A stretch of 64,000 nt of DNA from an uncultured Chlamydiales bacterium (lineage in GTDB: Bacteria > Chlamydiota > Chlamydiia > Chlamydiales > Rhabdochlamydiaceae): contig OY969554.1 in assembly GCA_963700985.1 (NCBI GenBank), positions 32,001 to 96,000 on the forward strand, in the 5' to 3' direction. Position numbers and translations under genes: made by a program. Under the pieces are notes generated by a model, which saw only the letters and a list, made by a program, of their open reading frames with translations, was not told where the DNA came from and did not search any database. Position 1 is the first letter of the stretch; each line of letters begins with the position of its first letter. Below, one piece after another: positions 1 to 64,000 of the stretch.

Positions 1-70
1 GATGATTTTGGCGCTGGTTTGGACCCGAATTGGAGTTTTGCAAATGGCTCAATAAAGCATAGAGGTCATT

Positions 71-907
71 TTGCGTAGAATTTATCTCATCCCCAATATC
101 ATCACGGCGTTTGGGCTCGCCTGCGGTCTCTTTGTAATTTTTAAAGTAAACATGGTTGAGCCCGGATCGGGCACCTATCAAGTTCTTTATGCATCTGTGC
201 TCCTATTACTAGTGGCAGCTTTTGCAGACTATGTCGACGGTGCGGTGGCACGTGCTTTTCGTGCCGAGAGTGAATTTGGTTTTATGTTCGATTCACTGGC
301 GGATGCCGTCTCTTTTGGTGTGGCGCCTTCAGTGCTGCTGCTTAAAAGTCTTTCTTTGGAACAGGGAACTGGCCTCTCCTTTTTTGCTGTAACAGGTGCG
401 ATGCTCTATTCCATTGGGGGGATTCTGCGCCTCGTGCGCTTTAACGTGCGCACCAATGAGGCAAAAGGCGATGCTGAGATGCGTGAGTCGCAAAAGAAAC
501 ATTTTACGGGCCTTCCGATTCCTGCCGCTGCTCTTGCCGCAGTTTCAATAAACCTTCTTTTCTCCTCTCCGATGGGAGAAAGGCTTATGCCCATGAGTGG
601 AGAGATGCGCGCAATCGTATTGAGCTCGCTCATGATTATTTTGGGCTATTTCATGGTTAGCCGTTGGAAGTTCCCAAGTTTAAAGATGCTCCATTTCCGC
701 GTGCCTTCATTTCAGCTGCTTTTTTTAACCGTCATTTTAGCAATTTTTGTGCTCTATGGAATTCTATACTTCTTCCCAGCTGTGCTGGCATTGATTGTGT
801 GGGGTTACATCGTCTTGGGCTGGATTCTCTCGATCATCCGGCTGATTGCAGGCAAGAAGTCGAAAACACTTGAGGATTTTGAACCCGAACGCGATGAGCT
901 AGATTAA
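71..907 (+). CDS. pssA: CDP-diacylglycerol--serine O-phosphatidyltransferase
   Basis: PNIIT start; CDP-alcohol phosphotransferase motif DYVDGAVAR...G..FDSLADAVSFGVAP; RLVRFN; FTGLPIP. Confidence 0.9.
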   Translation: MRRIYLIPNIITAFGLACGLFVIFKVNMVEPGSGTYQVLYASVLLLLVAAFADYVDGAVARAFRAESEFGFMFDSLADAVSFGVAPSVLLLKSLSLEQGTGLSFFAVTGAMLYSIGGILRLVRFNVRTNEAKGDAEMRESQKKHFTGLPIPAAALAAVSINLLFSSPMGERLMPMSGEMRAIVLSSLMIILGYFMVSRWKFPSLKMLHFRVPSFQLLFLTVILAIFVLYGILYFFPAVLALIVWGYIVLGWILSIIRLIAGKKSKTLEDFEPERDELD

Positions 908-910
908 TCT

Positions 911-2260
911 ATGCTAACTGCCTACTTTGGCTTAGGATTTGCTCTTCTATCTGCACTTCTACTCTATGTATATGAGCGGAGCCGCAAACGAGAGGCGCAT
1001 TTCCTGCTTTCAATCGCCGAGCAGAAGAACGCGGCTATTCCTCAATTAGAAGCCGCCCTTAAAGAGAAAGAAGAACAGTTAATCACCTTCAAAATCAAAC
1101 AGTCTAGCTTGGAAGAGAAGATTAACTTTGCCAAGCAAGCCAACGAGAGCTTATCCCAAGCTTTCAAAGCTCTTTCACATGAAGCCCTCGAAAAAAATAG
1201 CAGCTCCTTTCTAAAGCTGGCCAATGCGACTTTAGAGAAGTTTCAAGAGTCGGCCAAAGGCGATCTCGAAAAGAGACAACAGTCGATCACCGAAATGGTG
1301 ACTCCTATGAAAGAGTCTTTAAATAAGCTCGATTTAGGCTTAAGACAACTGGAAAAAGATCGTAAGGGCGATCAGCAGCAGATGCATGAGCAGCTGCGTT
1401 CGCTGGTTGAAACTGAGAAGCAACTGCGCCATGAAACAGCAAGCTTGGTGAAAGCTCTGCGCTCGCCCATTGCTCGCGGCAGGTGGGGAGAGATTCAGTT
1501 AAAGAGAGTAGTTGAGCTAGCTGGCATGTTGAACCATTGTGATTTCACGGAGCAGAATCACCAAGAAGATGATGAAGGGCGGCTAAGACCCGATCTTATC
1601 GTGCATCTTCCAGGCGGACGGCAGGTGATCGTCGATGCTAAAGCGCCACTTGAGGCCTATTTAGAAGCGATCCACACACAAGATGAAAATGTGCGTGAGC
1701 AGAAACTAAAAGATCACGCGCGCCAGGTGCGGCAGCATGTAGTGGCTTTAAGCAAGAAGGCTTATTGGGAGCGTTTCCATCCCACACCAGAATTCGTCGT
1801 GCTTTTTCTTCCGGCTGAAACATTTTTCAGCGCCGCACTTGAATATGATCCTTCATTAATCGAAGTCGGCGTGGAGCAAGGCGTGATCCTAGCTACACCG
1901 ACCACGCTCATCGCGCTTCTGCGTTCGGTCTCTTATGGTTGGAAGCAGGAGAGCCTTTCGCGGCATGCCGAAGAGCTCGAACAGCTCGGTCAAGAGCTCT
2001 ATAAACGCATGGTAGATATGTGCGGTCATTTTACGCGCACTGGACGCTCGCTTGGAGGTGCCGTGGAATCTTTTAACAAAGCCATGGGCTCACTCGAATC
2101 TCGCGTACTTGTCTCAGCGCGCAAATTCAAAGAGTTCGGCGCCACAAGCTCAGCCATTGATCTAGACCCGATCGACCTCGTCGAAAGAATCCCTCGCGAG
2201 CTCCAACTCCCCGAACTCACAAGCTCCCCTGTGGAGTGCGGCGACTCGCCAAAAGCTTAG
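911..2260 (+). CDS. rmuC: DNA recombination protein RmuC
   Basis: N-terminal TM and coiled coil; RGRWGEIQL, RPDLIVHLPG, IVDAKAPL, FVVLFLP, ATPTTLIALL motifs. Confidence 0.93.
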   Translation: MLTAYFGLGFALLSALLLYVYERSRKREAHFLLSIAEQKNAAIPQLEAALKEKEEQLITFKIKQSSLEEKINFAKQANESLSQAFKALSHEALEKNSSSFLKLANATLEKFQESAKGDLEKRQQSITEMVTPMKESLNKLDLGLRQLEKDRKGDQQQMHEQLRSLVETEKQLRHETASLVKALRSPIARGRWGEIQLKRVVELAGMLNHCDFTEQNHQEDDEGRLRPDLIVHLPGGRQVIVDAKAPLEAYLEAIHTQDENVREQKLKDHARQVRQHVVALSKKAYWERFHPTPEFVVLFLPAETFFSAALEYDPSLIEVGVEQGVILATPTTLIALLRSVSYGWKQESLSRHAEELEQLGQELYKRMVDMCGHFTRTGRSLGGAVESFNKAMGSLESRVLVSARKFKEFGATSSAIDLDPIDLVERIPRELQLPELTSSPVECGDSPKA

Positions 2261-3948
2261 TGCCACATCTGTCGAAGAGTTTTGAATAAATGAGAGCAAA
2301 CTCGTTTTGGCAAAGATGGTTTTAAATCAAAAGTCAATGCGCGATCGATTTTTTGCAAAAGTTCCCGTTCAACGGTTGCGAGTGTTTCAAGCCACACAGA
2401 TTCGGAAAAGGAGTCTGGGAGTAGAGCGAATACTCGTTGGTGATACCATGGATCAGAATCTTTAGGAGTGAGAACGAAAGGAGTTTTCGTAACAGTGCCA
2501 GTTCCAAAACCAAGATACCGCGCTTCTCTCATTGCGGTTTTCAATTCGCGGATTTGCTTGCGGAATGAGGAAATTTGTTCTGCTCGGGCATGATAGGAAT
2601 GGTTGCTCGGAAGGCTGACATGCTCAAGGTGGGGGATGCGCAGTAACTTTTGAATATCTTGCTCTGTAAGACCGGAGCAATCTTCCAAATAAACCGTTCT
2701 TAAATTAATAAATCTTTTTAAAATGGTGTTCAAATCTTCTGACGAGATTGCACGTGCGCTAAATCCATCTATATTTGTGGGGGAGCTTTTCTCAAGCAGT
2801 TCGTTTAAACTGATCGGCCCTCCATTTATTTTTTGGTAGTCTTCTTGAAGACTGCTGAGATCAAAGTGCGTTGCCTGACGTAATTGTCTAAAGAACATCT
2901 TAAGAGCTTGGTCGACAGTTAATTTGCAACTTTCTTCTTCACCGACGCCTAATCCGTGAATAGGGAAATAACTAGAAGCGTAAAAGGTGAGGCGTTCTGT
3001 TAGATAGTCCGAAACAGTCATGCATAGATCTGCCGGTAAGGGAAGGTATCTGCTTAATGTCAGATCACGGACTGTGGAAAGGGGAGGAAGGGGAGAAGCT
3101 GGTAGTAAACCTAATTCTTGGCGCACATCGAAACATTTTCTCCAGCTTAAATTCAAGTTTAGCTCCCATTCTTGATAAAAAGAGCTCTCGAACTCACCCA
3201 ATGGAGTCATTAACTCAAGACAATTGCGGTTAGCTTGAAGCGCAGCCAATAGCTCTTCCTTGAGAGGCTGTTCGATTGCAAGTGTGGACATGTAACTCAG
3301 CAGCATGGATTGAAGGAGTGGAGATTCGGGATGAATAACAGTAGATGTATCAACTCTCGGATCCTTTAAACCTACCAGCCTGCGCAATGAAGTAGAGGAA
3401 TCTAGCTTAATGCATTGATGAAGCTCGCGATCTTTAGAAACTTTCAAGCAAAAAACATCCAGCGTTTCTAAGCCATTTGCATCGATGGTTTGATCAAGAG
3501 GAAGGTTACCTTGAAGAATCAACTCATTTATTTGAGGAAAGGCGCGACGATATTTTGCTAAGTCTGCAAGTGCTTCCTCGCTCACGTATAGTTTTTCCAC
3601 TCGAGGAGCTTTCTGAGCCAAATGTTGCAGGTTAAAGGCTGGCGTTGTTTCACTCTGTTGATATTTGCGTAAATATTCAGCGATCATTTGGGAAGTAAGA
3701 GTCGCCGCATAGAGAAGTTCTTGATCCAGTGCTACAGTGACGGCTTTCGAGCTTAAGGTAAGAGTTAGGTGTTGAAACCCTTCTTTACTTATCGGCTGGA
3801 TGAGAAAAGCGCTGATAATGGATTGGACATCTTGTGCCACATGGTCTTTTAAGGCGTCATCAAGTGCAGCTGAAAGAGCTGCTCTGTCTTCGTATTTAAA
3901 AAGACCTCGAGTTGAATGTTCTGGGTAATAACAAATGGCTTTACTCAT
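2257..3948 (-). CDS. Hypothetical protein with F-box-like helices and LRR-like segments (candidate effector)
   Basis: 563 aa ORF; LPADLCMTVSDYL; NLRTVYLEDCSGLTEQDIQKL LRR-like unit. Confidence 0.55.
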   Translation of the reverse strand: MSKAICYYPEHSTRGLFKYEDRAALSAALDDALKDHVAQDVQSIISAFLIQPISKEGFQHLTLTLSSKAVTVALDQELLYAATLTSQMIAEYLRKYQQSETTPAFNLQHLAQKAPRVEKLYVSEEALADLAKYRRAFPQINELILQGNLPLDQTIDANGLETLDVFCLKVSKDRELHQCIKLDSSTSLRRLVGLKDPRVDTSTVIHPESPLLQSMLLSYMSTLAIEQPLKEELLAALQANRNCLELMTPLGEFESSFYQEWELNLNLSWRKCFDVRQELGLLPASPLPPLSTVRDLTLSRYLPLPADLCMTVSDYLTERLTFYASSYFPIHGLGVGEEESCKLTVDQALKMFFRQLRQATHFDLSSLQEDYQKINGGPISLNELLEKSSPTNIDGFSARAISSEDLNTILKRFINLRTVYLEDCSGLTEQDIQKLLRIPHLEHVSLPSNHSYHARAEQISSFRKQIRELKTAMREARYLGFGTGTVTKTPFVLTPKDSDPWYHQRVFALLPDSFSESVWLETLATVERELLQKIDRALTFDLKPSLPKRVCSHLFKTLRQMWH

Positions 3949-4060
3949 ATAACCTAAAATTAAAATTTAATATAATTATAAATGATTGTATTGTTTATTA
4001 AAATATTAAATATTATTTTATATTTGTTTCGTAAGTTGTTGATGATGAGTTAATTATATA

Positions 4061-4114
4061 TTAAACAAGTGAGCGGAAGCTGAGCGCTTCCATGAGATGA
4101 TCATTGGCGATCGA
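4061..4114 (-). repeat. Duplicated 3' end of comM (att-like direct repeat of 4896-4949)
   Basis: 51/54 identical to 4896-4949; encodes SIANDHLMEALSFRSLV* versus SIATDHLMEALSFRSLV*. Confidence 0.92.
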
Positions 4115-4135
4115 AGTTCTGGTATCGTCCGCCTT

Positions 4136-4483
4136 TTACTCCTGCTCTAGAGTAGTGACAATTTGCTCGAGCTGCTTGCATAAAGACGGTAAATAATCGC
4201 GAATTGTTCTCCAAACGACATCATGATCGATATGGAAATAGGCGTGAATTAGGCGGTTTCTCATTCCAACTGTCTCTTTCCATGGGATCTTAGGAAATCG
4301 CTTTTGTGTTTTTTTAGAAATTCTTCCAGCAGCTTCTCCTACAACCTCAAATTCCCTCACAACTGCTGAGAGAAATTGTCTGTCTTTATCCAAATCAATT
4401 CTTTTTCTCCCTCGGGCAAAAGAAAGAATAGCTTGGGCAGAGTCAAGCATATGTTTAAAGCGAATTAAATCTTTATTTTCCAT
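4136..4483 (-). CDS. hepT: HEPN/DUF86 ribonuclease toxin (HepT-like)
   Basis: RNRLIHAY (RX4HXY) motif; EVVGEAA; overlaps the upstream MNT gene. Confidence 0.88.
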   Translation of the reverse strand: MENKDLIRFKHMLDSAQAILSFARGRKRIDLDKDRQFLSAVVREFEVVGEAAGRISKKTQKRFPKIPWKETVGMRNRLIHAYFHIDHDVVWRTIRDYLPSLCKQLEQIVTTLEQE

Positions 4484-4775
4484 AGATAGTCTTTGCTTTT
4501 GCTAAGACTTCATCTCTGAAGAGAGGGCTTAAATCGTTTGGAGTTTTTAAATCGACTTCTCGTCCAATAATTTCGCCAAGTTCTGATTCAATACCTGCAA
4601 AGCTGAAAAGATGAGGAATATGTTTTTTCTCAAATTTGACCAATATGTCTATGTCGCTTTTCTTCGAAAAATTCGAAGTTAAAACAGACCCAAAAAGAGC
4701 CAAATATACAATATGATATTTCCTGCAAAATTTTTCAATTTTGCGTTTATCTAGATTGATTGGGATCTTTTTCAT
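4473..4775 (-). CDS. mntA: Minimal nucleotidyltransferase antitoxin (MntA-like)
   Basis: FGS-x-SDIDILV motif, ~100 aa, GREVDL; coupled to the HEPN gene. Confidence 0.88.
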   Translation of the reverse strand: MKKIPINLDKRKIEKFCRKYHIVYLALFGSVLTSNFSKKSDIDILVKFEKKHIPHLFSFAGIESELGEIIGREVDLKTPNDLSPLFRDEVLAKAKTIYGK

Positions 4776-4840
4776 AGAGATGCCTTTTTTTCTATTTTAA
4801 TGGGCTCTTCTCGGTGAAGTCAAGAGGTTCAATTTATTTT

Positions 4841-4889
4841 TGGAGCGCGTGGGATTTTGTCACAGCGGTGACAAGTCCCACGCACTCCA
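4841..4889. repeat. REP-like palindrome (TGGAG..GACAAGT..GCACTCCA family)
   Basis: Near-perfect hairpin tggagcgcgtgggattttgtcac-agcg-gtgacaagtcccacgcactcca; ends match copies at 43.6, 45.1 and 52.5-52.8 kb. Confidence 0.75.
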
Positions 4890-4895
4890 CGATAT

Positions 4896-6419
4896 TTATA
4901 CAAGTGAGCGGAAGCTGAGCGCTTCCATGAGATGATCGGTGGCGATCGAGGCGCTTGCATCGAGATCGGCGATGGTGCGGGCGAGTTTTAGGATGCGGGT
5001 GTAGGCGCGGGCAGAGAGGCTCATCTTGTCCATGGCTTGTCGAATGAGAGCTTGTCCTTGGCTGTCTAGAGCGCAAAAACGCGTGAGTTCTTGCGGAGAC
5101 ATCTGTGCATTAGTTTTACTGCGGCCAAAGCGTGCTTGCTGCACTGCGCGGGCTTTAATGACTCTGGCACGCACGGTTTGACTTGTTTCGGGCTTATGCT
5201 GCGAGGTGAGGTCTAGGAAGGGCACATGAGGCACTTCGACATGCATGTCGATGCGATCGAGCAGGGGGCCTGAGATCTTACTGCGATAGCGATGGATTTG
5301 TGTGGGCGTGTCGCGGCAGGGCTTTTGCGGATGTCCGAGATAGCCGCATGGGCAGGGGTTCATGGCAGCTACGAACAAGCAAGCTGTTGGAAAAGTTAGC
5401 GATGTGTTTGCGCGCGTGATCATCACGCTGCCATTTTCTAGGGGTTGTCGCAGGACTTCAAGTGTATGCCGTGAAAATTCGGGCAGTTCATCGAGAAAAA
5501 GCACACCCAAATGCGCGAGCGATAGTTCACCGGGGCGGGGAACTTTGCCGCCGCCTACAAGGCCAATTGCACTAATTGTGTGATGCGGGTTGCGGAAGGG
5601 TCTTTCACGCACGAGTGCGGCTCCTGATGAGAGTAGGCCTGCTAGCGAGTGGATTTTGGTGATCTCCAGTATTTCATCTAAAGAAAGGGGAGGCAGGATG
5701 CCCCCGAGTGCCTTGGACATGAGGGTTTTGCCTGTGCCAGGTGGCCCAAACAAGAGCAAGTTATGACCGCCGCTGGCTGCCACTTCAAGTGCACGTTTAA
5801 CGGGCAGCTGTCCTTTGATTTCTGAAAAGTCAACAAAGCCAATTGTCGGCGCAAGGCTTGCAGAAGGTGGCGAATATGTTGTTGGTCTAATAGAGGATGG
5901 ATGTCTGAGAAACTCCACGGCATCTTTTAGATATTCAATGCCGATGACGTCCACGCCTTCTACGGCAGCGGCTTCTTCTGCGTTTTGCTTAGGTACTAAG
6001 ATGCCTTTTTTGCCGAGCTTTCGCGCTAGTAAGGCTGCTGAGAGAGCGCCACGCATGGGGCGCATCTGTCCTGCGAGCGAGAGCTCTCCTACGAATAGAT
6101 AATCCGCACCCACAGGTGAGGTGAGCTGTCCATGTGAAAGCAGAAGTGCAAGTGCAATGGGTAGATCATAAAGCGCGCCTTCTTTTTTCAAATCAGCGGG
6201 CGCGAGATTAATCGTGCAGTGCAAGGAGCCTAATTCAAAGCCGGAGTTTTTGAGAGCGGAAAGTACGCGATCTTTGGATTCTTTCACGGCTGTATCGGGC
6301 ATGCCGACGATCACAAAGTGCGTCTTTTCGCCTTTTTTTGTATCAGCTTCAACTTCAACGGTGAGTGCGTCAACTCCCAAGAAAGCTACAGATTGTAAAT
6401 GTGCAGGAATCATATCCAA
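4896..6419 (-). CDS. comM: YifB/ComM family Mg-chelatase-like AAA+ ATPase
   Basis: INLAPADLKKEG, GPPGTGKT, FRNPHHT, GVLFLDELPEF, MNPCPCGY, ISGPLLDRID. Confidence 0.95.
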   Translation of the reverse strand: MDMIPAHLQSVAFLGVDALTVEVEADTKKGEKTHFVIVGMPDTAVKESKDRVLSALKNSGFELGSLHCTINLAPADLKKEGALYDLPIALALLLSHGQLTSPVGADYLFVGELSLAGQMRPMRGALSAALLARKLGKKGILVPKQNAEEAAAVEGVDVIGIEYLKDAVEFLRHPSSIRPTTYSPPSASLAPTIGFVDFSEIKGQLPVKRALEVAASGGHNLLLFGPPGTGKTLMSKALGGILPPLSLDEILEITKIHSLAGLLSSGAALVRERPFRNPHHTISAIGLVGGGKVPRPGELSLAHLGVLFLDELPEFSRHTLEVLRQPLENGSVMITRANTSLTFPTACLFVAAMNPCPCGYLGHPQKPCRDTPTQIHRYRSKISGPLLDRIDMHVEVPHVPFLDLTSQHKPETSQTVRARVIKARAVQQARFGRSKTNAQMSPQELTRFCALDSQGQALIRQAMDKMSLSARAYTRILKLARTIADLDASASIATDHLMEALSFRSLV

Positions 6420-6481
6420 AAGATTTTAAAATTTTTTGAATTGGCCCGAAACAAAAATCTTAAAAAGATCTAAAGCCCAGT

Positions 6482-7261
6482 CTAGATATTCAGCTTGAGC
6501 TGTTCGATCCAGTCTGGAGGGATGCCAGCTTTTTGGCGGTTTTCTTCGAAGAGTTTAAAGCCGCAAGCGCGGTCGGGGGTGAGCAGCTGTGGTACGTTTT
6601 CGCGCCAGGTTTGCCACTCAGATTGATTGTTGTCTTTTAGCTTTTGCAGCCAGCGGAATCCGAATGAGACGTGGGCAATCTCATCTTCTAAAATTGTTTT
6701 CATCAGCGCGGCAGATGCTTCATCGCCGTTGCGTGCAAAAGATTTGCCATAAAGTGGTGCAAAGTCGAGGTTGGCCATTTCAAAAGTCAAACTCATCACG
6801 CTGACGTAACGCACTGGAGAGGTGAGAAAGGGGACGTAGTTCCAGAAGTGGCGATAAAGGGGGAGATCGCCAAATTTAAGTCCCATTTCGGCCATGCGTT
6901 TCATGTAAAGACGCACATGTCCTTGCTCTTCTTTTAATGTATTGGCAACGCCGCGGCGAAAGTGTTTGGGGGCTTCTGGGAAAGCTAAGAGTGCATAAGC
7001 CATAATCTCGACGGCTAGAAGTTCATGACCAGCAAAACGATGTAGGCAAGCCGCTCTTTTATCAGCGTCTGCATGATCGTGAAAGGAGGGGAGTTTTTCT
7101 TTGGCTGTATGTCGTTTGAAACTCATGTAGCTTGGACGGCAGGGTTCATCCCAGATAAGCGGCGGACCTGGGTTATGATCGGTAAGCTCAAGCGGATCGA
7201 GGAGTTTTTCTTCTAGAGTGTCAGCACTTAAAATGCGAATTGCCCAGTCACGTAGTTCCAT
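6482..7261 (-). CDS. Ferritin-like diiron protein (DUF455 family)
   Basis: HELLAVE, EEQGH, EMANLD and DEIAH diiron ligand pattern. Confidence 0.75.
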   Translation of the reverse strand: MELRDWAIRILSADTLEEKLLDPLELTDHNPGPPLIWDEPCRPSYMSFKRHTAKEKLPSFHDHADADKRAACLHRFAGHELLAVEIMAYALLAFPEAPKHFRRGVANTLKEEQGHVRLYMKRMAEMGLKFGDLPLYRHFWNYVPFLTSPVRYVSVMSLTFEMANLDFAPLYGKSFARNGDEASAALMKTILEDEIAHVSFGFRWLQKLKDNNQSEWQTWRENVPQLLTPDRACGFKLFEENRQKAGIPPDWIEQLKLNI

Positions 7262-7281
7262 AAAAAATGAGAAAAAGAAAA

Positions 7282-7308
7282 AGCGAAGGGAGGGTAACTC
7301 CCTTCGCT
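7282..7308 (-). terminator. Rho-independent terminator after the SH3-domain gene
   Basis: agcgaagggag-ggtaa-ctcccttcgct hairpin followed by a T-rich tract on the minus strand. Confidence 0.7.
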
Positions 7309-7319
7309 AAAGTGAAAGA

Positions 7320-8588
7320 TTATTCTATTGCGATGATATAATAGGCTGGGAAAGCGAAGTTGTTATTCGATCTTGGGCATCCAAGTAGAGTAACCTTCTT
7401 GCCAATCATGTTTTGCAGGTTGATCTTCGTGCTGTAAACATATGCTACAGGAAGATCTTTATCGCGGATGATGAAATCGCCTGGCTTATTCTTTACAGGA
7501 GCTGTGTAAGCTTCGACTATTCCAGTTACAGGAACAGCTGCGAGCTTCTGCTCGTTATAGAATTGGTCTTGGCTCTTGTCGTCATTCATTTGCGACCAGC
7601 TTAAATAGAGAGCTTCTTCAATCGGATCCCACATCTTCATCTTGTCGCTAACTTGCATGAAGCTAGCCGCAGAATCATCTTTTTGATTGTCTACTTCAAA
7701 AGAAGACTCTTCAGCAGCAGAATTCGATTTTCTGTCTACATGAGCAAGACGTTTTTGAACATATGCTTCTTGTAGGCTAACGAGTTGCTCTTTAGCTTTT
7801 TCGACATATTCTGGGAAGTCTGTGTATTCACCGATAACTGTCTTGTAGCTGTGAGTTACGCGCTCGATGTCCATTTCGTTAAATGATTTTTGCAACTCAG
7901 CTTTTCCAAGCAGAGAAGCAGCATCTAACAATTGTTCGACGTTAATACGGCGTTTATCAGCCTGAGTTTTAATTTCAGGGCCGCCCACATTTTCAAGGTA
8001 TTCTTTGGCGATATAAAAATGTGTATTTGCAGGAGGAGAAATCTCAAACCATTTACTGTTAGCAGCGCAAACTGTTCCTTGGATTTTTTCACCGGCATTA
8101 AGATGGCCGATAACAGGAGCATCGGTGCTTGGATGAAGGCGGACGTTTACGCGATTGCCTTCGACGACGTTATCGAGGATAAAGCTGCGGAAAACGTAAG
8201 CTTTAACGCCTGCTGGTGCTTGTACAGCCCAGAAATCGCCTTTTTGAGCGACAACTGTCAGGAGGTCATTCTTTTTCATTTCGCGGATAATTGCGCTATC
8301 CGTATCTGCTTTCGCACGCATTCTGACTTTTTTTCCTTTGACTTTACCAGTAAAAGGAGAAACTGCCACTTCTACGGCTTTAACAGGAACGGGCTTCACA
8401 GCTGTTGTCTGTACTGTAGGAGCAGGAAGAGCAGAGGCTGACTCAGCAGCTTGAACTTCTACTGCTTGCGAGGCAGGGATAGATAGGGAAATCTCTTGTG
8501 GATCTGCCAAGCTTGTTGGTCCCATCCCATCTGCCATGAGAAGAGAGGTGCAAACTGTGGCGCTAAATAAAGCTAGATACTTGGACAT
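7320..8588 (-). CDS. Secreted protein with two bacterial SH3 domains (conserved chlamydial, CT017-like)
   Basis: Signal peptide; KVRMRAKADTDSAII and RVNVRLHPSTDAPVIG SH3b repeats; C-terminal NNFAFPAYY. Confidence 0.8.
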   Translation of the reverse strand: MSKYLALFSATVCTSLLMADGMGPTSLADPQEISLSIPASQAVEVQAAESASALPAPTVQTTAVKPVPVKAVEVAVSPFTGKVKGKKVRMRAKADTDSAIIREMKKNDLLTVVAQKGDFWAVQAPAGVKAYVFRSFILDNVVEGNRVNVRLHPSTDAPVIGHLNAGEKIQGTVCAANSKWFEISPPANTHFYIAKEYLENVGGPEIKTQADKRRINVEQLLDAASLLGKAELQKSFNEMDIERVTHSYKTVIGEYTDFPEYVEKAKEQLVSLQEAYVQKRLAHVDRKSNSAAEESSFEVDNQKDDSAASFMQVSDKMKMWDPIEEALYLSWSQMNDDKSQDQFYNEQKLAAVPVTGIVEAYTAPVKNKPGDFIIRDKDLPVAYVYSTKINLQNMIGKKVTLLGCPRSNNNFAFPAYYIIAIE

Positions 8589-8688
8589 AGTGGAACTCCT
8601 CTGATCAGAAAATTCGAGTCTTAATCCGTGATTCTAGGAGGTGGCATTTTTTAACACCACACAAAACTCAAATTGACAGATAGAAGAG

Positions 8689-9411
8689 TTAGCTTCTGAG
8701 GACGGCGAGAATATGCTCGCAGGACTCTTTTCCACAGGTGCACCCGACGGGCGTTCCTAGGAAAACATTATACTTCTCTTTTTCATCGAGAGGATTGGTA
8801 AGGGTGAAAAATTTATCGTTGGTTTGAACGATGTTCCATGAGCTAAATTTCAACTCTTCATCTGAAACTTCGTCGTCAATGCCTTCGATTTCGATGGCAG
8901 CGGGCTCTGATTCAATCATCTCTCCATGGATAGCGCGCGAGATTTGGCAGTGCATGCAATTGCAATCTGGCTCAGATGCAGGCAGCACATTTGGATCATC
9001 CAGGCCGGCTGTCTTAGAGAGGAATGCGATTTTGTTTAAAATCTCTTCAGGAAGAGGCGGGGTGTCGGCTTGTTGAGGATTATGTTGTAGAAGGCTGCCG
9101 AGATTCTGCAGTTCCACCATATCTCCCATCGCAATTTTAAGAGGGAAGCTTATGCTGAGCTGTTCTTGAGGCGCGTCTAGGTCTCTTGGATCGGGTCTTG
9201 AGAGTTCTTGATCCATGAACTTAGCATGCGCATGAAAAATCGCATCGATAATGGGCAATTCCAGGCCGGGGATCTCAATTCTCTGGCCATTTAGCAATAC
9301 CACGATTAGTTCAGGTAGGCCATCTCGAGATTCCACTGTAAGGGAAGCGACGTTCTTCCAGGAAGTTGAGATATAAGGAGGGAGGCTCAAAATCTTATAG
9401 TTGATTCTCAT
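8689..9411 (-). CDS. Conserved chlamydial hypothetical protein with C-terminal SWIM-like zinc finger (CT016-like)
   Basis: ILSLPPYISTSW start; CNCMHCQI; GCTCGKESCEHI. Confidence 0.75.
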   Translation of the reverse strand: MRINYKILSLPPYISTSWKNVASLTVESRDGLPELIVVLLNGQRIEIPGLELPIIDAIFHAHAKFMDQELSRPDPRDLDAPQEQLSISFPLKIAMGDMVELQNLGSLLQHNPQQADTPPLPEEILNKIAFLSKTAGLDDPNVLPASEPDCNCMHCQISRAIHGEMIESEPAAIEIEGIDDEVSDEELKFSSWNIVQTNDKFFTLTNPLDEKEKYNVFLGTPVGCTCGKESCEHILAVLRS

Positions 9412-9638
9412 TTTAGACCTCTCAAAGTTAAAACATTCGTTTAACCCCTATTATAGCGGAAGAGATTTTTGGTGGCTAATAAATTTAGCAGTTGCTTGAT
9501 ATGTGTGCTTATTTATTGATGTAAGTAATTAAAAATAAATATGTTATAAATACATTGATAATATATGAAAAAAAGATTGTTCGAAGGGGGGCACTCAGAT
9601 ATTCTCCATTTTTTGGTCCAAAGATAGGAGCGACTCAC

Positions 9639-10952
9639 GTGGCAAGAAAAACTTTTGTAATCGATACGAACGTTCTGCTTCACGACCCGGATGCGATAAA
9701 TAAGTTTAAAGAGAATGACGTGGTAATTCCCTTAGCTGTTCTCGAGGAGTTGGATGGCATGAAACGTTTCTCAGATGAACTGGGAAAAAACGCCAGGCAG
9801 GTGATTCGTTTCATCGATAGTTTGAAAGCGCGGAATGCAGGAGCTTTGCATACTGGAGTGCAGATTGATAATGGCATTACTGTGCGCATCCACATAGAGA
9901 CAAAAGCGATGGAAAAGAGGAACTTTCCACTGCCAGTAGATCGAATAGATCATCGTATTTTGCTAGCTGCATTTCAAGCGCAAGAGGCGGGCCAAAAAGT
10001 TGTGCTGGTTTCTAAAGACTTCTTGATGCGGGTAAAGGCTGAAGCGATTGGCTTAGAAGCTGAAGATTATGAGGCGCTTAAATCTTCTTATGAAGGCATT
10101 TATAAAGGCTATCGAAAGCTAGATGTTCCAAAAAGGGATATCGATTCCTTTTTTAAAAATGGCTCGTTACCCATGGAGATCAAAGATTTACTCCCAAACG
10201 AATATTGCATTTTAACGTCGCCAGAGCAATCGACGGCCATTGGCAAATTCAACCCGATTTCACAGAACCTGGAACCATTGATTAAAATCTCACGGGATGT
10301 GTGGGGGATTTATCCGATTAACTCAGAACAGAAGTGCGCGCTTGATCTGCTGCTGCGCGACGATGTCAAACTGGTTACGCTCATCGGTCAAGCGGGGACA
10401 GGTAAGACCTTACTTGCATTGGCGGCGGGTTTGCGAAAAGTTTTTGATGAGGGGTTGTATACACGTATCTTGGTGAGCCGGCCTGTTATCCCTTTAGGTA
10501 AAGATATTGGATATCTTCCCGGCACAAAAGAGGAGAAGCTTTTTCATTGGATGCAGCCTATTTACGATAACTTGGAGTTTCTCTGCCATTCAACCACTGG
10601 CGAAAGCAATGGGGAAGAAACGCAGAAATGGATCATGGAGAGCAAAAAGATAGAAATGGAGGCGGTGACTTATATCCGCGGACGCTCTCTTCCGAAAATG
10701 TACATCATCATAGATGAGGCGCAGAACTTGACTCCGCATGAAGTGAAAACTGTCATCTCACGAGCAGGTCAAGGAACCAAGGTAATCCTTACTGGGGATG
10801 CTACACAAATTGATAATCCCTATTTAGATAAAGATTCGAATGCGTTGACTTATGTGGTTAATAAATTTAAAAACCACCCGTTATACGGCCATGTTTTCCT
10901 AGAGAAAACCGAGCGTTCAGAACTCGCTGCCTTAGCTGCAGAAGTGTTGTGA
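9639..10952 (+). CDS. phoH: PhoH family protein (PIN domain + PhoH ATPase)
   Basis: FVIDTNVLLHD PIN motif; GQAGTGKT; IGYLPG; YIRGRS; DEAQNLT; GTG start at 9639 after AGGAG. Confidence 0.92.
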   Translation: MARKTFVIDTNVLLHDPDAINKFKENDVVIPLAVLEELDGMKRFSDELGKNARQVIRFIDSLKARNAGALHTGVQIDNGITVRIHIETKAMEKRNFPLPVDRIDHRILLAAFQAQEAGQKVVLVSKDFLMRVKAEAIGLEAEDYEALKSSYEGIYKGYRKLDVPKRDIDSFFKNGSLPMEIKDLLPNEYCILTSPEQSTAIGKFNPISQNLEPLIKISRDVWGIYPINSEQKCALDLLLRDDVKLVTLIGQAGTGKTLLALAAGLRKVFDEGLYTRILVSRPVIPLGKDIGYLPGTKEEKLFHWMQPIYDNLEFLCHSTTGESNGEETQKWIMESKKIEMEAVTYIRGRSLPKMYIIIDEAQNLTPHEVKTVISRAGQGTKVILTGDATQIDNPYLDKDSNALTYVVNKFKNHPLYGHVFLEKTERSELAALAAEVL

Positions 10953-11061
10953 TTTACGATCTCTGGTTGTGAAAAAGGTTTTTTTATTTTATGTAGGTTA
11001 GGGTAACCCGCTGCATAAGAGTAATACACTCTAAGAGCTTCTTTAAAACCCGGAGAAGAAT

Positions 11062-11439
11062 ATGAATAAGAAATTAATGAACATGGCTCTTGGCCTCGGA
11101 GCTTGTGTTTGCCTGTTTTCTGGTGAACTATCAGCTTGGGAAAGATCTGCGATGAGCGATTGCAAACAGGATGAATCTGATTGCAAAAAAGAAGCGAAAG
11201 GCTGCACAGATGACAAAGGTACTTGCAAAAAGCAAGCTGAGCAGTGCAAAAAAGATGCAGAAGCCTGCAAAAAATCTGCACAAATATCAGATGAGACCTC
11301 ATTTATGAATGCGCTGTCTCCTTATTCAAAATCGCAATTTCAGAAATTTTCTCCTGATCAAAAGAAGAAAGCTATGGATATGGCTGATGGCGCAAAAATA
11401 TCACCAGATGATGCCGTTACAAAAGTTATGAAGAAATAA
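11062..11439 (+). CDS. Secreted cysteine-rich heptad-repeat protein
   Basis: GGAG RBS, signal peptide, six Cys at exact 7-residue spacing. Confidence 0.75.
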   Translation: MNKKLMNMALGLGACVCLFSGELSAWERSAMSDCKQDESDCKKEAKGCTDDKGTCKKQAEQCKKDAEACKKSAQISDETSFMNALSPYSKSQFQKFSPDQKKKAMDMADGAKISPDDAVTKVMKK

Positions 11440-11445
11440 TCTTCG

Positions 11446-11483
11446 ACTATCCGCATTTCTCTAAAAAGACAAATGCGGATAGT
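11446..11483 (+). terminator. Hairpin/terminator
   Basis: actatccgcattt...aaatgcggatagt 13 bp stem followed by atcttttct. Confidence 0.6.
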
Positions 11484-11522
11484 ATCTTTTCTGCTTGTCT
11501 TAACAAATTTGCTAGGGGGAAC

Positions 11523-12146
11523 ATGAAATACGTCTACGAATTCATTGGAACATTTTTTCTCGTCTTTACTGTTGGAATGGCGGTGCTCGAACCGAATAGT
11601 GCAGGCATATTGGCGCCAGTAGCAATCGGTTCTGTACTTGCTGTGATGGTGTTTGCCGGTGGGCATATCTCGGGTGGTCATTACAATCCAGCCGTATCAT
11701 TTTCAGTGTTTTTGCGCGGTAAATTGTCTGGAAAAGATTTGGGGATTTACTGGATCTCTCAAGGGCTTGCCGCCATCGCAGCTGGCTATCTAACCATTTA
11801 CTATAAAGGCTATCCATCCCAGACACTAATGCACTTGGATGCTGCCAAAGCGCTTTTAGCTGAATTCCTTTTCACCTTTGCGCTCTGCTATATGGTTTTG
11901 AATACCGCAACTGCCAAAGAGACAAAAGGCAACTCCTACTTTGGATTTGCAATTGGTTTTACGGTGCTGGTGGGAGCTTATGCCGTGGGTGCGATCTCCG
12001 GCGGGGCATTTAATCCAGCTGTTGCGTTGGGAATCACCATTGTGAATCTAACCGCTTGGTCTAATCTCTGGATCTTCTTGGTAGCCAACTTCTTAGGTGG
12101 TGCATCCGCTGCGCTTATTTTCAAGGCCGCTCATCCAAAAGAATAA
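11523..12146 (+). CDS. Aquaporin (MIP family)
   Basis: ISGGHYNPAV and SGGAFNPAV (two NPA boxes); six TM helices. Confidence 0.93.
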   Translation: MKYVYEFIGTFFLVFTVGMAVLEPNSAGILAPVAIGSVLAVMVFAGGHISGGHYNPAVSFSVFLRGKLSGKDLGIYWISQGLAAIAAGYLTIYYKGYPSQTLMHLDAAKALLAEFLFTFALCYMVLNTATAKETKGNSYFGFAIGFTVLVGAYAVGAISGGAFNPAVALGITIVNLTAWSNLWIFLVANFLGGASAALIFKAAHPKE

Positions 12147-12157
12147 AATAAGAAGAA

Positions 12158-12180
12158 AAGGGATGTTTGAAACATCCCTT
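12158..12180. terminator. Bidirectional terminator between convergent genes
   Basis: aagggatgttt-g-aaacatccctt palindrome with A/T-rich flanks. Confidence 0.65.
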
Positions 12181-12186
12181 ATTTTG

Positions 12187-12459
12187 TCAGCAGGGGAAGA
12201 ACCAAGATGCTATGCCAGCTGCAGCAATTTGTTTCAGATTCGCGTCGTCAAGCTCGCCGATATTTGATGGAGCAGGTGGAAGTACAAAAGTGAAATGACG
12301 CGCGTCGTCTTGCTGGATGCGCACTTCGCTGTTTTCAGGAATATTGTAACCCATTTCTTTTAGCGTTTCTGTTGGCTTGGCTATGAGTTTTTTGCGAAAA
12401 GCTGGATCTTTCCAAGCTTTAGCGATGATTTTGGCTCTAATTTCATCGTCTTTTGCCAT
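12187..12459 (-). CDS. NHLP leader peptide family RiPP precursor 1 (core IASWFFPC)
   Basis: IIAKAWKDPAFRKKL..P...L, FVLP, ELDD..L..IAAAG nitrile-hydratase-like leader; start at 12459 after AGGAG by homology to copy 3. Confidence 0.85.
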   Translation of the reverse strand: MAKDDEIRAKIIAKAWKDPAFRKKLIAKPTETLKEMGYNIPENSEVRIQQDDARHFTFVLPPAPSNIGELDDANLKQIAAAGIASWFFPC

Positions 12460-12665
12460 AAAGTTTCTCCTCATTAAGGGTTAGAAGCGTGTATGCCTCG
12501 GTGTAGCTAATCCTTCTATTTATATAAAGATATTTCAAATTTCAGCTTGGCCCCCTTTTTCCACGGTGGTGCTAATGCAGCGCTCATTTTCACGGCAGCT
12601 AGTTTCTAAAACACTTGCCATTTGTCCCCTCTTAGTTATTATGAAAAAAAACTAGGTGAGGATTT

Positions 12666-13859
12666 ATGCGACTTAATTTGGGCTCAATTGCATTCCTGTT
12701 TCTAACTTGCATGGGTCAAGTCGAAGCAGTAGAAGCCGCCGGAAATTCTCAAGCTAAACGGGTCGTATCCGAAATCTTATCTCAGGCCGATATTCAAATT
12801 GATGGCACGCGTAATTGGGATATCACCGTCCATAATGAAGCCTTTTATAACCGCGTTTTAAAAGATCAATCGCTAGGCTTTGGCGAAGCTTATATGCAGG
12901 GCTGGTGGGATAGCGAGGCGCTGGACGAGTGTATCTTTCGCATCTCAAGAGCTAATCTCGACAATAATATAAGACCGACCATGGCTATGCGCTGGGCTGT
13001 TCTCAAGGCTAAACTCTTCAATCAGCAGACAAAGAAAGGCAGCATGGAGGTCATCGACATTCACTATCAGCTGGGCAATGATCTTTTTGAGCTGATGCTC
13101 GATGAACTCATGACCTATAGTTGCGGCTATTGGAACAATGCAACCACTTTAGATGAAGCTCAACGCGCTAAGTATGATCTGATTGCACGTAAGCTTGGTT
13201 TTAAGCCTGGCATGCGTGTTCTCGACATCGGCTGCGGTTGGGGCGGTTTTTCTAAATTTATTGCCCAAAACTATGGCGTTGAAGTTCTGGCCATTACGCT
13301 TTCTGAAAACCAAGCCGAATATGCGCGCAAAGCTTGCGCGGGATTGCCTGTAGAGGTTCGCGTGCAAGATTATCGCGATGTGCAAGGCAAGTTCGATCGC
13401 GTGGTTGAGATCGGCATGTTTGAGCATGTAGGCGAGAAAAATTACCGCGAGTTTATGGAAATTACACATCGCTGCTTAGAGCCAGATGGCATGTTGATGC
13501 TGCATACCATTGGCACGAACGTCTCTTCTGTTACCTGCGAGGCGTGGATCGATAAGTATATTTTCCCAAAAGGGCACCTTCCCTCAATTGCTCAAGTAGG
13601 CACCTCTATCGAGGGGTTATATGTGATGGAAGATTGGCACAACTTTAGCACCGATTATGACAAGACCTTGATGGCCTGGTTTCAGAATTTTCATGAAAAC
13701 TGGGATCTGATCAAAGAATCCTATCCACCTGCGTTTTATCGGATGTGGAAGTATTATCTTCTCTCATGCGCAGGCGCGTTTCGCGCGAGACAGATCCAAC
13801 TCTGGCAAGTAGTTCTCTCCAAGGAAGGTGTTCTCGGCGGCTATAAAACCGTTCGATAA
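12666..13859 (+). CDS. cfa: Cyclopropane-fatty-acyl-phospholipid synthase (with N-terminal signal-like extension)
   Basis: LGFGEAYM, HYQLGNDLF, MTYSCGYW, VLDIGCGWGG, QDYRD, MFEHVG, WIDKYIFP, SCAGAFRAR. Confidence 0.92.
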   Translation: MRLNLGSIAFLFLTCMGQVEAVEAAGNSQAKRVVSEILSQADIQIDGTRNWDITVHNEAFYNRVLKDQSLGFGEAYMQGWWDSEALDECIFRISRANLDNNIRPTMAMRWAVLKAKLFNQQTKKGSMEVIDIHYQLGNDLFELMLDELMTYSCGYWNNATTLDEAQRAKYDLIARKLGFKPGMRVLDIGCGWGGFSKFIAQNYGVEVLAITLSENQAEYARKACAGLPVEVRVQDYRDVQGKFDRVVEIGMFEHVGEKNYREFMEITHRCLEPDGMLMLHTIGTNVSSVTCEAWIDKYIFPKGHLPSIAQVGTSIEGLYVMEDWHNFSTDYDKTLMAWFQNFHENWDLIKESYPPAFYRMWKYYLLSCAGAFRARQIQLWQVVLSKEGVLGGYKTVR

Positions 13860-13921
13860 CAACTCATTGGAGAGCGATAAAAGAATAAGTTATGTGTTTT
13901 ATCCTTGTTGTAAACAGATGC

Positions 13922-14203
13922 TTACATAGATAGATGTCCACATAGGACTTCGCCGCCAGCAGCCGCAACTCGCCTCAGGTTCGCTTCATCGAGTTCACCT
14001 ATGTTGGTTGGAGTAGCAGGAAGCACAAAAGTGAAATGACGCGCATCGTCTTCTTGAACACGAACTTCAATCTTATCAGAAATATTGTAGCCCATCTCTT
14101 TTAGCGTTTCTTTAGGCTTAGAGATGAGTTTTTTGCGAAAAGCTGGATCTTTCCAAGCTTTAGCGATGATTTTGCCTCTTAAATCTTCATTTTTTTTTGC
14201 CAT
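13922..14203 (-). CDS. NHLP leader peptide family RiPP precursor 2 (core EVLCGHLSM after AAAGG)
   Basis: Same leader motifs; ends VAAAGG plus a short core. Confidence 0.85.
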   Translation of the reverse strand: MAKKNEDLRGKIIAKAWKDPAFRKKLISKPKETLKEMGYNISDKIEVRVQEDDARHFTFVLPATPTNIGELDEANLRRVAAAGGEVLCGHLSM

Positions 14204-14255
14204 ATGGCCTCTCTTTGTTGAGTGTTTATTTCCTTTTTCAGAAAATCATTAATTT

Positions 14256-14543
14256 TTATAAATCAAGCCCGGTTGTGAAGGCGTGTTGTGCCTGGCCAGC
14301 CGCAGCAATTTTTAATAATTGCTCGTCGTTTAATTCTTTGATTTGAGTTGGAATAGGAGGCAATACAAAAGTGAAATGGCGCGCGTCATCTTCCTGGATA
14401 CGTACTTCCATATTATCTGCAATACTGGTGTAGCCCATCTCTCTTAGTGTCTCTTTAGGCTTAGAGATGAGTTTTTTGCGGAAAGCTGGATCTTTCCAAG
14501 CTTTAGCGATGATTTTGCCTCTTAAATCTTCATTTTTTGCCAT
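14256..14543 (-). CDS. NHLP leader peptide family RiPP precursor 3 (core QAQHAFTTGLDL)
   Basis: Same leader motifs; ELNDEQLLKIAAAG plus a short core. Confidence 0.85.
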   Translation of the reverse strand: MAKNEDLRGKIIAKAWKDPAFRKKLISKPKETLREMGYTSIADNMEVRIQEDDARHFTFVLPPIPTQIKELNDEQLLKIAAAGQAQHAFTTGLDL

Positions 14544-14637
14544 AAAGTTTCTCCTTTTTAGGGTTGTAGTGCATGCATACTTCGGTGTAGTTGATCTTTC
14601 TATTTCTATAAAGATATTTCGAATTTTTGCTTGACCC
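14544..14637 (-). repeat. Duplicated promoter/5' region shared by NHLP copies 1 and 3
   Basis: Clearly homologous to 12460-12553 (aaagtttctcct...cggtgtag...ttctattt.tataaagatatttc.aattt..gcttg.ccc). Confidence 0.8.
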
Positions 14638-14683
14638 TGCTTGATTTTTTGTTTACGGTCTTTCCGCTAAAATTCGAGATGCT

Positions 14684-17600
14684 ATGCGGAAATTTCTCTT
14701 TCTTTCCCTCATGTTTGCTGTGCGCGTAATGGCCGATCTTAAAGATCCCTCCGTGCTAGCAGCAACGGATGGCGATCCACAAGTTACAGTTAGCCAGCAT
14801 GTAAATGCATTAACAGGCGACTTTACGCGCTTTCAAGATGATTATGTCGTTCCTGGCATAGAGCCTATTTCCATTCGGCGCATCTATGTTAGTGGTGATG
14901 GCGCGGGGGAGAACACCTGGCAGTTTTTCCCTCAGACAAAGCTCTTTTTTCTCACAGGTTCTTATACGCCACGCATTGTGGTTGGTCAGCCCTCAGGATC
15001 TTTTCTCACTTATAAGTTTAAAAAGCATCGCAAGCCCGATATCTATTTGCCCGATCTAGAAAAGCATGGCAAAGGCGTTACGAATACAGCGCACGGAGTG
15101 ATTTCGGGACGGACGAATTTTAAAAATAGCAAGGTGGTTCAACTGCGCAACACGCTCTATCAGCTGACGTGTGCAGACGGCACCGAGAGGGTTTATAAGA
15201 ATAAAAAAGGAGAGGGCATAAAAAAATATCTATTAGAGCACGAGCGTCTGCCAAATCGAAATCAGATTTTCTACGAATATGACGATAAATTAAGACTCAC
15301 CTTAATCAAAACCACCAATCCATCCGCCAGTAAAATCTATGCATGGGCGCGTTTTCGCTACCTTGATCAGAAAGAGCCTTCTGCCGACTTCAACATCGAG
15401 ACGAGCGATGGGAAAGTGCTGGAATATCGTTTTGCGAAAGAAGGAAATGAGCAGATTGGGTTTCACACCTTTCTAAAATCGGTTAATCCTCCTGAAAAAC
15501 CAAAAGAGATCTTCGAATATTCGAAGACAGGTAATTTTATGAAAAAGATCTTTTTTCCTGAAGGAAGAGAGATTCTTGCCGATTATTATAAAGGTGGTAA
15601 AAACACCGTTCTTGGTCGAGATGTCAAGCTTAATCCCAATGACTCACGTAATGGGCGTGTTAAGATTCTCTACGAGCAAGTAGGCCCTAATAACGAACAG
15701 ATCGGCGCCAGCTATTTTTTCTATTCGATTCCCAGAGAAGAGAAGCATGGAGAGTATTTCTATAAAGAGGGGACAACAGAGGTTGTAGATGCAATGGGAT
15801 GTAAAACGATCTTTCGTTTTACCCCATCTTTTTATCCTACCTCCATTGAGAGCTATGATGAGCGTGGCCAGCATCATCATTCTGTGCAAATGACATGGAA
15901 TCACATCGGAGAAATCCAACGTAAAACACTTTTAGACGCAGATCGAAAGGAGGTTTGGACCCGCGAATTTTTCTATGATGAAAAAGGAAATGTGATCGAA
16001 GAGAGATTTAGCGGTGATCTCTGTGGCAGGGGGCAAAGAGAGACATACAGCAAGCGCATAAAATACACGCCTAACCATCTCCCAACTCGTATTGAGGAAG
16101 ATAATGGTTCAGTTACACTCTTTTCTTATCTTGCAGGCACGCCATTTATCACCGCGCAGCTTCAATGCGAGGGAGAGAAAATTCTGAAACGGGAGTTTCA
16201 TGAGTATGATGCAGATAATCTGCTGGTGCGTACGATTAGCGACGATGGCAATAGTTCTGAAAAGGAAAATCTAACTGCGGTTACCTACCGCAAGATCACA
16301 CAGATTCAGCGCAAGCAAGCAGCGCCAGCTCTCGGATTTCCCGAAGTAATCGAGCAGAGATATCTAGACCTAGCTTCCTCAACGGAGGTGCTGTTAAGTC
16401 GGCAGACTTTCACCTATCAAGGCGATGGCAAGCTGAGCCGACGAGATATTTATGATGCAGAGGGTAACTTTTGTTATAGCCTGCATACAAGCTATGACTC
16501 GATGGGGCGGCCATGCGAAGAGTCTAATCCTCTTGGCCAAATTCAAAAAACTAGATACGACGTTTTTGGAAACCCCACCTATCAAGAGAGCTTTAGTGGG
16601 CAGCTCACCACAGAACTTGTCTATGACAAAGCGAATCGTTTATCTCATGCTAAAGAGGTTGGTCGGGATGGCCTCATACATATCAATCAGTTTTCCTATG
16701 ACGTGAAGAGCCGAAAAACAGCTGCAATTGATCATTTTGGAAACATCACTCACTTCAAACTTAACCCGATTGGCAGCAGCCTAGAAACACATCTTCCTGA
16801 AGCTGCTCCCTGGAAGATGCAAACAACTTCTAACTTCGATGGATTAGGCAGAGAAATTGTAAAAATCGATGAGCGCGGAGATGCGACTAGATTTTCATAT
16901 AACGCCTATGGAAAACCCACGCGCATTCTCTATGCAGATGGTTCTGCCGAGCAGTTTTTTTATGATAAAAATGGAGCGTTAGCCGAAAAGCTTGATCAGC
17001 GTGGCAGCATTACAGCTTTTACATATGACGTATTTGGCCGAGAAGTAGAAAAGCGCATCTATGATGAAAAGCGTGCGCTGCTGATTCAAGAGACGAGCAA
17101 GTATAAAGGTGATCTGCTTGTGCAGCATGTAGATGCAGTTGGGCACGAGATGCGCTATCTATATGATTTCGCTGGCAGACAAATTGCTCAGGAAAATGAG
17201 TTTCAGCGCATTGAATATGCGTATGATGCCTTGGGGCGAAAGCGCAAGACTTTGACCTCAGATGGAAACCACACGCTTCACAGCATAAAAGAGTATGATT
17301 TCTTAGAGCGCGTGCTTGAAGAGCGTTGTGAAGATGACAGCGGCCAAGTTTTGAAAAGAGTTCTCTATGATTATGATGCAGCGGGCAATAAGTCTTGTAT
17401 TACGCGGTTCATGAGCGGTAGGGAAAGCCAAGAGCGTTTTTTCTACGATGCATTTAATCGCCTCATTGCACAAGTGGATGCCTCCGGTAATAAAACAACC
17501 ATAGAGCAAGATGAAACCTATCGAAATGCACAGACGCAGCAAGTCTTAAAAAAGATTACCACCGATGCGCGTGGCATGCACACCTATGAGACGTTTGATT

Positions 17601-19966
17601 CACTCGGACGCGTGGTGCGCACAGAGAGCAGAAGCTCCAAAGGAGAGCTTGTCTCTTTTGAGAAATTCTTTTACGACGCAGGCGGCAAACTCTGCAAGCA
17701 AGATGGCGAGCTTGTTACTCAAGGTACTCCACATTCTGTAGTTACTACGCTTTGGGAATATGGAGTAATGGGAAGGCTGCTTAGCTTAACCGAAGCTGCC
17801 CATAAACCAGAACAGCGCATAACCCGTTATACCTATGATGCAGCCGGTCTTTTGCATGAGATTATTAAACCCAACGGCATAGTTCTAACGCATAAATATG
17901 ATGTGCTGGGACGGCGCATACGCCTCAGCTCTTCTCAGCCGTCTATTGATTATAGTTATACCTATGACGCGCTTGGACGCATGATCGGCATCAGAAATGA
18001 ATATACTCAACAAGCTACGAGCCGAGAATACGATAAGCGGGGCTGTCTGATTGCAGAAACCCTCGAAACAGGCGTTCCTATGACATATAGCTACGATCCG
18101 CTGGGAAGGCGCACTAACCTCCAATTTATCAACAAATCAGGCGTAGCTTACAAATACGATGCGCTATTTCTGCGTGAGGTCACGCGTTTGGCTAAAGATT
18201 CAACGATTAGCTATGAGCATCGTTACCTTACTTACGACGAGGCAGGCAACCTGCTTGACGAACAGCTTCCTTACACCCTCGGCATGCAAACACGCGACAT
18301 AGACATTCAAGGGCGAACGGTTGCGCTGGATTCGCCTCATGCGCATTTTGCAATTACCGCATTTGACCCAACAGGCAATATTTTACAAACGCGCACATCT
18401 CAAGAAGAGCGTGCCTTTGCCTACGATGACCTTTCTCAGCTTGTATCTGAAAAAGAGCACAGCTATGTCTATGACTCGCATAACAATCGAGTGCAGCAAG
18501 ATCGAGATGCGCATACGCTCAACGCCTTAAACGAACTGGTTAAAACGCCTAACGCAACATTTACTTACGATGCTTGTGGCAATCCGCTCACTCAACAAAC
18601 AGCTGAAAGGACGATCAATTATAAATATGATGCCCTAGATCGCCTAATTGAAGTGCTCTTTCCTTATCAGATGGGGCTTTTGTTTACCTATGACGGGATG
18701 CATCGGCGGCTGACCAAAGAGAAATATGTCTGGGACGGAAGTGCTTGGCAAAGAGAATCTCTCGTTTTTTACATGTATGATGATCAGAATGAAATTGGCA
18801 TGTTGAATCCCAAAGGGGAAATCAAGCAGCTGCGGATTTTGGGACGAGCCAGCAGAGCCGAAGCCGGCGCTGCCATCGCCATAGAACTCGATGACACTGT
18901 TTACATTCCTCAACATGATCTCTTTGGCAACGTGGCCAGCTTAATCTCGCCTATATCAAACGCTAAGGTGGAATCTTATGATTATACTGCCTTTGGCCAA
19001 GAGATTTTGCCAGCGCATGCGCAAAGCGCATTGAAAAACACTTGGAAAAATCCTTGGCGCTATCAATCCAAACGCATCGACGAAGAAACCGGCTTAGTGC
19101 TCTATGGACGCCGCTACTACATGCCTTCACTTGGTCGCTGGCTGACTAACGACCCCAAAGGACATACAGCTCTTAGCAGCCTCTACGCTTTTTGCAGCAA
19201 TAACCCGCTGACACATTTCGACCTCTACGGCCTGGAAGATCTCGTCGAAGAAGAAAGGAACATGCCGCAATCGGAAAGTTCCTTTTTTTCTAAAGTTGGC
19301 TCGTTTGTCTCCTCTTGCGCACGCGATGTTGCTTCTTTTTTCTCTGAATGGTCTAATAATTATACAATCGATGCGCCTATGAGTGAAAACTGCGGCATTG
19401 GGTACATTAATGGAATTAATACGACCTATGCTGAAGCACGCGAACACGCACTAATGCTAAGCGGCTTTTCTGGTACCTCCATTAATCTGACGCACAGCGC
19501 TTCGCATGGCATACAAAATGATCTTCCTTGCTGTGTTTGGGAATATATTGGTGGGGTTACTCTAGGCAAGAGTCTTTTGCAAAAAAACTGGGATAAATTT
19601 CTCGACACCGCTCCTGAAGAGGCAAAATATTTGCAAATTTGCACAAGCGGTGGATGCATTGAATTATATAATGCTTTGGAAAGTTCCCCTCCTGAAGTGA
19701 GAAACAGAATCAAGGTTTTAGCAATTGCACCAGGAAAAATCATCCCTACAAATTTATGTTATCAATCGGAAAATTTCATGAGTAAACGAGACATTGTTCC
19801 TCGGCTAGATCTTTTCGGCCAGGTGAGATATAGAGGTCAGTTGATCATACTTGAACCTCACGATGATGCTGATTCTTTTGATCATTCAATTATGAGTCCA
19901 ACTTTTCGTCCCATCATTCGATCTCGAATTGCAAGTCACATTGAGAACAACCGAGGTAAAAAGTGA
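14684..19966 (+). CDS. RHS/YD-repeat protein with Sec signal and C-terminal alpha/beta-hydrolase-like (DUF687-like) domain
   Basis: Many YD..GR repeats; core PWRYQSKRIDEETGLVLYGRRYY..GRWLTNDP..NNPLTHFDLYGL; C-terminal YINGINT and CTSGGC. Confidence 0.9.
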   Translation: MRKFLFLSLMFAVRVMADLKDPSVLAATDGDPQVTVSQHVNALTGDFTRFQDDYVVPGIEPISIRRIYVSGDGAGENTWQFFPQTKLFFLTGSYTPRIVVGQPSGSFLTYKFKKHRKPDIYLPDLEKHGKGVTNTAHGVISGRTNFKNSKVVQLRNTLYQLTCADGTERVYKNKKGEGIKKYLLEHERLPNRNQIFYEYDDKLRLTLIKTTNPSASKIYAWARFRYLDQKEPSADFNIETSDGKVLEYRFAKEGNEQIGFHTFLKSVNPPEKPKEIFEYSKTGNFMKKIFFPEGREILADYYKGGKNTVLGRDVKLNPNDSRNGRVKILYEQVGPNNEQIGASYFFYSIPREEKHGEYFYKEGTTEVVDAMGCKTIFRFTPSFYPTSIESYDERGQHHHSVQMTWNHIGEIQRKTLLDADRKEVWTREFFYDEKGNVIEERFSGDLCGRGQRETYSKRIKYTPNHLPTRIEEDNGSVTLFSYLAGTPFITAQLQCEGEKILKREFHEYDADNLLVRTISDDGNSSEKENLTAVTYRKITQIQRKQAAPALGFPEVIEQRYLDLASSTEVLLSRQTFTYQGDGKLSRRDIYDAEGNFCYSLHTSYDSMGRPCEESNPLGQIQKTRYDVFGNPTYQESFSGQLTTELVYDKANRLSHAKEVGRDGLIHINQFSYDVKSRKTAAIDHFGNITHFKLNPIGSSLETHLPEAAPWKMQTTSNFDGLGREIVKIDERGDATRFSYNAYGKPTRILYADGSAEQFFYDKNGALAEKLDQRGSITAFTYDVFGREVEKRIYDEKRALLIQETSKYKGDLLVQHVDAVGHEMRYLYDFAGRQIAQENEFQRIEYAYDALGRKRKTLTSDGNHTLHSIKEYDFLERVLEERCEDDSGQVLKRVLYDYDAAGNKSCITRFMSGRESQERFFYDAFNRLIAQVDASGNKTTIEQDETYRNAQTQQVLKKITTDARGMHTYETFDSLGRVVRTESRSSKGELVSFEKFFYDAGGKLCKQDGELVTQGTPHSVVTTLWEYGVMGRLLSLTEAAHKPEQRITRYTYDAAGLLHEIIKPNGIVLTHKYDVLGRRIRLSSSQPSIDYSYTYDALGRMIGIRNEYTQQATSREYDKRGCLIAETLETGVPMTYSYDPLGRRTNLQFINKSGVAYKYDALFLREVTRLAKDSTISYEHRYLTYDEAGNLLDEQLPYTLGMQTRDIDIQGRTVALDSPHAHFAITAFDPTGNILQTRTSQEERAFAYDDLSQLVSEKEHSYVYDSHNNRVQQDRDAHTLNALNELVKTPNATFTYDACGNPLTQQTAERTINYKYDALDRLIEVLFPYQMGLLFTYDGMHRRLTKEKYVWDGSAWQRESLVFYMYDDQNEIGMLNPKGEIKQLRILGRASRAEAGAAIAIELDDTVYIPQHDLFGNVASLISPISNAKVESYDYTAFGQEILPAHAQSALKNTWKNPWRYQSKRIDEETGLVLYGRRYYMPSLGRWLTNDPKGHTALSSLYAFCSNNPLTHFDLYGLEDLVEEERNMPQSESSFFSKVGSFVSSCARDVASFFSEWSNNYTIDAPMSENCGIGYINGINTTYAEAREHALMLSGFSGTSINLTHSASHGIQNDLPCCVWEYIGGVTLGKSLLQKNWDKFLDTAPEEAKYLQICTSGGCIELYNALESSPPEVRNRIKVLAIAPGKIIPTNLCYQSENFMSKRDIVPRLDLFGQVRYRGQLIILEPHDDADSFDHSIMSPTFRPIIRSRIASHIENNRGKK

Positions 19967-20487
19967 GAAATAAATTCGGTTTTGGCTTTGTGTTGGTTGT
20001 GTTTTTGGCATTTTTTAGTTGTCGAGATTCATATAAACCGCATGTAGCTGAAGAAATTGTTGATCAAATGACTTATCCGATTGCTAAGCAGCTTTATGAA
20101 CAAAAAGAGCTATATCAGATAGGTAGTGGTGGAAGGATAGCTAATGATGTAGAGAAGCTTTCCTTAAGCTTTATGTTTTACCATGAGGTAAATGAGGAGC
20201 AAGCGCGCGAGCTCTTACTTAGCGCTTCTCAGGAATACCTTTCCGCCATCAATAACAATGAGAAGCTCCAGCCTTATCTCTATCATCGACCTTTTAAAAT
20301 TGAAGACATAGAAATTAGTGTCTTTTTTCTTAAGCCTGATCGTTCGGAAGTTCCTCCTCCAGACATTTATGTAGCAGAGGTTAGAGATGGAATGTTTGTT
20401 TATAAAGTTGACGATCTTCAAAACAACACCCTTAAAACAGTTCTCAAAGAAACCTACGAAGAGGCGCTCAAGAATAACGCGGGTTAA
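19963..20487 (+). CDS. Lipoprotein, probable cognate immunity protein of the Rhs C-terminal domain
   Basis: 4-nt overlap with the Rhs stop; hydrophobic signal ending FFSC. Confidence 0.6.
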   Translation: MRNKFGFGFVLVVFLAFFSCRDSYKPHVAEEIVDQMTYPIAKQLYEQKELYQIGSGGRIANDVEKLSLSFMFYHEVNEEQARELLLSASQEYLSAINNNEKLQPYLYHRPFKIEDIEISVFFLKPDRSEVPPPDIYVAEVRDGMFVYKVDDLQNNTLKTVLKETYEEALKNNAG

Positions 20488-20505
20488 AATATAAGAGAGG
20501 CATCT

Positions 20506-21525
20506 ATGAAAATGCGGTTATTTGGAATTTTTCTCCTCATGCAAGGTGCTTTATTTGCCAGCGAAACAGCTGAGGAAATAGATGCATACCTAAAGCAGCT
20601 TCCGAAGGCTGAGCTGCATTTGCATCTTGGCGGCTCGTATCCCAAGGAATTTTTGTTTTCAATTTCTACGCCTGAGCAGCAGGCTGAATTAGAGAAAAAC
20701 TTAGGTTTAGTTGCTAAAGGGGTAGATTATCACAGCGTATTTCGTGTTTTTCAAATCATTGGCCAGCTTGTAAATTCTGAGGAAAAGATTCAAAAGGGCA
20801 CAGAAGCGCTCTGTGCGGCCTTGCAAGAGGATGGAGTCTCCTATGTTGAAATCCGCACGGGCTTAAAGAATTTGGGCCAAGGCACAGAGGCCTATCTAAA
20901 TGCTGTTCTAGCTGGGATAAACGCCAGCTCATCTGCTGATTTCGAAGCTAAGTTAATCCTTAGTCTTCAAAGAAATTCTTCGTTAAAAGCTGCACGCGAA
21001 ACAGTAGATTTGGCATTAAAGTATCAAGCTCAAGGGATAGTCGGAATTGACATTTCTGGCGATTCAACCATCGGGCAGGTTGAGATGATTCTGCCAGAAC
21101 TTCTACGCGCCAAAGAGGCGGGGCTATCTTTCGTAATTCATGTAGGCGAATCTCCTGCAGAAACAGACCAAATGCAGCTTTTGGAAGCTTTGCAACCTGC
21201 GCGCATCGGCCATGGAGTGCATCTTTCTGCAGAGGCAAAAGAATGGGTTCTTACGCACCGTGTGCCGCTTGAAGTTTGCCTCACCAGCAGCGTGCTTGTG
21301 CAAATGATCGAACGCTATGATCAGCATCCTGGAATTGAACTCTTCCGCCAGGGCCATCCGATTGTATTTTGCACGGATGATCCTTTGCTATTTTCTACAG
21401 CCCTCTCTAAAGAATTGCTCATCGCACGCAAAATTATTGGCCTATCCAGAGAAGATATTGAAAGAGTCTCAAAAGACGCGTTCGAATATGTATTAAAACC
21501 TATTGCTACCCAGAAAGTTTTTTAA
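20506..21525 (+). CDS. add: Adenosine deaminase family protein with signal peptide
   Basis: PKAELHLHL, YVEIR, HVGE, RIGHG, EVCLTS, CTDDP. Confidence 0.88.
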   Translation: MKMRLFGIFLLMQGALFASETAEEIDAYLKQLPKAELHLHLGGSYPKEFLFSISTPEQQAELEKNLGLVAKGVDYHSVFRVFQIIGQLVNSEEKIQKGTEALCAALQEDGVSYVEIRTGLKNLGQGTEAYLNAVLAGINASSSADFEAKLILSLQRNSSLKAARETVDLALKYQAQGIVGIDISGDSTIGQVEMILPELLRAKEAGLSFVIHVGESPAETDQMQLLEALQPARIGHGVHLSAEAKEWVLTHRVPLEVCLTSSVLVQMIERYDQHPGIELFRQGHPIVFCTDDPLLFSTALSKELLIARKIIGLSREDIERVSKDAFEYVLKPIATQKVF

Positions 21526-21538
21526 CAGCCCAAAATTT

Positions 21539-22654
21539 ATGCAAAAATATTTAAGTCTAGCCATTTCCCTCTTTTGTGTTTTGTTTGTGTCGTGTGTGGA
21601 AGGAAGAGAGCCTCCATTTCCATATTCCGAAGTCGAAGGTGGATTTGTAACTCAAACAGGTGATCCTCAAAAGCTGGTCGAATTTTTCTTTCTTAAACCT
21701 CATGGGAAGGGGCCTTTCCCAGTTATCTTTTTGCCTGTGGCAAATCATGACCTTGGTGCCAAGGCATTAGTGGATTTTGGGTATTTAACCCGTTTTGCAT
21801 CGGAAGGGGTTGTGGCAGTAGCGATTTCTGCGCCTGGATTTGGTGCTTCTGAAGGAGAGAGAGATTTTTCAGGTCCTAATTCTCAAAAGGCAATCATAGC
21901 AGTGATCGATCATTTCAAAATTTTGCCTATGATCGATCGGACGAAAATGGCAATTTACGGCATGAATAGAAATGCTACATTGGCCAGCATGGTAAGTGCA
22001 CATTGCACAGATCTTTCCTTACAAATTCTTGAAAGCGGTGAATATGACTTAACACTAAGACGCGAGTATTTGCCAGATTATCTTAAAAGTTTAGGGCTGC
22101 AGGCAAACATGCTCAAAGAAGTCGGCGATGATCCTCAAGCATTAATGGATAGATCTAGTCTTTACCATACGCAAACCGTACATCAAAAAACTCTGATCTT
22201 GCACGGAGAGTTAGATAACCATCATGGGCTTCCATCGGCACGGGCATTGCATGAGAAATTAATAGAAGAAGGAAAGGAGAGTTATCTAAAAATCTATTCC
22301 AATGGCCTGCACGAACTTGGCAGGGAAAAATGGGGAGATGTCGTTTCCTTTCTAAGAGAACATTTTTTCGGATTAGTGGGCATTGGTATTAAATTGGAGC
22401 AAATCGGTTCGGTTATTCAGATTGCTAAAGTGCTTGCAGACTCGCCCGCCGCACTTTCAGGAAAGCTTAGAGTTGGAGATACTATTTTAGGAATATCTCC
22501 AAATAATGATGAGTTCGTAATTAATGCCGTAGATCTTCCTCTTAAAGAAGCAATTTCTCACATTCGCGGTAAGAAAAAGAGTGCTGTGCGCCTTCACGTA
22601 GCACATTTTGATTATGAGACAGAAGAGGTTGTTGTCGAGAGAGTTGGTTGGTAA
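21539..22654 (+). CDS. S9-like alpha/beta hydrolase fold fused to C-terminal PDZ domain (nucleophile motif degenerate)
   Basis: GPFPVI, PGFGASEG, LILHGELD, GLH; PDZ GIGIKL..SPAALSGKLRVGD; YGMNRNA where GxSxG is expected. Confidence 0.75.
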   Translation: MQKYLSLAISLFCVLFVSCVEGREPPFPYSEVEGGFVTQTGDPQKLVEFFFLKPHGKGPFPVIFLPVANHDLGAKALVDFGYLTRFASEGVVAVAISAPGFGASEGERDFSGPNSQKAIIAVIDHFKILPMIDRTKMAIYGMNRNATLASMVSAHCTDLSLQILESGEYDLTLRREYLPDYLKSLGLQANMLKEVGDDPQALMDRSSLYHTQTVHQKTLILHGELDNHHGLPSARALHEKLIEEGKESYLKIYSNGLHELGREKWGDVVSFLREHFFGLVGIGIKLEQIGSVIQIAKVLADSPAALSGKLRVGDTILGISPNNDEFVINAVDLPLKEAISHIRGKKKSAVRLHVAHFDYETEEVVVERVGW

Positions 22655-22665
22655 ATTTATCGAAG

Positions 22666-23802
22666 CTATTCTTCTGTAAAAAGATGTCCGGATTTATGAC
22701 AGAGGGAGAGAAAAGCTTTTTCCAATTCTTCTTGCGAAAACTTTTGCGTAGTGATGTAACCGAGCGGATCCTGGCACTGCCGATTGCACTTCATGAAATA
22801 GCCATTAAGCCGAGTAGTATCGCGAGTTTTATCAGCTGCAACTTTTGTATGTGCGTGAAACATTTCTCCATCAACAAGTAGTTGCACAAGGGGATGAAGA
22901 GGCCCTACGCGAAAGAGTTCGGTTAACTGCTTGGGTGTAACGCTCAATGCCAGAAAACTATGCGTCATCGGTTCATCCCACTTCGAATAGGTAAGGGCCG
23001 TGGCTTCGAGCGAAAAAAATGTTCCTCCAAGTAGAGTTGAGCCAAATGAGAGAGCGTGTCCGCTTTTTTCATTTAACTCGAGAGTTGATGGATAGCCTTT
23101 GCCGCGATATCCGCGATAGAGCACCCATTCTCCGTTTTCATGTGCTTTGCGTTCGATTTTTACTAACTCGATGAGGCGCGCCTCATCTTTTAATGCTGTA
23201 TAGAAAAGCTGTGCCGAATTGGGGTTGTGATTCCAAGAGGAGCGCCAGAAAGGAAATTTTTTTTCAGGCCACTGATCAAAAGGTGGAAGCTCTGCTACTG
23301 CCAGACGCACCATTTCTGAATCAGAACCATGGGCGCGTTTATACAAATTAGAGACTGCTGTATTAACTAAGAAGAAAAGTTGAGAGAGCTCTGGTAGAGC
23401 CTTTGATTGCGCATCAAAATACTCTACAATCTCCCGCATGTTTGAGGAAGAAGCCAAACGTGGATGAAGCAGCTCATCATAAGAGAGCGGCTCCCAATCA
23501 GGTCCAGAACATGCTAATATGCTTTGGCGAACAGCAGGATCATTAAAAAAAGAATGTATCGCGGCGAGCTGCCAAATCGCCGGAGGCACCCATTCGATGC
23601 GCAGCTGCGGTGCAATTTTAAGGCATTCTGCTTTTAGATCGCATGGATTCTCTTCATAAAAAACTCTGGGGGGCTCGGCACGTAGGAGCAGTTCGAAGAG
23701 TTTCTTTCGCTGTTCATGGCTCGGCTGCTCATCATAAAAAAGAACGTAGGTGGCCGAAAGTGGGCTTAAAAAAAGAAGAAGAAGCGCGATAAGAGTTTTC
23801 AA
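22666..23802 (-). CDS. Hypothetical secreted protein
   Basis: 378 aa ORF with signal peptide (TTG start); LYRGY and LSFG motifs; family not recognised. Confidence 0.6.
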   Translation of the reverse strand: MKTLIALLLLFLSPLSATYVLFYDEQPSHEQRKKLFELLLRAEPPRVFYEENPCDLKAECLKIAPQLRIEWVPPAIWQLAAIHSFFNDPAVRQSILACSGPDWEPLSYDELLHPRLASSSNMREIVEYFDAQSKALPELSQLFFLVNTAVSNLYKRAHGSDSEMVRLAVAELPPFDQWPEKKFPFWRSSWNHNPNSAQLFYTALKDEARLIELVKIERKAHENGEWVLYRGYRGKGYPSTLELNEKSGHALSFGSTLLGGTFFSLEATALTYSKWDEPMTHSFLALSVTPKQLTELFRVGPLHPLVQLLVDGEMFHAHTKVAADKTRDTTRLNGYFMKCNRQCQDPLGYITTQKFSQEELEKAFLSLCHKSGHLFTEE

Positions 23803-23920
23803 TCAATTCTCAGGGCTCAGACGAAATTATCATAGAGGATACCATTGAGAACTTGTAAGTGCAATATCACTTTTGCATCTATCTGGTAAATTATGAATTG
23901 TTCTATTTTAGATCAAAAAT

Positions 23921-24823
23921 GTGAGGGAGATCATGGCAATTAAAGTGGGCTTTATTGGATTAGGCAGCATGGGCCTTCCCATGGCACACAATATTCTCAA
24001 AGGAGAGCTTCCTCTCTGGGTTTACAATCGGACAAAAGAGAAAGCCACATCACTGATTGAGAAAGGCGCCAAATGGGCCGCGACGCCGGCAGAGCTGGCA
24101 GCTCAGTGTGATATCGTGGTGAGTATGGTGGCCAATGATGATGCCTTAACAGAGATAGTAGACGGGCCTTCTGGAATCATGCGCTCGACAAAAAAGCCTT
24201 CGATTCACATTTCTATGAGCACAGTTTCTCCGGATTTATGCGCCTCTTTAGAAAAGGAGCATCAAGAGAACGGGATGACATTTTTATCCGCTCCCGTCAC
24301 TGGCAGACCTGAACGTGCCCAGGCAGGCACCTTATTTATTTTTTTGGCCGGTAATGCCAAAGCAAAGCAAACCGCCACACCCGTTCTAGAGAAGATGAGC
24401 ACGAAGATTTTTGATCTGGGCGATCATTCAAGCCACGCTGCGCTCTTTAAACTCTGCAATAACTTCATGATTTTGGGTTTTCTTGAAACGTTTGCGGAAG
24501 CCGCTACCATGCTAGAAAAAGGGGGGATTTCCACCGAAAAAGCCTCAGAAATTTGGGGTGGATCACTTTTTGATTCTCCGCTTTTTCACACCTATTCACC
24601 CATGATGAGCAAACGCAATTTTGCAGATGGCGGATTCGCTTTGGATTTAGGGTTAAAAGATATTCGACTTCTTCAAAGCTGTGCAGATCGTTCGCAGGTT
24701 CCAATGCCTATTCTTGCAGAACTACAAGCAAAGCTATTGGCTAGTATGAACCGAGGGCGAGGAAAATTTGACTGGTCTGCAATTGCGCTTTTGACGCGTG
24801 AACTTGCTGGGTTAAAGCCTTAA
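23921..24823 (+). CDS. NAD(P)-dependent oxidoreductase, 3-hydroxyisobutyrate/6-phosphogluconate dehydrogenase family
   Basis: VGFIGLGSMGLPMA, YNRT, APVTG, KLCNN, GLKDI. Confidence 0.9.
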   Translation: MREIMAIKVGFIGLGSMGLPMAHNILKGELPLWVYNRTKEKATSLIEKGAKWAATPAELAAQCDIVVSMVANDDALTEIVDGPSGIMRSTKKPSIHISMSTVSPDLCASLEKEHQENGMTFLSAPVTGRPERAQAGTLFIFLAGNAKAKQTATPVLEKMSTKIFDLGDHSSHAALFKLCNNFMILGFLETFAEAATMLEKGGISTEKASEIWGGSLFDSPLFHTYSPMMSKRNFADGGFALDLGLKDIRLLQSCADRSQVPMPILAELQAKLLASMNRGRGKFDWSAIALLTRELAGLKP

Positions 24824-24836
24824 GAACCTGTCTAAT

Positions 24837-25379
24837 ATGATAAAAATCTTAGCAATTTCAGGCAGCCTCAGGCGCTTTTCATCTAACACAGCTCTTCTTC
24901 AGGCAGCTGCAAGTTTAATGCCTCCACATATTGAGATATCGATCTATCAAGGGCTGGGCGGTTTGCCTCTTTTTAATCCAGATCTGGAGGGTTTTGAAGC
25001 GCCAGAAGTAATGGATTTTCGCGCTCAATTACGCATAGCCGATGGAGTGTTGATCGCCAGCCCTGAATATGCGCACGGTATAACTGGTGTCTTGAAAAAC
25101 GCGCTCGACTGGGTTGTTGGAAGCGGAGAGTTTGTGCAGAAACCCGTCGCGCTACTCAATGCATCTTTGCGTGCTATGCATGCGCCTGAATCTCTCAAAG
25201 AGGTGCTCAAGACCATGGATGCACAGATCGTGCTATCAGAGATTATTCCTCTTCCGAACAATAAAGTTGATAAGACTGCGATTCTTGCTCAAGATACTCT
25301 GTCAATCCCACTCCGTAGAGCCATTGAGACTTTTGTGTGCACAATTAAGCCTGAAGTTTGTGCTCCTATTTCCGTTTAA
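24837..25379 (+). CDS. NADPH-dependent FMN reductase
   Basis: ISGSLR..SSN, LPLFNPD, SPEYAHG..GVLKNALDW. Confidence 0.92.
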   Translation: MIKILAISGSLRRFSSNTALLQAAASLMPPHIEISIYQGLGGLPLFNPDLEGFEAPEVMDFRAQLRIADGVLIASPEYAHGITGVLKNALDWVVGSGEFVQKPVALLNASLRAMHAPESLKEVLKTMDAQIVLSEIIPLPNNKVDKTAILAQDTLSIPLRRAIETFVCTIKPEVCAPISV

Positions 25380-25457
25380 GAAATGTTCCTGAATTTTTGA
25401 ATGGAACAAATTAGAGTGTTCTGTAAAATTCATACGTTTATCTTATAGGAGTTTCTT

Positions 25458-26045
25458 ATGAAAAAATGGATTTTGATCGTCGTTGCGGTTTTTAGTTGTT
25501 CAGCTACATTTGCTGATGGACCAGAGAAGACCGAAACTCTTTTATCAAAAGTCGTTATGCAGAACACAAACGGCTTTTTTGTACTTTCAGATGGAAGCTG
25601 CTGGAAAGCGATGGGTTTTGCCAGAAGATGGAGAAGCCTTGGCGAGTGGTGGAATGGTGTTCAATTAGCTCCAGAAAAATACGAATGTGTTCCAAATGAC
25701 TGGTATCCTGGTGCACAAATTGAAGTTTATCCTAAATATGGCAATTTGGATGTCTCTGAAGCAAATGCATCCAACCAAGAAGCTCTTAAGCAGTGCACAC
25801 ACTTGCTCCTGAATACCAAAAACGGACAAGTTCTATTTGCAATTGCTCTTAAGCTTGAGGATTGTGTTGTTTCGATCTTCAATGAAGCTCATGAAAATGG
25901 GTATAGCAAAGGCTTTTCAGAAGGGCGTTTACAAAGCTATAAAAACGCCACTGAAATCTATAACAGCGGCCGTGCAGATGGTCATAGAGCTGGTTATAGC
26001 GAAGGCTATAAAGCCGGTATAAACAATGAGCAACCCGGTAATTAG
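25458..26045 (+). CDS. Hypothetical secreted protein with C-terminal GY/GF..G repeats
   Basis: Signal peptide; LSDGSCW; GYSKGFSEG...GYSEGYKAG. Confidence 0.65.
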   Translation: MKKWILIVVAVFSCSATFADGPEKTETLLSKVVMQNTNGFFVLSDGSCWKAMGFARRWRSLGEWWNGVQLAPEKYECVPNDWYPGAQIEVYPKYGNLDVSEANASNQEALKQCTHLLLNTKNGQVLFAIALKLEDCVVSIFNEAHENGYSKGFSEGRLQSYKNATEIYNSGRADGHRAGYSEGYKAGINNEQPGN

Positions 26046-26062
26046 TTTCTCTTAATTCATAA

Positions 26063-26085
26063 AAGCCAGGAGTTCCTCCTGGCTT
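26063..26085 (+). terminator. Terminator hairpin
   Basis: aagccaggag-ttc-ctcctggctt followed by acttt. Confidence 0.6.
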
Positions 26086-26214
26086 ACTTTAAATCTTTTT
26101 AATCGCTATATGTTAGATAGCGACCTTTCTTAGCCTAAAAAGAATCTCGACGATACTTTTACGATCTATACCAAACGTGTACACCAGAGGAAGGCAAAGA
26201 GTTAAAGTAAAATT

Positions 26215-26709
26215 ATGCGCATACTTTTCAAAATGAAACGAGAGTTCTACCGCATCCTGCCGGTGTTTTTCTTCTTTTTAGTGTTTTTTACATTGATCAA
26301 TTGGATTGAGGCATTTTTGTTTGAGCGGATGGGTGTTACACCCTTTGGCTTTCTGGAAGTGGCTATTGCGGCCGCCCTGATTGCTAAAGTTATCCTCGTG
26401 GTGGACTGCTTAAACATCACACATGTCTTTAGAAAAAAGCCGCTGGCTTACGCCATCCTTTGGAAAACAACCCTCTATTGGATTATCTTGCTGATCGTAC
26501 GTCTGCTACTTCGATTTGTGCCCATTTATTTTAGCGCTGATGCTGGCTTTAAGAACGATCTTTCGAAGATGATAAATGAGATCAATTGGAACCTATTCAT
26601 TTCGATTCAAGCCTACTATCTCATGCTGCTCTTCATCTTCGTCACCTTCCAAGAGCTCGCCGCCAAAATCGGCCCCGCTAAAATGCGCCAACTGTTCTTC
26701 GGCAGGTGA
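26215..26709 (+). CDS. Hypothetical membrane protein
   Basis: Four hydrophobic segments. Confidence 0.65.
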   Translation: MRILFKMKREFYRILPVFFFFLVFFTLINWIEAFLFERMGVTPFGFLEVAIAAALIAKVILVVDCLNITHVFRKKPLAYAILWKTTLYWIILLIVRLLLRFVPIYFSADAGFKNDLSKMINEINWNLFISIQAYYLMLLFIFVTFQELAAKIGPAKMRQLFFGR

Positions 26710-26716
26710 AGACTTG

Positions 26717-27859
26717 CTATTGCTTGTTCAAAGAAGAAGAGATATCCATGAAGCATTCGGGATCGTCGATGGAGATTGTCTGGATCTTTTTGCTGTCTAA
26801 GTTCAGCAGGCTTAAGTCAACGACTTTGATGATCCGGTTTTTGTAAGAGTGAAAGAAATAGCGTCGGCTTTTTAGATCGGCAGCGCTCGTCCATTGTGTT
26901 TCATCATAATGGACTTTTCCGTTTTCCTCATCGCGGATAGCCCCTTTGGGAATATCAAATTGATTCAAGATTTTAAAGGCTCTCTGGACCTCTTCTTGGC
27001 CGATTTTCCCCGGTAAAACTACCTGGTTTAAAAACGTGGCCCGAATGAATCGAGAGGGGGGCGTAAAGTCACCTGGCAAGCCAAGCGCGCCTGAGCCCTG
27101 TCCAAACTGAGCCAGTTCATGGCCATTGATCGTCACCACCGGTTGGTTTAATGCAGCAAGCCCGATGTAATTTCGAGCATTGGTCAGGTGCCAATCATAG
27201 GTGGGAGCATTAGTGATCGTGCCGATCCAGGCGTCATAAATCTTCTGCTTTCCATCTACATATTCGATCACGATTTTATCGCCCGTTTCATCGACCACGA
27301 TGTAGTGGATAGGAGGAATCACGCCCCAATCCGCAAAGATGACGCCCGCCACTTTAGTGTTTTTAAGCGCCTCTTTGACTTCTCGAACGCTAGCGAAATT
27401 TCCTAGTACCCAAGAGATAAAATCTGTGTTGGCAACTGTGTTTGGCAGCTCACTTTGCGTGACTTTTTCATATTGGGTCCAACCTGGAAAGTAAAACCCT
27501 CCACAGGCCAGCCCCTTTTCGTTCACTCCATCGATAAGAATCGGATTGCCTGTGGGGTTGAATCCCACATGCGCATATTTGGTTTTCCACGCAGCGCCCG
27601 TTTGATCTTTGGAGATTTGCGAGGTGTAGGCAATGCCTCTGGGTACAAAGAGCAAGTTGTAAACCAAGATATCTACACCGAACTCCATCGTACGAGCGAA
27701 GACGCAATCTCCGTTTTCAGCTTTACTCACGATACCCGTGCAAGCGTGGATTGAGCTTTGTGTAAAAATTACCAAGCTAGAACAAAGCCACAAAAAGCTT
27801 TCACGTAAACGGCGCTGAATTGACATAGGATACCTCAAGGTGATGATGGTATTAGCCAA
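26717..27859 (-). CDS. Choloylglycine hydrolase / penicillin V acylase family Ntn hydrolase
   Basis: ACTG nucleophile Cys after a signal-like segment; ARTMEF; DGVNEKGL; TNAPTY; GLPGDFTPPSRF. Confidence 0.92.
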   Translation of the reverse strand: MANTIITLRYPMSIQRRLRESFLWLCSSLVIFTQSSIHACTGIVSKAENGDCVFARTMEFGVDILVYNLLFVPRGIAYTSQISKDQTGAAWKTKYAHVGFNPTGNPILIDGVNEKGLACGGFYFPGWTQYEKVTQSELPNTVANTDFISWVLGNFASVREVKEALKNTKVAGVIFADWGVIPPIHYIVVDETGDKIVIEYVDGKQKIYDAWIGTITNAPTYDWHLTNARNYIGLAALNQPVVTINGHELAQFGQGSGALGLPGDFTPPSRFIRATFLNQVVLPGKIGQEEVQRAFKILNQFDIPKGAIRDEENGKVHYDETQWTSAADLKSRRYFFHSYKNRIIKVVDLSLLNLDSKKIQTISIDDPECFMDISSSLNKQ

Positions 27860-28235
27860 TAGAAAATCCGGAATAAGCCAGATAAATTCCTAAGACCAGC
27901 AAGACGCTGAATATGGTCCAGTATCTGCGTTTGAAGAATGAAACAATTCTCTTCTGAATGCTAGTTGGAAAAGCGATTCTGGCGATTCCTCTAAGCAAGA
28001 TGAGATAGCCTATCAGAGTGATGAGCCCGCGCCAGCTACTTTCCCAAATCGGGTGAGCGATTACAATCGCAAGACCGAGTAAAAGAGAAATCGAGCCTGA
28101 GAAAACAAGCAGGCCCTTAGAAGACGCAAAGTCTTTTACGGCCCCTTCGAGTTCACGTCTGCGCAGAAGTAAATCTGCCGCAACAATGAGTAAGTAAAGT
28201 CCGAGCAGTTTTGCCAAAAATATAGATAATACCAT
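27852..28235 (-). CDS. Hypothetical small membrane protein
   Basis: Four TM segments; HPIW..SWRGLITLIGY. Confidence 0.65.
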   Translation of the reverse strand: MVLSIFLAKLLGLYLLIVAADLLLRRRELEGAVKDFASSKGLLVFSGSISLLLGLAIVIAHPIWESSWRGLITLIGYLILLRGIARIAFPTSIQKRIVSFFKRRYWTIFSVLLVLGIYLAYSGFSIG

Positions 28236-28305
28236 GAGATGATCTCCCCTCTGTTTTCTTCTTTCTAAAGTCTTAAACCAATTAAAATACAGTCCTTTAA
28301 CTATC

Positions 28306-29517
28306 TTGATTAAAAATTACTTTGTTGGTTATTTTGTTCGCATGAAATATTTCCTTGTTATTTGCACCTTTTTCCTAGTGTATTCGGAGGCGGCAGTGCC
28401 AACACCCAAGAAAAAGACGATCTGCTTAAACATGATTGTCAAAAATGAGAGTCAGGTGATTGAAAAATGCTTGGCTTCTGTTAAGCCATTGATCGATTAC
28501 TGGGTAATCGTCGATACCGGTTCAAGTGATAATACTCAGCAGATCATCAAAAATTTTCTAAAGGAAATTCCAGGCGAATTGCACGAAAAACCCTGGGTGA
28601 ATTTTGAGCATAATCGCAATGAAGCACTTGTTTTTGCTAAAAACAAAGGCGACTATCTTCTGCTAATCGATGCTGATGAGGTATTGCAATTTTCTAAGGA
28701 TTTTTCTCTGCCTGCTTTGGAGAAAGACCTCTATTTTATTCCTGTGCGTCAAGTTGGTGCCGTAGACGTAAAACGAAATGGGCTGCTTAATAATCATCTC
28801 GATTGGCATTGGAAGGGGATCATTCATGAAGTTGTCTCTTGTGCGCAAGCCAAGAGCACGGAGACACTCAAAGGCGTGGTTAACCTATGCAATACGCATT
28901 TAGATGGTGCATCTGGGCGTTCAAAAGAATCGGAAAAGGTCAAGTACCTTCGAGATGCAGAAGTGCTTGAAAAGGCCCTTAAGGAAGAACCGGATAATAG
29001 CCGCTATGCCTACTACTTAGGCATCAGCTATTCTGCGGCAGAGAAATTTGAGCTTGCGAAGAAGAGCTTTGAAAAGCGTCTCACTATGCCCAGCGCGGAT
29101 ATACAAGAGACTTTTTTTACGCTCTATAATTTGGGTGGAATACAAGAAAAATTAGGAGATCAGGATGCCGCGCTTGAGGCTTTTTTCAAAGCCCATGCGT
29201 TTCGCCCAACACGCGCCGAGCCTCTTGCTAGATGCGCCTCAATCTATCGCAAAAAAGGCAATGTTTTGCTTGGGTATCTTTTGGCGAAACATGCACTCAC
29301 GTTTCCGGTTCCTGCCGAAGATTCCTGCATAGAATATCCAGTTTACGATCACAATATGCTGATCGAATTCGCCAATTGCGCCCTGCTTTTAGGCAAGTTT
29401 CAGGAAGGATATGACGCCTGCAGCAAATTGCTTGCAAACCCCAATTTACCAGCGGAATATAAGACTCAAGTGCAAGCTAATTACGAACTTGCACGCAGTA
29501 AATTGAATATGTATTAA
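28306..29517 (+). CDS. Glycosyltransferase family 2 with C-terminal TPR repeats
   Basis: ICLNMIVKNE, IVDTGSSD, RNEAL, IDADE, GIIHE; TPR-like helices; true start probably MKYFL near 28342. Confidence 0.88.
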   Translation: MIKNYFVGYFVRMKYFLVICTFFLVYSEAAVPTPKKKTICLNMIVKNESQVIEKCLASVKPLIDYWVIVDTGSSDNTQQIIKNFLKEIPGELHEKPWVNFEHNRNEALVFAKNKGDYLLLIDADEVLQFSKDFSLPALEKDLYFIPVRQVGAVDVKRNGLLNNHLDWHWKGIIHEVVSCAQAKSTETLKGVVNLCNTHLDGASGRSKESEKVKYLRDAEVLEKALKEEPDNSRYAYYLGISYSAAEKFELAKKSFEKRLTMPSADIQETFFTLYNLGGIQEKLGDQDAALEAFFKAHAFRPTRAEPLARCASIYRKKGNVLLGYLLAKHALTFPVPAEDSCIEYPVYDHNMLIEFANCALLLGKFQEGYDACSKLLANPNLPAEYKTQVQANYELARSKLNMY

Positions 29518-30536
29518 CGCAGCTTAATGTTGAGCGCGCGCAACAGAGCAAGAACGCTTGAAGGGCGAAATCGTTTTTTTGGAAAAAGTAAGTAAGAAGA
29601 TTTCAAATCTGGCTGGAATTTTTCCCAAAATATCTCATGACCATCGAGGCGGCAGACTTTTTTAATTGCTTTATAGGCCAATTCTGCAAGCCGGGTAATG
29701 ATTTTGCCGAGGCCAATAATCTTTCCAAGCTCTTTGGCAGGAACAGGCCCAATCAAGACAACCCGACACTCTTCTTTTTCTAATTTTTCCAGCGCTGCTA
29801 CCACCAGATGCTCAGAAACCCCGGAAGGCGCATCCTTAGAAATCATGACGTTATTTAACAGCCAGCCTTGCTGGGATTGAAGTTTGTTTAATAAAGCAAA
29901 TCCAATGATTTTCCCTTCCTGTTTGGCATAGAACCAGCGTTTTCCTAAGCGATCTGCAAACAGACTTGGCTCAGCTAAGTAAACTTGTATGCCTTTTCTC
30001 GCTTGAATCCAAGCAGTCGCTACTTGTTGTATCGACTCTTCTATCTGAAGATCTCCACCGGTATATTCCGAAATTTCCACGCCGTTGCGTGAAGATTGCC
30101 TAATTTTTTTGCGCACAAGCGAAGTTTGAGCAGCTAAATGCTTAATAGGATCGAGGACGAATTTTCTTCCAAATTCGATTAGTGAAAATGGAAGATGCTC
30201 GATCAGTAAATGTGCAAATTCTTCAGAAACAATGATGTATATTGCATGCATATTTCGGCTTGAGCAGTAGCTCTCAAACTCTTTGGCAAGAGCAACTTTA
30301 TCCGCAGGCGCACATACAGGATCTCCATAGACAACAGCGTTTCCAAGCTCAATGCGAAAGCCTATAACACCCTCAATGTGAGGAACAGAAAAGTGCTGAG
30401 TTGTTTTGTCTAAAATGCCATCCGTGTTCACTTCTGCCCATTTGCGCACAAGTTCCACTATGTGCAGTCGTTCTGAGGAAGCCTCAATCGTATTTTGTTG
30501 ATTCATCATTTTTGGCAATTTTGGTGAGGAAAACAA
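29514..30536 (-). CDS. Stand-alone aminoacyl-phosphatidylglycerol synthase catalytic domain (MprF C-terminal/DUF2156-like)
   Basis: VVYGDPVC, dual GNAT-like fold, DAPSGVSEHL, EKFQP; no TM flippase domain. Confidence 0.75.
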   Translation of the reverse strand: MFSSPKLPKMMNQQNTIEASSERLHIVELVRKWAEVNTDGILDKTTQHFSVPHIEGVIGFRIELGNAVVYGDPVCAPADKVALAKEFESYCSSRNMHAIYIIVSEEFAHLLIEHLPFSLIEFGRKFVLDPIKHLAAQTSLVRKKIRQSSRNGVEISEYTGGDLQIEESIQQVATAWIQARKGIQVYLAEPSLFADRLGKRWFYAKQEGKIIGFALLNKLQSQQGWLLNNVMISKDAPSGVSEHLVVAALEKLEKEECRVVLIGPVPAKELGKIIGLGKIITRLAELAYKAIKKVCRLDGHEIFWEKFQPDLKSSYLLFPKKRFRPSSVLALLRALNIKLR

Positions 30537-30606
30537 CGTTTAACAAATTTGCAATTATCTAGTCAAATAAGCATTTGTTTAAAAAAAAGAAGCGTAGCGA
30601 TGCGCT

Positions 30607-32235
30607 TTACTCATCGCCAAAAGTGAAGACATAGGCCTTCACGCCTTTTGGCACTTTTAGGGATAATTGATGACGTGAGTAAGTCGTGCTCACGATGTTA
30701 TATTTTTTATCTCCGTCAACAGTGATAGCGCCAGAGGTTTTGCCATCTAAAGTAATCTCAAGTGGTGTCGAGCTTGAGCCACCCAAAACAAGATAGACGC
30801 GTGTGGCGAGGAAATTCAGATCTAATAGGCTGTCGTCACTTTCAGCTGTGATATACTCTTGTTCTGTCTTCCAAAGACCTTTGAGCCCAACTTGATCGTC
30901 TTCCAGAGGTCCTGTGTATTGATAGTTAGTGATTTGGTGGGGGATTATATCCATTTTATAGCTATGACCTCTGGCTAGGCCTAAATATGTTTCAGACGAT
31001 ATTGGCTGGCCTATTTTTTCGGACTCCTTTATTTCCAAAAGGGGCATGCCTAAGAGATCTCTAATGGCATTTTCGGTTTCTGCATAACCTCCCTCGCCAA
31101 AATGAGTCATTCTAAGCACACCATTTTGATCGATCAAGTAGTGAGCTGGCCAATATTGATTATGGTAGGCATTCCATGTGGCATAGTTGTTATCAAGCGC
31201 AACGGGATATGTAATCTCAAATTGTGCAACAGCTTTTTTTACATTGTCGTAATTTTTTTCGAATTCAAACTCAGGTGTATGTACGCCAATAATGACAAAA
31301 CCCTGATCTTTGTAATCGCGGTACCAATTTTTCAAATAAGGTAGCGTTCTTATGCAGTTGATGCAGCTGTAGGTCCAAAAATCGATTAAAACAACTTTTC
31401 CTCGCAATGCTGATAAAGTGAGAGGAGGAGAGTTTATCCACTGAGTAATTCCAGTGATCTCGGGGGCTGGACCATTGTCGGGCAATTTTTCATTCGTATT
31501 AACCAATTTTAGAGCCTTCTCAATTTTGAAGTTTTTCTCGGAAAATAACTCCGGAAAAACACGCGACAATTTCTCGTTGATCAGCATATCCCAGTTGAAT
31601 AGCAATATAAGCGCAAAAAGGAGCATTAAAAGCCCAAAAAACTGACGAATGCGTTCAGTGTAACGAGATAGGAACTGAGAAGATCTAAGCAGTTTTGCAC
31701 TGCCATAAGCATATAGAAGCATTAGACTTCCAGCTCCTATGCTGTAGGAAATCGTCATTAAGACAGCTGTTAAATTTAGTGCTCCAGAAGCTGCCAGAGC
31801 TGTAATGGCTCCTAGAATAGGACCTGCGCAAGGTGTCCAGAGGAGGCCGAGCGCTGCTCCGAAAACAATCCCGCCCCAAAAACCATGGCGTGGTTTTGTG
31901 CCCTGAATTTTCTGACCAAGATTTGCTATTGGACTGGCAATTTTTGCAAACCAGTTAGAAAGACCCGGGAAGATCATGATTAGGCCAAAGAAGAAAATCA
32001 GCCCAATAGCCACGTAACGCAGAATAGTCGGAGAGACACCGGTCACATGAACCAGCCAAGAAAGAGCCAAAGTAAAGAACGAAAAACTGCAGATAAGCCC
32101 GAGAATTGTGCCCAAAGGACGCAGACGCCCCTCAGCAATACCGGCGGTTAAAATCGCAGGTAGCACAGGTAAAATACAGGGAGAAAGCGCTGTAAAAATT
32201 CCCGCTAGAAAAGAAAATCCGAGCAAAAACAGCAT
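30607..32235 (-). CDS. dipZ: Cytochrome c biogenesis protein DipZ (CcdA/DsbD TM + thioredoxin)
   Basis: SPCILPVLP, WTPCAGPIL, DFWTYSCINC, GVHTPEF, YWPAHY, C-terminal FTFG. Confidence 0.92.
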   Translation of the reverse strand: MLFLLGFSFLAGIFTALSPCILPVLPAILTAGIAEGRLRPLGTILGLICSFSFFTLALSWLVHVTGVSPTILRYVAIGLIFFFGLIMIFPGLSNWFAKIASPIANLGQKIQGTKPRHGFWGGIVFGAALGLLWTPCAGPILGAITALAASGALNLTAVLMTISYSIGAGSLMLLYAYGSAKLLRSSQFLSRYTERIRQFFGLLMLLFALILLFNWDMLINEKLSRVFPELFSEKNFKIEKALKLVNTNEKLPDNGPAPEITGITQWINSPPLTLSALRGKVVLIDFWTYSCINCIRTLPYLKNWYRDYKDQGFVIIGVHTPEFEFEKNYDNVKKAVAQFEITYPVALDNNYATWNAYHNQYWPAHYLIDQNGVLRMTHFGEGGYAETENAIRDLLGMPLLEIKESEKIGQPISSETYLGLARGHSYKMDIIPHQITNYQYTGPLEDDQVGLKGLWKTEQEYITAESDDSLLDLNFLATRVYLVLGGSSSTPLEITLDGKTSGAITVDGDKKYNIVSTTYSRHQLSLKVPKGVKAYVFTFGDE

Positions 32236-32373
32236 AAGCTCCGTGTGTATCTCTTTTCTTGATAATCAGATTGAAATGCTTTGTAAAGTTATTTAAGAAG
32301 AGGAATGGACAAATCGATAGGTCTCTCATATGATGAGCCTATAAATTTAACAGCTTTCAAGAGAGAGGGTTCT

Positions 32374-32853
32374 ATGGGTCAGCGCGTCAATTATTTTAAG
32401 CAGTCTCAAGAGCTAGCAAACAAGCTTTTAGAGTTAAGCCAGACCTTAACTACTAGCAGCTTGGGGCCAACTCTTCTAGATCTCATTAATATCCGCGCAT
32501 CGCTTTTGAATGGCTGCGCATTTTGTGTCGATATGCACGTTAAAGAAGCAAAGATTCATGGCGAACGTGAACTTCGCATCTACCACATTCCAATCTGGCG
32601 TGAATCAACACTCTTTTCTGCGAAAGAACGCGCGCTTTTGGAATGGACCGAAGCCGTTACCAAACTGCCTGAGCATGGCATCCCGGATGAAATATTCCAG
32701 CGCGTGCGCGGCCAGCTTTCAGAAAAAGAGATCTCTGATGCCACAATTGCAATTGGCGTTATCAATCTTTGGAACCGCCTAGGCATCAGCTTTACGAGTG
32801 TTCCAGGCTCCTTCGATGCCACCCTTGGCTTAAGCAAAGCTGGCCTGAATTAA
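32374..32853 (+). CDS. Carboxymuconolactone decarboxylase / AhpD family protein
   Basis: RASLLNGCAFCVDMH, WRES..F, INLWNR. Confidence 0.9.
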   Translation: MGQRVNYFKQSQELANKLLELSQTLTTSSLGPTLLDLINIRASLLNGCAFCVDMHVKEAKIHGERELRIYHIPIWRESTLFSAKERALLEWTEAVTKLPEHGIPDEIFQRVRGQLSEKEISDATIAIGVINLWNRLGISFTSVPGSFDATLGLSKAGLN

Positions 32854-32887
32854 TAGCCTAGGATGTGATTTCGCTTTTGAACTAAAA

Positions 32888-33388
32888 CTAGCGGGCACCT
32901 TCATAGCTATTGAAGACTTCATTGATTTCTGTGATCAAAAGTTCATCGTTGCAACGCAAGATCACGAGAGTATTCCAAATGCCTGCTTTTTCTGTGTGAA
33001 CAAGAAAACGCACAACGACAGTTCGACCATCTTCTCCTGGAATAACATCCAGTGATTCCATGCTCCAAAATCCCACCTTTTCGCCGGTGGATAATAGCTG
33101 TGATACAAAATGCTCAGATCCTTGGTACCAGACAGCTCCATTCACAATTTTTTTGCAGTCCGGTGTACAGAGTGAAGAAACATCTTTTTCATGCGAACGA
33201 TTTTGGTTAGCTCCAATACGATTTAAAAGAGCGATGTAATTTTCACCAACACTAGCTAACGTTCTCATTTTCTCTTCCTCGGTTTTTACATGTTGAATAT
33301 TGATCGCTTCTGAAGGAGATATGCTCCTTGTCTCGGCATGGAGAAGAGCTGAAAGAAATATACAAGAATGAACTAGGACAAACTTCAT
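32888..33388 (-). CDS. Hypothetical secreted protein, possibly NTF2-like fold
   Basis: Signal peptide; CKKIVNG; C-terminal ITEINEV strand. Confidence 0.55.
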   Translation of the reverse strand: MKFVLVHSCIFLSALLHAETRSISPSEAINIQHVKTEEEKMRTLASVGENYIALLNRIGANQNRSHEKDVSSLCTPDCKKIVNGAVWYQGSEHFVSQLLSTGEKVGFWSMESLDVIPGEDGRTVVVRFLVHTEKAGIWNTLVILRCNDELLITEINEVFNSYEGAR

Positions 33389-33547
33389 AAAGCACCCAAT
33401 TTTAATGAAAACGAAATTATAGGAAAAATAAGCTTCAAGGGAAATGTAAAATTGCGATTGCTAAGAGCTTTTCGATGCGGACAAAATTCTAAGATTTACT
33501 AGAATAGATCAAAAAATTCTTTTCTCTCTTCAGTCCATTGCGTCCAC

Positions 33548-34603
33548 TTAGTCCATTTCTCTATTCATAGGCACACAGCGGAAAATGCTCGTATCGCTCG
33601 AGTTGATGGTGATCAACGCAGGGGGCGGAGTGGATGGAATAGTGAACCGATACTTGATGATTCCGTAGAAGCCAGATGCAGGTGGGGGAGGAGACTCACA
33701 AACTGGATATAGAGTTTCATCATGCTGCAGATTAGAAGAGGGGAAGATAGGTGGCGGTGTATTGGGGCCGCCTGGGCTTCTATATTCATACAGGTAATAA
33801 TCACCTGGGGTCAATCCTTCAATGGCAGGCGTTAGATGTGTAATGGCTGAGTAATGGTTGGTAGGATCAACTCCAACGAGGTCAGGCTCGCCACTCTGAT
33901 CTGCCGTGACGCTTACCGCATAGGAAGCAGGATTTTTACATCCTGTGATCGCAAATCCATAGCATTGACCCGTATTGGAAATCGCATAAGGAAAGTCTGA
34001 GTTATCAGCAGGGCTATCCTTGGCGAGATGATCACTGCCTGGCGGATCAAACGTTCTATCTTTGGTAAATTCGCTGATGGGAATAACAAACGTATCTACG
34101 GGTGTGCTGCCATCGGGAGTATAAAGGCCATGATCTTGTATGGTGATATTGGTCTCATCAATGGTCGTGACGGTCACGATATGGTCATACTGCGGATCGG
34201 GTTTTCCAGCATCAGAGCCAAAAAGGCTATGGTTTTCATAGACGCCGATAATTGCCGGATGTCCTGCATTAATTTCGCTGCGTATCCAAGCGATAAATGC
34301 GCTTCCATTGCTGATAGCGCTCTTTGAGGGAAGCTCGGCTATTAAGCCAAATTCTGAAGCTAATGTACTGTCGGACGCATCATCATTGAGCAGAATCTGA
34401 TTATCTTGTGCATCTTGTGAAAATTGGTTCGCGATTTCTCTGGCCGTGTATTGGGACATATATTGACCTTGCGTCATGCCCGTAACGATTAGCGAAGTTT
34501 CGCCGCAATAGCCATTGTTGTCGTTCCACTGATGTCGAACCGGAATCGAGATTATTTCCTGAGCTGAGTTGATGTAGTGATGATGAGCGTAAGGAATTTC
34601 CAT
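33548..34603 (-). CDS. Papain-fold (C39-like) cysteine peptidase domain protein
   Basis: Q-W..NGYCGETS (Gln/Cys), YDHIVTV (His), IQD (Asp); GHPAIIGV. Confidence 0.6.
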   Translation of the reverse strand: MEIPYAHHHYINSAQEIISIPVRHQWNDNNGYCGETSLIVTGMTQGQYMSQYTAREIANQFSQDAQDNQILLNDDASDSTLASEFGLIAELPSKSAISNGSAFIAWIRSEINAGHPAIIGVYENHSLFGSDAGKPDPQYDHIVTVTTIDETNITIQDHGLYTPDGSTPVDTFVIPISEFTKDRTFDPPGSDHLAKDSPADNSDFPYAISNTGQCYGFAITGCKNPASYAVSVTADQSGEPDLVGVDPTNHYSAITHLTPAIEGLTPGDYYLYEYRSPGGPNTPPPIFPSSNLQHDETLYPVCESPPPPASGFYGIIKYRFTIPSTPPPALITINSSDTSIFRCVPMNREMD

Positions 34604-34640
34604 AGACGCATTTTATATATGCAAAGTAAATTAAAGTCTA

Positions 34641-34681
34641 TTTTTGAGAGCGTGCGATTTGTCGATGCCCTAAAAATCATC
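34641..34681 (+). repeat. Internally deleted REP-like arm
   Basis: ttttgagagcgtgcgatttgtcgatgccctaaaaatcatc matches 52546-52613 with the segment between the two GACTTGTC cores deleted. Confidence 0.65.
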
Positions 34682-34730
34682 GTGCAAGATAACGGGGTCT
34701 TTAGAACATTCAGGCAAGTTTTTAAATAGG

Positions 34731-35552
34731 ATGTGCATGTTTACTCAATTTAATTTGTTCTTGTTAACTTTGCTTTCTGTATTACTTATTAATCCCTGTA
34801 GGGTCACGGCTGAAAATAGCGAAAACCTTACAACAAGAGATTTAACGCAAACAGCTTTGTTTGCGAGTTTGGGCTCTGCATGCACGCCAGCTACTTTAAC
34901 TAAGCTTTGTGGTATCAGAACTGCTTCATTTCCATTTGATTGGATTGTATCTATGGATGGAGAGAAGTTTATAGAAATGCTAGAAGATGATTTTTTGCAT
35001 TTTTTTAATATGGAACATCTGGTTCGCGATGATAACTTCCGTCAGAATATCTACAATACTCCAGCTCATGGTAACGTTCTTTTGAACACTTATTATCACT
35101 TGGAATTTCTTCATGAGGTGGGAAGCTGGAAGACACAATTTTTCTCCACTTTTCAAACTTTTAGAAATAGATATGAAAGAAGAATTGCTAGATTCAGGAA
35201 TCTAAAGAATTTTCCTGGAAAAGTTTTTTTTATGAGATCTTCCTATCCTACTTCAGATCCTCATCGTTTCTTTAGATTTAAAGAGAATAATGAAATCAAT
35301 GAAGAAAATGCAGTGCGATTTTATATGACACTTAAAAAATATTTTCCAGATTTGGATTTCACCTTAATTATTATAAATTATCACGAAAATGAAAAAGAAT
35401 ATGTTGCTCAAAGAGTGTTAAGCGACAACTTGCTCATGATTAATATTCCACTAAGAAATGATCCTTACATGATAAAAATATACAGGGATTATTTTTTGGG
35501 ATTAATGGGTGAAAGGTCACTTTTACCAAATGAGGCTCTTGATCTTTACTGA
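34731..35552 (+). CDS. DUF1796 family putative papain-like cysteine peptidase
   Basis: SLGSAC, FPFDW, FLHE, RYERRIARF; visibly AT-rich. Confidence 0.8.
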   Translation: MCMFTQFNLFLLTLLSVLLINPCRVTAENSENLTTRDLTQTALFASLGSACTPATLTKLCGIRTASFPFDWIVSMDGEKFIEMLEDDFLHFFNMEHLVRDDNFRQNIYNTPAHGNVLLNTYYHLEFLHEVGSWKTQFFSTFQTFRNRYERRIARFRNLKNFPGKVFFMRSSYPTSDPHRFFRFKENNEINEENAVRFYMTLKKYFPDLDFTLIIINYHENEKEYVAQRVLSDNLLMINIPLRNDPYMIKIYRDYFLGLMGERSLLPNEALDLY

Positions 35553-35553
35553 C

Positions 35554-35592
35554 TTTTGAGTGCGCGCGACTTGTCACCGCTTTCATCTAGAC
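35554..35592 (+). repeat. Partial REP-like arm
   Basis: ttttgagtgcgcgcgacttgtcaccgctttc..tagac. Confidence 0.65.
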
Positions 35593-35598
35593 GCTCTC

Positions 35599-36990
35599 TT
35601 AACGTTTACACTTTTGAGAAACTGTTACTGCAACGGGATTAGATGTAATTCCTGCCGCATTTGTTCCTACGATGTAATAGGTATAGATGATGTTTGATCT
35701 TCGGTTATTATCAAAAAACACTAATGGTTGCGTAGCCTCTACGGTGCCTACTAAATCGGTCAATTCTTCATCGCGGTACACTGAATAAGTTACAGGCTGC
35801 GATGCTCCTGAAACTGCCCAAGTTAATTTGTTGATCAGATCTTTTTGAGTCAAAAACTTGGTTTTGGTTTTGCATCCATTGGCCACGATCTGAAAGGTCT
35901 GTAGGGGTATGACACTCACGGTGTTGGAGGTGTAGTTAGTAACATACGCATATGCACCATCAGGTGAGATGGCAATTGCATCGGGTGACAGCCCAACATC
36001 GATAGTTGGAGAAATGACCTGATTTGTCTTGGTGTCAATGATGTTAACTGTGCCAGGTCCAGCTGTTAAAGCATTGAAGTTAGGTGCAAGATAAAGCGTA
36101 TTATAGTTAGAGACATACACTAAAGAACCATCGGGTGTGATCGCAACCCCAGCTGGCTGTATCCCTAGATTGATTGTTGCAATAACTGTATTAGTATGCA
36201 AATTGACGACGCTTACGGTGTTGCCTGTGGGCGAGAAGTTGTTGCTTCCAAAATTAGTTACATAGGCATAGTTGCCGTTTGGAGTTATTGCAATTCCAAA
36301 TGGCCCAGAAAATCCGGGGATAGTATCGACGACGGTGTTATTACTAGTTTGGATGACGCTTATTGTACCCGTACCGGGATTGCCATCGACATAATTAGCC
36401 ACATAGACAAATGCGCCATCGGGTGTGATTGCCATTGCAGCTGGAGCTAGACCTACGGTAATTGGCGAACCAACAATAGCATTCGTTAAAAGATCGACCG
36501 TTCTCAATGTTGTTCCATTGCCACTTCCAACGCCGCCAGGGCCACCATAATTATTTACATAAGCCTCACTCCCATCAGGAGTGATAACTAAACCTGATGG
36601 ACCATCAAAACCGCCAATCACGGCTGAAACCGTATTCGTTGTGGTATCTATAACAGTCACGGTTGTGCTGTTACTATTGGTTACGTACGCCTTTGTTCCT
36701 GCAGCATTAATCGTCACTGTATAGGGTTCATTAAAGCTGGCGTCAGTGATGGTTGTTTCTACAGTGTCATTTGTTAGGTTCAATACACTTACGGTATCTG
36801 CACCTGCAATAGAATAATTGTTGTTGTTTGCAACGTAAGCAAAAAGACTGTTAGGAGTTACAGCAATTCCAGCCGGAGTCACCCCTACATCGATAGTCGC
36901 AGAAACCGTGTTAGCTTCAACGGCATCTAAAATGCTCGAGCAGAAAAATAAAAAACTTGCCAAACAGACTGTTAATTTTATCATCATCAT
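35599..36990 (-). CDS. YVTN/YncE beta-propeller repeat secreted protein with C-terminal FN3-like domain
   Basis: Seven P.GIA.TP.G..AYV.N repeats; NKLTW..YSVYRD..YTYYIVG. Confidence 0.88.
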   Translation of the reverse strand: MMMIKLTVCLASFLFFCSSILDAVEANTVSATIDVGVTPAGIAVTPNSLFAYVANNNNYSIAGADTVSVLNLTNDTVETTITDASFNEPYTVTINAAGTKAYVTNSNSTTVTVIDTTTNTVSAVIGGFDGPSGLVITPDGSEAYVNNYGGPGGVGSGNGTTLRTVDLLTNAIVGSPITVGLAPAAMAITPDGAFVYVANYVDGNPGTGTISVIQTSNNTVVDTIPGFSGPFGIAITPNGNYAYVTNFGSNNFSPTGNTVSVVNLHTNTVIATINLGIQPAGVAITPDGSLVYVSNYNTLYLAPNFNALTAGPGTVNIIDTKTNQVISPTIDVGLSPDAIAISPDGAYAYVTNYTSNTVSVIPLQTFQIVANGCKTKTKFLTQKDLINKLTWAVSGASQPVTYSVYRDEELTDLVGTVEATQPLVFFDNNRRSNIIYTYYIVGTNAAGITSNPVAVTVSQKCKR

Positions 36991-37637
36991 TAAAATTTTA
37001 TGCCGATTCCTGCACCGAGCTGTAGAGAGCTTAAGTTTGCACTGTCTCTATACACAACTGGTTCAGATTCGGATTGGTGAAAAAATATCCGTTGATACAT
37101 GTAGTTGAAGAAGCCATCGATAAACCAGCGATTTGCAAAATAGTAAACAGTCCCTGTTTTAACTATTGCTCCAAAGTTGCTTGCAGAGGTGTGCCTATGT
37201 ACGTATGCAGAACGATCTAGCGTATGCAAAAAGCTGTAGCAGGGACCTACACCCACGTAAAGATCAATTGATTTACCTACTTGGTAAAGATACTTGATTC
37301 CAGCACTGAGTGGTATGAAGCTCAAGTGAGTTGAGTTGTGATTATTGCCAATGGAGTGTCCGTTCCCAAACACATAAGATACATCTAGCCATATGTCCCA
37401 AGATTTATGAAAACGCCAGTTTCCTTCCAATGTAAATAAGGGCAATGCTGTTCCATAAACGCGGCGCATGGTTGATCCCAGAGGGAAAAATGCAGCTGCT
37501 TGAGCTTCAATCGAAAACGGGTCTCTTACCGTTGTTGTATTGCAAGAACAAGGAGCACTATCAGAAGAGCTCCAAGCTTGCACAAGAGGTAAAGATAAAG
37601 CAAGCACGCCAAAGAACTTTAGGATGTGATCATTCAT
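36990..37637 (-). CDS. Outer-membrane beta-barrel protein
   Basis: Signal peptide, alternating beta strands, C-terminal GIGIKF. Confidence 0.75.
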   Translation of the reverse strand: MNDHILKFFGVLALSLPLVQAWSSSDSAPCSCNTTTVRDPFSIEAQAAAFFPLGSTMRRVYGTALPLFTLEGNWRFHKSWDIWLDVSYVFGNGHSIGNNHNSTHLSFIPLSAGIKYLYQVGKSIDLYVGVGPCYSFLHTLDRSAYVHRHTSASNFGAIVKTGTVYYFANRWFIDGFFNYMYQRIFFHQSESEPVVYRDSANLSSLQLGAGIGIKF

Positions 37638-37729
37638 GTGCGCAACGATACTATTAACTAAAAATTTAATTCAATAGCGCGAAAAGCACATTCAGAAATT
37701 GTGAATGCAAACAGAGTCAATAATTTGAC

Positions 37730-37756
37730 AAAGGCCGGGAGGTTTTCCCGGCCTTT
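37730..37756 (-). terminator. Terminator after the symporter gene
   Basis: aaaggccggga-ggttt-tcccggccttt hairpin. Confidence 0.65.
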
Positions 37757-37768
37757 AGGCTGCTTTCT

Positions 37769-38989
37769 TCAGGGATTTTGTTCCTGAAGCTCAACGGTTT
37801 CACTGCATTCTTTATTCACAATAGATGTCACACTTAGGTCGGACCAAACATTCAAGGCTGTCTCTTCCATATCGATAAGGGCATAGAAGGGAAGAATTAG
37901 TCCCATAGTTGCTAAAGGAACATTCATGCTAATCAGAAATGCGCTGCTTAAAAAGAAGCAGCCCATGGGCACTCCGGCATTTCCCACGGCAGCAAGCACC
38001 GACATAACTACCCAGAAGGCTAGATCTAGTGGCGAAAATAGGTGTCCATGTATGCCTGCCACAAAGAGAACTGTGGTTAAAATGAATGCTGCGCAACCAT
38101 TCATGTTAATAACTGTGCAAAGAGGAAGTGTGAAATTGGCTACTTCAGGCCGAATGCCTAATTCCTCTTTGGCGACTTTCAAGCTGATTGGAAGCGTGGC
38201 ATTTGAGGATTTGGTAAAAAAGGCCATCAAGAGTGCTTTGCTTCCGCCTTTTGCTATTTTCCAGGGTGAAAGTCCTCTGGCTTTCAAAAGCAGAGGAATC
38301 ACCACAACTCCCTGGATGAGATTTGCCAAGACAATAACTTTTAAATAGGTCCATAGGCCGCTTACTGCTGTACTATGTTCTTGGATTTCTCTCACCAATA
38401 GAGCCATGAATGCCCAAATTGCAACCGGCATTACATACCCTGCAACTGCTGCTATTTTTAGAAATAGTTGAAACAAGGCAGAAAAGCCCTTCTGCAGCGT
38501 GCTGCGCTGCTCATTAGGAAGAAAGTGAGCTGTAATTCCAAACAGGAAAGCCAGAAATGCAATGGAAATCACCTTATTTTCTAGGAACGCCTTGAAAATA
38601 TTAGAGGGGATGATCTCCATCAAAAATTGAAGATAAGAAGGCTGTTCTCCCACCATTAATGTTTCGCTACCTTGTTGAGCAGATGAAACTGGATCCATCA
38701 CTAAAAAAAATCCTAAGGCCACAACAGAGGCCAAAACTGTCGTGATCAATGTATAAGTAATGGCCTTTCTGCCGAGACTTTTTATTTGCTCAAACCCACG
38801 CATATTTAGGAGCGTAGAAAGGATAGCCAACAAAACGATTGGAGCCGCGATCATCGAGAGATAATTTAAAAACAGCGTAGAGACAATTTCTGCAGCTGTT
38901 ATCAATATTTTTTGGTTGAGAAAACCTGTGCCAAGACCGAGCAAAATTGAAACAAATAATATAACGTAATAGCGCGTGTGCTTATTCAT
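37769..38989 (-). CDS. Dicarboxylate/amino acid:cation symporter (DAACS family)
   Basis: IIPSN, AFFTKSSNATLP, PLCTVINMNG, AVGNAGVPMG, TALNVWSD. Confidence 0.92.
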   Translation of the reverse strand: MNKHTRYYVILFVSILLGLGTGFLNQKILITAAEIVSTLFLNYLSMIAAPIVLLAILSTLLNMRGFEQIKSLGRKAITYTLITTVLASVVALGFFLVMDPVSSAQQGSETLMVGEQPSYLQFLMEIIPSNIFKAFLENKVISIAFLAFLFGITAHFLPNEQRSTLQKGFSALFQLFLKIAAVAGYVMPVAIWAFMALLVREIQEHSTAVSGLWTYLKVIVLANLIQGVVVIPLLLKARGLSPWKIAKGGSKALLMAFFTKSSNATLPISLKVAKEELGIRPEVANFTLPLCTVINMNGCAAFILTTVLFVAGIHGHLFSPLDLAFWVVMSVLAAVGNAGVPMGCFFLSSAFLISMNVPLATMGLILPFYALIDMEETALNVWSDLSVTSIVNKECSETVELQEQNP

Positions 38990-39042
38990 AAAACCTGAGG
39001 TTTAAAAAATTTTCTTAAATAGAAGTAGTGAGGGTCAGTAAA

Positions 39043-39111
39043 TTAGATATTGGTGCGTGAGGCCGCACAACAGAAACGACAGGTTCTAGAAGATGGGATC
39101 AAATTCAACAT
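39043..39111 (-). CDS. Putative leaderless Cys-rich leader peptide MLNLIPSSRTCRFCCAASRTNI
   Basis: 22-codon ORF 53 nt upstream of the symporter; TTGCTG-17nt-CATAAT promoter ends 7 nt before the ATG. Confidence 0.5.
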   Translation of the reverse strand: MLNLIPSSRTCRFCCAASRTNI

Positions 39112-39163
39112 GCTAGTGATTATGTCAAAAGCCCCTGATGGCAGCAAGCTAAAAAAGCACTAC

Positions 39164-39559
39164 TTACGGCGTCAGCGAAGGGTCGAGAAACTGCGCTATG
39201 CCGTTGCCAAATGACCAATCTTCTTTTTCAATTTGAACTAGAGTGACGAAGACGTCTTCTTTTCTGACCTTGGGATTTTTGGTTAGGACTTTAACGAGCT
39301 CTTGATAGAGCTTTTTCTTCTTGTCTTGAGGTCTCTTGACCGACGTAATATAAATCGCAATAACGTTATCTGAGCGCCGAACGCCCCAAATTGTTTTGTC
39401 AAAGTGGAAGTGACTTTTCTTATATTCTGAGATCAATTGAAAGCGATCGTTTTTTGGGATTTGCCACGCGCTAACGAGTGCTTGGTGGACTCCATCAGCA
39501 ACGGCCTTGATATATTTTGGCGTCTTGCCTTTGGCTAAATGAATTTGAACAAGTGGCAT
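39164..39559 (-). CDS. Tautomerase family protein
   Basis: N-terminal Pro after Met (MPLVQI); DRFQ; DWSFGNG. Confidence 0.88.
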   Translation of the reverse strand: MPLVQIHLAKGKTPKYIKAVADGVHQALVSAWQIPKNDRFQLISEYKKSHFHFDKTIWGVRRSDNVIAIYITSVKRPQDKKKKLYQELVKVLTKNPKVRKEDVFVTLVQIEKEDWSFGNGIAQFLDPSLTP

Positions 39560-39575
39560 CTGATTCTCCTGTGTG

Positions 39576-40766
39576 TTATCTGAGTGCGGTTTTTTTGTAG
39601 CCGGCTAAAATTATGAGGCAGGCGAGGAACATCGAGGCTGCTCCGATCATAACAGGCATAAAATAACTGAAGTGGAGGAGCACTCCGCCAAAAAAAGGCG
39701 TCACGGCAAAGGCAAAGGCTTGCAAAGCTTGAAAGACACCCATGGTTTCTCCTTGATCACTCTGAGAGGTTAAATTCGAGACAATGGCAGTTCCAACAGG
39801 AAAAACGAGAGCGATTAAAAATTGCTGGGCTCCGATATTAAGCCAGTAAGATTCGAGCTTGGCGTGAATCAAGAAAGATAAAAACACACCTAGAGCACCG
39901 AGGGAGAGAAGCAAAATAGTAAAGGGCTTAAACTTCTTCACGATGGGACGAATTAGAAGGCCGCTGCTGATGACATAAATCAGCGAGCCAAAGGCATAAA
40001 AGTTTCCAATTTGAGAAGCATCTTGATTGTAACTTTTTATCCAAGTCACGGGAATAAATTCCCAATAAAACGACCAACCAAAGCAGAAGATAAAAAAAGA
40101 TAAGAAGATCACGCGAAATTTAGCTGCAATGGTGGTTTCCCAAAGACGACTTAGCCCTAAAGCAATGGTCAAACGTCCTGTTTTTTTCTCTTTAAGCGTT
40201 TCAGAAAAGAAGAAAGTGATGAGCAGAAAACTCACTAGCGTAAATAACGCCGCGACAATGAAAGGCAGTGCATAGCCATAGACCGATAATTTTCCACCGA
40301 CAAATGGACCAATGGCAAAACCAATCCCGTTTGCCATGGCAATCAAGCCAAAATTCTTTGCTTTTTGAGTTCTAGAACTGAAATCAGCCACAGAAGAATT
40401 GATAACCGCATTATTTCCCGCTCCTAAGCCAGTTACAACGCGCCCTAGAATCAAAATAAAGAGAGATTTCGCAAAGATTCCAAAAGCCGCAATGAGTGCG
40501 CCGATAAAAATGAGTAGAGTCGTGCTTTGCATCAAGGATTTGCGCCCCTTGCGATCTGAGAGTTGCCCTAGGGGCGAGGAACTTAAGAATTGGGCGATTG
40601 GGCATGCAGCCAGCAAAACTCCTAGCCAGAATCCCTGTACGGCAGTGGAAGAATCGCTTAAAAAAATGGAGTTCTCATGGAAAATAGAGGTCGCGAAGAT
40701 GGGATAGACAAGCCCATAGTTCATCCAATTGAGGAAAGACGCAAGACAAAGTATAAGCAGTGGCAT
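39576..40766 (-). CDS. MFS transporter (TetA/DHA1-like)
   Basis: GQLSDRKGRK motif A; GFAIGPFVGG; ~12 TM. Confidence 0.9.
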   Translation of the reverse strand: MPLLILCLASFLNWMNYGLVYPIFATSIFHENSIFLSDSSTAVQGFWLGVLLAACPIAQFLSSSPLGQLSDRKGRKSLMQSTTLLIFIGALIAAFGIFAKSLFILILGRVVTGLGAGNNAVINSSVADFSSRTQKAKNFGLIAMANGIGFAIGPFVGGKLSVYGYALPFIVAALFTLVSFLLITFFFSETLKEKKTGRLTIALGLSRLWETTIAAKFRVIFLSFFIFCFGWSFYWEFIPVTWIKSYNQDASQIGNFYAFGSLIYVISSGLLIRPIVKKFKPFTILLLSLGALGVFLSFLIHAKLESYWLNIGAQQFLIALVFPVGTAIVSNLTSQSDQGETMGVFQALQAFAFAVTPFFGGVLLHFSYFMPVMIGAASMFLACLIILAGYKKTALR

Positions 40767-40834
40767 AATATTTGATTAATCATCCTGACAGAAAAAAATC
40801 AATAGGATAAACAGAAATAAAGGAGGAGTTTTTT

Positions 40835-41344
40835 ATGAAAACATTTATTTTTCTGTCACTCTGTTTGGGACTACATGTCATGGGAGATACCGCTGAGGCT
40901 AAGCAAGAATATAAGCCTTCCGATGCAAAGGCATTGGGAAAAGAGCTCATGAGCAATTTGCGCGGAGTATTTTCCATAGATCAAAACAACAAAGAAAGGC
41001 TTGGTGGACGAGAAGTTCCAGCTTTACGCAATGGAAATTGGATCATTAATTCGCATCCGATAGCGCTGGTGGATAGTTTTACAAAAGACACAAATACGAT
41101 CGCAACACTTTTTGTAAAAGATGGCAATGAGTTTATACGGCTTTCTACAACAGAAAAAAATGAAAAGCCAGGAACCATTTTAGATCACTCCCATCCAGCA
41201 TATAAGCATCTGATAGGAGAGCTAAGATACACTAACAAAGTTACTCTCTCTGGAAAAGATTACATGGCGGATTATGACGTTTTCCGCGACCGGCAGGGAA
41301 GAGTGGTCGGCGCTTATCTAGTAGGAATCCCTCTGACACCTTAA
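40835..41344 (+). CDS. Secreted stand-alone Cache (Cache3/Cache2-type) domain protein
   Basis: Signal peptide; ATLFVKDGNEFIRLSTT, GTILD..HPAY, GKDYMADY, GRVVGAY. Confidence 0.75.
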   Translation: MKTFIFLSLCLGLHVMGDTAEAKQEYKPSDAKALGKELMSNLRGVFSIDQNNKERLGGREVPALRNGNWIINSHPIALVDSFTKDTNTIATLFVKDGNEFIRLSTTEKNEKPGTILDHSHPAYKHLIGELRYTNKVTLSGKDYMADYDVFRDRQGRVVGAYLVGIPLTP

Positions 41345-41366
41345 CATACTCTAAGGTTCTGAGGGT

Positions 41367-41573
41367 CTATCTGCGCTTAGCGGAGCGTACCTTGAACGAA
41401 CGTGCAATAACCCAGAGAGCCGATAATCCGATAAGGAGGTAAAGGAAGTGTTGCACTTTGGACAATGCGAAAAATGTCCACATGATAAAGTTAAAGTCCG
41501 CGACGCCAACCCCGCCCCAAGCGATGCCGCCAATCACGAGCAAAATTTTTGCCAATCCATCTAGTATTTTCAT
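41367..41573 (-). CDS. DUF378 family small membrane protein
   Basis: ILLVIGGIAWGGVG..DFN..YLLIGLSAL; start MKILD after a GGAG RBS. Confidence 0.75.
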   Translation of the reverse strand: MKILDGLAKILLVIGGIAWGGVGVADFNFIMWTFFALSKVQHFLYLLIGLSALWVIARSFKVRSAKRR

Positions 41574-41645
41574 AGGTTTTCTCCCTTGGTCTATTCTTCC
41601 ATATAAAATTAAAGAACAATTCTGCAAAACAAAAAAATCATAAGT

Positions 41646-41676
41646 GAGGTGGAGAGACGCTTTCAGAACTTTTGAT
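41646..41676 (+). repeat. ssrA-3'-end att-like relic A
   Basis: gaggtggagaga-cgctttcagaacttttgat; first 12 nt identical to the reverse complement of the tmRNA 3' end. Confidence 0.8.
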
Positions 41677-41756
41677 CATAAAAAATTGGAAGTTTTTATA
41701 GAATTTTTCGAATTGCAGTACTTATCAAACCGAAAAATTAAAAAGCAGGTTCAGCG

Positions 41757-42341
41757 ATGACATGTCTACCAATTTGCCTTGCTGCAGTGATCTATGCACT
41801 TACCGGAGGACCTTCTTCAGGCAAGACTTCTATCATCAAGGAATTAGAAAAGCGCGGGGAACCTGTAATTCACGAAGCAGCTACCGATTGGATTATTAGA
41901 AAAATAGAATCAGGGATTTCTGAGCCTTGGAAAGAGGAACGCTTTACTTTGGACATACTCAACATACAGCTTGAAAAAGAAGAGCCGTGGTTGCTTAGAG
42001 AGGGTAAAGTTTTTGTAGATAGAGGGGTTTTTGATATCTATCCTTTTGCGATGGCCAATGGGCTTGCAGGAACTAAAACCTTAGCTTGTGCGAATAAGAT
42101 CCTAAATCGAATTGATCTCAATCAGCGTTATAAAGCGATATTCTTTATCATGCCTCATTCCGAAAATTTCTCTACTCTTCAAAACGAAATTCGCAGAGAA
42201 AACACTCAAGATGCCGCCAAGTTGGAGGTTGCAACCTATGCAATCTATTGTAGGCATGACAATTTCATCGTGGTTCCGGGTGGAATGTCTCCTGCAGAGC
42301 GCGCAGATTTCATTTTGGAAAAAATATGCGAACTAGAATGA
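41757..42341 (+). CDS. NadR/Ttd14-type (AAA_28) P-loop NTPase
   Basis: ALTGGPSSGKTS; IHEAA; FVDRG. Confidence 0.8.
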   Translation: MTCLPICLAAVIYALTGGPSSGKTSIIKELEKRGEPVIHEAATDWIIRKIESGISEPWKEERFTLDILNIQLEKEEPWLLREGKVFVDRGVFDIYPFAMANGLAGTKTLACANKILNRIDLNQRYKAIFFIMPHSENFSTLQNEIRRENTQDAAKLEVATYAIYCRHDNFIVVPGGMSPAERADFILEKICELE

Positions 42342-42362
42342 AAAGAACCTAGTAATGAGGTT

Positions 42363-42395
42363 TGAAGAAGGAGAGACACTTTCCGAATTTTCGAT
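42363..42395 (+). repeat. ssrA-3'-end att-like relic B (degenerate)
   Basis: tgaagaaggagaga-cactttccgaattttcgat; downstream intergenic DNA also resembles that after relic A. Confidence 0.65.
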
Positions 42396-42454
42396 TATGA
42401 AAGATTAAGAAGGTTTGGCACTATTTCTTATTCATTGAAGGGCCAGGTTCAGAA

Positions 42455-43255
42455 ATGAATTATCAAACCCCACAACCAAATAGACAGCTATTTATGTACG
42501 ATATCCAAGTCAATCATGTTTACTTCGTCGTCGACAGAGAAACTTACGAGGCGATTAAGGGTTCTGATTTCGTTCGATCTCTGGCCTCTACCTATGAGCA
42601 GAAAAACTCTACAGACAATCAGACTGGTTGGGAGGGGTTTTACATACGAGGCAAAAATACTTTTGTTGAGCTTTTCTATCCGCAAGATCGTTATCCATCC
42701 ATTGGGATTTCAGGAATAGGTATGGGGGTCGATTATATAGGGGGGCTGGCAGCAATTTCAGAACGTCTGCAAAAAGATCTTCCAAACCTCAATAGAGGGG
42801 CTTTTAATCGTCAGGGAAAGCCTTGGTTTGAGTATCTAGCTGTAAATGATAGTTACTTTTACGAGAAAAATTCTTTCTGGATCATGGAATATGCACCCCA
42901 ACATTTTTCAGAAAATTCAGAAAATGTTTCTAGGGCGCATTATAACTCAGAGAAATATGATCCTAATAAACCTTTCCTAGACATCACAAAATTTGCCGTG
43001 GCGCTGCAGCCTGAGGGTCGTGATACCCTTTCTACTTATCTCAAAAGTTTTGGGTTACGTGCGCAAGATGACTCATACATGACTTCTGAAAATATAGAGA
43101 TTCAGCTGGTCGATGAGGATGAAAAACGTAAGGGAATTTACCAGATCGATTTCTCTCTCAAAGAAAAGCTTCGAGAAAATTATTCCTGCCGGCTAGGAAA
43201 TTCTCAGTTGACCATCCAAGGAAATAAAGGCTCGTGGATTTTCTTTAAGAAGTAA
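42455..43255 (+). CDS. Glyoxalase/VOC-like protein (DUF5829-like)
   Basis: NHVYFVVD.ETY.AI, WEGFYIRGKNTFVELF, WIMEY; true start may be 42494. Confidence 0.65.
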   Translation: MNYQTPQPNRQLFMYDIQVNHVYFVVDRETYEAIKGSDFVRSLASTYEQKNSTDNQTGWEGFYIRGKNTFVELFYPQDRYPSIGISGIGMGVDYIGGLAAISERLQKDLPNLNRGAFNRQGKPWFEYLAVNDSYFYEKNSFWIMEYAPQHFSENSENVSRAHYNSEKYDPNKPFLDITKFAVALQPEGRDTLSTYLKSFGLRAQDDSYMTSENIEIQLVDEDEKRKGIYQIDFSLKEKLRENYSCRLGNSQLTIQGNKGSWIFFKK

Positions 43256-43416
43256 GAGCGTGTTTACAAACTAGATCTTCTCTATGAGGTAAATTCCTTT
43301 CAATTACTGCGTTAAAATGCGCATAAAAACCTCTTGTTTATATAATAATTTTAGCAATGAGGCGTAAATAGCATCTCTATTATAATGATCTATGTTTAAA
43401 CAAACGGAGAAGACAG

Positions 43417-43539
43417 ATGCGTAGTATAATTTTTTTTATGATTGCTCTGCTTGGTGTAAGTTCAATGCTACAAGCCAGTGATATGACTCCTGAAGAGGCG
43501 CAAGAAAGAGCTCGAATCGTAACGATGGGCGGCGATTAA
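43417..43539 (+). CDS. 40-aa ORF with signal peptide (small secreted peptide or truncated gene)
   Basis: GGAGA RBS; MRSIIFFMIALLGVSSMLQA-SDMTPEEAQERARIVTMGGD*. Confidence 0.5.
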   Translation: MRSIIFFMIALLGVSSMLQASDMTPEEAQERARIVTMGGD

Positions 43540-43553
43540 GTAGTAAAAGACCG

Positions 43554-43622
43554 TTAAAGAGGGCATCGACAAGTCGATGTCTAACAGAGCGCAGACAAGT
43601 CAGCGCACTCCAAAAAAATGGC
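43554..43622 (-). repeat. REP-like arm (right-arm orientation)
   Basis: gggcatcgacaagtcgatgtcta...gcgcagacaagtcagcgcactccaaaa. Confidence 0.85.
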
Positions 43623-43628
43623 GTGGCT

Positions 43629-43946
43629 CTACTTTTTCTTTGGAAGGGGAAGTGCAGAAGCAGTTAGCTGAATCAGCTCTGCAAGCCATTTCTTATCGCT
43701 CCATTTCTCTTCTGGAATAAGAAAATAGGGCTTGGCGCCCGGATAGGGAAAGCCTTCCAATATTTTTCCTATGAACTGTTCTCCCACTTCTGTGGGCTTT
43801 ACGAACAATTGATCGTCGCAAACCAATGCAATGATCTTCTCATCGCAATAAATTCCGTATTCACCGAACATCTTTTTCGCGCGAATTTCCCCAGCTGCTT
43901 TCATTTGTAAAACAAGGAAATCTATCGTCGATTGCTTTGAACTCAT
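43629..43946 (-). CDS. TfoX N-terminal domain protein
   Basis: KKMFGEYGIY.D.KIIALVCDDQLFVKPT; PYPGAKPYF. Confidence 0.88.
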   Translation of the reverse strand: MSSKQSTIDFLVLQMKAAGEIRAKKMFGEYGIYCDEKIIALVCDDQLFVKPTEVGEQFIGKILEGFPYPGAKPYFLIPEEKWSDKKWLAELIQLTASALPLPKKK

Positions 43947-44314
43947 TTTTTCTTCTTTTTCCTACTTTGAATCAGCTGTTCCATTTCAGCTAATTCCGCA
44001 TCGGAAATCTCTTCCTCTTCGATTAAATGAGCAACGAGAGCCTTCATTCCGACTCCAGCGCACATCTGTTTGATTTTTGCTAAAAGAGAAGGAGGTGCCA
44101 CGCCCGTTTCTGGAAGCCAGTATTCATACTGAAGCCCCATACGTTCACGGCGCATTTGCTTTTTTTCTACAAGGCGATTCATCACTGTCATGATGGTGTT
44201 GTAATTATCTTTTCCACCTAGAAAGCGATGCATGTCTTTAACTGTAAGTCGTTGCTCCTTGTTCATGATCTGAAGGATCTGAATTTCGAGCTCTCCGAAC
44301 GCCCTTTTTGTCAT
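43943..44314 (-). CDS. BlaI/MecI/CopY family transcriptional repressor
   Basis: GELEIQILQI, TVKD, YNTIMTVMNRLVEK, ISDAELAEM. Confidence 0.88.
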   Translation of the reverse strand: MTKRAFGELEIQILQIMNKEQRLTVKDMHRFLGGKDNYNTIMTVMNRLVEKKQMRRERMGLQYEYWLPETGVAPPSLLAKIKQMCAGVGMKALVAHLIEEEEISDAELAEMEQLIQSRKKKKK

Positions 44315-44341
44315 AGTATTCCATTGGTTGCAAAGCAACTT

Positions 44342-44355
44342 ACTACATGCGTAGT
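44342..44355. promoter_or_regulatory. Probable BlaI/CopY-type operator
   Basis: ACTACATGCGTAGT palindrome; one mismatch to TACAnnTGTA; about 28 nt upstream of the repressor ATG. Confidence 0.6.
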
Positions 44356-44411
44356 TTTTTGGCAACGTTAAGTGAGGTGAAAAATATCTTTAAAAAACCA
44401 GTTATCGCTAC

Positions 44412-45053
44412 TTGTTTTATAGCGTTTTTCCCTGTAAAATCTTTGTCACAAAGAATAGAACGCGGTACATGATGGAAAGTTCAAATAATGATCTGCTGCT
44501 CGATACCAAATTGCAAATTTCTTTTCCTAAAAGCGATAAAGATCACCGGTTGCAGTTAGTGGAGATTAATGGATCCATTTTTGCGATTGTTCATTCTCCT
44601 TTAGAATCGCTCGGGCCAATTTGTCTCAACTGTGAAGAGTGGAGCCTGGTTCTTTTAGCTCCAATTAAGAGTAAGACAAACATATTAATTTCAGCGATCA
44701 ACGTCATCTGCCTTAACGAAATTGCCTCAGAAGAGGGAAATGTAAACGTACATGCTACTAACCGTCTGGTAAAATTCGCGCATTCGATGAAACCTCTTGA
44801 GAAAGTCTGCGAGATGGGGGAACGTGGTGAGTTCCAGTTCGATGATGATCCTGGCGCTTTTTTATATTACTATCGCTTGTTTGAAGGCATTGTCAGTAGC
44901 ATCCGCGAGGGAAGTTCCGCTTCATTTTCTGATGCACAGCAAAAGCTTATCATGTGCCTTTGCACACTTGCAGATAAAATTGAGAAAAAACCAGAAAATC
45001 TAAACCTTCACCAAGTTCTTGATATTTGGAATGTTCCCGCTTTGAAATCCTGA
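44412..45053 (+). CDS. Hypothetical protein
   Basis: 213 aa ORF; likely start near 44470 (MMESS). Confidence 0.55.
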   Translation: MFYSVFPCKIFVTKNRTRYMMESSNNDLLLDTKLQISFPKSDKDHRLQLVEINGSIFAIVHSPLESLGPICLNCEEWSLVLLAPIKSKTNILISAINVICLNEIASEEGNVNVHATNRLVKFAHSMKPLEKVCEMGERGEFQFDDDPGAFLYYYRLFEGIVSSIREGSSASFSDAQQKLIMCLCTLADKIEKKPENLNLHQVLDIWNVPALKS

Positions 45054-45063
45054 TTAACTTTCA

Positions 45064-45149
45064 GCCATCTTTTTTGGAGTGCGCTGACTTGTCAGCGCTT
45101 TCATAGACATCGACTTGTCGATGCCATAAAAAATTATCTCGAATTCTAA
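45064..45149 (+). repeat. REP-like arm (left-arm orientation)
   Basis: ttttggagtgcgctgacttgtcagcgct..tagacatcgacttgtcgatgc..aaaaattatctcgaattctaa. Confidence 0.85.
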
Positions 45150-45356
45150 ATAAACTTGAGGATTTGATTAGAGCAATGACTCAGCTGCGCGAATCGGTGT
45201 TTCCTTCGCAAAATGATGAGCAATAATCTTAAATCTGCGATTGAGGTAAAGTCTATGAGCATTCGGCTGATAGATTTGCAGGACATATGTACAAATATTG
45301 CTGAAAAAATTGTGAGGATGCAACCATAATCCCAACTTTTACTGGGAGGCTAATAT

Positions 45357-45977
45357 ATGTTTTCCGTTTTTTCCTATCTCGTTGCTTTCTTGTTCATGAT
45401 CTCATCCACATTTGCCGATCAGATCTTTTTGGATCGAGAGGGGAGGGAGATCCGTATTGCTCCAGTAAAATCCATCGATGAGATCGATCTCGCCAGAGGA
45501 AAAGAGATTTTAGTCAGCGCATTTATGAAGGGTTATGAAGATGTCCCTCTTGTCTTACTTGATCCCGAGTTTCAGTCGATTGGAGATGTGAGACGTTTTT
45601 ATGAGCGATATTTTGATAGTGAATTGGAGCATTTCAAGCATGGAGAGTTGATCTGGGTGCAGGCTTTTGAAGGCGAGAAGCTTTTGGGCTGGGCAACTTT
45701 TGAAATAGAGACAAATGACTCCGCCTACATGGATCTTCTTGCCGTCGACCCGGCCGAACAGAGAAGGGGAATCGGGCAACATTTGACCTTTTCTATTCGC
45801 TCGCCTGATCTATTTCCCAACATTCAGACGATCTCTCTTTTCATCCGCAAAGTAAATGCAAACGGCCGAAAATTTTATGAGGGAATGGGCTTTTCCGATT
45901 TTCAATCTGATCGGAAAGATAACTTCGTCGACCTCTCTCTTCTGACGGGGATGAAATGGTTTTATAATACGAAATAG
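45357..45977 (+). CDS. GNAT family N-acetyltransferase with signal peptide
   Basis: LAVDPAEQRRGIG motif A; N..GRKFYEGMGF. Confidence 0.85.
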   Translation: MFSVFSYLVAFLFMISSTFADQIFLDREGREIRIAPVKSIDEIDLARGKEILVSAFMKGYEDVPLVLLDPEFQSIGDVRRFYERYFDSELEHFKHGELIWVQAFEGEKLLGWATFEIETNDSAYMDLLAVDPAEQRRGIGQHLTFSIRSPDLFPNIQTISLFIRKVNANGRKFYEGMGFSDFQSDRKDNFVDLSLLTGMKWFYNTK

Positions 45978-46019
45978 CCTGCCGCTAGTGAGATTACATG
46001 TAGATCATCTAGTTGTGAT

Positions 46020-47168
46020 CTAGCAGCATGTAACACAGCAGCGAGGGGCTCTTTCGAAGGCTACAATAGCCCGATCATTCATGATGCCATCAGAGCTGAC
46101 ACAACTAACAAAACCCCACCGTTTAAGCGAATACTTGTCGATGTTATCCCGCAAATAAGGCAAGAATTCCTTTGCCCGTTTGGGATCGTCTTTTTTTAGC
46201 AACGCATCAATGATATAAGCGCTTCTAAAGACGTGGGCGCGGTTGACTGCTCTTTTTCTCAGTCGAGGTAGAAATTTTGCAAATAGATCAATCGCTTTCT
46301 CGATATTTTGTTCGAACACTAAAGAATCTAGAGGAGAAGATGGCCGTGCAAGATCGGAGCTTTGCTGCGGACGTGCAAACATTTTTCTTATCTCTTCAGT
46401 ATGCGTGAATAGTTCATCAAATGAGCTCTCTGGCTTTGGCAACAACCCTTCAATAAATCCTCCCCATACTTCTTTATACTGTTGAGGATGAGTGCAGCGA
46501 AAAATCAAATGATTGACAGCTAGATTTTGCATCCAGGCATAGGGTAAACAGTTTGCTAGCTTGATTGCGGACTCCACGCCTCTTTGATGTGCAGTGATAA
46601 TAAGCAAGTGGATCAAAGTACGTACGAGATACTTCGTTCTTGAATCAAACATATTACTTCGTGCAAGTTCAACTTCTGAGAAAAATGGCTCAATGGAAAA
46701 TGCAGCTTCATGAGCGCATGAGGGATGAGATAGCAGAAGAATTAAAGCATCGGCTTCTTTTTTGTGTTTAGCTAAAGTTGTAACGACCTCGTTAACATAG
46801 TGCATTTCGCTTCCAAAACGAGAACGTAAATAATACACATGTTTAACACTCTCCATAACCGAGTCTAAATAAGTGGCAATTTTAAATGCTGTTTGGAAGT
46901 CATGGTCTTCTAAATAGTGATTAAATTTGCCAATCAGCTTATCGATCAAGATCCTTTGACAAGAATCGGGAAAATTCTCTTCAAATGCTTCATTCGTCAA
47001 AACAGCAAGCTTTTCAAAAGAAGGTTGTTCCTCTTCTTTTAACTCAGGCAGGCTTCTTACGTAGTTAATGCACTCTTCTCGCTTGGCCGCCTCTGTGTCC
47101 AAAATGGGAAGAGAACATAGAGCTGTAGGCTGCAATGAAAGAGGAGAAGAAGAAATAATAGATGTCAT
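46020..47168 (-). CDS. Hypothetical helical-repeat protein ending in CCVTCC (candidate effector)
   Basis: Ser-rich N-terminus MTSIISSSPLS; C-terminal RAPRCCVTCC. Confidence 0.6.
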   Translation of the reverse strand: MTSIISSSPLSLQPTALCSLPILDTEAAKREECINYVRSLPELKEEEQPSFEKLAVLTNEAFEENFPDSCQRILIDKLIGKFNHYLEDHDFQTAFKIATYLDSVMESVKHVYYLRSRFGSEMHYVNEVVTTLAKHKKEADALILLLSHPSCAHEAAFSIEPFFSEVELARSNMFDSRTKYLVRTLIHLLIITAHQRGVESAIKLANCLPYAWMQNLAVNHLIFRCTHPQQYKEVWGGFIEGLLPKPESSFDELFTHTEEIRKMFARPQQSSDLARPSSPLDSLVFEQNIEKAIDLFAKFLPRLRKRAVNRAHVFRSAYIIDALLKKDDPKRAKEFLPYLRDNIDKYSLKRWGFVSCVSSDGIMNDRAIVAFERAPRCCVTCC

Positions 47169-47398
47169 AATTATCCTTATTTTTTGAATGATTATACACA
47201 TTAAATATTTAAAACAAAATCAAATAAATGTGTTTGATAGATATCTTTTCACGTAAAAATGGATATTGTAAAGTTCTATTTATAACGCACTATTGTAAAA
47301 ATAATTTATATCTGTAATGCGCTTATATTAAGCTGCTTACGCAGATCCTCACGGGGCTTTCGACAGACTTTGAGAATAGTATTTATTATTTTAAAAAA

Positions 47399-47432
47399 TG
47401 GGGGAGGAGAGATGCTATCAGAACTTTTAATC
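47399..47432 (+). repeat. ssrA-3'-end att-like relic C
   Basis: tgggggaggagaga-tgctatcagaacttttaatc; 12/14 match to tggaggtggagaga. Confidence 0.72.
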
Positions 47433-47498
47433 GAAAGCTGGCGCAATTACACCAACATCTTCATTCCTTTTTCATCACACGAGGTAACTATCGCAATC

Positions 47499-50400
47499 TT
47501 AAAAAGAATACCCAATTTTTCCGTAGAATTGATTGGAACTGTAACCGCTTCCAAATTCTCCGTTATAACTGGCGGAACTGAAAATATTCCAATTTGTTTG
47601 CCAAAAGAGTTCTACGGCAGGAGAAATGAGACTTTGCTCGGTGGTAAAGGCCTCGACAACAAAGGATGCAGGAGCGCTTACAATCGCTGCATTAAGATGT
47701 CCAACGTGATGAGGCTTTTTGTAGATATAGCTCAACTTCGCTTGTGCAATAAAAATTCCCCAGCTGAAAGTGGTAGTTTTATATCCATTGAGGCCTGTTT
47801 CTGATCGTAGCATCCATGAAGTTCTAGAAGGGAACTTCATATTGTATGGAGCCGCTCCTTTCTCTGAGTAGCTCGGATCCCATTCAAAGACCCAGTCTAG
47901 TAAACTAAAAGGTTCGATAGTTACTGTATTTATATTGAAATCGTATCCCGTGCCAAAATGAAGATCGAGTTGCTCTGCGTTGTAAGAGCTTCTAGCAGTC
48001 TCTTTAAAGCCTGGAAAAGAGATGATGCGTTTTTGTTCCACGTTCATATATTCGCCCCAAATGGCAGCATCGATGAAAAAATCGGAAAAAAATCTCATCC
48101 CGTAGACGCTGAGATAACCTGCATCTAGGTGACTATTCCCCATAGATTGATGTTCATGAATCGATGAGTGAGCATACCCTGCGAGCGCACCGATGCATCC
48201 TTGATCAGTATTGCCATAATCATAGGCTGCAAAAAAACCACCGCTGTTGAAATCAAAAGTGGGGGTTTGATCTTGAGAGTTCTGACGGCTGAATTGACCA
48301 AAGCCCATTCCCCAAAGTTGAGAGCTGGTGTTTTTAGGCGGAGCATAAATCGCTCTAAGAGGGGATTGATTGTCTGCTAAAAGTTCATTGTAAGCTAAGA
48401 AGGCTGTATCTTTTGCATGGCTTTTTTTGCCTTCATTACGCGCAAGGCGTCTTTTGGTAAAATGCGAATCGAGCGATTCGGAAAACATGAACATAACGTT
48501 TTGCGCAACAAATGTAGGAATTGAGTTCCTCGAAGGGCTGATGGATTTAAGGGCATTTTGATACTGGGAGGAAGAGAGGTCGTTTAAAAGATCAAATTGC
48601 TCTGTCAATCCCAACGAATCAGCATCTGGGGCTAGAGTATTGAGGTAATTGGCAACTCTTAAGTTGTTGCCTCTGAGGCCTTGCGTAGAAAGACTGGGAA
48701 GGGAAGGGGAGAAACCTAAAAAATCAAATTGGACAAATGTAGGAGTTCCCATCGGTAGATAGGCGAGCGAATAATTCGGAGTTTTCCCCGTAAAAGCAAC
48801 GGAATCAAAAGTGTCTGTAATGCCAGATGAAGTGAGAACAGTATATGTTCCAGGCTTAGCAGTTGAATCTAAGTCGATTTCTAAGATACCTGCGAGCGTT
48901 GCTGTTCCACTAACGGCAACTAAAGATGTGCCACTGGAATCGATCCCGATATGAACAAGGCTTCCCAAGGTGCCGTCAACTGGATCTGCAGAATTTAGGA
49001 GCAAACTGCCAAGAGTAAGTGTTCCGCCATTGTCTGGAGAGATCGTTCCCGAGTTGACTAAGACGTTTCCGGTCAAGGTCCCGATTCCGCTCAACATACC
49101 TCTTTGCGAGCTAATGATTGTTTCTCTACAGACGGAAACCGGTGCTTCGTTGATCGCTCCATTCACTTTAAAATTCGCATTCCTGATTGTGATGCTTCCT
49201 TGATAATCGGTGGTTCCGTTGTAAACAACAGTTCCATTTCCTGTGACTATGACAGATGTTCCTCCTGCGTTGAAAGAGGTGTCGTCAACAAACGCAACTT
49301 GCTCACCGAGAGTCAAAAGATCACCAGTATCGTTTGCTGTAAGTGTGAGAGATGCCCCTTGGCGTAAAAAAATACTATTTCCCCACATCAACGTTGATCC
49401 ATCAGTGCCATCTGTCCCTCCAGGGCCGCCCGTTCCATGCGTTCCCGCTTGGGTTGTATTATTTGATGTATTGAAAATGGTTGGGATTCCCGAGAACGCT
49501 TGAATATTGAGATTCACATTGCTATCCACAAAGATAGCGCCTCCAAGGCCGCTTCCGCCACCACCACCTCCGCCACCGAAACCCGTTCCGACGCTATTGG
49601 CGCCAGCCCCTCCAGAGCCGCCACCGAGGTTTCCTATATCAGATCCGCCGGGGGTATTGGAAGAGTTAGAAGGTCCACCGCCGCCACCACCACCACCGCC
49701 TAAAGAATTGCCCCCTCCAGCAGGCGTGGTACCAGATTGGTCGGCGCCACCACCGCCTCCACCACCACCAATTCCTCCGGAACCGCCTTGTACAGTATAA
49801 TTGATATCGTAAGCGCCCGTACCCGCGCCTCCGCCCCCACCTCCACCATAGCCACCTGTTCCAGCTTGTCCGTCAATTCCATTTGTAGAAGGCGTTACAA
49901 CAACTCCACCACCACCGCCACCGCCTCCATCTCCGCCATTACCTCCGGAAGGTAGTGCGCTGCCTCCTGGTGCTATTTGCCCTTGAGGCAGGGTTCCATT
50001 CATTCCTGCGCTTCCACCACCACCACCGCCTGCTGGAGTTCCACCACCACCACCGCCGCCACCTGCTGTGTTTCCTCCGGAGTTACCTCCTCCACCAGCA
50101 CCAGCAAGAATTGCGAGACCATCACCATTTCCATCAAGGCCGGCATTTTGATCGGAGCCCCCAGTCCCCAGATTCGTGAGCGTTGGGATGGTGGCGCGCG
50201 ATCCAAGGCCGCCACCGCCACCACCACCGCCGCCGCTGTTGTCAGTTGAAAGAGTGACATCTCCACCATCTCCACCAAAGCCACCACCACCTCCTCCTCC
50301 AGTGCTTCCTGTGGTCGTAATAGAACCCCCATTTCCGCTAAAGCCCCCACCGCCGCCGCCGCCCTCATCGCCCGTGGGAGATGAGATGCTTAAATAACTT

Positions 50401-50945
50401 CCTCCGTTTCCGCCGACAGCAGAGCAGCTGTTGATCGAAACATTCATCAAGGTGATCGAAGGATTCGAACCATTTAAAAAGGTTTGAGGTGCGTAAATGG
50501 CGCCCCCAGCACCCAAGCCGCCGCCGCCGCCCGAAGTACCATCTCCACCATCGCCGCCTTTTGCTCTCAGGTTTTGAAAGGTCATGTTTTGGATCGTCAC
50601 ATTCCCCATGGGGACAAAAAGACCGCTGTAAGTGCCATTATTGCCGTCAATTGTGACTGTGGGAATAGAGCCTGAATTGCCAATCGTGATATTCACAGGA
50701 TTTGAGGAGTTATTGATGATCGGCAGAATCCCATTGAGCTGTATCATCATCGGAGGATTGGCAAAAACAATCGCATAATCATCAGGTGTCGTACTTAAAC
50801 TCTCATTCATTGTATTCAAGCAATATCTAAGATCGCCCGTCAATCCCATGCTGCCCGGCTTACTGTCCGAGCTTTCAGTTACAATAAGCGTTGTTAAAGC
50901 GAATAAGGAATTTGAGGCGAATAAAAAAATGCAATATTTGAACAT
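47499..50945 (-). CDS. Autotransporter with glycine-rich passenger domain
   Basis: Signal peptide; poly-Gly tracts; GGAIY/GGAIF motifs; beta-helix-like linker; C-terminal barrel ending GKIGYSF. Confidence 0.9.
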   Translation of the reverse strand: MFKYCIFLFASNSLFALTTLIVTESSDSKPGSMGLTGDLRYCLNTMNESLSTTPDDYAIVFANPPMMIQLNGILPIINNSSNPVNITIGNSGSIPTVTIDGNNGTYSGLFVPMGNVTIQNMTFQNLRAKGGDGGDGTSGGGGGLGAGGAIYAPQTFLNGSNPSITLMNVSINSCSAVGGNGGSYLSISSPTGDEGGGGGGGFSGNGGSITTTGSTGGGGGGGFGGDGGDVTLSTDNSGGGGGGGGGLGSRATIPTLTNLGTGGSDQNAGLDGNGDGLAILAGAGGGGNSGGNTAGGGGGGGGTPAGGGGGGSAGMNGTLPQGQIAPGGSALPSGGNGGDGGGGGGGGVVVTPSTNGIDGQAGTGGYGGGGGGGAGTGAYDINYTVQGGSGGIGGGGGGGGADQSGTTPAGGGNSLGGGGGGGGGPSNSSNTPGGSDIGNLGGGSGGAGANSVGTGFGGGGGGGGSGLGGAIFVDSNVNLNIQAFSGIPTIFNTSNNTTQAGTHGTGGPGGTDGTDGSTLMWGNSIFLRQGASLTLTANDTGDLLTLGEQVAFVDDTSFNAGGTSVIVTGNGTVVYNGTTDYQGSITIRNANFKVNGAINEAPVSVCRETIISSQRGMLSGIGTLTGNVLVNSGTISPDNGGTLTLGSLLLNSADPVDGTLGSLVHIGIDSSGTSLVAVSGTATLAGILEIDLDSTAKPGTYTVLTSSGITDTFDSVAFTGKTPNYSLAYLPMGTPTFVQFDFLGFSPSLPSLSTQGLRGNNLRVANYLNTLAPDADSLGLTEQFDLLNDLSSSQYQNALKSISPSRNSIPTFVAQNVMFMFSESLDSHFTKRRLARNEGKKSHAKDTAFLAYNELLADNQSPLRAIYAPPKNTSSQLWGMGFGQFSRQNSQDQTPTFDFNSGGFFAAYDYGNTDQGCIGALAGYAHSSIHEHQSMGNSHLDAGYLSVYGMRFFSDFFIDAAIWGEYMNVEQKRIISFPGFKETARSSYNAEQLDLHFGTGYDFNINTVTIEPFSLLDWVFEWDPSYSEKGAAPYNMKFPSRTSWMLRSETGLNGYKTTTFSWGIFIAQAKLSYIYKKPHHVGHLNAAIVSAPASFVVEAFTTEQSLISPAVELFWQTNWNIFSSASYNGEFGSGYSSNQFYGKIGYSF

Positions 50946-50995
50946 GAGAGATCTCTAATTATTTTTTGTCACAGTATTGGGTAAAAAAGAATTGT

Positions 50996-51868
50996 TCAAG
51001 GCTTAAAATTCGGAAGAGAGGAGTATTCGAATTTATGAGGAATGTAGTTAGGTCTCATAGCAAATGCGATGGTTGCATATCGAATTTTGCCGCTTTGCGT
51101 GACAATGTGAGGAGTTGGATAGATCGAAAATTCAGTTAGAAGCACTCCGGGAATAAGGAGGATAGAGTTTTGATTAGGCCTCCTTGGAAATTCTCTTAGT
51201 GGAGATGAAAAATCATCGACTGAGAATGAGGATTTATAAGGAGAAAGAAGCAGCGATTGATTGTCAGTGCTATCGAGAAAAAGGGAAAACGCAGCGCCAT
51301 CGTAATGCGGTCTTGTAGCGATGTAAGAGGGGAGGTATTTGATTACTTTGAAAAGGATGGGAGGATGACCATATTTCGAAGAGAAAATCGTTTCTATGCC
51401 TAACTCAGCTGCCGCCTCATCGAATAGATATTCGTATGATTTTTGGATCTCGTGACAAGCTTCAAAAAAATGGATGATTTGGCGAACTTGATTGAATTCT
51501 GGGAAGAGGGAGCAAATAAACTCATGGAAATGGATCGAATAGTAGAAGGAGATCTGGTTTCTTCCTTCTCTTTTTGACTCGTCGTAGAAACCAAAAAAAT
51601 CAGTGGAGTAATAAGCTCTATCTTTTGTGCGAATAAAACGCTCTTTTGCGATGTATAATTTTTGTGCCCAAACTGGATTTGTTTGAAGAAATTCGATGAG
51701 TTCATCGAAATATGCATAAAGAGAATCGAACGTTTCCGTTCCATGCTGCTTATCGCAAATTTCTAAATAACCTGTTCGCTTAAATTGTTCTGCAAGAGGT
51801 GCAGCACAAAAAGATGGAAATGCAAATAAAAGCGAAACCCATAGAAACAAAGTCTTCTGGACTTTCAT
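50996..51868 (-). CDS. 2OG-Fe(II) oxygenase superfamily protein with signal peptide
   Basis: PHYD (HxD), PTPHIV (distal His), RYATIAF. Confidence 0.7.
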   Translation of the reverse strand: MKVQKTLFLWVSLLFAFPSFCAAPLAEQFKRTGYLEICDKQHGTETFDSLYAYFDELIEFLQTNPVWAQKLYIAKERFIRTKDRAYYSTDFFGFYDESKREGRNQISFYYSIHFHEFICSLFPEFNQVRQIIHFFEACHEIQKSYEYLFDEAAAELGIETIFSSKYGHPPILFKVIKYLPSYIATRPHYDGAAFSLFLDSTDNQSLLLSPYKSSFSVDDFSSPLREFPRRPNQNSILLIPGVLLTEFSIYPTPHIVTQSGKIRYATIAFAMRPNYIPHKFEYSSLPNFKP

Positions 51869-52055
51869 GAGTTAATCGTATGATTTGTTCTTTGAATTTG
51901 TCAAATTTTTCGAGTAAGAGCAAGCTCATCTTATATTCTCTGCTGCTTGCAACAGAGAAGTGCAGTAGGATATGCAAGAAGTCTATTAAAGATCAAAATG
52001 CCCGTAGAAATCTTTAAAAGAGAAAATCCGATGTATTTTTAGAAACACGTGGAGA

Positions 52056-52412
52056 TTGTTTATGACAGATTTACCTAAATGCGCCAAATGCAGTTCTGAA
52101 CACACATACGAAGATGGAGTTTTGTATATTTGTCCAGAATGTGGTCATGAATGGGCTATCCATGCTGAGAAGGAAGGTGAGACGGCGCAGCCTGTTGTAA
52201 GGGATGCGTATGGAAACATTCTCCAGGACGGTGATAGTGTGACGATTATCAAAGATGTAAAGGTCAAAGGATCGTCATCGGCTTTAAAAGTCGGTGTAAA
52301 AGTGAAAAATATTCGTCTGGTGGATGAGGTCAACGGCCACAACATCGAAGCGAAGATTCCTGGATTCGGTACGATGATGCTCAAATCTGAGATTGTTAAG
52401 AAAAGCAATTAG
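52056..52412 (+). CDS. yjdM: PhnA/YjdM zinc-ribbon protein
   Basis: [41 protein letters not shown]. Confidence 0.9.
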
Positions 52413-52516
52413 CCAGCTTTTTAAACTTGGATTGGTTTTCTATTGGAGAATGTTTTTGAATTTTTAGAGGAGGCCCTTATTAGATTATCCGGAATTCCTG
52501 AATCTCTCTTTTAGGG

Positions 52517-52548
52517 TTGGAGGTAGAGAGCTGTATTTGGAACTCTTT
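52517..52548 (+). repeat. ssrA-3'-end att-like relic D
   Basis: ttggaggtagagag-ctgtatttggaactcttt. Confidence 0.65.
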
Positions 52549-52800
52549 TTGGAGTGCGTGCGACTTGTCGCCGCTTTCGTAGACATCGACTTGTCGATGC
52601 TCTAAAAATCATCTCGAATTCTAATGGAATCAATGTTTAAGCTCGTCACAGTCTCATAATGGGCTTTTGAGGTGTGCGTTTCAAACCAAATTGCAGAACA
52701 CCACTTGTATTGATTTGAGCTCGTAACAAGCTTATTAAAGAGGGCATCGACAAGTCGATGTCTACCAAGGCGCTGACAAGTCAGCGCACTCCAAAAAAGA
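52545..52800. mobile_element. REPIN/MITE-like element: two ~55 bp inverted REP-like arms around a ~140 bp spacer
   Basis: Left arm ttttggagtgcgtgcgacttgtcgccgct..gacatcgacttgtcgatgc; right arm gcatcgacaagtcgatgtc..gcgctgacaagtcagcgcactccaaaa. Confidence 0.75.
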
Positions 52801-52829
52801 TAACTTTGAAATAGAGTTTTGTTAAAAAG

Positions 52830-52893
52830 AAAAAGCCGGGAAGTTATCCTGGCCTTAGTATTGGAGGTGGAGAGACACATTCAGAACTTTTAA
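52830..52893 (+). repeat. ssrA-3'-end att-like relic E with a copy of the ssrA terminator
   Basis: aaaaagccggg..cctggcctt then tattggaggtggagaga (17 nt identical to 53764-53780) then cacattcagaacttttaa. Confidence 0.88.
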
Positions 52894-52928
52894 CCGGAGG
52901 TCAATCTCTGGTAAGTTCCGAATAACTC

Positions 52929-53384
52929 TTAGTGAAGGGCGGCCCTATTTCCAGCGAAAGCCTTTACTGTTCGTATAAAAATTTCCTGGCTTTTGAGCAT
53001 TTCGATAAACTTGTCCTTTTCCTGCATGTTAGATTCAGTTAAATATCCGAAGATTATTTTCTTTCGCTCGCCGGTGTTTAAATTGGGAAACGAAAACGTG
53101 TGATACTGGCTCCTTACATACATCTTGAACTCATGAGCTACTTTCAACTGCTCTTCCTGATCGATTGCATAGGACATCACAACGGAAGTGCAATCTGTGC
53201 TTAAATAGGGCAAAACCGATGTTTGCATCCCTTCTCTATAGGTTCGAGAATTTACCACGTGAGTTATAGCAGTCGCTGCGTCATTTACCTCGATTTTGGT
53301 AGGTTCTATGTAAGTCTTCACGCCCCAGAGATCGATCATAGGCAGGATTTCTTTCGGTTCCATTGCTTTTGGTATTGCTGTCAT
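52929..53384 (-). CDS. Hypothetical protein (short F-box-like helix LPYLSTDCTSVVMSY)
   Basis: 151 aa ORF between two att-like copies. Confidence 0.55.
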   Translation of the reverse strand: MTAIPKAMEPKEILPMIDLWGVKTYIEPTKIEVNDAATAITHVVNSRTYREGMQTSVLPYLSTDCTSVVMSYAIDQEEQLKVAHEFKMYVRSQYHTFSFPNLNTGERKKIIFGYLTESNMQEKDKFIEMLKSQEIFIRTVKAFAGNRAALH

Positions 53385-53497
53385 AAACTCTCTTTATAAG
53401 AATCTTAATTATTGTTTTTTTATTCAAAAAATGTATAAAACATGAGAAAATTTTACTGTTTTTTTGATTATTTTGCCATAAAAAGAACCTATCTAAC

Positions 53498-53735
53498 TAA
53501 AAAGGCCAGGTTTTACCTGACCAAAATGGAGTTGGGGAGAAGCCCTCGCGCTAAGGGCGATGCCCCTAGTCTACCGGGCCGGCTGCGGAATCACGGAGAA
53601 GGTCCAGTGGACCTTCGAAGTGCGGAGCAGGTGAGCCATTTATGGCGAACCGGGCTCGGTTGCACAGTGTGCAACAAACGAGTTCAACTCGATTCTCTCA
53701 CGCAAGGCAAACTGTTGCCTTGCTCACCTCCAATA
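53498..53735. other. Multi-hairpin element inserted at the tmRNA 3' end
   Basis: Stacked hairpins (gaaggtcca.tggaccttc; gttgcaca.tgtgcaac; gcaaggcaa..ttgccttgc), an inverted copy of the tmRNA 3' arm, and a direct copy of the 3' end plus terminator at 53498-53541. Confidence 0.75.
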
Positions 53736-53764
53736 AAAAAGGCCAGGTTTTAAAACCTGGCCTT
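53735..53764 (-). terminator. ssrA terminator
   Basis: aaggccaggtttt-aaaacctggcctt palindrome followed by a T tract on the minus strand. Confidence 0.8.
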
Positions 53765-53766
53765 AT

Positions 53767-54139
53767 TGGAGGTGGAGAGAATCGAACTCTCGTCCTTAGC
53801 AAACTCCCTATTAATGCCTACATGCTTAGTGTCTTTATTGTTACGTCGGCCCTGCTGAAGGACACCACACTAGAGACCAACGCTCTTCTTCTTATCTCGA
53901 ATTCTCCCTCGAAGAAGGGAAGAAGTTAGGAGATTCATACCAAGGTTGATGACGATAGTTACTAACGCTCTTGGTCAGGCCTTAGGCTATCGAGAGCTAA
54001 AAACGGTTAGGTTCTTAAGCTGCTAATAAGCACTCTTCAGTGTTATCAATTCTTGTTTTACCGGATGATTAAGGAGGCCAACCGATATCCTCCGCATGCC
54101 ACTAATACTTTGTTCCCAAGTCGAAACCTTTACACCCCC
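53767..54139 (-). ncRNA. ssrA: tmRNA; tag peptide (A)DNTEECLLAA
   Basis: 5' GGGGGTGTAAAGGTTTCGAC; 3' GAGAGTTCGATTCTCTCCACCTCCA with T-arm and G3-U pair; internal ORF ending GCA GCT TAA; CCA not encoded. Confidence 0.96.
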
Positions 54140-54333
54140 GTAATCATAATAACAAAAGTTCTAATAAACCACGAGGGGCTTGTTAAAACCGATTTTAATC
54201 AACGCAAGTTGTTTGTAATTAACTACTTGTGTGAAATCATCAGGAATTCTTTAATATATCGTTCTACTTTCAAAAGAAGTATAATTTTTGCATGACTTTA
54301 TGACTATATAAACAGCAATAAGAGGAATAAATC

Positions 54334-55038
54334 ATGTCAATTAATCTTGGAGATGCAGTGCGCGATGCGCGTGCGCGTAGACAGGCAGAAGATGTAGAGG
54401 GGCCGAGACTTCCTCAAGCACGGCCCGCACATCAAGGGCCACGGGTCATGGGCATGGGCGATCTACCTCCACAAGGAGAACAAGCAAGGCCTCCACTCGA
54501 TGCTGCGGAAATGCAGCAATTGTTCGGCAGATTGGGATTGGGTGCGGGTCCAGCTTTTGGAGGGCAAGACGACGGATTTGATGGTGCTGGAGGACCTAAT
54601 CTACCAGGTCTGCAACCTCTGTTTAACAGGATAAACAGGGCTCAAGCCTTGCTCTTTTCTGGGCCGATCATGACATTGACTTCTTTATTAATGCGAAATT
54701 CGCCCTTTATCAATCCGATTACACTTGAGTGCACTGAAGGGGTGGCAGGCAAGATCATGCCGCGTATCAACTTTTTGGAAGCTTCACTGCATAATCTAGC
54801 TTCTGTAGTTTGTCATCTCTGTTTGTCACTGCTCGCTATTTTGGCAGTGGTATTCACGCTGGGTCAAATTGCAGAGGTGCGAAAGTATTGCAAACTTGAG
54901 CTTGTGCTAACAGCAGCATCTTTTTGTGCAATAGCTCCCACAACATTTGGGGTCTTGGCTCCTGGGTTTGGTACAGCTTCTGTGCAGGGGCATATACAGC
55001 TATTTATGCAAGAAGGCGTTGTGAATTTCATCCAATAA
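54334..55038 (+). CDS. Hypothetical membrane protein, Inc-like
   Basis: Low-complexity Pro/Gly N-terminus; long hydrophobic hairpin; paralogous to the next gene. Confidence 0.6.
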   Translation: MSINLGDAVRDARARRQAEDVEGPRLPQARPAHQGPRVMGMGDLPPQGEQARPPLDAAEMQQLFGRLGLGAGPAFGGQDDGFDGAGGPNLPGLQPLFNRINRAQALLFSGPIMTLTSLLMRNSPFINPITLECTEGVAGKIMPRINFLEASLHNLASVVCHLCLSLLAILAVVFTLGQIAEVRKYCKLELVLTAASFCAIAPTTFGVLAPGFGTASVQGHIQLFMQEGVVNFIQ

Positions 55039-55072
55039 ATCTATACTATCTAGATTTAATTGGAGAGTTAAG

Positions 55073-55636
55073 ATGTCAGGCGATGTAACGAGTATCTCAG
55101 ATAAGCTCGGCGACATGTATGACAAGCTCAGTAGTCATGCAAAAAAAGTGAAAGACAAGGTAGGCGGAATAGCTGCTAATGTAGCCGCTGATGTAAATGT
55201 CTACTTTGTTTTAAAGCGTCTTATACCAAAATGCGCGGCCATGAATGTAGTCACAGCCGTGGCTAAGAGTCATAAAGCTTTTATTATATCCAAAGAACCT
55301 TATACCACAGACCATCCTGAAGAAGAGTTTACTTCACGCATCGATTTTCTCGGTGCCATGGTGGTTGCTCTTGCCTGCTCGGTTTATAACTTTATGATTT
55401 CGGTGGGCTTTGCAATTGCTTTTCTCGTCACGTGCGGGTGCTCTGCCCGTTTGAATTTTGTGTTGAGAGAATTTTTAGTCATTACAGGCCTTTCGATTGT
55501 CAGTGTGGGTGTAGGCTTTGCAGGCGCGCTTTATCCGGTTTGGGGCGCTCAACTTCTACAAGAACTTGAGGAGTCTGGAGCTCGAAATGCGCGCGGCATT
55601 GTCGATTTCTTAGATGAGCCACCTGTTAGTCATTAA
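55073..55636 (+). CDS. Hypothetical membrane protein, Inc-like
   Basis: SRIDFLGA..long hydrophobic segments; similar to PRINFLEA of the preceding gene. Confidence 0.6.
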   Translation: MSGDVTSISDKLGDMYDKLSSHAKKVKDKVGGIAANVAADVNVYFVLKRLIPKCAAMNVVTAVAKSHKAFIISKEPYTTDHPEEEFTSRIDFLGAMVVALACSVYNFMISVGFAIAFLVTCGCSARLNFVLREFLVITGLSIVSVGVGFAGALYPVWGAQLLQELEESGARNARGIVDFLDEPPVSH

Positions 55637-55677
55637 TAGCCTAAAACTCTAAAGATCAGCTATGATTGGCTAATCTT

Positions 55678-58600
55678 ATGTTTGAAACTGAAACCAACGA
55701 AACCTTTCCAGGTAGAGAAGAGCAGATCTTAGATTTCTGGAGGCGCGAGAAGATCTTTGAAAGATCGGTCTCTGAGCGTCAGGATGCTCCTCTTTTCTCT
55801 TTCTACGACGGCCCGCCTTTTGCAACGGGCTTGCCGCACTATGGCCATATTCTGGCTGGAACAATCAAAGATGTCGTTTTGCGCTACTGGACCATGAAAG
55901 GGTTTTATGTGCCTAGGCGGTTTGGTTGGGATTGTCATGGGTTGCCGGTTGAAAACGAAATTGAAAAAACGAAAGAGCTCTCGGGTGCATCAGCCATCGA
56001 AAACTTCGGTGTGGCTGCTTTCAATGAAGAGTGCCGCAAGATTGTGCTGCGCTATACCAAAGAGTGGGAGCGCACAGTTGAGCGCATGGGTCGCTGGGTG
56101 GACTTTCCCAATACCTACCGCACGATGGACACTCCCTATATGGAATCGGTCTGGTGGGTCTTTGCACAACTCTATGCCAAAAATCTAGTTTACGAAGGCT
56201 TCAAGGTGATGCCTTTTTCTACCAAGCTCGGCACACCGATCTCCAATTTTGAAGCTAATCTGAATTATCGCGAAGTAGATGATCCATCTCTCACTTTGCA
56301 GTTCGCATTGAAAGAAGAGCCTGAAATCAAGTTGCTCGTGTGGACAACGACTCCTTGGACGCTACCGATGAACTTAGCGCTAGTGGTGCGCGGAGATCTC
56401 GATTACGTAAAAATCAAAGAGCTCAAAAGTGGCAGTATCTACATCTTGGCCAAGTCGCGTCTTTCTGAGTATTTCAAAGATCCACAAGAGATCCAAGTTC
56501 TTGAGACTTTTAAGGGCACATCTTTAGCTGGTAAGCCCTACATTCCTCTTTTTGCCTATTTTGATAATAAGACCGATCCAAAAGCATTCCATATTCTCGT
56601 CGATGATTGCGTGTCGAGCGAAGATGGAACGGGCGTTTTGCATGCAGCTCCGGCATTTGGTGAGGCGGACTTTTTCGTCTGCGCACGCGAAGGTATTCAG
56701 GTGGTTTGTCCAGTGGATCACAACGGCAGATACACACGCGAAGTGCCAGATTACGAAGGCCTTTATGTAAAAGATGCCGACAAAGAGATCATCAAGCGCC
56801 TTAAGCAAGAGAAGAAAGTTTTCCATCATAGCCAGATCCGCCATCGCTATCCCTTCTGCTGGCGCTCAGACACGCCGCTAATTTACAAAGCTGTTAGAAC
56901 CTGGTTTGTTGCGGTTGAAAAGCTCAAAGATAAACTAATCGTAAACAACGAATTGATCCATTGGGTGCCTGAGCACATCAAAGAAGGCCGCTTTGGCAAA
57001 TGGCTTGAGAATGCACGTGACTGGGCTGTTTCGCGTAATCGCTATTGGGGCACACCTATTCCGATCTGGCGCAACGATCAAGGCGATTGCATTGTCATCT
57101 CAAGCAAACAAGAATTAGAAGAGCGTACGGGCCGAAAACTAGACGATTTGCACCGCCATTACATCGATGATCTGACATTTGAAGAGAATGGAAAAACTTT
57201 CAAAAGAATTTCCGAAGTGTTCGACTGCTGGTTTGAATCGGGTTCTATGCCTTACGCACAGAATCATTTTCCGTTTGAACATCAAGAAGCTGTCTTAGAT
57301 GGTTTTCCAGCCGATTTTATCGCTGAAGGTCTCGATCAAACGCGCGGCTGGTTCTACACGCTGAATGTGCTTTCAACGGCGCTATTTAATAAGCCTGCGT
57401 TTAAAAATGTGATCGTCAACGGCATCTTGCTGGCTGAAGATGGCAATAAGATGTCGAAGCGTTTAAAAAATTATCCAGAGCCTGATCTCATTATGAATCA
57501 GTATGGCGCCGATGCGATGCGCCTATATCTGCTCAATAGTCCGGCAGTAACTGGTGAAGATTTGCGTTTTTCAGAAAGGGGAGTGGAGCTGGTGATGCGC
57601 CAGGTGCTCATCCCTCTTTGGAACTCGTATCACTTTCTAGCGACCTATGCGCAGATCTATGCGTGGAAACCTCAAAGTGAGATGTCTTTCCAACCTCAAG
57701 CGGATATCGATCGCTGGATCTTATCTCTTTTGCAGAGCTTAGTGGCAGAAGTTACCGCTGGAATGGATGAATATATGTTAGGCAAAGGAGTTCAACCCTT
57801 TGTACAATTTATTGAGCAGCTCACTAACTGGTATATCCGCAGATCACGTCCACGTTTCTGGGCCGATGAAGCCTCGCAAGATCGCGCTGAAGCTTTTGAA
57901 ACGCTCTACCGCGTGCTGCTCACCGTGTCTAAGATTGCAGCACCGTTTGTGCCTTTCCTAAGTGAAGCCATTTACATGCGCCTGCGTCAAGAAAAAGCGC
58001 CGCTTTCTGTGCATCTCTGTGACTTTCCGAAGTATGATGGCAAGCTGCGTAATGAATCTTTAGAAAAAGAGATGGCCTCGGTGCAAACCGTGGTAAGTTC
58101 TGGTCATGCGCTGCGCAAAGAACATAAGCTCAAAGTAAGGCAGCCACTGCCTAAGGCGCACGTCATCTGTCGTGATCAGAGCATCCTATCTGCGCTTCAA
58201 AGACAAGAGGGGCTCATTGCCGATGAATTAAACGTAAAAGAAGTAGCCTTCCTGCAAGATGAGACATCGTTTGTGGCGCTTCATGCTAAACCAAATTTCC
58301 GTGTGCTTGGCAAGAAAGTGGGCCCGCTTATGCGCGATGTGCAAAAGGCAGTCGAGAAATTTGATCAGCATGCGCTGCACACATTGTTTGAAGGAAAGTC
58401 TGTTTCGATTGAGCTAGAAGGTCAAAAAATCGAACTTACGCCCGAAGATATTACCGTTGAGCGCAAAGTGCGTGAGGGGCTGGTTGCCTTAACAGGCGAG
58501 GGGATCACCGTTGCACTAGACACAACACTTTCAGAGTCTCTGCTAATCGAAGGTCTAGCGCGTGAGCTCATCAGCAAAATCAATACGATGCGTCGCGATG

Positions 58601-58791
58601 AAGGTTATGCCGTGAGTGATCGCATTGAAGTAAAATTGCAGACGACTGAGCGCGTGAAAGCATGCTTTGAACAGCATCGCGATACGATCATGCATGAAGT
58701 TCTAGCTACTGAAGTTCTCTTTGCTGAATGTGAAGGCACCGCCTGGGACCTCAACGGCGAGCAGACAATCATTCTTCTTCAGAAAATCTAA
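55678..58791 (+). CDS. ileS: Isoleucine--tRNA ligase (type 2)
   Basis: DGPPFATGLPHYGH, GWDCHGLP, WTTTPWTLP, SRNRYWGTPIP, EGLDQTRGWF, KMSKR. Confidence 0.97.
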   Translation: MFETETNETFPGREEQILDFWRREKIFERSVSERQDAPLFSFYDGPPFATGLPHYGHILAGTIKDVVLRYWTMKGFYVPRRFGWDCHGLPVENEIEKTKELSGASAIENFGVAAFNEECRKIVLRYTKEWERTVERMGRWVDFPNTYRTMDTPYMESVWWVFAQLYAKNLVYEGFKVMPFSTKLGTPISNFEANLNYREVDDPSLTLQFALKEEPEIKLLVWTTTPWTLPMNLALVVRGDLDYVKIKELKSGSIYILAKSRLSEYFKDPQEIQVLETFKGTSLAGKPYIPLFAYFDNKTDPKAFHILVDDCVSSEDGTGVLHAAPAFGEADFFVCAREGIQVVCPVDHNGRYTREVPDYEGLYVKDADKEIIKRLKQEKKVFHHSQIRHRYPFCWRSDTPLIYKAVRTWFVAVEKLKDKLIVNNELIHWVPEHIKEGRFGKWLENARDWAVSRNRYWGTPIPIWRNDQGDCIVISSKQELEERTGRKLDDLHRHYIDDLTFEENGKTFKRISEVFDCWFESGSMPYAQNHFPFEHQEAVLDGFPADFIAEGLDQTRGWFYTLNVLSTALFNKPAFKNVIVNGILLAEDGNKMSKRLKNYPEPDLIMNQYGADAMRLYLLNSPAVTGEDLRFSERGVELVMRQVLIPLWNSYHFLATYAQIYAWKPQSEMSFQPQADIDRWILSLLQSLVAEVTAGMDEYMLGKGVQPFVQFIEQLTNWYIRRSRPRFWADEASQDRAEAFETLYRVLLTVSKIAAPFVPFLSEAIYMRLRQEKAPLSVHLCDFPKYDGKLRNESLEKEMASVQTVVSSGHALRKEHKLKVRQPLPKAHVICRDQSILSALQRQEGLIADELNVKEVAFLQDETSFVALHAKPNFRVLGKKVGPLMRDVQKAVEKFDQHALHTLFEGKSVSIELEGQKIELTPEDITVERKVREGLVALTGEGITVALDTTLSESLLIEGLARELISKINTMRRDEGYAVSDRIEVKLQTTERVKACFEQHRDTIMHEVLATEVLFAECEGTAWDLNGEQTIILLQKI

Positions 58792-58820
58792 TCTCAAAAT
58801 TTTCTTAGGATTTCAATTTT

Positions 58821-60701
58821 TTAGAATTTTAAGGGCAGTTTGTTTCTGCGATAATGCACAAACGACCAGCCGCCGATAAGTAATCCAGCAGTAATCCAGA
58901 CTAATGATCTTGGCAGATTGAAGAATGGGTAGGGCGGTTGATTGGGGTGTCCCCAACGTTCGCCTGGTGGCCAGAAGATAAAGCGCGGCCCGCCGCGTAG
59001 ATTGCCCTGAGGAACGAAGCCAAAGTCGCGGCTATCGGCACTCATGGCATGGTTATCACCAAGTGCGAGATAACTTTGAGGTGGGATAGTTAGCCCATAT
59101 TTAGCCACAAAAGCTGTATCGAGCGTGCCATTTTCTTTGAGAGGTGGCCCTACGTCGGCAAAGGGTTGATAAGAAGGGTTGGTAGTTTTTTTCTGCTGCT
59201 CGCGCGCATGGAAATCAAGAATCACAGAATCTTCTTTTTTTAAGACAGGTGCGCCAAGCAGATAGAGATCGCCGTCGCAGAAATAGGCATACCGCGAAGG
59301 CAGCCAGCGTTGCTGTTTAGTTTGTGGAGCAAAGTGGAGATCAAATTCTATGCCTACGTTGTATAGAAGTTGCACCCGATCTGCGCTGAAGAGATAGAGG
59401 GGATGAGAATCTGGAAGCTCTTCGGCGATGCCTTGCCACTTAATCTGATAGGCTTTGCCAAAATAAAATTCATAACAGCCATCTGGCACGCCCGGTAGCT
59501 TAGGAAGAAAGGCGTTATTCTCGATGTTTTTTGTATTGTGACCGTAGCGCATCGCTTTTCCATCTTTAACCACAAAGCGTGCTGTATACATTTGCTTGAA
59601 CAGCATGCGTAGATGCGCTTCGTCTAGAGGAATTAGCGAAGTGCTCAATTCTAAAAGAGGACGAATACGGCCATACTCATCGCGGCCAATGGTGAGGTTT
59701 TGCAAAGAGGGGTGATGCTTCAGCTCGAGATAGAGCATGCCATCTTTGAGATCAGCCAGAGGCTGGTCAGTAAATTGAACAACCTGCTCTTTAGTTAAAA
59801 GGCGTCCCATGGCGTAGTTTTTAAAGCCCCAGAGATCTCCATACTCAGACACAGGCGCCTTTGCTAACTGATCAGACGAAGGGGAGAGCATCTCGCCGCG
59901 TGGCTGGGTAGCGCCGGTGATAAAGAGGCGTGCGACGGGCTCATTCATCTGGTGCAAAATAACGGGAGTATAGATGCCTTGCAAGGGAGCGCGAGAAGTT
60001 GTGACTTTGCCTTCGAAGTGCAAGAAAGGAATGTGCTCGATGCGTGCGAGTTCAGGCCTTTGAAGTTCGTGTGAGATATCTGCACCTTTCTTATCCATGC
60101 CATAGAGCTTGCCGCCATAAAAATAGAGCGTATCGCCCGGTTTTCCCATCAAGCGTTTGATATACTGCTTCTTGCCAGGAAAGAGGTAAAAATAGAGCGT
60201 ATCGACATCGCGGATGTCCATATCTTCGCCAGTAAAGATAAAGATGCTACTGCGCTGCACAAGGTCAGGATCAAAATAGATATGTTTGGTGGTCAGCGGT
60301 AGATTGATGCCAAAAGTGGTTTTGGAAACGATCAAGCGATCCTGTTCTTTGAGCGTAGGACGCATTGAGCCCGTAGGGATCTCATAGAATTCAAACCAGA
60401 GCTGACGCACAAGAATAGCCACAACCAAGGCAAATCCAAGTGCAAAAACCAGATCTCTCGCTTGATCGAAAGAACTTTTTTTCAAATGCTCTTTAGCCAG
60501 GATCTGAACGTGTAGAGCTAGCGCATGTGCTTCAACACGATCTTTCTGCAGAATCTTTTCTTGCAGCTCAAGTAGAGCTTTTTCCAATTGATCTGCAACA
60601 GAAGGGGATAAACGAGTGCGCTTACGCTTAAAGAGATGATAGGTGTGGCGTAAAACGATTTTAGACTTGCGTAGCGAAGATGTTTGAGAGAAAAGCGCCA
60701 T
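58821..60701 (-). CDS. lepB: Signal peptidase I (long chlamydial form)
   Basis: IPTGSMRPTL (Ser), YIKRLMGKPGD (Lys), LGDNHAMSADSRDFGFVP. Confidence 0.95.
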   Translation of the reverse strand: MALFSQTSSLRKSKIVLRHTYHLFKRKRTRLSPSVADQLEKALLELQEKILQKDRVEAHALALHVQILAKEHLKKSSFDQARDLVFALGFALVVAILVRQLWFEFYEIPTGSMRPTLKEQDRLIVSKTTFGINLPLTTKHIYFDPDLVQRSSIFIFTGEDMDIRDVDTLYFYLFPGKKQYIKRLMGKPGDTLYFYGGKLYGMDKKGADISHELQRPELARIEHIPFLHFEGKVTTSRAPLQGIYTPVILHQMNEPVARLFITGATQPRGEMLSPSSDQLAKAPVSEYGDLWGFKNYAMGRLLTKEQVVQFTDQPLADLKDGMLYLELKHHPSLQNLTIGRDEYGRIRPLLELSTSLIPLDEAHLRMLFKQMYTARFVVKDGKAMRYGHNTKNIENNAFLPKLPGVPDGCYEFYFGKAYQIKWQGIAEELPDSHPLYLFSADRVQLLYNVGIEFDLHFAPQTKQQRWLPSRYAYFCDGDLYLLGAPVLKKEDSVILDFHAREQQKKTTNPSYQPFADVGPPLKENGTLDTAFVAKYGLTIPPQSYLALGDNHAMSADSRDFGFVPQGNLRGGPRFIFWPPGERWGHPNQPPYPFFNLPRSLVWITAGLLIGGWSFVHYRRNKLPLKF

Positions 60702-60844
60702 GATTACTTAAGTTTTTAAAGTTGTACAGTCTAAGTGATTCCAAGACATTTGACAAGCTATTGAACCTATTTCACTAAATTCTCACTAGGTCTTGTGGAA
60801 TAGATTCGTGCATTTTTTTAGAGAAAAAGCTCAAAAAAAGCGAT

Positions 60845-61381
60845 TTACGAATTAGGAACTAAACAGTGCAAAAGCAGATCCTTTACGATGTCATGAGTCG
60901 CCACCGTGAGTACACGTTGTGCAAGCACCGAGTCTGATGTGCACTTTTCCCCAATTATGGATAATACTTCAGCATTAAGTTCTGCTTTTGTCTTTGAAGA
61001 GTTAGCTAAAAATTTTGCCAGTTTAACTTGCTGCTCTATCGAGGGAACTACCTTACTAAGTTGCTTTAGAAGAACCTCTTCAGAGGGAAATTGAAATTTA
61101 GCATTATCAATTTGCGATGTAGAAAAATAGCGCTCAACACTTTTTAGTGCAGGCATACTGAGTGCTGTTCTGGATTTATCAGAAGATGCTTCTAAGAGAA
61201 TAGATCTCCCTTTATTAAGTAAATGCTTGCTCTGTGAAAAAGGACGAAAAGCAATTGTTTGGCATCCGAAATTTAGAGAAAATGACCGATTAAACGACAT
61301 TGTTGATTTTTTAAATAATGGCGCCTCTTTAAAAAGGTGAGTCCACGTACTGCAAGCTGCTCTTGATAATGATACTGTCAT
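60845..61381 (-). CDS. Hypothetical protein with mitochondrial-presequence-like N-terminus
   Basis: GGGGG RBS; Ser/Arg/Lys-rich, acid-poor N-terminus with RSFS, RPFS and RYFST. Confidence 0.55.
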   Translation of the reverse strand: MTVSLSRAACSTWTHLFKEAPLFKKSTMSFNRSFSLNFGCQTIAFRPFSQSKHLLNKGRSILLEASSDKSRTALSMPALKSVERYFSTSQIDNAKFQFPSEEVLLKQLSKVVPSIEQQVKLAKFLANSSKTKAELNAEVLSIIGEKCTSDSVLAQRVLTVATHDIVKDLLLHCLVPNS

Positions 61382-61740
61382 AAGAACCCCCTTTTTTTGT
61401 CTGGTGCATTTAAAAACTAACTAAAGAAAAACGCTGTCATTTTAGTTAGTATAAATAATTAGTGAGTTCAGTAGTTTAGGTGGAATTTTGTTTTTTCGAC
61501 TAGTCAAAATATTGAAGGTCTAGTTTGTAGACATCCTCTAAGATTTTTTAAGTTCTGTGGAAAGGTTGTTGATAACTTCTGCTCTAGGAGAGGGGGATGT
61601 GATTATTAAGAAAAAGCAAAGCGAATTGTAAAAAGAAAATTAAGATAATTATCTTATTGATAGTGAATGCTTTAAGTTGTTTTGTCTATGGGCCTAGAGG
61701 AACTGCTTCTGGAGCGTGGGCCAAGATAGGGAAAACCTGT

Positions 61741-62745
61741 TCATAAATGCCAGCGTAGTGGCTCGTCACTCTCGGTATAGAGATGCTTATCTTCTTCCGA
61801 AGTGAGGATCCAGCGATAGGCGTGCCCATCTTGCAGAAGGGGTTTCAGTCCTTTTAATGGAATGTTAAGACTGAGCTCTTCTTTGCCTTTTTTAGCAGAT
61901 TCAAAGGTGATGGGAATCGGAGCTGACATAGGGTCGGTGAGGTCGAGTGCAAAGAGCGAAAAATGCGTGTAGTAAGCGGGCGATCTGAGTTTTAATTTCA
62001 GAACATCGCCTTCGCGTTTGCCATTATCTAGAAAGATTGGCGAGCGATGCGGAATGGGCATGGTAATGGGTGAATTCGAAGCATTTCCACACTCAACTGT
62101 GCGGATTTTCATGGTGAGGTGGCCATTGCTGGTCTCAAGCCAAAAGGGGAAGGGGAAGTCTGGCAAGAAGTAGAGCTCGAGCCGGCAGGCGGCAAGCTGT
62201 GAATTGTCATCGGGCCAGCGTGTTTCAAAAACTTCCATCGCGGGTTTTTTAATTTTCTTTCCTTCAAATACAAGCGGTGGAAACCAGAGCGCGCGCGTAT
62301 CATCTTCACCGCGCTGTGGAGTGGCGCCAATACGGCGGCGCTTTTCAGGCGGAGTGGATGAGAGAGGCAGTGAGAGCATCTTGGGGAGAATCGGCTCTTC
62401 GAGTGAAAGCCATGCTTTTTGTGAAATGGAGAAACATTCTAAAAGTTCGCCCGATTGCAGATCGATTTCATAAAACAGCCAAGAGCTATGACCAGGTGCG
62501 CCCTGCTCGAGCCATTTGGTCCAAGAGAGTGTAGAAAGATCGAGGATTGATTCTGGGGCCGTGATCTCTTCGAGGATAAGTCTTGTAGCATTCTGCTCGC
62601 GGATGCGCAAGAGCGAGTAGTTTTTATCTTGTTGTGTAACGATGTAATTTCCCGGCGCGCCCTTTTCCAGCTTTGCTTTTAATGTAGCTGGCGGGGCTGC
62701 TTGTAGCGCACATGTAACAAGAAGGAAAAAAATGAAAAATCGCAT
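61741..62745 (-). CDS. Conserved chlamydial hypothetical exported protein (CT021-like)
   Basis: Signal peptide; PGNYIV, LEEITAP, W...GAPGHSSW, FPFWLE; next to lepB. Confidence 0.6.
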   Translation of the reverse strand: MRFFIFFLLVTCALQAAPPATLKAKLEKGAPGNYIVTQQDKNYSLLRIREQNATRLILEEITAPESILDLSTLSWTKWLEQGAPGHSSWLFYEIDLQSGELLECFSISQKAWLSLEEPILPKMLSLPLSSTPPEKRRRIGATPQRGEDDTRALWFPPLVFEGKKIKKPAMEVFETRWPDDNSQLAACRLELYFLPDFPFPFWLETSNGHLTMKIRTVECGNASNSPITMPIPHRSPIFLDNGKREGDVLKLKLRSPAYYTHFSLFALDLTDPMSAPIPITFESAKKGKEELSLNIPLKGLKPLLQDGHAYRWILTSEEDKHLYTESDEPLRWHL

Positions 62746-62867
62746 GAATCCATCATACCTTCTGTTTCCGAAAGACGCAATTGCCCTCTAATTATAATAA
62801 AATTTTTAAAATCCGAACTCTTTTTTTGTAAATCATTTACAGGATATGCAGGGTGCAAAGAAATTTA

Positions 62868-63779
62868 TTAGTGTTCGTTGGAGTGGTCTTTTTGGCAGTC
62901 AAAGCAGTATTTAGCTTCGAAGGAGGTTGGATCTTCGACCTGAACGGTCATGTGCTGGATGTGATATTTTTTGGAGATGAGGCGATGCACGGCATTTAGG
63001 GTCTCATGTGGCTGGGTGGAAACGAGGTGCACGCTTAGGGCATTTCGCTTGCTGGCAACGGCCCAAAGGTGCAGATCGTGTACTTCTGTGACTCCCACAA
63101 TATTTGAGAGGTCGTTTCGAATGGTGGTGATATCTACGCCTTCGGGCGTGCCTTCCATCAGCACGTTAACGGTCTGTTTGATCAGCTTGGTGGAAATATA
63201 AATAAGCTGGAGACTGAAAACAATGGTGACGATCGGGTCGATAGGTTTCCAGTCGGTTAACCAGAGAATGGCGCCACTGAGAATCACGCCTATGCTTCCG
63301 AGTAAGTCTCCTAGAACATGCAAGTAGGCAGCGCGCATATTCATATTATGTTGCTGGCAGCTATGCAATACACGCATCATGAGCAAGTTGGCTATCAAGC
63401 CGAGAAAAGCCACTACAAAAACGATGGGGCCTTGCACTTCTGGCGGATGAAAGAGGCGAGTGATTGCTTCATAAATTAGGACACCAGAAAGCGCCCAGAG
63501 TGAAACAGCACTTGCAAGTGCACCTAAGATTTCAGCACGATGATAACCGTAGCTCATTTCGGGTGTGCTAGGGCGACGCGCGATCTTTAGGGCAATTAGG
63601 CTGAGCAGAAAAGCGCCGACATCTGTGAACAGATGCATGGCGTCGCTGATCAGGGCCAAGCTGTTGGCGATCAAACCGCCGGCAACTTCAATGAGCATGA
63701 AAGCAAAGGCGATCCAGAGCGCGGTATGCATCGCCCGGCCATGTTGATGATCACTTGGAAAGTGACAGGTGTTGGTCAT
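62868..63779 (-). CDS. Cation diffusion facilitator (ZitB/CzcD-type Zn/Co/Cd exporter)
   Basis: SLALISDAMHLFTD, SYGYHRAEIL, NMRAAYLHVLGDLLGS, VHDLHLW, HMTVQVE. Confidence 0.93.
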   Translation of the reverse strand: MTNTCHFPSDHQHGRAMHTALWIAFAFMLIEVAGGLIANSLALISDAMHLFTDVGAFLLSLIALKIARRPSTPEMSYGYHRAEILGALASAVSLWALSGVLIYEAITRLFHPPEVQGPIVFVVAFLGLIANLLMMRVLHSCQQHNMNMRAAYLHVLGDLLGSIGVILSGAILWLTDWKPIDPIVTIVFSLQLIYISTKLIKQTVNVLMEGTPEGVDITTIRNDLSNIVGVTEVHDLHLWAVASKRNALSVHLVSTQPHETLNAVHRLISKKYHIQHMTVQVEDPTSFEAKYCFDCQKDHSNEH

Positions 63780-63826
63780 TCGGTTACAATAAGGTTTTAA
63801 AATTAATATAGCATATGCGGAGTGAC

Positions 63827-64000
63827 ATGTCTCTTAATTCGATTTATAAGCTATCTCTTGCTCTGCTTACCGACCTGTATGAACTGACCATGGCGTATGG
63901 CTATTGGAAGGAGGGTCTTGCTGAGCGCAATGCGGTTTTTCCGCTTTCGTTTAGACGCAAACCTTTTCATGGGAGCTTCGCGCTGACAGCTGGGCTGCAG
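63827..64000 (+). CDS. pncB: Nicotinate phosphoribosyltransferase, 5' part (runs off the window)
   Basis: Manual translation [38 protein letters not shown]...AGL. Confidence 0.88.

Follow-up and report, generated by a model that had tools for sequence, protein, structure and literature searches.

Introduction

Cis-mobilisable elements and the accretion of ICESt1-type elements were reportedly described by Pavlovic and colleagues in 2004. Integrons have intI next to attI, attC sites, and cassettes that are co-oriented behind a common promoter, and Chlamydiae are commonly regarded as having few routes of gene exchange. According to McMurdie et al. 2011 (PMC3146451), the ssrA islands (ssrA-GIs) of Dehalococcoides are tandem islands downstream of ssrA with 20 bp direct repeats; 15 of them lack an integration module and are interpreted there as cis-mobilisable elements, and the reading frame of their serine integrase, DsiB, runs without a stop across the site. 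For the tycheposons of Prochlorococcus, a preprint (bioRxiv 10.1101/2020.12.28.424599) gives tyrosine recombinases in 910 of 937 elements, which span 10-20 kb and carry replication modules.

Here we analyzed a window of 64,000 nucleotides, one contiguous stretch from an uncultured Chlamydiales bacterium, in which positions are counted from the first letter. As in a tandem island at a tmRNA gene, an intact ssrA is followed by same-orientation 3'-end repeats that bound foreign segments, and, as in cis-mobilisable elements, these segments are flanked by attachment sites known from an autonomous element and contain neither recombinase nor transfer genes. A site-specific recombinase gene inside the island, beside the att site, is absent from the array of the window and present in relatives.

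Results

The end of the tmRNA gene recurs behind ssrA in one orientation

ARAGORN and Rfam placed the tmRNA gene ssrA at 53767-54139 on the minus strand, with Rfam model RF00023 scoring it at 152 bits. The 15-mer TTGGAGGTGGAGAGA, allowing up to 3 mismatches, matched 12 times in the window compared to 1.61 expected, and none of 100 shuffles reached 12. Seven of these matches lie on the plus strand (41643, 42362, 47398, 52517, 52861, 53526, and 53766), such that six same-orientation core copies besides the live ssrA end are spread over 12 kb, as a sequence-only reading of this DNA had noticed. The 15-nt core comprises the 3' strand of the T-stem, the 3' strand of the acceptor, the discriminator, and one further base. 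In five copies (41643, 42362, 47398, 52517, and 52861) a shared arm, CNCNTTCAGAACTTTTNA, begins after GGAGAGA, and each scar is made up of the last 15 nt of the tmRNA gene followed by the 22-nt arm CGCATTCAGAACTTTTGAYTGG. The array reads as follows (bits are profile scores for arm-bearing copies).

40835-41627: distal boundary, with a Cache-domain gene at 40835-41344 (plus) and a DUF378 gene at 41367-41627 (minus), by Pfam
41643-41678, plus: scar B1, core and putative large serine recombinase (LSR) arm, …GAGGTGGAGAGA followed by CGCTTTCAGAACTTTTGATCA; 38.0 bits, independent profile
41679-42361, plus: cassette 1, the single gene AAA_28 at 41757-42341; Pfam E 3.3e-17
42362-42397, plus: scar B2, degenerate; 8.9 bits, E 0.015 within the array
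42398-47397: cassette block 2, six ORFs and REPIN-like repeats (Pfam, repeat search), namely DUF5829 at 42455-43255 (plus), TfoX_N at 43629-43946 (minus), a BlaI-type repressor (Penicillinase_R/BlaI) at 43943-44365 (minus), a 213-aa ORF at 44412-45053 (plus), GNAT at 45357-45977 (plus), and a 393-aa ORF at 46020-47201 (minus), with repeats at 43554-43617 and 45067-45132
47398-47433, plus: scar B3; 18.4 bits, genome-wide E 0.0026
47434-52516: cassette block 3 (Pfam), with an autotransporter at 47499-50945 (minus), a 290-aa ORF at 50996-51868 (minus), and YjdM at 52056-52412 (plus)
52517-52546, plus: scar B4, degenerate; 7.1 bits, with a REPIN-like repeat inserted in the arm
52547-52860: interval with only an inverted REPIN-like pair (52562-52608 and 52735-52801) and a terminator-like hairpin at 52835-52853
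52861-52897, plus: scar B5, best preserved, TTGGAGGTGGAGAGA followed by CACATTCAGAACTTTTAACCGG; 47.6 bits, E 2e-12 genome-wide
52898-53525, minus: cassette 5, a 151-aa ORF at 52929-53384 with no Pfam match, ending in a hairpin at 53504-53522
53526-53765, plus: foldback interval, in which the core copy at 53526-53540 opens a non-coding foldback element (about 53526-53735)
53766-54139, minus: live target ssrA, its last 15 nt (53766-53780 on the plus strand) being the repeated core

The profile was derived solely from 178 units of other genomes. The copies at 41643, 47398, and 52861 are strong, while those at 42362 and 52517 are weak alone, as judged against 40 random 13-kb genome chunks, for which the top scores were 13.6, 9.6, 9.6, and 7.8 bits; the latter two scars are individually without significance, with the B2 score matched by 3 of the 40 chunks. 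Scar B4 is supported by a counterpart in genome G003 at 1332737 that has the identical repeat insertion. A genome-wide profile search found no core with arm outside the array in the 2.07-Mb genome, the best non-array match being an arm-only copy at genome position 1461374-1461397 (27.2 bits). The switch of five copies to a common arm is upheld, three by strong and two by weak scores, and the junction scan that the earlier reading had called for places core plus arm only behind ssrA rather than scattered through the genome. A hairpin suspected within the arm was rejected, as it is absent from most units.

The copy at 53526, which had been counted in the series (as 53527), lacks the shared arm and belongs to a different, non-coding element type. 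This foldback element has the tmRNA 3' end, inverted between its two ends, at either side and a nested repeat at ~53581-53655, and the current ssrA terminator hairpin (53739-53764), which abuts the ssrA core, comes after it. Terminator-like hairpins at 53504-53522 and 52835-52853 likewise adjoin a core. Rfam matched no family besides tmRNA.

With respect to cargo, Pfam agreed with the initial assignments of AAA_28, TfoX, BlaI, GNAT, the autotransporter, and YjdM, whereas the presumed VOC gene is DUF5829 and the presumed 2OG and effector genes had no Pfam match; four ORFs of the array were without a Pfam match overall. Homologues of the TfoX gene and the 213-aa ORF of block 2 lie behind ssrA in G004 and G001, and the YjdM unit is closed by a decayed core at 52436-52450. 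The Cache and DUF378 genes are conserved neighbours past the array in same-genus relatives, and their distance to ssrA is 12 kb in the window, 18 kb in G001, and 36 kb in G003. Five same-genus genomes have only patches of the 12-kb array in common, indicating sporadic content.

The junction is widespread among relatives

Counted over related genomes, which are non-independent samples, the 26-nt junction (up to 3 mismatches) was present in 71 of the 129 genomes of the family, spread over 26 of the 40 genera, while a reversed control pattern gave 0 matches in every listed genome. Exact junction matches occurred in at least 119 public stretches; among the matches listed, record titles named Parachlamydiales, Simkaniaceae, Waddliaceae, Rhabdochlamydiaceae, and Anoxychlamydiales MAGs. 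Across 178 distinct units, conservation spans the core and the 22 nt of the arm and ends there. Arrays in one orientation downstream of ssrA were found in the well-assembled genomes G003, G084, G062, G054, and G061, and both G003 and G054 have a second scar cluster distant from any tmRNA or tRNA gene.

In relatives the arm accompanies a large serine recombinase

Tblastn with LSR and integrase queries found no recombinase or remnant in the array (best E 0.045), in keeping with the initial statement that none is present in cis. In the genome of the window (G000), the serine recombinase domain PF00239 had 0 matches and LSR tblastn gave a best E of 0.72 genome-wide. Because this genome lacks a serine recombinase and the array lacks a recombinase remnant, we regard the array as stranded. 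A Xer module, with a 28-nt site resembling the chromosome's own dif, was also considered and appears unlikely: the best dif-like candidate, near the skew maximum at genome position 464380, has only a 5-nt run in common with the arm, which, given the motifs used for the search, is a weak negative.

Following the arm into relatives, as the sequence-only reading had suggested, led to an LSR. In G062, a gene about 150 nt from the ssrA core encodes a protein of 436 aa that combines Resolvase, Recombinase, and Zn_ribbon_recom domains, and orthologues adjoin ssrA or a scar in G013, G061, G036, G063, G045, and G076. All six LSR elements with a readable far end terminate in the arm, hereafter type B. 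The earlier proposal of one recombinase family behind the arm-bearing copies is supported for all five, and the relatives identify that family as an LSR. LSR paralogues with 73-74% identity adjoin tRNA-Tyr, and in two of these elements the terminal sequence is a 3' piece of tRNA-Tyr and then TTCAGAACTTTTGACTGG, with the same T-stem spacing as at ssrA; the arm was not found in the fetched stretches of the tRNA-Leu, tRNA-Met, and tRNA-Asn paralogues (3 of 5 non-ssrA elements). In 6 of 7 LSR genes, all from relatives, the reading frame stays open across the attachment site and meets its first stop beyond it. Upstream of the G062 LSR lies a gene for a Schlafen/AlbA_2-HATPase_c_4 protein rather than a second serine recombinase, and with the NCBIfam CcrB, CcrA, and CcrC models the chlamydial LSR scores 83-95 bits, where the cut-off is 900.

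The reconstructed attP has weak dyad symmetry (10 of 24 positions), and the centre of symmetry lies 2-3 nt to the left of the switch point. Of 174 type-B scars, from a set enriched for this type through the way of fetching, 106 were preceded by an ordinary GC-rich hairpin and 12 by an LSR-type left half. Because their left half lacks the LSR-type outer motif, the cassette sites resemble attR, and attR-like sites would not integrate on their own under the canonical serine-integrase model.

Cassettes recur between genera

Well over a hundred different small cassettes lie behind ssrA across many genera, with cargo including toxin-antitoxin, Fic, NUDIX, acetyltransferase, phosphotransferase, and RhuM genes. 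Their median size is 1.3 kb, 53 of 116 have one ORF, and gene orientation in these 116 is 118 plus to 115 minus. Some cassettes are common to different genera at 85-96% identity. The YjdM unit was found beside scars in 5 other genomes and matches a 469-nt scar-bounded unit of G003 at 96% identity over 418 nt, compared to 85% for ssrA itself, and two genera share, at 92% identity, a 1.9-kb AbiE module that has the core at its end in both.

Among 84 alignments between genomes (at least 800 nt and at least 85% identity), only 4 run across a type-B scar in both partners. Alignment ends fell within 80 nt of a core in 49 of 268 cases, compared to an expectation of 14.2 and to no more than 24 in any of 200 randomizations, although 219 of 268 homology break points were not near a recognizable core. 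The expectation that cargo boundaries coincide with the copies thus held in part: breaks at scars exceed chance, and most breaks lie elsewhere. With the core definition applied here, no pair among 32 cross-genome cassette pairs aligned all the way between scars. In the assembled contigs of three runs, neither circles nor empty sites were seen, and no scar-to-scar joint of the kind predicted for excision circles was present.

Discussion

The comparisons with relatives suggest that the 12 kb between the Cache/DUF378 genes and ssrA of this environmental chlamydia are probably DNA segments stacked at the 3' end of ssrA, with scars that would represent the attP arm of an LSR and passengers that would have travelled with LSR elements. 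The earlier reading of the copies as att scars left by insertions at this end is sustained. Each insertion would have restored ssrA and displaced a scar outward. The arm would be the constant (P) half-site of attP in the LSR family, whereas the other half would mimic the end of the target gene and supply the hairpin serving the regenerated ssrA; strand exchange may occur at the T-stem/T-loop junction, at the GA immediately preceding the arm. In relatives, the LSR gene abuts ssrA directly, reading into it. Loss of the recombinase from the genome of the window would have stranded the five arm-bearing scars and the intervening cargo. The recombinase-less cassettes may have moved as passengers: an LSR element landing beside cassettes could excise together with a more distal scar, carrying the cassettes to a new host, and could afterwards leave alone, as in the accretion model for cis-mobilisable elements. 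At least five successive integrations had been proposed, but events in this lineage are not countable, because cassette blocks may come together with a helper element.

A P4-like tyrosine integrase also targets ssrA in the family and could have made the scars instead. Close orthologues of it (at least 74% identity) occur within ssrA islands in 7 or more genomes of the family, G003 has an integrase pseudogene 1.7 kb from ssrA, and type-B motifs are also present in 10 of 12 genomes that have the integrase. However, a longer, type A repeat extending through the T-loop (ATCGAAC…) bounds 6 of 7 of these islands, with 1 undetermined, and the type-B arm bounds none of them, making this origin quite improbable. 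Because the arm also comes after the pieces of tRNA-Tyr that terminate LSR elements, we tie it to the LSR rather than to ssrA; and because all six readable LSR elements end in it, the tRNA-Tyr paralogues share it, and the tyrosine-integrase islands differ, we take it to be the constant half of the LSR attP. That the repeat is instead a functional RNA or regulatory signal, such as a small RNA or terminator module that was copied from gene to gene, is extremely unlikely: terminator-like hairpins stand beside three copies, but hairpin sequences vary while core and arm are constant, Rfam matches only tmRNA, copies keep one orientation whatever the gene direction, and the core matches the tmRNA end exactly and is restricted to the ssrA locus.

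How the cassettes moved allows for further readings. They could be autonomous substrates, caught and released singly in trans at ssrA in the manner of an integron, as suggested by a 37-nt site kept in 178 units despite unrelated cargo, by their small size and frequent single ORF, by the hairpin and core with which every cassette closes, and by the recurrence of the YjdM unit at scars. We consider this doubtful, since the sites are attR-like, circles and empty sites were not observed in the contigs of the three runs, none of the 32 cassette pairs matched end to end, orientation is unbiased, and no integrase is adjacent. An origin chiefly through DNA uptake followed by homologous recombination and duplication across repeated 35-50-nt sites, with site-specific events rare or absent in the lineage, is unlikely. 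The terminator and core flanking the foldback element are duplicated (88% over 24 nt) and the majority of inter-genome break points lie away from scars, but this process could reshuffle scars, not create them, and leaves unexplained the constant non-tmRNA arm, its sharing with tRNA-Tyr scars, and the link to the LSR.

If the stacking of LSR-borne segments is correct, the array behind ssrA is one way in which intracellular chlamydiae trade accessory genes, and the naming of a candidate enzyme and a 37-nt site turns this into a question for the bench. The LSR family seems to hold one attP half fixed while altering the other for new tRNA-type targets, which bears on how new serine-integrase specificities evolve. 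More tentatively, there might be a phylum-wide, ssrA-anchored cassette exchange in environmental Chlamydiota, in which a site consisting of the hairpin belonging to the cassette, a 15-nt mimic of the tmRNA end, and a 22-nt half-site that stays constant would let recombinase-less, mostly one- or two-gene cassettes be captured and released by a retargetable LSR family whose other attP half is swapped to suit ssrA, tRNA-Tyr, and perhaps other tRNA genes. If true, this platform would open a shared pool of accessory genes to obligate intracellular bacteria and provide a natural case of half-site-modular target switching in serine integrases. The arm also offers a simple annotation marker for horizontally acquired DNA in chlamydial genomes and MAGs.

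Like integron cassettes, the chlamydial units are small and often single-gene, with varied cargo and a short conserved recombination site each. The sequence-only reading had called them integron-like, a description that we do not retain because these small units of diverse cargo are unbiased in orientation; unlike in integrons, there is no intI beside the array, no attC, and no common promoter logic, the site being a serine-recombinase half-site joined to a tmRNA-end mimic. As in accretion of the ICESt1 type, att-flanked recombinase-less segments are stacked one behind the other where a related autonomous element integrates, although the integrase there is a tyrosine integrase, the target is protein-coding, and mobilization is experimental there and inferred here.

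SCCmec and SCC-like elements at orfX (CcrAB/CcrC), described in part in PMC3146451, likewise combine LSRs with short direct repeats where an essential single-copy gene ends (3') and with tandem composites that have recombinase-less members; unlike ssrA, the SCC target is a protein-coding gene, and the chlamydial LSR falls far under the Ccr model cut-offs. Tycheposons (bioRxiv 10.1101/2020.12.28.424599) share integration at tRNA and tmRNA genes, stacking with partial tRNA copies between elements, degraded remnants, and the formation of variable islands in bacteria without classical gene-transfer systems, whereas the chlamydial arrays are mostly recombinase-less mini-cassettes. The likeness to the Dehalococcoides ssrA-GIs (PMC3146451) extends to tandem arrangement with short ssrA 3'-end repeats (20 bp there, 15 nt here), an LSR gene adjoining attL with a frame that crosses the site without a stop (here in relatives only), and many units without an integration module. 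Unlike those islands, the chlamydial units belong to another phylum and are far smaller, no six-gene integration module was seen here, the window is without any recombinase, and a constant 22-nt P half-site is shared with tRNA-Tyr-targeting paralogues. Taken together, the chlamydial array is a variant of tandem ssrA islands, comparable to the Dehalococcoides ssrA-GIs and to cis-mobilisable elements.

Copies of the tmRNA 3' end downstream of ssrA

The standard tmRNA gene, ssrA, lies on the minus strand at 53767-54139 of the window (ARAGORN and Rfam), and its last 15 nt read TTGGAGGTGGAGAGA on the plus strand. With up to three mismatches, this 15-mer had 12 matches in the window against 1.6 expected, and none of 100 shuffles reached 12. 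Seven matches, spanning 41643-53780, are on the plus strand, which bears out the sequence-only reading that tmRNA-end copies recur here in the same orientation. The copies at 41643, 42362, 47398, 52517 and 52861 switch at a common point, after GGAGAGA, to a shared arm, CNCNTTCAGAACTTTTNA, while the 53526 copy has a different continuation and starts a ~210-nt non-coding element. Terminator-like hairpins adjoin the live site, the 53526 copy and the 52861 copy.

When a profile made from the window's own five copies was run on the 2,067,302-bp genome, these copies scored 26.6-38.4 bits and the best other genomic match 14.5 bits; the junction motif is thus local, with nothing comparable elsewhere in the genome. 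As a fairer test, we used a profile built from 178 units of other genomes only, which gave 47.6 bits for the 52861 copy, 38.0 for 41643, 18.4 for 47398, 8.9 for 42362 and 7.1 for 52517, compared with top scores of 13.6, 9.6, 9.6 and 7.8 bits for random 13-kb chunks of the genome (40 trials). Three copies are therefore solid and two are weak taken alone, so that the claim of five arm-bearing copies held in their common switch point and was weaker for 42362 and 52517. The 52517 copy is supported by a scar in G003, a relative of the same genus, with the identical repeat insertion in its arm.

The only notable match elsewhere in the genome was an arm lacking the tmRNA core (1461374-1461397), preceded by several TGGACGA repeats; the sole tRNA gene found near it, tRNA-Ser, lies ~1 kb off, on the opposite side from the target's expected place.

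A foldback element and repeats near ssrA

The non-coding element directly behind ssrA (53526-53735) is a foldback element: the tmRNA-end core that makes up its first 17 nt pairs with a second, inverted copy of the tmRNA end close to the element's 3' terminus, and a 22-nt hairpin interrupts this second copy. Behind ssrA, the element is present in part or in full in the genus's other five species and in other genera, and in one relative's locus (L133) a 61-nt matched part recurs four times, 216 nt apart. A compensatory change was seen at only 1 of 44 predicted pairs, so the element may function either as RNA or as DNA. The foldback element may represent a third, miniature element type at the same site. 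A ~75-nt repeat nested in it has further copies scattered through this genome and those of relatives. REPIN-like repeats of ~60 nt form direct and inverted pairs of 88-95% identity; one sits in the arm of the 52517 scar, at a place identical in G003.

Repeats in and around the array
Window ~53581-53655: ~75-nt repeat nested in the foldback element
Genome 1081831-1081902: other copy of the ~75-nt repeat
Genome 1314042-1314111: other copy of the ~75-nt repeat
Genome 1780591-1780646: other copy of the ~75-nt repeat
Window 43554-43617: REPIN-like repeat
Window 45067-45132: REPIN-like repeat
Window 52562-52608: REPIN-like repeat
Window 52735-52801: REPIN-like repeat

The junction is conserved in relatives

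A scan of related genomes, suggested as a check, recovered the 26-nt junction (up to three mismatches) in 71 of 129 family genomes and 26 of 40 genera, while a reversed control pattern had no match in any listed family genome. Exact matches were present in at least 119 stretches of species-representative genomes, and the titles of those listed were Chlamydiae, Parachlamydiales, Simkaniaceae, Waddliaceae, Rhabdochlamydiaceae and Anoxychlamydiales MAGs, with a few evidently mislabelled bins, which points to an environmental chlamydia as the source of the window; viral contigs gave no match to the exact pattern. In better-assembled relatives (G003, G084, G062, G054 and G061), the copies are likewise arrayed in one orientation immediately downstream of ssrA, with G003 carrying at least 10 copies across 36 kb at spacings of 0.5-1.4 kb.

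The conserved block consists of one base 5' of the core, the 13-nt core and the 22-nt arm (consensus CGCATTCAGAACTTTTGAtTGG), and ends there; the sequence of the hairpin 5' of the cores is variable. A further hairpin, suspected within the arm from a few copies, was rejected, its second strand being absent from most units in a 73-sequence alignment. Second clusters of 2-5 scars with core and arm (type B) were found in G003 (locus L026) and G054 (locus L024), in stretches of 14-15 kb that contain neither a tmRNA nor a tRNA gene; these may be secondary sites or rearrangements.

The arm goes with a large serine recombinase

Two recombinases occur in the ssrA arrays of relatives, a P4-like tyrosine integrase and a large serine recombinase (LSR). 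The LSR has Resolvase, Recombinase and Zn_ribbon_recom domains; its likeness to the CcrB and XisF models and to the A118 integrase (PDB) is generic only, and look-ups in a protein atlas and PDB confirmed a generic large serine recombinase and no more. Orthologues or fragments are present in 25 of 129 family genomes. The gene always points towards its target and ends ~150 nt away from it, and in six of seven genes the first stop lies only 7-244 nt beyond the target start.

Among the ssrA-linked LSR elements, the far end lay in the fetched DNA for six, and each of these terminated in the type-B arm (G062, G013, G061, G045, G076 and G036, with a doubtful intervening core in G061), so that the recombinase matching the arm, which the sequence-only reading had left to be sought, is most likely the LSR of relatives, and its view that the scars stem from one recombinase family was supported. 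LSR paralogues (51-74% identity) abut tRNA-Tyr, tRNA-Leu(caa), tRNA-Met and tRNA-Asn genes with the same geometry as at ssrA (loci L158, L160, L161, L164 and L165), as if a single family had switched targets among tRNA-type genes. Two tRNA-Tyr elements end in a tRNA-Tyr 3' fragment followed by TTCAGAACTTTTGACTGG, with the spacing from the T stem unchanged, while no arm was found at the Leu, Met and Asn elements within the stretches fetched. Since the arm is on these two tRNA-Tyr elements as well as on every ssrA-linked LSR element with a readable far end, it goes with the recombinase rather than with ssrA, and we interpret it as the half-site (P) that stays constant in the LSR attP.

The arm's central 11 nt (TTCAGAACTTT) recur in inverted orientation within the 3' coding region of LSR genes at five of nine loci scanned, plus two ssrA-linked copies (L021 and L155), ~125-130 nt before the attachment site (e.g., L160 5933, L164 8783 and L157 1945).

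The P4-like tyrosine integrase (376 aa in G084; Pfam Phage_integrase) has orthologues of at least 74% identity in at least seven genomes, with a pseudogene in G003. Co-occurrence could not tell the two enzymes apart, because the junction motif is present in 23 of 25 LSR-positive genomes and also in 10 of 12 with an ssrA-type tyrosine integrase (129 genomes). The far ends of the 9-13 kb islands of the tyrosine integrase were, in the six readable cases of seven, a repeat continuing through the T-loop (type A, …GGAGAGAATCGAAC…). A 216-aa tyrosine recombinase in the type-B-bounded unit L071 was rejected as the general enzyme: it consists of a catalytic-domain fragment, and its relatives, found in only 5 of 129 genomes, include one within a row of recombinase genes. 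We also rejected a dif-like (Xer/dif) identity of the arm, since the best candidate obtained with general dif-like patterns, at genome position 464380 near the cumulative-skew maximum, matches the arm over at most 5 nt.

Four adjacent tyrosine-recombinase-domain matches lie inside 2.5 kb of a G061 contig (C3, 1119-3608), the last being a relative of the L071 fragment. The row may comprise three genes, as the middle two matches look like one broken gene, and possibly forms an element of the "recombinase in trio" kind.

The window's array lacks a recombinase

The window's genome yielded no serine recombinase (PF00239, 0 matches; best LSR tblastn E value 0.72) and no ssrA-type tyrosine integrase, and no recombinase remnants were found inside the array, in agreement with the claim that none is present in cis. 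It has four tyrosine recombinases, of which two are Xer-like and the other two are the integrases of a tRNA-Met island ~85-100 kb away. These integrases (171202-172338 and 185429-186496) are 42-45% identical to the ssrA integrase and 55% to each other, face each other, and were dismissed as scar makers because they are not at ssrA.

The tRNA-Met island (genome coordinates)
168388-186738: whole island
168388-168455: partial tRNA-Met copy
186665-186738: intact tRNA-Met

With neither recombinase nor remnant, the array is therefore a stranded record of past traffic, and any renewed movement would depend on a helper arriving from outside. Contigs assembled from three soil-metagenome runs of one study, the material used to look for excision or heterogeneity, showed no scar-to-scar joint; one contig joins 52837 to 53679, not scar to scar, and other loose ends come from related organisms.

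Cassette cargo is small and diverse

Pfam did not reproduce the cargo labels "VOC" and "2OG" of the sequence-only reading. Cassette GC content (0.38-0.45 versus 0.448 for the genome) differs too little to inform.

Cargo of the window's intervals
Interval 1: AAA_28 (Pfam)
Interval 2: DUF5829, TfoX_N, BlaI-type repressor, GNAT and two ORFs without a match (Pfam)
Interval 3: autotransporter, ORF without a match, YjdM (Pfam)
Interval 4: a pair of REPIN-like repeats, nothing else
Interval 5: 151-aa ORF without a match (Pfam)

The autotransporter gene has a long GC-rich glycine-codon repeat region (49536-50562), where contigs of other organisms in the metagenomes stack up and break off.

All fetched loci together gave 116 distinct type-B-led cassettes (median 1.3 kb, interquartile range 0.9-2.2 kb), 53 of them with a single ORF of at least 70 aa. 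Cargo was highly diverse: 148 cluster representatives matched 174 Pfam families, with at most four representatives per family, and no recombinase recurred among the 116 cassettes. The commonest gene was of the RhuM family (17 of 233 ORFs, e.g., L150:12800-13966), and further cargo included AbiE toxin-antitoxin, Fic, NUDIX, GNAT, APH and methyltransferases. AbiEii/DUF6088 pairs were met repeatedly, and adjoining the core they have a GGCTTCAGTC…GAAGCC hairpin that is conserved. ORFs were oriented almost evenly (118 plus, 115 minus), and "integron-like" was an overreach, as was counting integration events.

Homology boundaries partly coincide with scars

If the copies delimit cassettes, cargo boundaries in relatives had been expected to fall on them, and they did so in part. 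Ends of inter-genome alignments (at least 800 nt and 85% identity) were enriched near cores, with 49 of 268 within 80 nt where 14.2 were expected and none of 200 randomisations exceeded 24, and only 4 of 84 alignments crossed a type-B scar in both partners. Most ends (219/268), however, fell away from any recognisable core, and similar cassette pairs reached a common boundary in 12 of 32 cases and matched scar to scar in none. The unit with the YjdM gene is 96% identical between the window's genome and G003, whose ssrA genes are 85% identical, and it lies beside scars in five further genomes. An AbiE module is 92% identical across 1.9 kb between two genera, with the core as its end in both at different array depths. 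This mixed evidence therefore describes an exchange mosaic, in which the alignments suggest that homologous recombination probably reshuffles arrays.

A model for integration and accretion

Beside the recombinase gene, the left half of the LSR element ends in …ATCCAACCAATT plus the tmRNA core, while the arm forms the right half. The core closes with a GA that is common to ssrA, the tRNA-Tyr gene and both scar kinds, and strand exchange would occur at the T-stem/T-loop junction. Integration would regenerate ssrA out of the element's mimic, making the element's hairpin the new trailer, while at the far end the old trailer and core would be joined to the arm; this predicted product is exactly the scar type seen in the window. 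In a set of 174 scars, enriched for type B through the way loci were fetched, an ordinary GC-rich hairpin lay 5' of the type-B scar in 106 and an LSR-type left half in 12. The reconstructed 45-nt site, bounded by an outer inverted repeat (CCAAYCAA … TTGRTTGG), shows weak overall dyad symmetry, with 10 of 24 positions symmetric about a centre 2-3 nt left of the switch.

In the usual serine-integrase model, cassette sites of the hairpin kind would be attR-like and would not be expected to integrate alone. The simplest route restricted to canonical reactions would be accretion: an LSR element would land at ssrA, excise with a more distal scar, taking intervening cassettes along, integrate into a new host and later exit alone.

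Comparison with known systems

Traffic at the tmRNA gene is reportedly a subject of work by Williams. We found no paper describing such arrays in work on chlamydial tmRNA genes, genomic islands, integrases or serine recombinases, or on large serine recombinases and tmRNA, going by titles and abstracts outside most subscription journals. The stacking of islands at tRNA and tmRNA genes is an established phenomenon (Islander, TIGER). The closest described system is the Dehalococcoides ssrA-GI family, tandem islands with a 20-bp repeat and a serine recombinase reading across attL, many of which (15 islands) have no integration module (PMC3146451). Chlamydial LSR genes and Dehalococcoides DsiB are alike in their stop-less reading into the target, and McMurdie et al. 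also proposed the accretion route for the 15 module-less islands (PMC3146451). Tycheposons likewise stack at tRNA and tmRNA genes but use mostly tyrosine recombinases (bioRxiv 10.1101/2020.12.28.424599). What is new in the present system is the phylum, the miniature and mostly recombinase-less cassettes, the use of one site by at least three element types that differ in their switch points, and a putative constant half-site common to LSR paralogues with different tRNA-type targets.

Follow-up and report, generated by a model that had tools for sequence, protein, structure and literature searches.

Five repeats lie downstream of ssrA in the window, the whole 64,000-nt stretch of DNA analysed here (Table 1). 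In each, roughly 14 nt from the 3' end of ssrA, read in antisense (TGGAGGTGGAGAGA), lead into an arm that is not ssrA sequence (CRCaTTCAGAACTTTTGAT). Between 41644 and 52875 the repeats match 10-14 nt of the ssrA end, identity ends after a block of 14-16 nt, and copy E has TATTGGAGGTGGAGAGA in common with the antisense 3' end of the tmRNA gene. A 23-nt arm pattern with up to three mismatches was recovered at 41651, 42370, 47406 and 52869, always on the + strand, where 0.00 matches were expected from 100 shuffles. The repeats thus lie where a sequence-only reading of this DNA had placed them, and at an abundance far above chance. The fifth copy (52518) is degenerate, and its 73% identity to copy E extends over 37 nt. 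Allowing up to four substitutions, the pattern was not found elsewhere in the whole 2,067,302-bp genome and is confined to the locus downstream of ssrA. A position directly downstream of ssrA between direct repeats of its 3' end, often in tandem, is a feature of genomic islands of the Dehalococcoides ssrA type (ssrA-GI), and the window shows it too.

Table 1. Repeats, adjoining genes and integration target at the ssrA locus (window coordinates; tails are given in the recombinase frame).
Feature	Coordinates	Strand	Description
Relic A	41644..41760	+	block GTGAGGTGGAGAGA (41644-41657) plus arm
Relic A, predicted stranded tail			VRWRDAFRTFDHKKLEVFIEFFELQYLSNRKIKKQVQR, then stop; TGA 41758-41760 overlaps ATG at 41757
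Unit A cargo gene	41757..42341	+	194-aa AAA_28 P-loop protein; start overlaps tail stop (ATGA)
Relic B	42363..42458	+	degenerate block TGAAGAAGGAGAGA, first codon now TGA
Relic B, tail	42366-42458		RRRDTFRIFDYERLRRFGTISYSLKGQVQK, then stop, which overlaps ATG at 42455
Unit B cargo gene	42455..43255	+	266-aa DUF5829 protein
Relic C	47399..47581	+	block TGGGGGAGGAGAGA plus arm
Relic C, recombinase frame			WGRRDAIRTFNRKLAQ.., open over 60 codons
Relic D	52518..52560	+	degenerate block TGGAGGTAGAGAGC; third codon TAG; arm 73% identical to E
Relic E	52835..52978	+	terminator-like hairpin 52835-52855; perfect block TGGAGGTGGAGAGA 52862-52875
Relic E, tail			WRWRDTFRTFNRRSISGKFRITLSEGRPYFQRKPLLFV, then stop
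Current attB-like site	53740..53780	+	ssrA terminator hairpin 53740-53763 plus block TGGAGGTGGAGAGA 53767-53780
ssrA (tmRNA), integration target	53764..54139	-	Rfam RF00023, 152 bits

The block of the attB-like site is the antisense of the tmRNA acceptor and the 3' strand of the T-stem. Relic C lies at the 3' end of a gene for a 1148-aa autotransporter on the opposite strand, and a MITE-like repeat with a double hairpin (52562-52608) adjoins the arm of relic D directly. Relics A and B share CAGGTTCAG just 5' of the ATGs of their cargo genes, as had been noticed from the letters. The cargo left at the locus comprises the AAA_28 protein, DUF5829, TfoX_N, a BlaI-like repressor, a GNAT acetyltransferase, the autotransporter and PhnA.

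When up to three mismatches were allowed, 20 of 41 related genomes matched the same arm (one of the 20 is a false match inside a long ORF), against two matches for the reversed control. Tracing the arms into these genomes led to a large serine recombinase (LSR) of 500-525 aa, so that the relics did serve as the handle to the enzyme that the sequence-only reading had expected. One such protein (P0001, 525 aa) has the LSR domain order PF00239, PF07508 and PF13408, each above its cut-off (Resolvase 1.3e-14, Recombinase 6.1e-15, Zn_ribbon_recom 6e-09), and its ORF spans the block as ..ECPTN-WRWR... The enzymes of the relatives read through the 14-nt block as ..PTN-WRWR. In integrated copies the LSR ends as ..PTNWRWRESNSRP (WRWRESNSRP and a stop) inside antisense ssrA, whereas at attP-like or tandem junctions its ORF runs as ..PTNWRWRDAFRTFDW.. 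into the arm and reads WRWRDAFRTFDW.. for about 30 more codons, which are the arm. Another feature of ssrA-GI, a recombinase ORF whose 3' end runs through the att repeat and has its stop codon beyond it, is likewise seen in the relatives. Since these ORFs cross the block into the arm, attP lies inside the 3' end of the LSR gene, not outside the integrase gene, and the repeats of the window are stranded tails whose arms match its tail codons. This bears out the earlier proposal that attP lay within a recombinase gene, probably one for an LSR, and that integration swapped its C-terminal tail.

Junctions were surveyed at 38 block sites in 35 metagenome loci. On the ssrA side we counted 14 LSR ORFs, five LSR fragments and three non-LSR sequences; the arm side gave four, two and eight, and two sites were of other kinds. 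An LSR ORF or fragment enters ssrA as ..PTN-WRWRESNSRP and a stop in two loci (L083, L084), while in L064 WRWRDSNSRP is followed by 45 further codons. Two others (L063, L047) have the block followed by an ssrA 3'-end fragment, not the gene (WRWRESNSMT..). Several arms, among them L001, L003, L007, L015 and the second one of L005, stand downstream of a hairpin that serves other genomes as their native ssrA terminator. A tandem array (L091) carries three arms, then a first LSR, block and tail (WRWRDAFRTFDWSRVKIPSVLTSSTRVQRIT, then stop), and then a second LSR, block and ssrA. Among the 120 homologues listed of 1341 database matches, 36 end in WRW[RG][ED][SL]N[ST].., 44 in antisense tRNA T-arm sequence and four in an FRTFxW tail; 35 have other or truncated endings. 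In 80 loci of species-representative genomes, the LSR ORF ends inside an opposite-strand tmRNA gene in 17 and inside a tRNA gene in 30; no gene was called in 28, and the ORF runs off the contig in five. An intact element in one relative measures about 8.5 kb. The eight ORFs of an intact element in genome G013 encode RhuM, a tRNA_edit domain, EamA, SpoVG, a primase zinc finger, AAA_25 and two unassigned products.

We conclude, with a probability of about 0.87, that the repeats are junction relics of serial integration of LSR elements at the ssrA 3' end, the LSR gene spanning attP. Judged from their arms, the relics of the window were probably made by the LSR family of the relatives. Small integrative elements using this LSR would have inserted one after another at the ssrA 3' end. 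In the free or tandem form the LSR gene would cross attP, and its last conserved residues (..PTN) would be followed by WRWR from the block TGGAGGTGGAGAGA and then by about 25-35 codons (D-A/T-F-R-T-F-D/N-W..) from the arm CRCATTCAGAACTTTTGAT... Integration would make the LSR gene convergent with ssrA and give it the new end WRWRESNSRP from antisense tmRNA DNA, and the old tail would be stranded at the far end of the element. A junction relic would then consist of target-side flank, crossover block and element arm, the position of the crossover within it being putative. Repeated integration and internal deletion may have built the array, and this genome would have lost all LSR genes and kept five tails with their cargo.

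Indeed, the window's whole own genome gave no LSR homologue at E<=10 and no PF00239 match at E<=0.01, and the PF00239 control was positive in 12 of 14 genomes. Only relics are thus left in the window. The LSR gene that relatives have at the ssrA-proximal island edge is absent from the window and its genome, and no recombinase was found in five other searched genomes of the same genus; consequently, the link between relics and enzyme rests on arm identity with other genera. It counts against our reading that the present 3' side of ssrA is a terminator and not an LSR gene. Conservation of the flank within the genus extends no more than about 80 nt past ssrA, to 53684. With about 0.7 kb from A to B, 0.35 kb from D to E and 0.9 kb from E to ssrA, the units are far smaller than intact elements, so that our reading has to suppose either large deletions or mobilisation in trans. 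A further point against it is that tandem arrays require recombination at hybrid sites, which canonical phage LSRs are not known to carry out without a directionality factor.

The frame of the tails needs a correction. The sequence-only reading had reported that all copies preserve one frame, and its translations are accurate (EEGETLSEFSIMKD and a stop, GGGEMLSELLIESWRNYTNIF.., GGRELYLELFLE.., GGGETHSELLTGG.. and, at ssrA, GGGENRTLV..), but the frame it chose is non-coding and the true frame lies one base earlier. Like peptides in one frame follow automatically when ungapped DNA repeats are translated. In the recombinase frame the relics read VRWRDAFRTFDHKK.. (A), RRRDTFRIFDYER.. (B), WGRRDAIRTFN.. 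(C) and WRWRDTFRTFN.. (E), and ssrA reads WRWRESNSRP and a stop. Tails A and B stay open in this frame up to the TGA that overlaps the next ATG, and CAGGTTCAG encodes Q-V-Q at their ends. If the other frame were coding, the enzyme would end in GGGENRT.. at ssrA and the displaced tail would carry G-E-x-x-S-E-L-L. One listed homologue of the 120 does end in ..PIGGGEN, but over roughly its last 13 residues it is out of frame with its relatives. All examined LSR ORFs enter the block as TGG-AGG-TGG-AGA (W-R-W-R), and the enzyme ends in WRWRESNSRP with [DG][ATK]FRTF[DNQ]W.. as the actual distal tail. In copy A a TGA stands directly 5' of the first codon of the alternative frame, which also meets stops in 6/6 related tails of one subgroup within 60 nt beyond the arm. 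Over the same 60 nt the LSR frame of these six tails (15 pairs) gave a mean dN of 0.204 and dS of 1.030, a ratio of 0.20. The synonymous bias that had been proposed as a check does exist among 40 unique arms, although it does not separate the frames: 30 of 90 changes were synonymous in the LSR frame (about 17 expected, p ~0.001) and 25 of 62 in the other (about 15 expected, p ~0.007). The window's own arms gave no significance in this test. Inside the arm, AGA-ACT does not vary even at its wobble positions, so that the conservation of the arm largely reflects constraint on a DNA site and does not prove coding. The alternative frame is contradicted by the LSR ORFs themselves, and we give it practically no credence.

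Two other origins of the units have to be weighed against serial integration of LSR-bearing elements. The units may never have been autonomous, being instead recombinase-less, cassette-like elements of block, arm and one or a few genes, inserted at ssrA in trans by an LSR whose gene lay elsewhere or in a co-resident element. Their very small size fits, with a single gene in the A-to-B unit, as do the intact tails A and B with their ATGA junctions. Ten genomes lack an LSR homologue among the 19 relatives and the window's own genome that have genuine arms, and a same-genus genome has 13 arms and no LSR, nine of them clustered in about 14 kb and spaced some 0.5-6.6 kb apart. 'Cis-mobilizable' islands have moreover been proposed for Dehalococcoides in the available text of McMurdie et al. 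(2011; PMC3146451). However, in a same-genus locus (L051, 16290-16318) two blocks enclose all that is left of one former element, 14 nt of LSR 3' end, so internal deletion does occur, and LSR fragments of all lengths adjoin blocks elsewhere. A circular recombinase-less unit was not observed, and a same-strand ORF starts near the tail stop in 18 of 51 arms, which is not general. We consider such an origin clearly unlikely. Tandem tDNA-fragment repeats downstream of ssrA are also the classical signature of tyrosine-integrase islands at tDNA (accessible part of the Islander paper, PMC4383910), in which case the arm would be only an integrase arm-binding site. Relatives do have a second repeat class with a true T-loop (21-24 nt of ssrA), and other element types therefore use the ssrA site. 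Yet a Pfam search of 20 ORFs between 37.7 and 55.6 kb found no tyrosine integrase (phage integrase domain), at attP-like junctions serine-recombinase coding sequence runs directly into the arm, and ssrA identity stops after 14-16 nt instead of crossing the T-arm as in element-supplied tDNA ends. An Islander-type origin was thus rejected as very improbable. Integrons combine the tyrosine recombinase IntI and an attI site with cassettes that are bounded by folded attC sites. We discarded this candidate as well: no integrase was found among the ORFs tested in the window region, and the repeats continue the recombinase coding sequence of relatives and are not imperfect palindromes.

Serial integration of LSR elements is also consistent with the geometry of the sites. 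The arm core TTCAGAAC is near-invariant and resembles a tRNA T-loop; we infer that it is a putative recombinase-binding motif mimicking the antisense T-loop of the target, TTCGAAC. The attP and the target share a block of 14-16 nt, and in 4/4 pairs from three target classes the distance of the T-loop-like motif from it is 4-5 nt greater in the attP form than in the integrated form. The difference agrees with what is reported for LSRs, whose zinc-ribbon-domain (ZD) binding motif is shifted by 5 bp between attP and attB (available text of PMC3783163), and the mimic may thus provide the spacing by which LSRs tell attP from attB. The weak dyad symmetry of the attP-like sites (9-12 of 26 positions) counts against our reading. 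A bolder idea, which we hold as tentative and rather unlikely, is that the swapped tail is a built-in switch, the free or tandem and the integrated states making two different enzymes. The former would have a C-terminal tail some 30 residues long and under selection (..D-A-F-R-T-F-D-W..), and the latter would end in six residues from antisense tmRNA; one form might, for example, be integration-competent and the other silenced or excision-biased. If true, directionality would be controlled without, or on top of, a separate directionality factor, and the tail codons would act at the DNA level as a T-loop mimic displaced by 5 bp. Such a mimic would explain how a single clade of serine integrases came to spread, in Chlamydiota and candidate-phyla bacteria, over tmRNA and a dozen tRNA targets.

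Intragenic attP sites are known from tyrosine integrases such as IntP/IntX of the Myxococcus phage Mx8 and the SSV1-type archaeal integrases, where integration alters or splits the integrase coding sequence; SSV1 integration splits the gene in two. The enzyme described here is a serine recombinase, and only its last 25-35 codons are exchanged. With the phage large serine integrases (A118/LI, phiC31, Bxb1) it shares Resolvase, Recombinase and zinc ribbon, and A118 integrase chains (E ~3e-05) are its only solved relatives. The sites may be similar too: relative to attB, attP of phage integrases has its binding motif displaced outwards by about 5 bp (PMC3783163, available text). The elements differ from these phages by their tRNA or tmRNA gene targets and by an attP within the enzyme's own coding end; the accessible part of the 2014 Islander paper (PMC4383910) stated that no serine integrase was known to target tRNA genes. 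The SCCmec recombinases CcrA/CcrB, LSRs as well, likewise assemble composite islands in tandem at the 3' end of a single essential gene. CcrB is the best curated NCBIfam match of the enzyme, at 94 bits against a cut-off of 900, and the enzyme is therefore not a CcrB equivalog. No CcrA-like partner of the enzyme was found, and the target is ssrA or a tRNA gene, not orfX/rlmH.

The closest precedent is offered by the ssrA islands of Dehalococcoides with the serine recombinase DsiB, as far as described in the available text of McMurdie et al. (2011; PMC3146451). This likeness is one of shared features and does not imply orthology between DsiB and the LSR. There, too, the ssrA 3' end is targeted, tandem arrays carry short ssrA-end direct repeats with extra conservation beside the repeat, and some islands lack an integration module (same source, available text). 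The hosts are Chlamydiota and relatives here and Chloroflexota there. For the Dehalococcoides islands the same text describes DsiA, a small serine recombinase besides DsiB, and a conserved integration module of six genes (PMC3146451); no Resolvase match to a DsiA-like protein was seen in the eight ORFs (0/8) of the intact G013 element. While the overlapping 3' part of the Dehalococcoides recombinase was judged divergent and non-functional (PMC3146451, available text), the attP-form tail is conserved here (FRTFDW), with the dN/dS of 0.20 in one subgroup.

The window contains stranded tails of serine integrases, arranged as an orphan array. Five repeats (relics A to E) follow the 3' end of the tmRNA gene ssrA. 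Each opens with a form of TGGAGGTGGAGAGA, a block reverse-complementary to the final bases of the tmRNA (acceptor and T-stem 3' strand). Beyond this block the copies have a common sequence, the arm, that is not present in ssrA. A search with the arm pattern GGAGAGACRCTTTCAGAACTTTT, allowing up to 3 mismatches, recovered four plus-strand copies in the window, with 0 expected from 100 shuffles; the pattern was absent elsewhere in a search of the whole 2.07-Mb genome. The fifth copy, relic D, is degenerate and shows 73% identity to copy E over 37 nt. Rfam matched only the tmRNA in the window, so the arms belong to no known RNA family. A candidate sixth relic at 44369-44396, where TAAGTGAGGTG matches the start of A (28 nt, 71% identity), was rejected as too weak; it may be a very decayed relic or a chance match, and it sits between a divergent BlaI-like gene and a 213-aa ORF.

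Features of the array and its surroundings in window coordinates, with tails read in the frame of the recombinase
Feature	Position	Strand	Remarks
Relic A	41651 (arm pattern)	+	tail VRWRDAFRTFDHKKLEVFIEFFELQYLSNRKIKKQVQR, closed by a TGA that overlaps the start codon (ATG) of the AAA_28 gene
Relic B	42370 (arm pattern)	+	tail RRRDTFRIFDYERLRRFGTISYSLKGQVQK, closed by a TGA that overlaps the start codon (ATG) of the DUF5829 gene
Relic C	47406 (arm pattern)	+	tail WGRRDAIRTFNRKL..
Relic D	from 52518	+	tail interrupted by TAG in the block; MITE-like repeat abuts
Relic E	52869 (arm pattern)	+	tail WRWRDTFRTFNRRSISGKF..; resembles a tail in a same-genus genome
Double-hairpin repeat (~60 nt), copy 1	43554-43617	+	
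Double-hairpin repeat, copy 2	45067-45125	-	
Double-hairpin repeat, copy 3	52562-52608	-	
Double-hairpin repeat, copy 4	52735-52798	+	
1148-aa protein	47499-50945	-	autotransporter beta-domain; passenger region rich in Gly-rich repeats
ssrA terminator hairpin	53740-53763		
ssrA (tmRNA gene)	53764-54139	-	ARAGORN and Rfam; 3' end towards lower coordinates

The sequence-only reading had proposed that attP lay inside the 3' end of a recombinase gene, that integration swapped the C-terminal tail and that the relics are the stranded tails. In substance this was borne out by related genomes. A relative encodes a large serine recombinase (LSR) of 525 aa, identified by its Resolvase, Recombinase and zinc-ribbon domains, and this ORF runs across the block as ..ECPTN/WRWR/.., and an LSR or LSR fragment beside ssrA reads ..PTN/WRWRESNSRP with its stop within antisense ssrA. 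The junctions agree. Among 38 block sites in 35 metagenome loci, the block joined an LSR ORF to the ssrA side at 14 sites and to an arm at 4; LSR fragments were joined to the ssrA side at 5 sites and to an arm at 2. Non-LSR sequence preceded an arm at 8 sites and the ssrA side at 3, and the remaining 2 had other sequence on both sides. We also sorted the C-terminal endings of the 120 matches listed of 1341 database matches: 36 proteins end in antisense ssrA (WRW[RG][ED][SL]N[ST]..), 44 in an antisense tRNA T-arm (..WGRLDSNQRRPKSRDLQS..) and 4 in the attP-form FRTFxW tail, 35 have other or truncated endings, and 1 ends in ..GGGEN, having left the frame of its relatives close to the C-terminus. 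Junction types and endings together place attP within the LSR gene, in its last 25-35 codons. This tail is what integration exchanges, and the arm is the tail left stranded. One locus, L091, holds a full tandem array with three old arms, a first LSR followed by block and arm (WRWRDAFRTFDWSRVKIPSVLTSSTRVQRIT, then stop) and a second followed by block and ssrA (WRWRESNSRP, then stop). An intact element in one relative spans about 8.5 kb and encodes RhuM, a YbaK-like editing domain, an EamA transporter, SpoVG, a primase zinc finger with AAA_25, and the LSR.

The coding frame of the arms had to be decided between that of the LSR and the one put forward from sequence. The five peptides and GGGENRTLV had been translated correctly, but their likeness is no sign of coding, as ungapped DNA copies give look-alike peptides in any frame. 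Synonymous bias, which had been suggested as a check, was found across 40 unique arms in the LSR frame (30/90 changes synonymous against ~17 expected, p ~0.001); the other frame was also in excess (25/62 against ~15, p ~0.007), and the test did not settle the matter. The arms of the window itself gave nothing significant. Most of the arm, including TTCAGAACTTTT, is near-invariant even at wobble positions, which points to a constraint on the DNA site. Decisive for the LSR frame are ORF continuity in relatives, where LSR ORFs enter the block one base earlier than the sequence-only frame, and the region beyond the arm. Variation just past the arm looks codon-like in this earlier frame, TGG-AGG-TGG-AGA-GAC-GCA-TTC-AGA-ACT-TTT-GAT-TGG (W-R-W-R-D-A-F-R-T-F-D-W). 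Over the 60 nt past the arm, six tails of one subgroup (15 pairs) gave a mean dN of 0.204 and dS of 1.030 (ratio 0.20) in the LSR frame, and the alternative frame met stop codons in 6/6 of the same tails. The CAGGTTCAG shared by A and B, to which attention had been drawn, is simply the Q-V-Q that closes both tails. The sequence-only frame also runs without a stop through 53 codons of antisense ssrA at 53767-53929 (+; GGGENRTLVLSKL..); a 95-aa ORF at 53642-53929 was rejected as a gene, being an antisense artefact of the tmRNA gene. Translational coupling of tail and cargo was likewise rejected as a family rule: in a scan whose pattern missed relic B, only 18 of 51 arms had an ATG-initiated ORF of 100 aa or more on the same strand starting -80 to +200 nt from the tail stop. 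The ATGA overlaps at A and B are therefore not general.

The constraint on the arm has a recognizable form. Its motif TTCAGAAC has TCGAAC as counterpart in ssrA, and in attP-form sequences of different target classes the F-R-T codons are TTC-AGA-ACT or TT[CT]-CGA-AC[CT]; these spell TTC(A)GAAC, a tRNA T-loop in antisense. Aligned on the common block, the attP form has this T-loop-like motif 4-5 nt further out than the integrated form in 4/4 pairs (one ssrA, one tRNA-Tyr/Thr-type, two tRNA-Ser). Rutherford et al. (2013; PMC3783163) showed that the zinc-ribbon domain of LSRs binds a motif placed 5 bp nearer the centre in attB than in attP. Because this shift matches the spacing seen here, the arm may be read as a P' half-site bearing a displaced T-loop mimic, and the FRTF motif would then be partly a by-product of the DNA-site requirement. 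A dyad-symmetry scan for the crossover gave best axes of 9-12/26 matches, inconsistent between sites, and we claim no position.

LSR homologues (E<=1e-5) occur in 17/41 related genomes and in 0/6 genomes of the genus of the window. The genome that carries the window has neither an LSR homologue (E<=10) nor a Resolvase-domain match, the Resolvase control being positive in 12/14 reference genomes. Pfam analysis of 20 ORFs at 37.7-55.6 kb returned accessory genes (AAA_28, DUF5829, TfoX_N, a BlaI-like repressor, a GNAT acetyltransferase, the autotransporter, PhnA) and no recombinase of any kind, be it tyrosine integrase, integron or other. The 23-nt arm was matched in 20/41 related genomes, that of the window included (reversed-pattern control, 2 hits); one of the 20 was discarded as a false match within a long ORF, and a recombinase homologue is absent from 10 of the 19 genomes with genuine arms. 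A same-genus genome has 13 arms, 9 of them clustered in ~14 kb 3' of its ssrA. Several arms (e.g., at loci L001, L003, L007 and L015, and the second arm of L005) follow a hairpin that in other genomes serves as native ssrA terminator; this order is the look expected of displaced target flank followed by element DNA. In a same-genus locus (L051 of G003, 16290-16318, minus orientation) just AGCATCCAACCAAT, the last 14 nt of an LSR gene, lies between two blocks, which demonstrates that a whole element but for its recombinase stub can be lost by extreme internal deletion. In several relatives the ssrA 3' end is found a second time, as a copy of 21-24 nt that includes the true T-loop (TGGAGGTGGAGAGAATCGAAC..; L051 of G003, L053 of G013, L047 of G020, and G006, G019, G022 and G028), ~1.3 to 10.7 kb from ssrA. 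These repeats point to a second class of ssrA-targeting elements, with a crossover deeper in the gene, that bring an ssrA end and terminator of their own; the two examples inspected yielded no integrase.

Compared with four same-genus genomes, the ssrA-body side is kept, whereas on the 3' side only ~80 nt are, to 53684, before the sequences diverge; the variable region therefore begins beside ssrA. The gene is now flanked 3' by its own terminator and this genus-conserved stretch, with no LSR, and some later event must therefore have restored an attB-like site. The terminator hairpin shows paired changes between species of the genus that keep the stem; the 30-nt stretch upstream is conserved (L040-L045). 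Part of the array is older than one species split, because the PhnA region, relic D and the repeat beside it are shared with a same-genus genome at 92-96% identity. In a same-genus genome an autotransporter homologue (75-80% identity) also lies 3' of ssrA; many GGxGGx-type DNA repeats at 49.5-50.5 kb fall in the autotransporter gene of the window. The double-hairpin repeats (GGCATCGACAAGTCGATGTC..GCGCTGACAAGTCAGCGC..CTCCAAAAAA) form two inverted pairs, one flanking 1452 nt with the TfoX_N, BlaI-like and 213-aa ORFs and the other, MITE-like, just 137 nt; copies also adjoin arms in a same-genus genome.

The small units of the window may be deletion remnants or may have been mobilized in trans. 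Two DNA sequencing runs and no RNA run were listed as matching the window; both DNA sets were contigs from one soil-metagenome study, within which rare circles would be beyond reach. These contigs contained no joins between two blocks and hence no sign of site-specific excision. The bin 52988-53431 had zero cover in either run, and one contig joins 52837 to 53679, lacking 52838-53678 (841 nt) with relic E and a 151-aa ORF. Its ends are out of register with the blocks, so this gap is not site-specific excision, and the shorter form is probably a co-occurring strain variant.

The same enzyme clade reaches well beyond ssrA. In 80 loci from species-representative genomes, the LSR ORF ended inside an opposite-strand tmRNA gene in 17 and inside an opposite-strand tRNA gene in 30 (Tyr, Thr, Leu, Met, Asn, His, Gln, Trp, Ser, Glu), that is, in 47/80 loci with 10 tRNA identities. 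At 28 loci no gene was called at the ORF end, several of these having an evident antisense T-arm or an attP-form tail, and at 5 the ORF ran past the contig end. Closer relatives (at least ~56% identity) are Chlamydiota by record title, the exceptions being a few MAGs with the labels Verrucomicrobia(e), 'bacterium' or 'uncultured bacterium'. More distant LSRs come from one Auribacterota record (59%), from Patescibacteria and other candidate-phyla bacteria (41-52%), and from single MAGs labelled Atribacterota, Gammaproteobacteria and archaeon.

In environmental chlamydiae ssrA is thus a landing pad used repeatedly by serine-integrase elements, whose short conserved relics survive longer than the enzyme, and the window is tied to a broad LSR clade with genes ending in tRNA or tmRNA genes. 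The attP/attB pairs are legible directly from genomes and follow a simple motif logic, which makes the clade tractable as a supply of integrases whose targets are predictable and universally conserved. It also offers a natural case for asking if a change of the integrase's own tail regulates direction. For annotation, short ORF-like repeats by tDNAs become recognizable as stranded integrase tails.

Our literature search, which was incomplete, found no prior description of this LSR clade, and among serine recombinase genes ending in tRNA or tmRNA genes only the Dehalococcoides ssrA case; later reports of tDNA targeting may exist. The 2014 Islander paper describes serine integrases as not known to use tRNA genes (PMC4383910). 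The Dehalococcoides ssrA islands are the closest description to the chlamydial system. According to that account (PMC3146451), they are tandem with 20-bp ssrA repeats at their bounds, some are without an integration module, and DsiB is a CcrB-like 540-aa serine recombinase with a 3' end that always overlaps attL. CcrB is likewise the best curated match of the present LSR, at 94 bits against a cut-off of 900. The two systems differ in host phylum and in the position of the shared block, a second small recombinase is missing from the one element examined here, and the present LSR family is set apart by an attP-form tail that is conserved and under selection.
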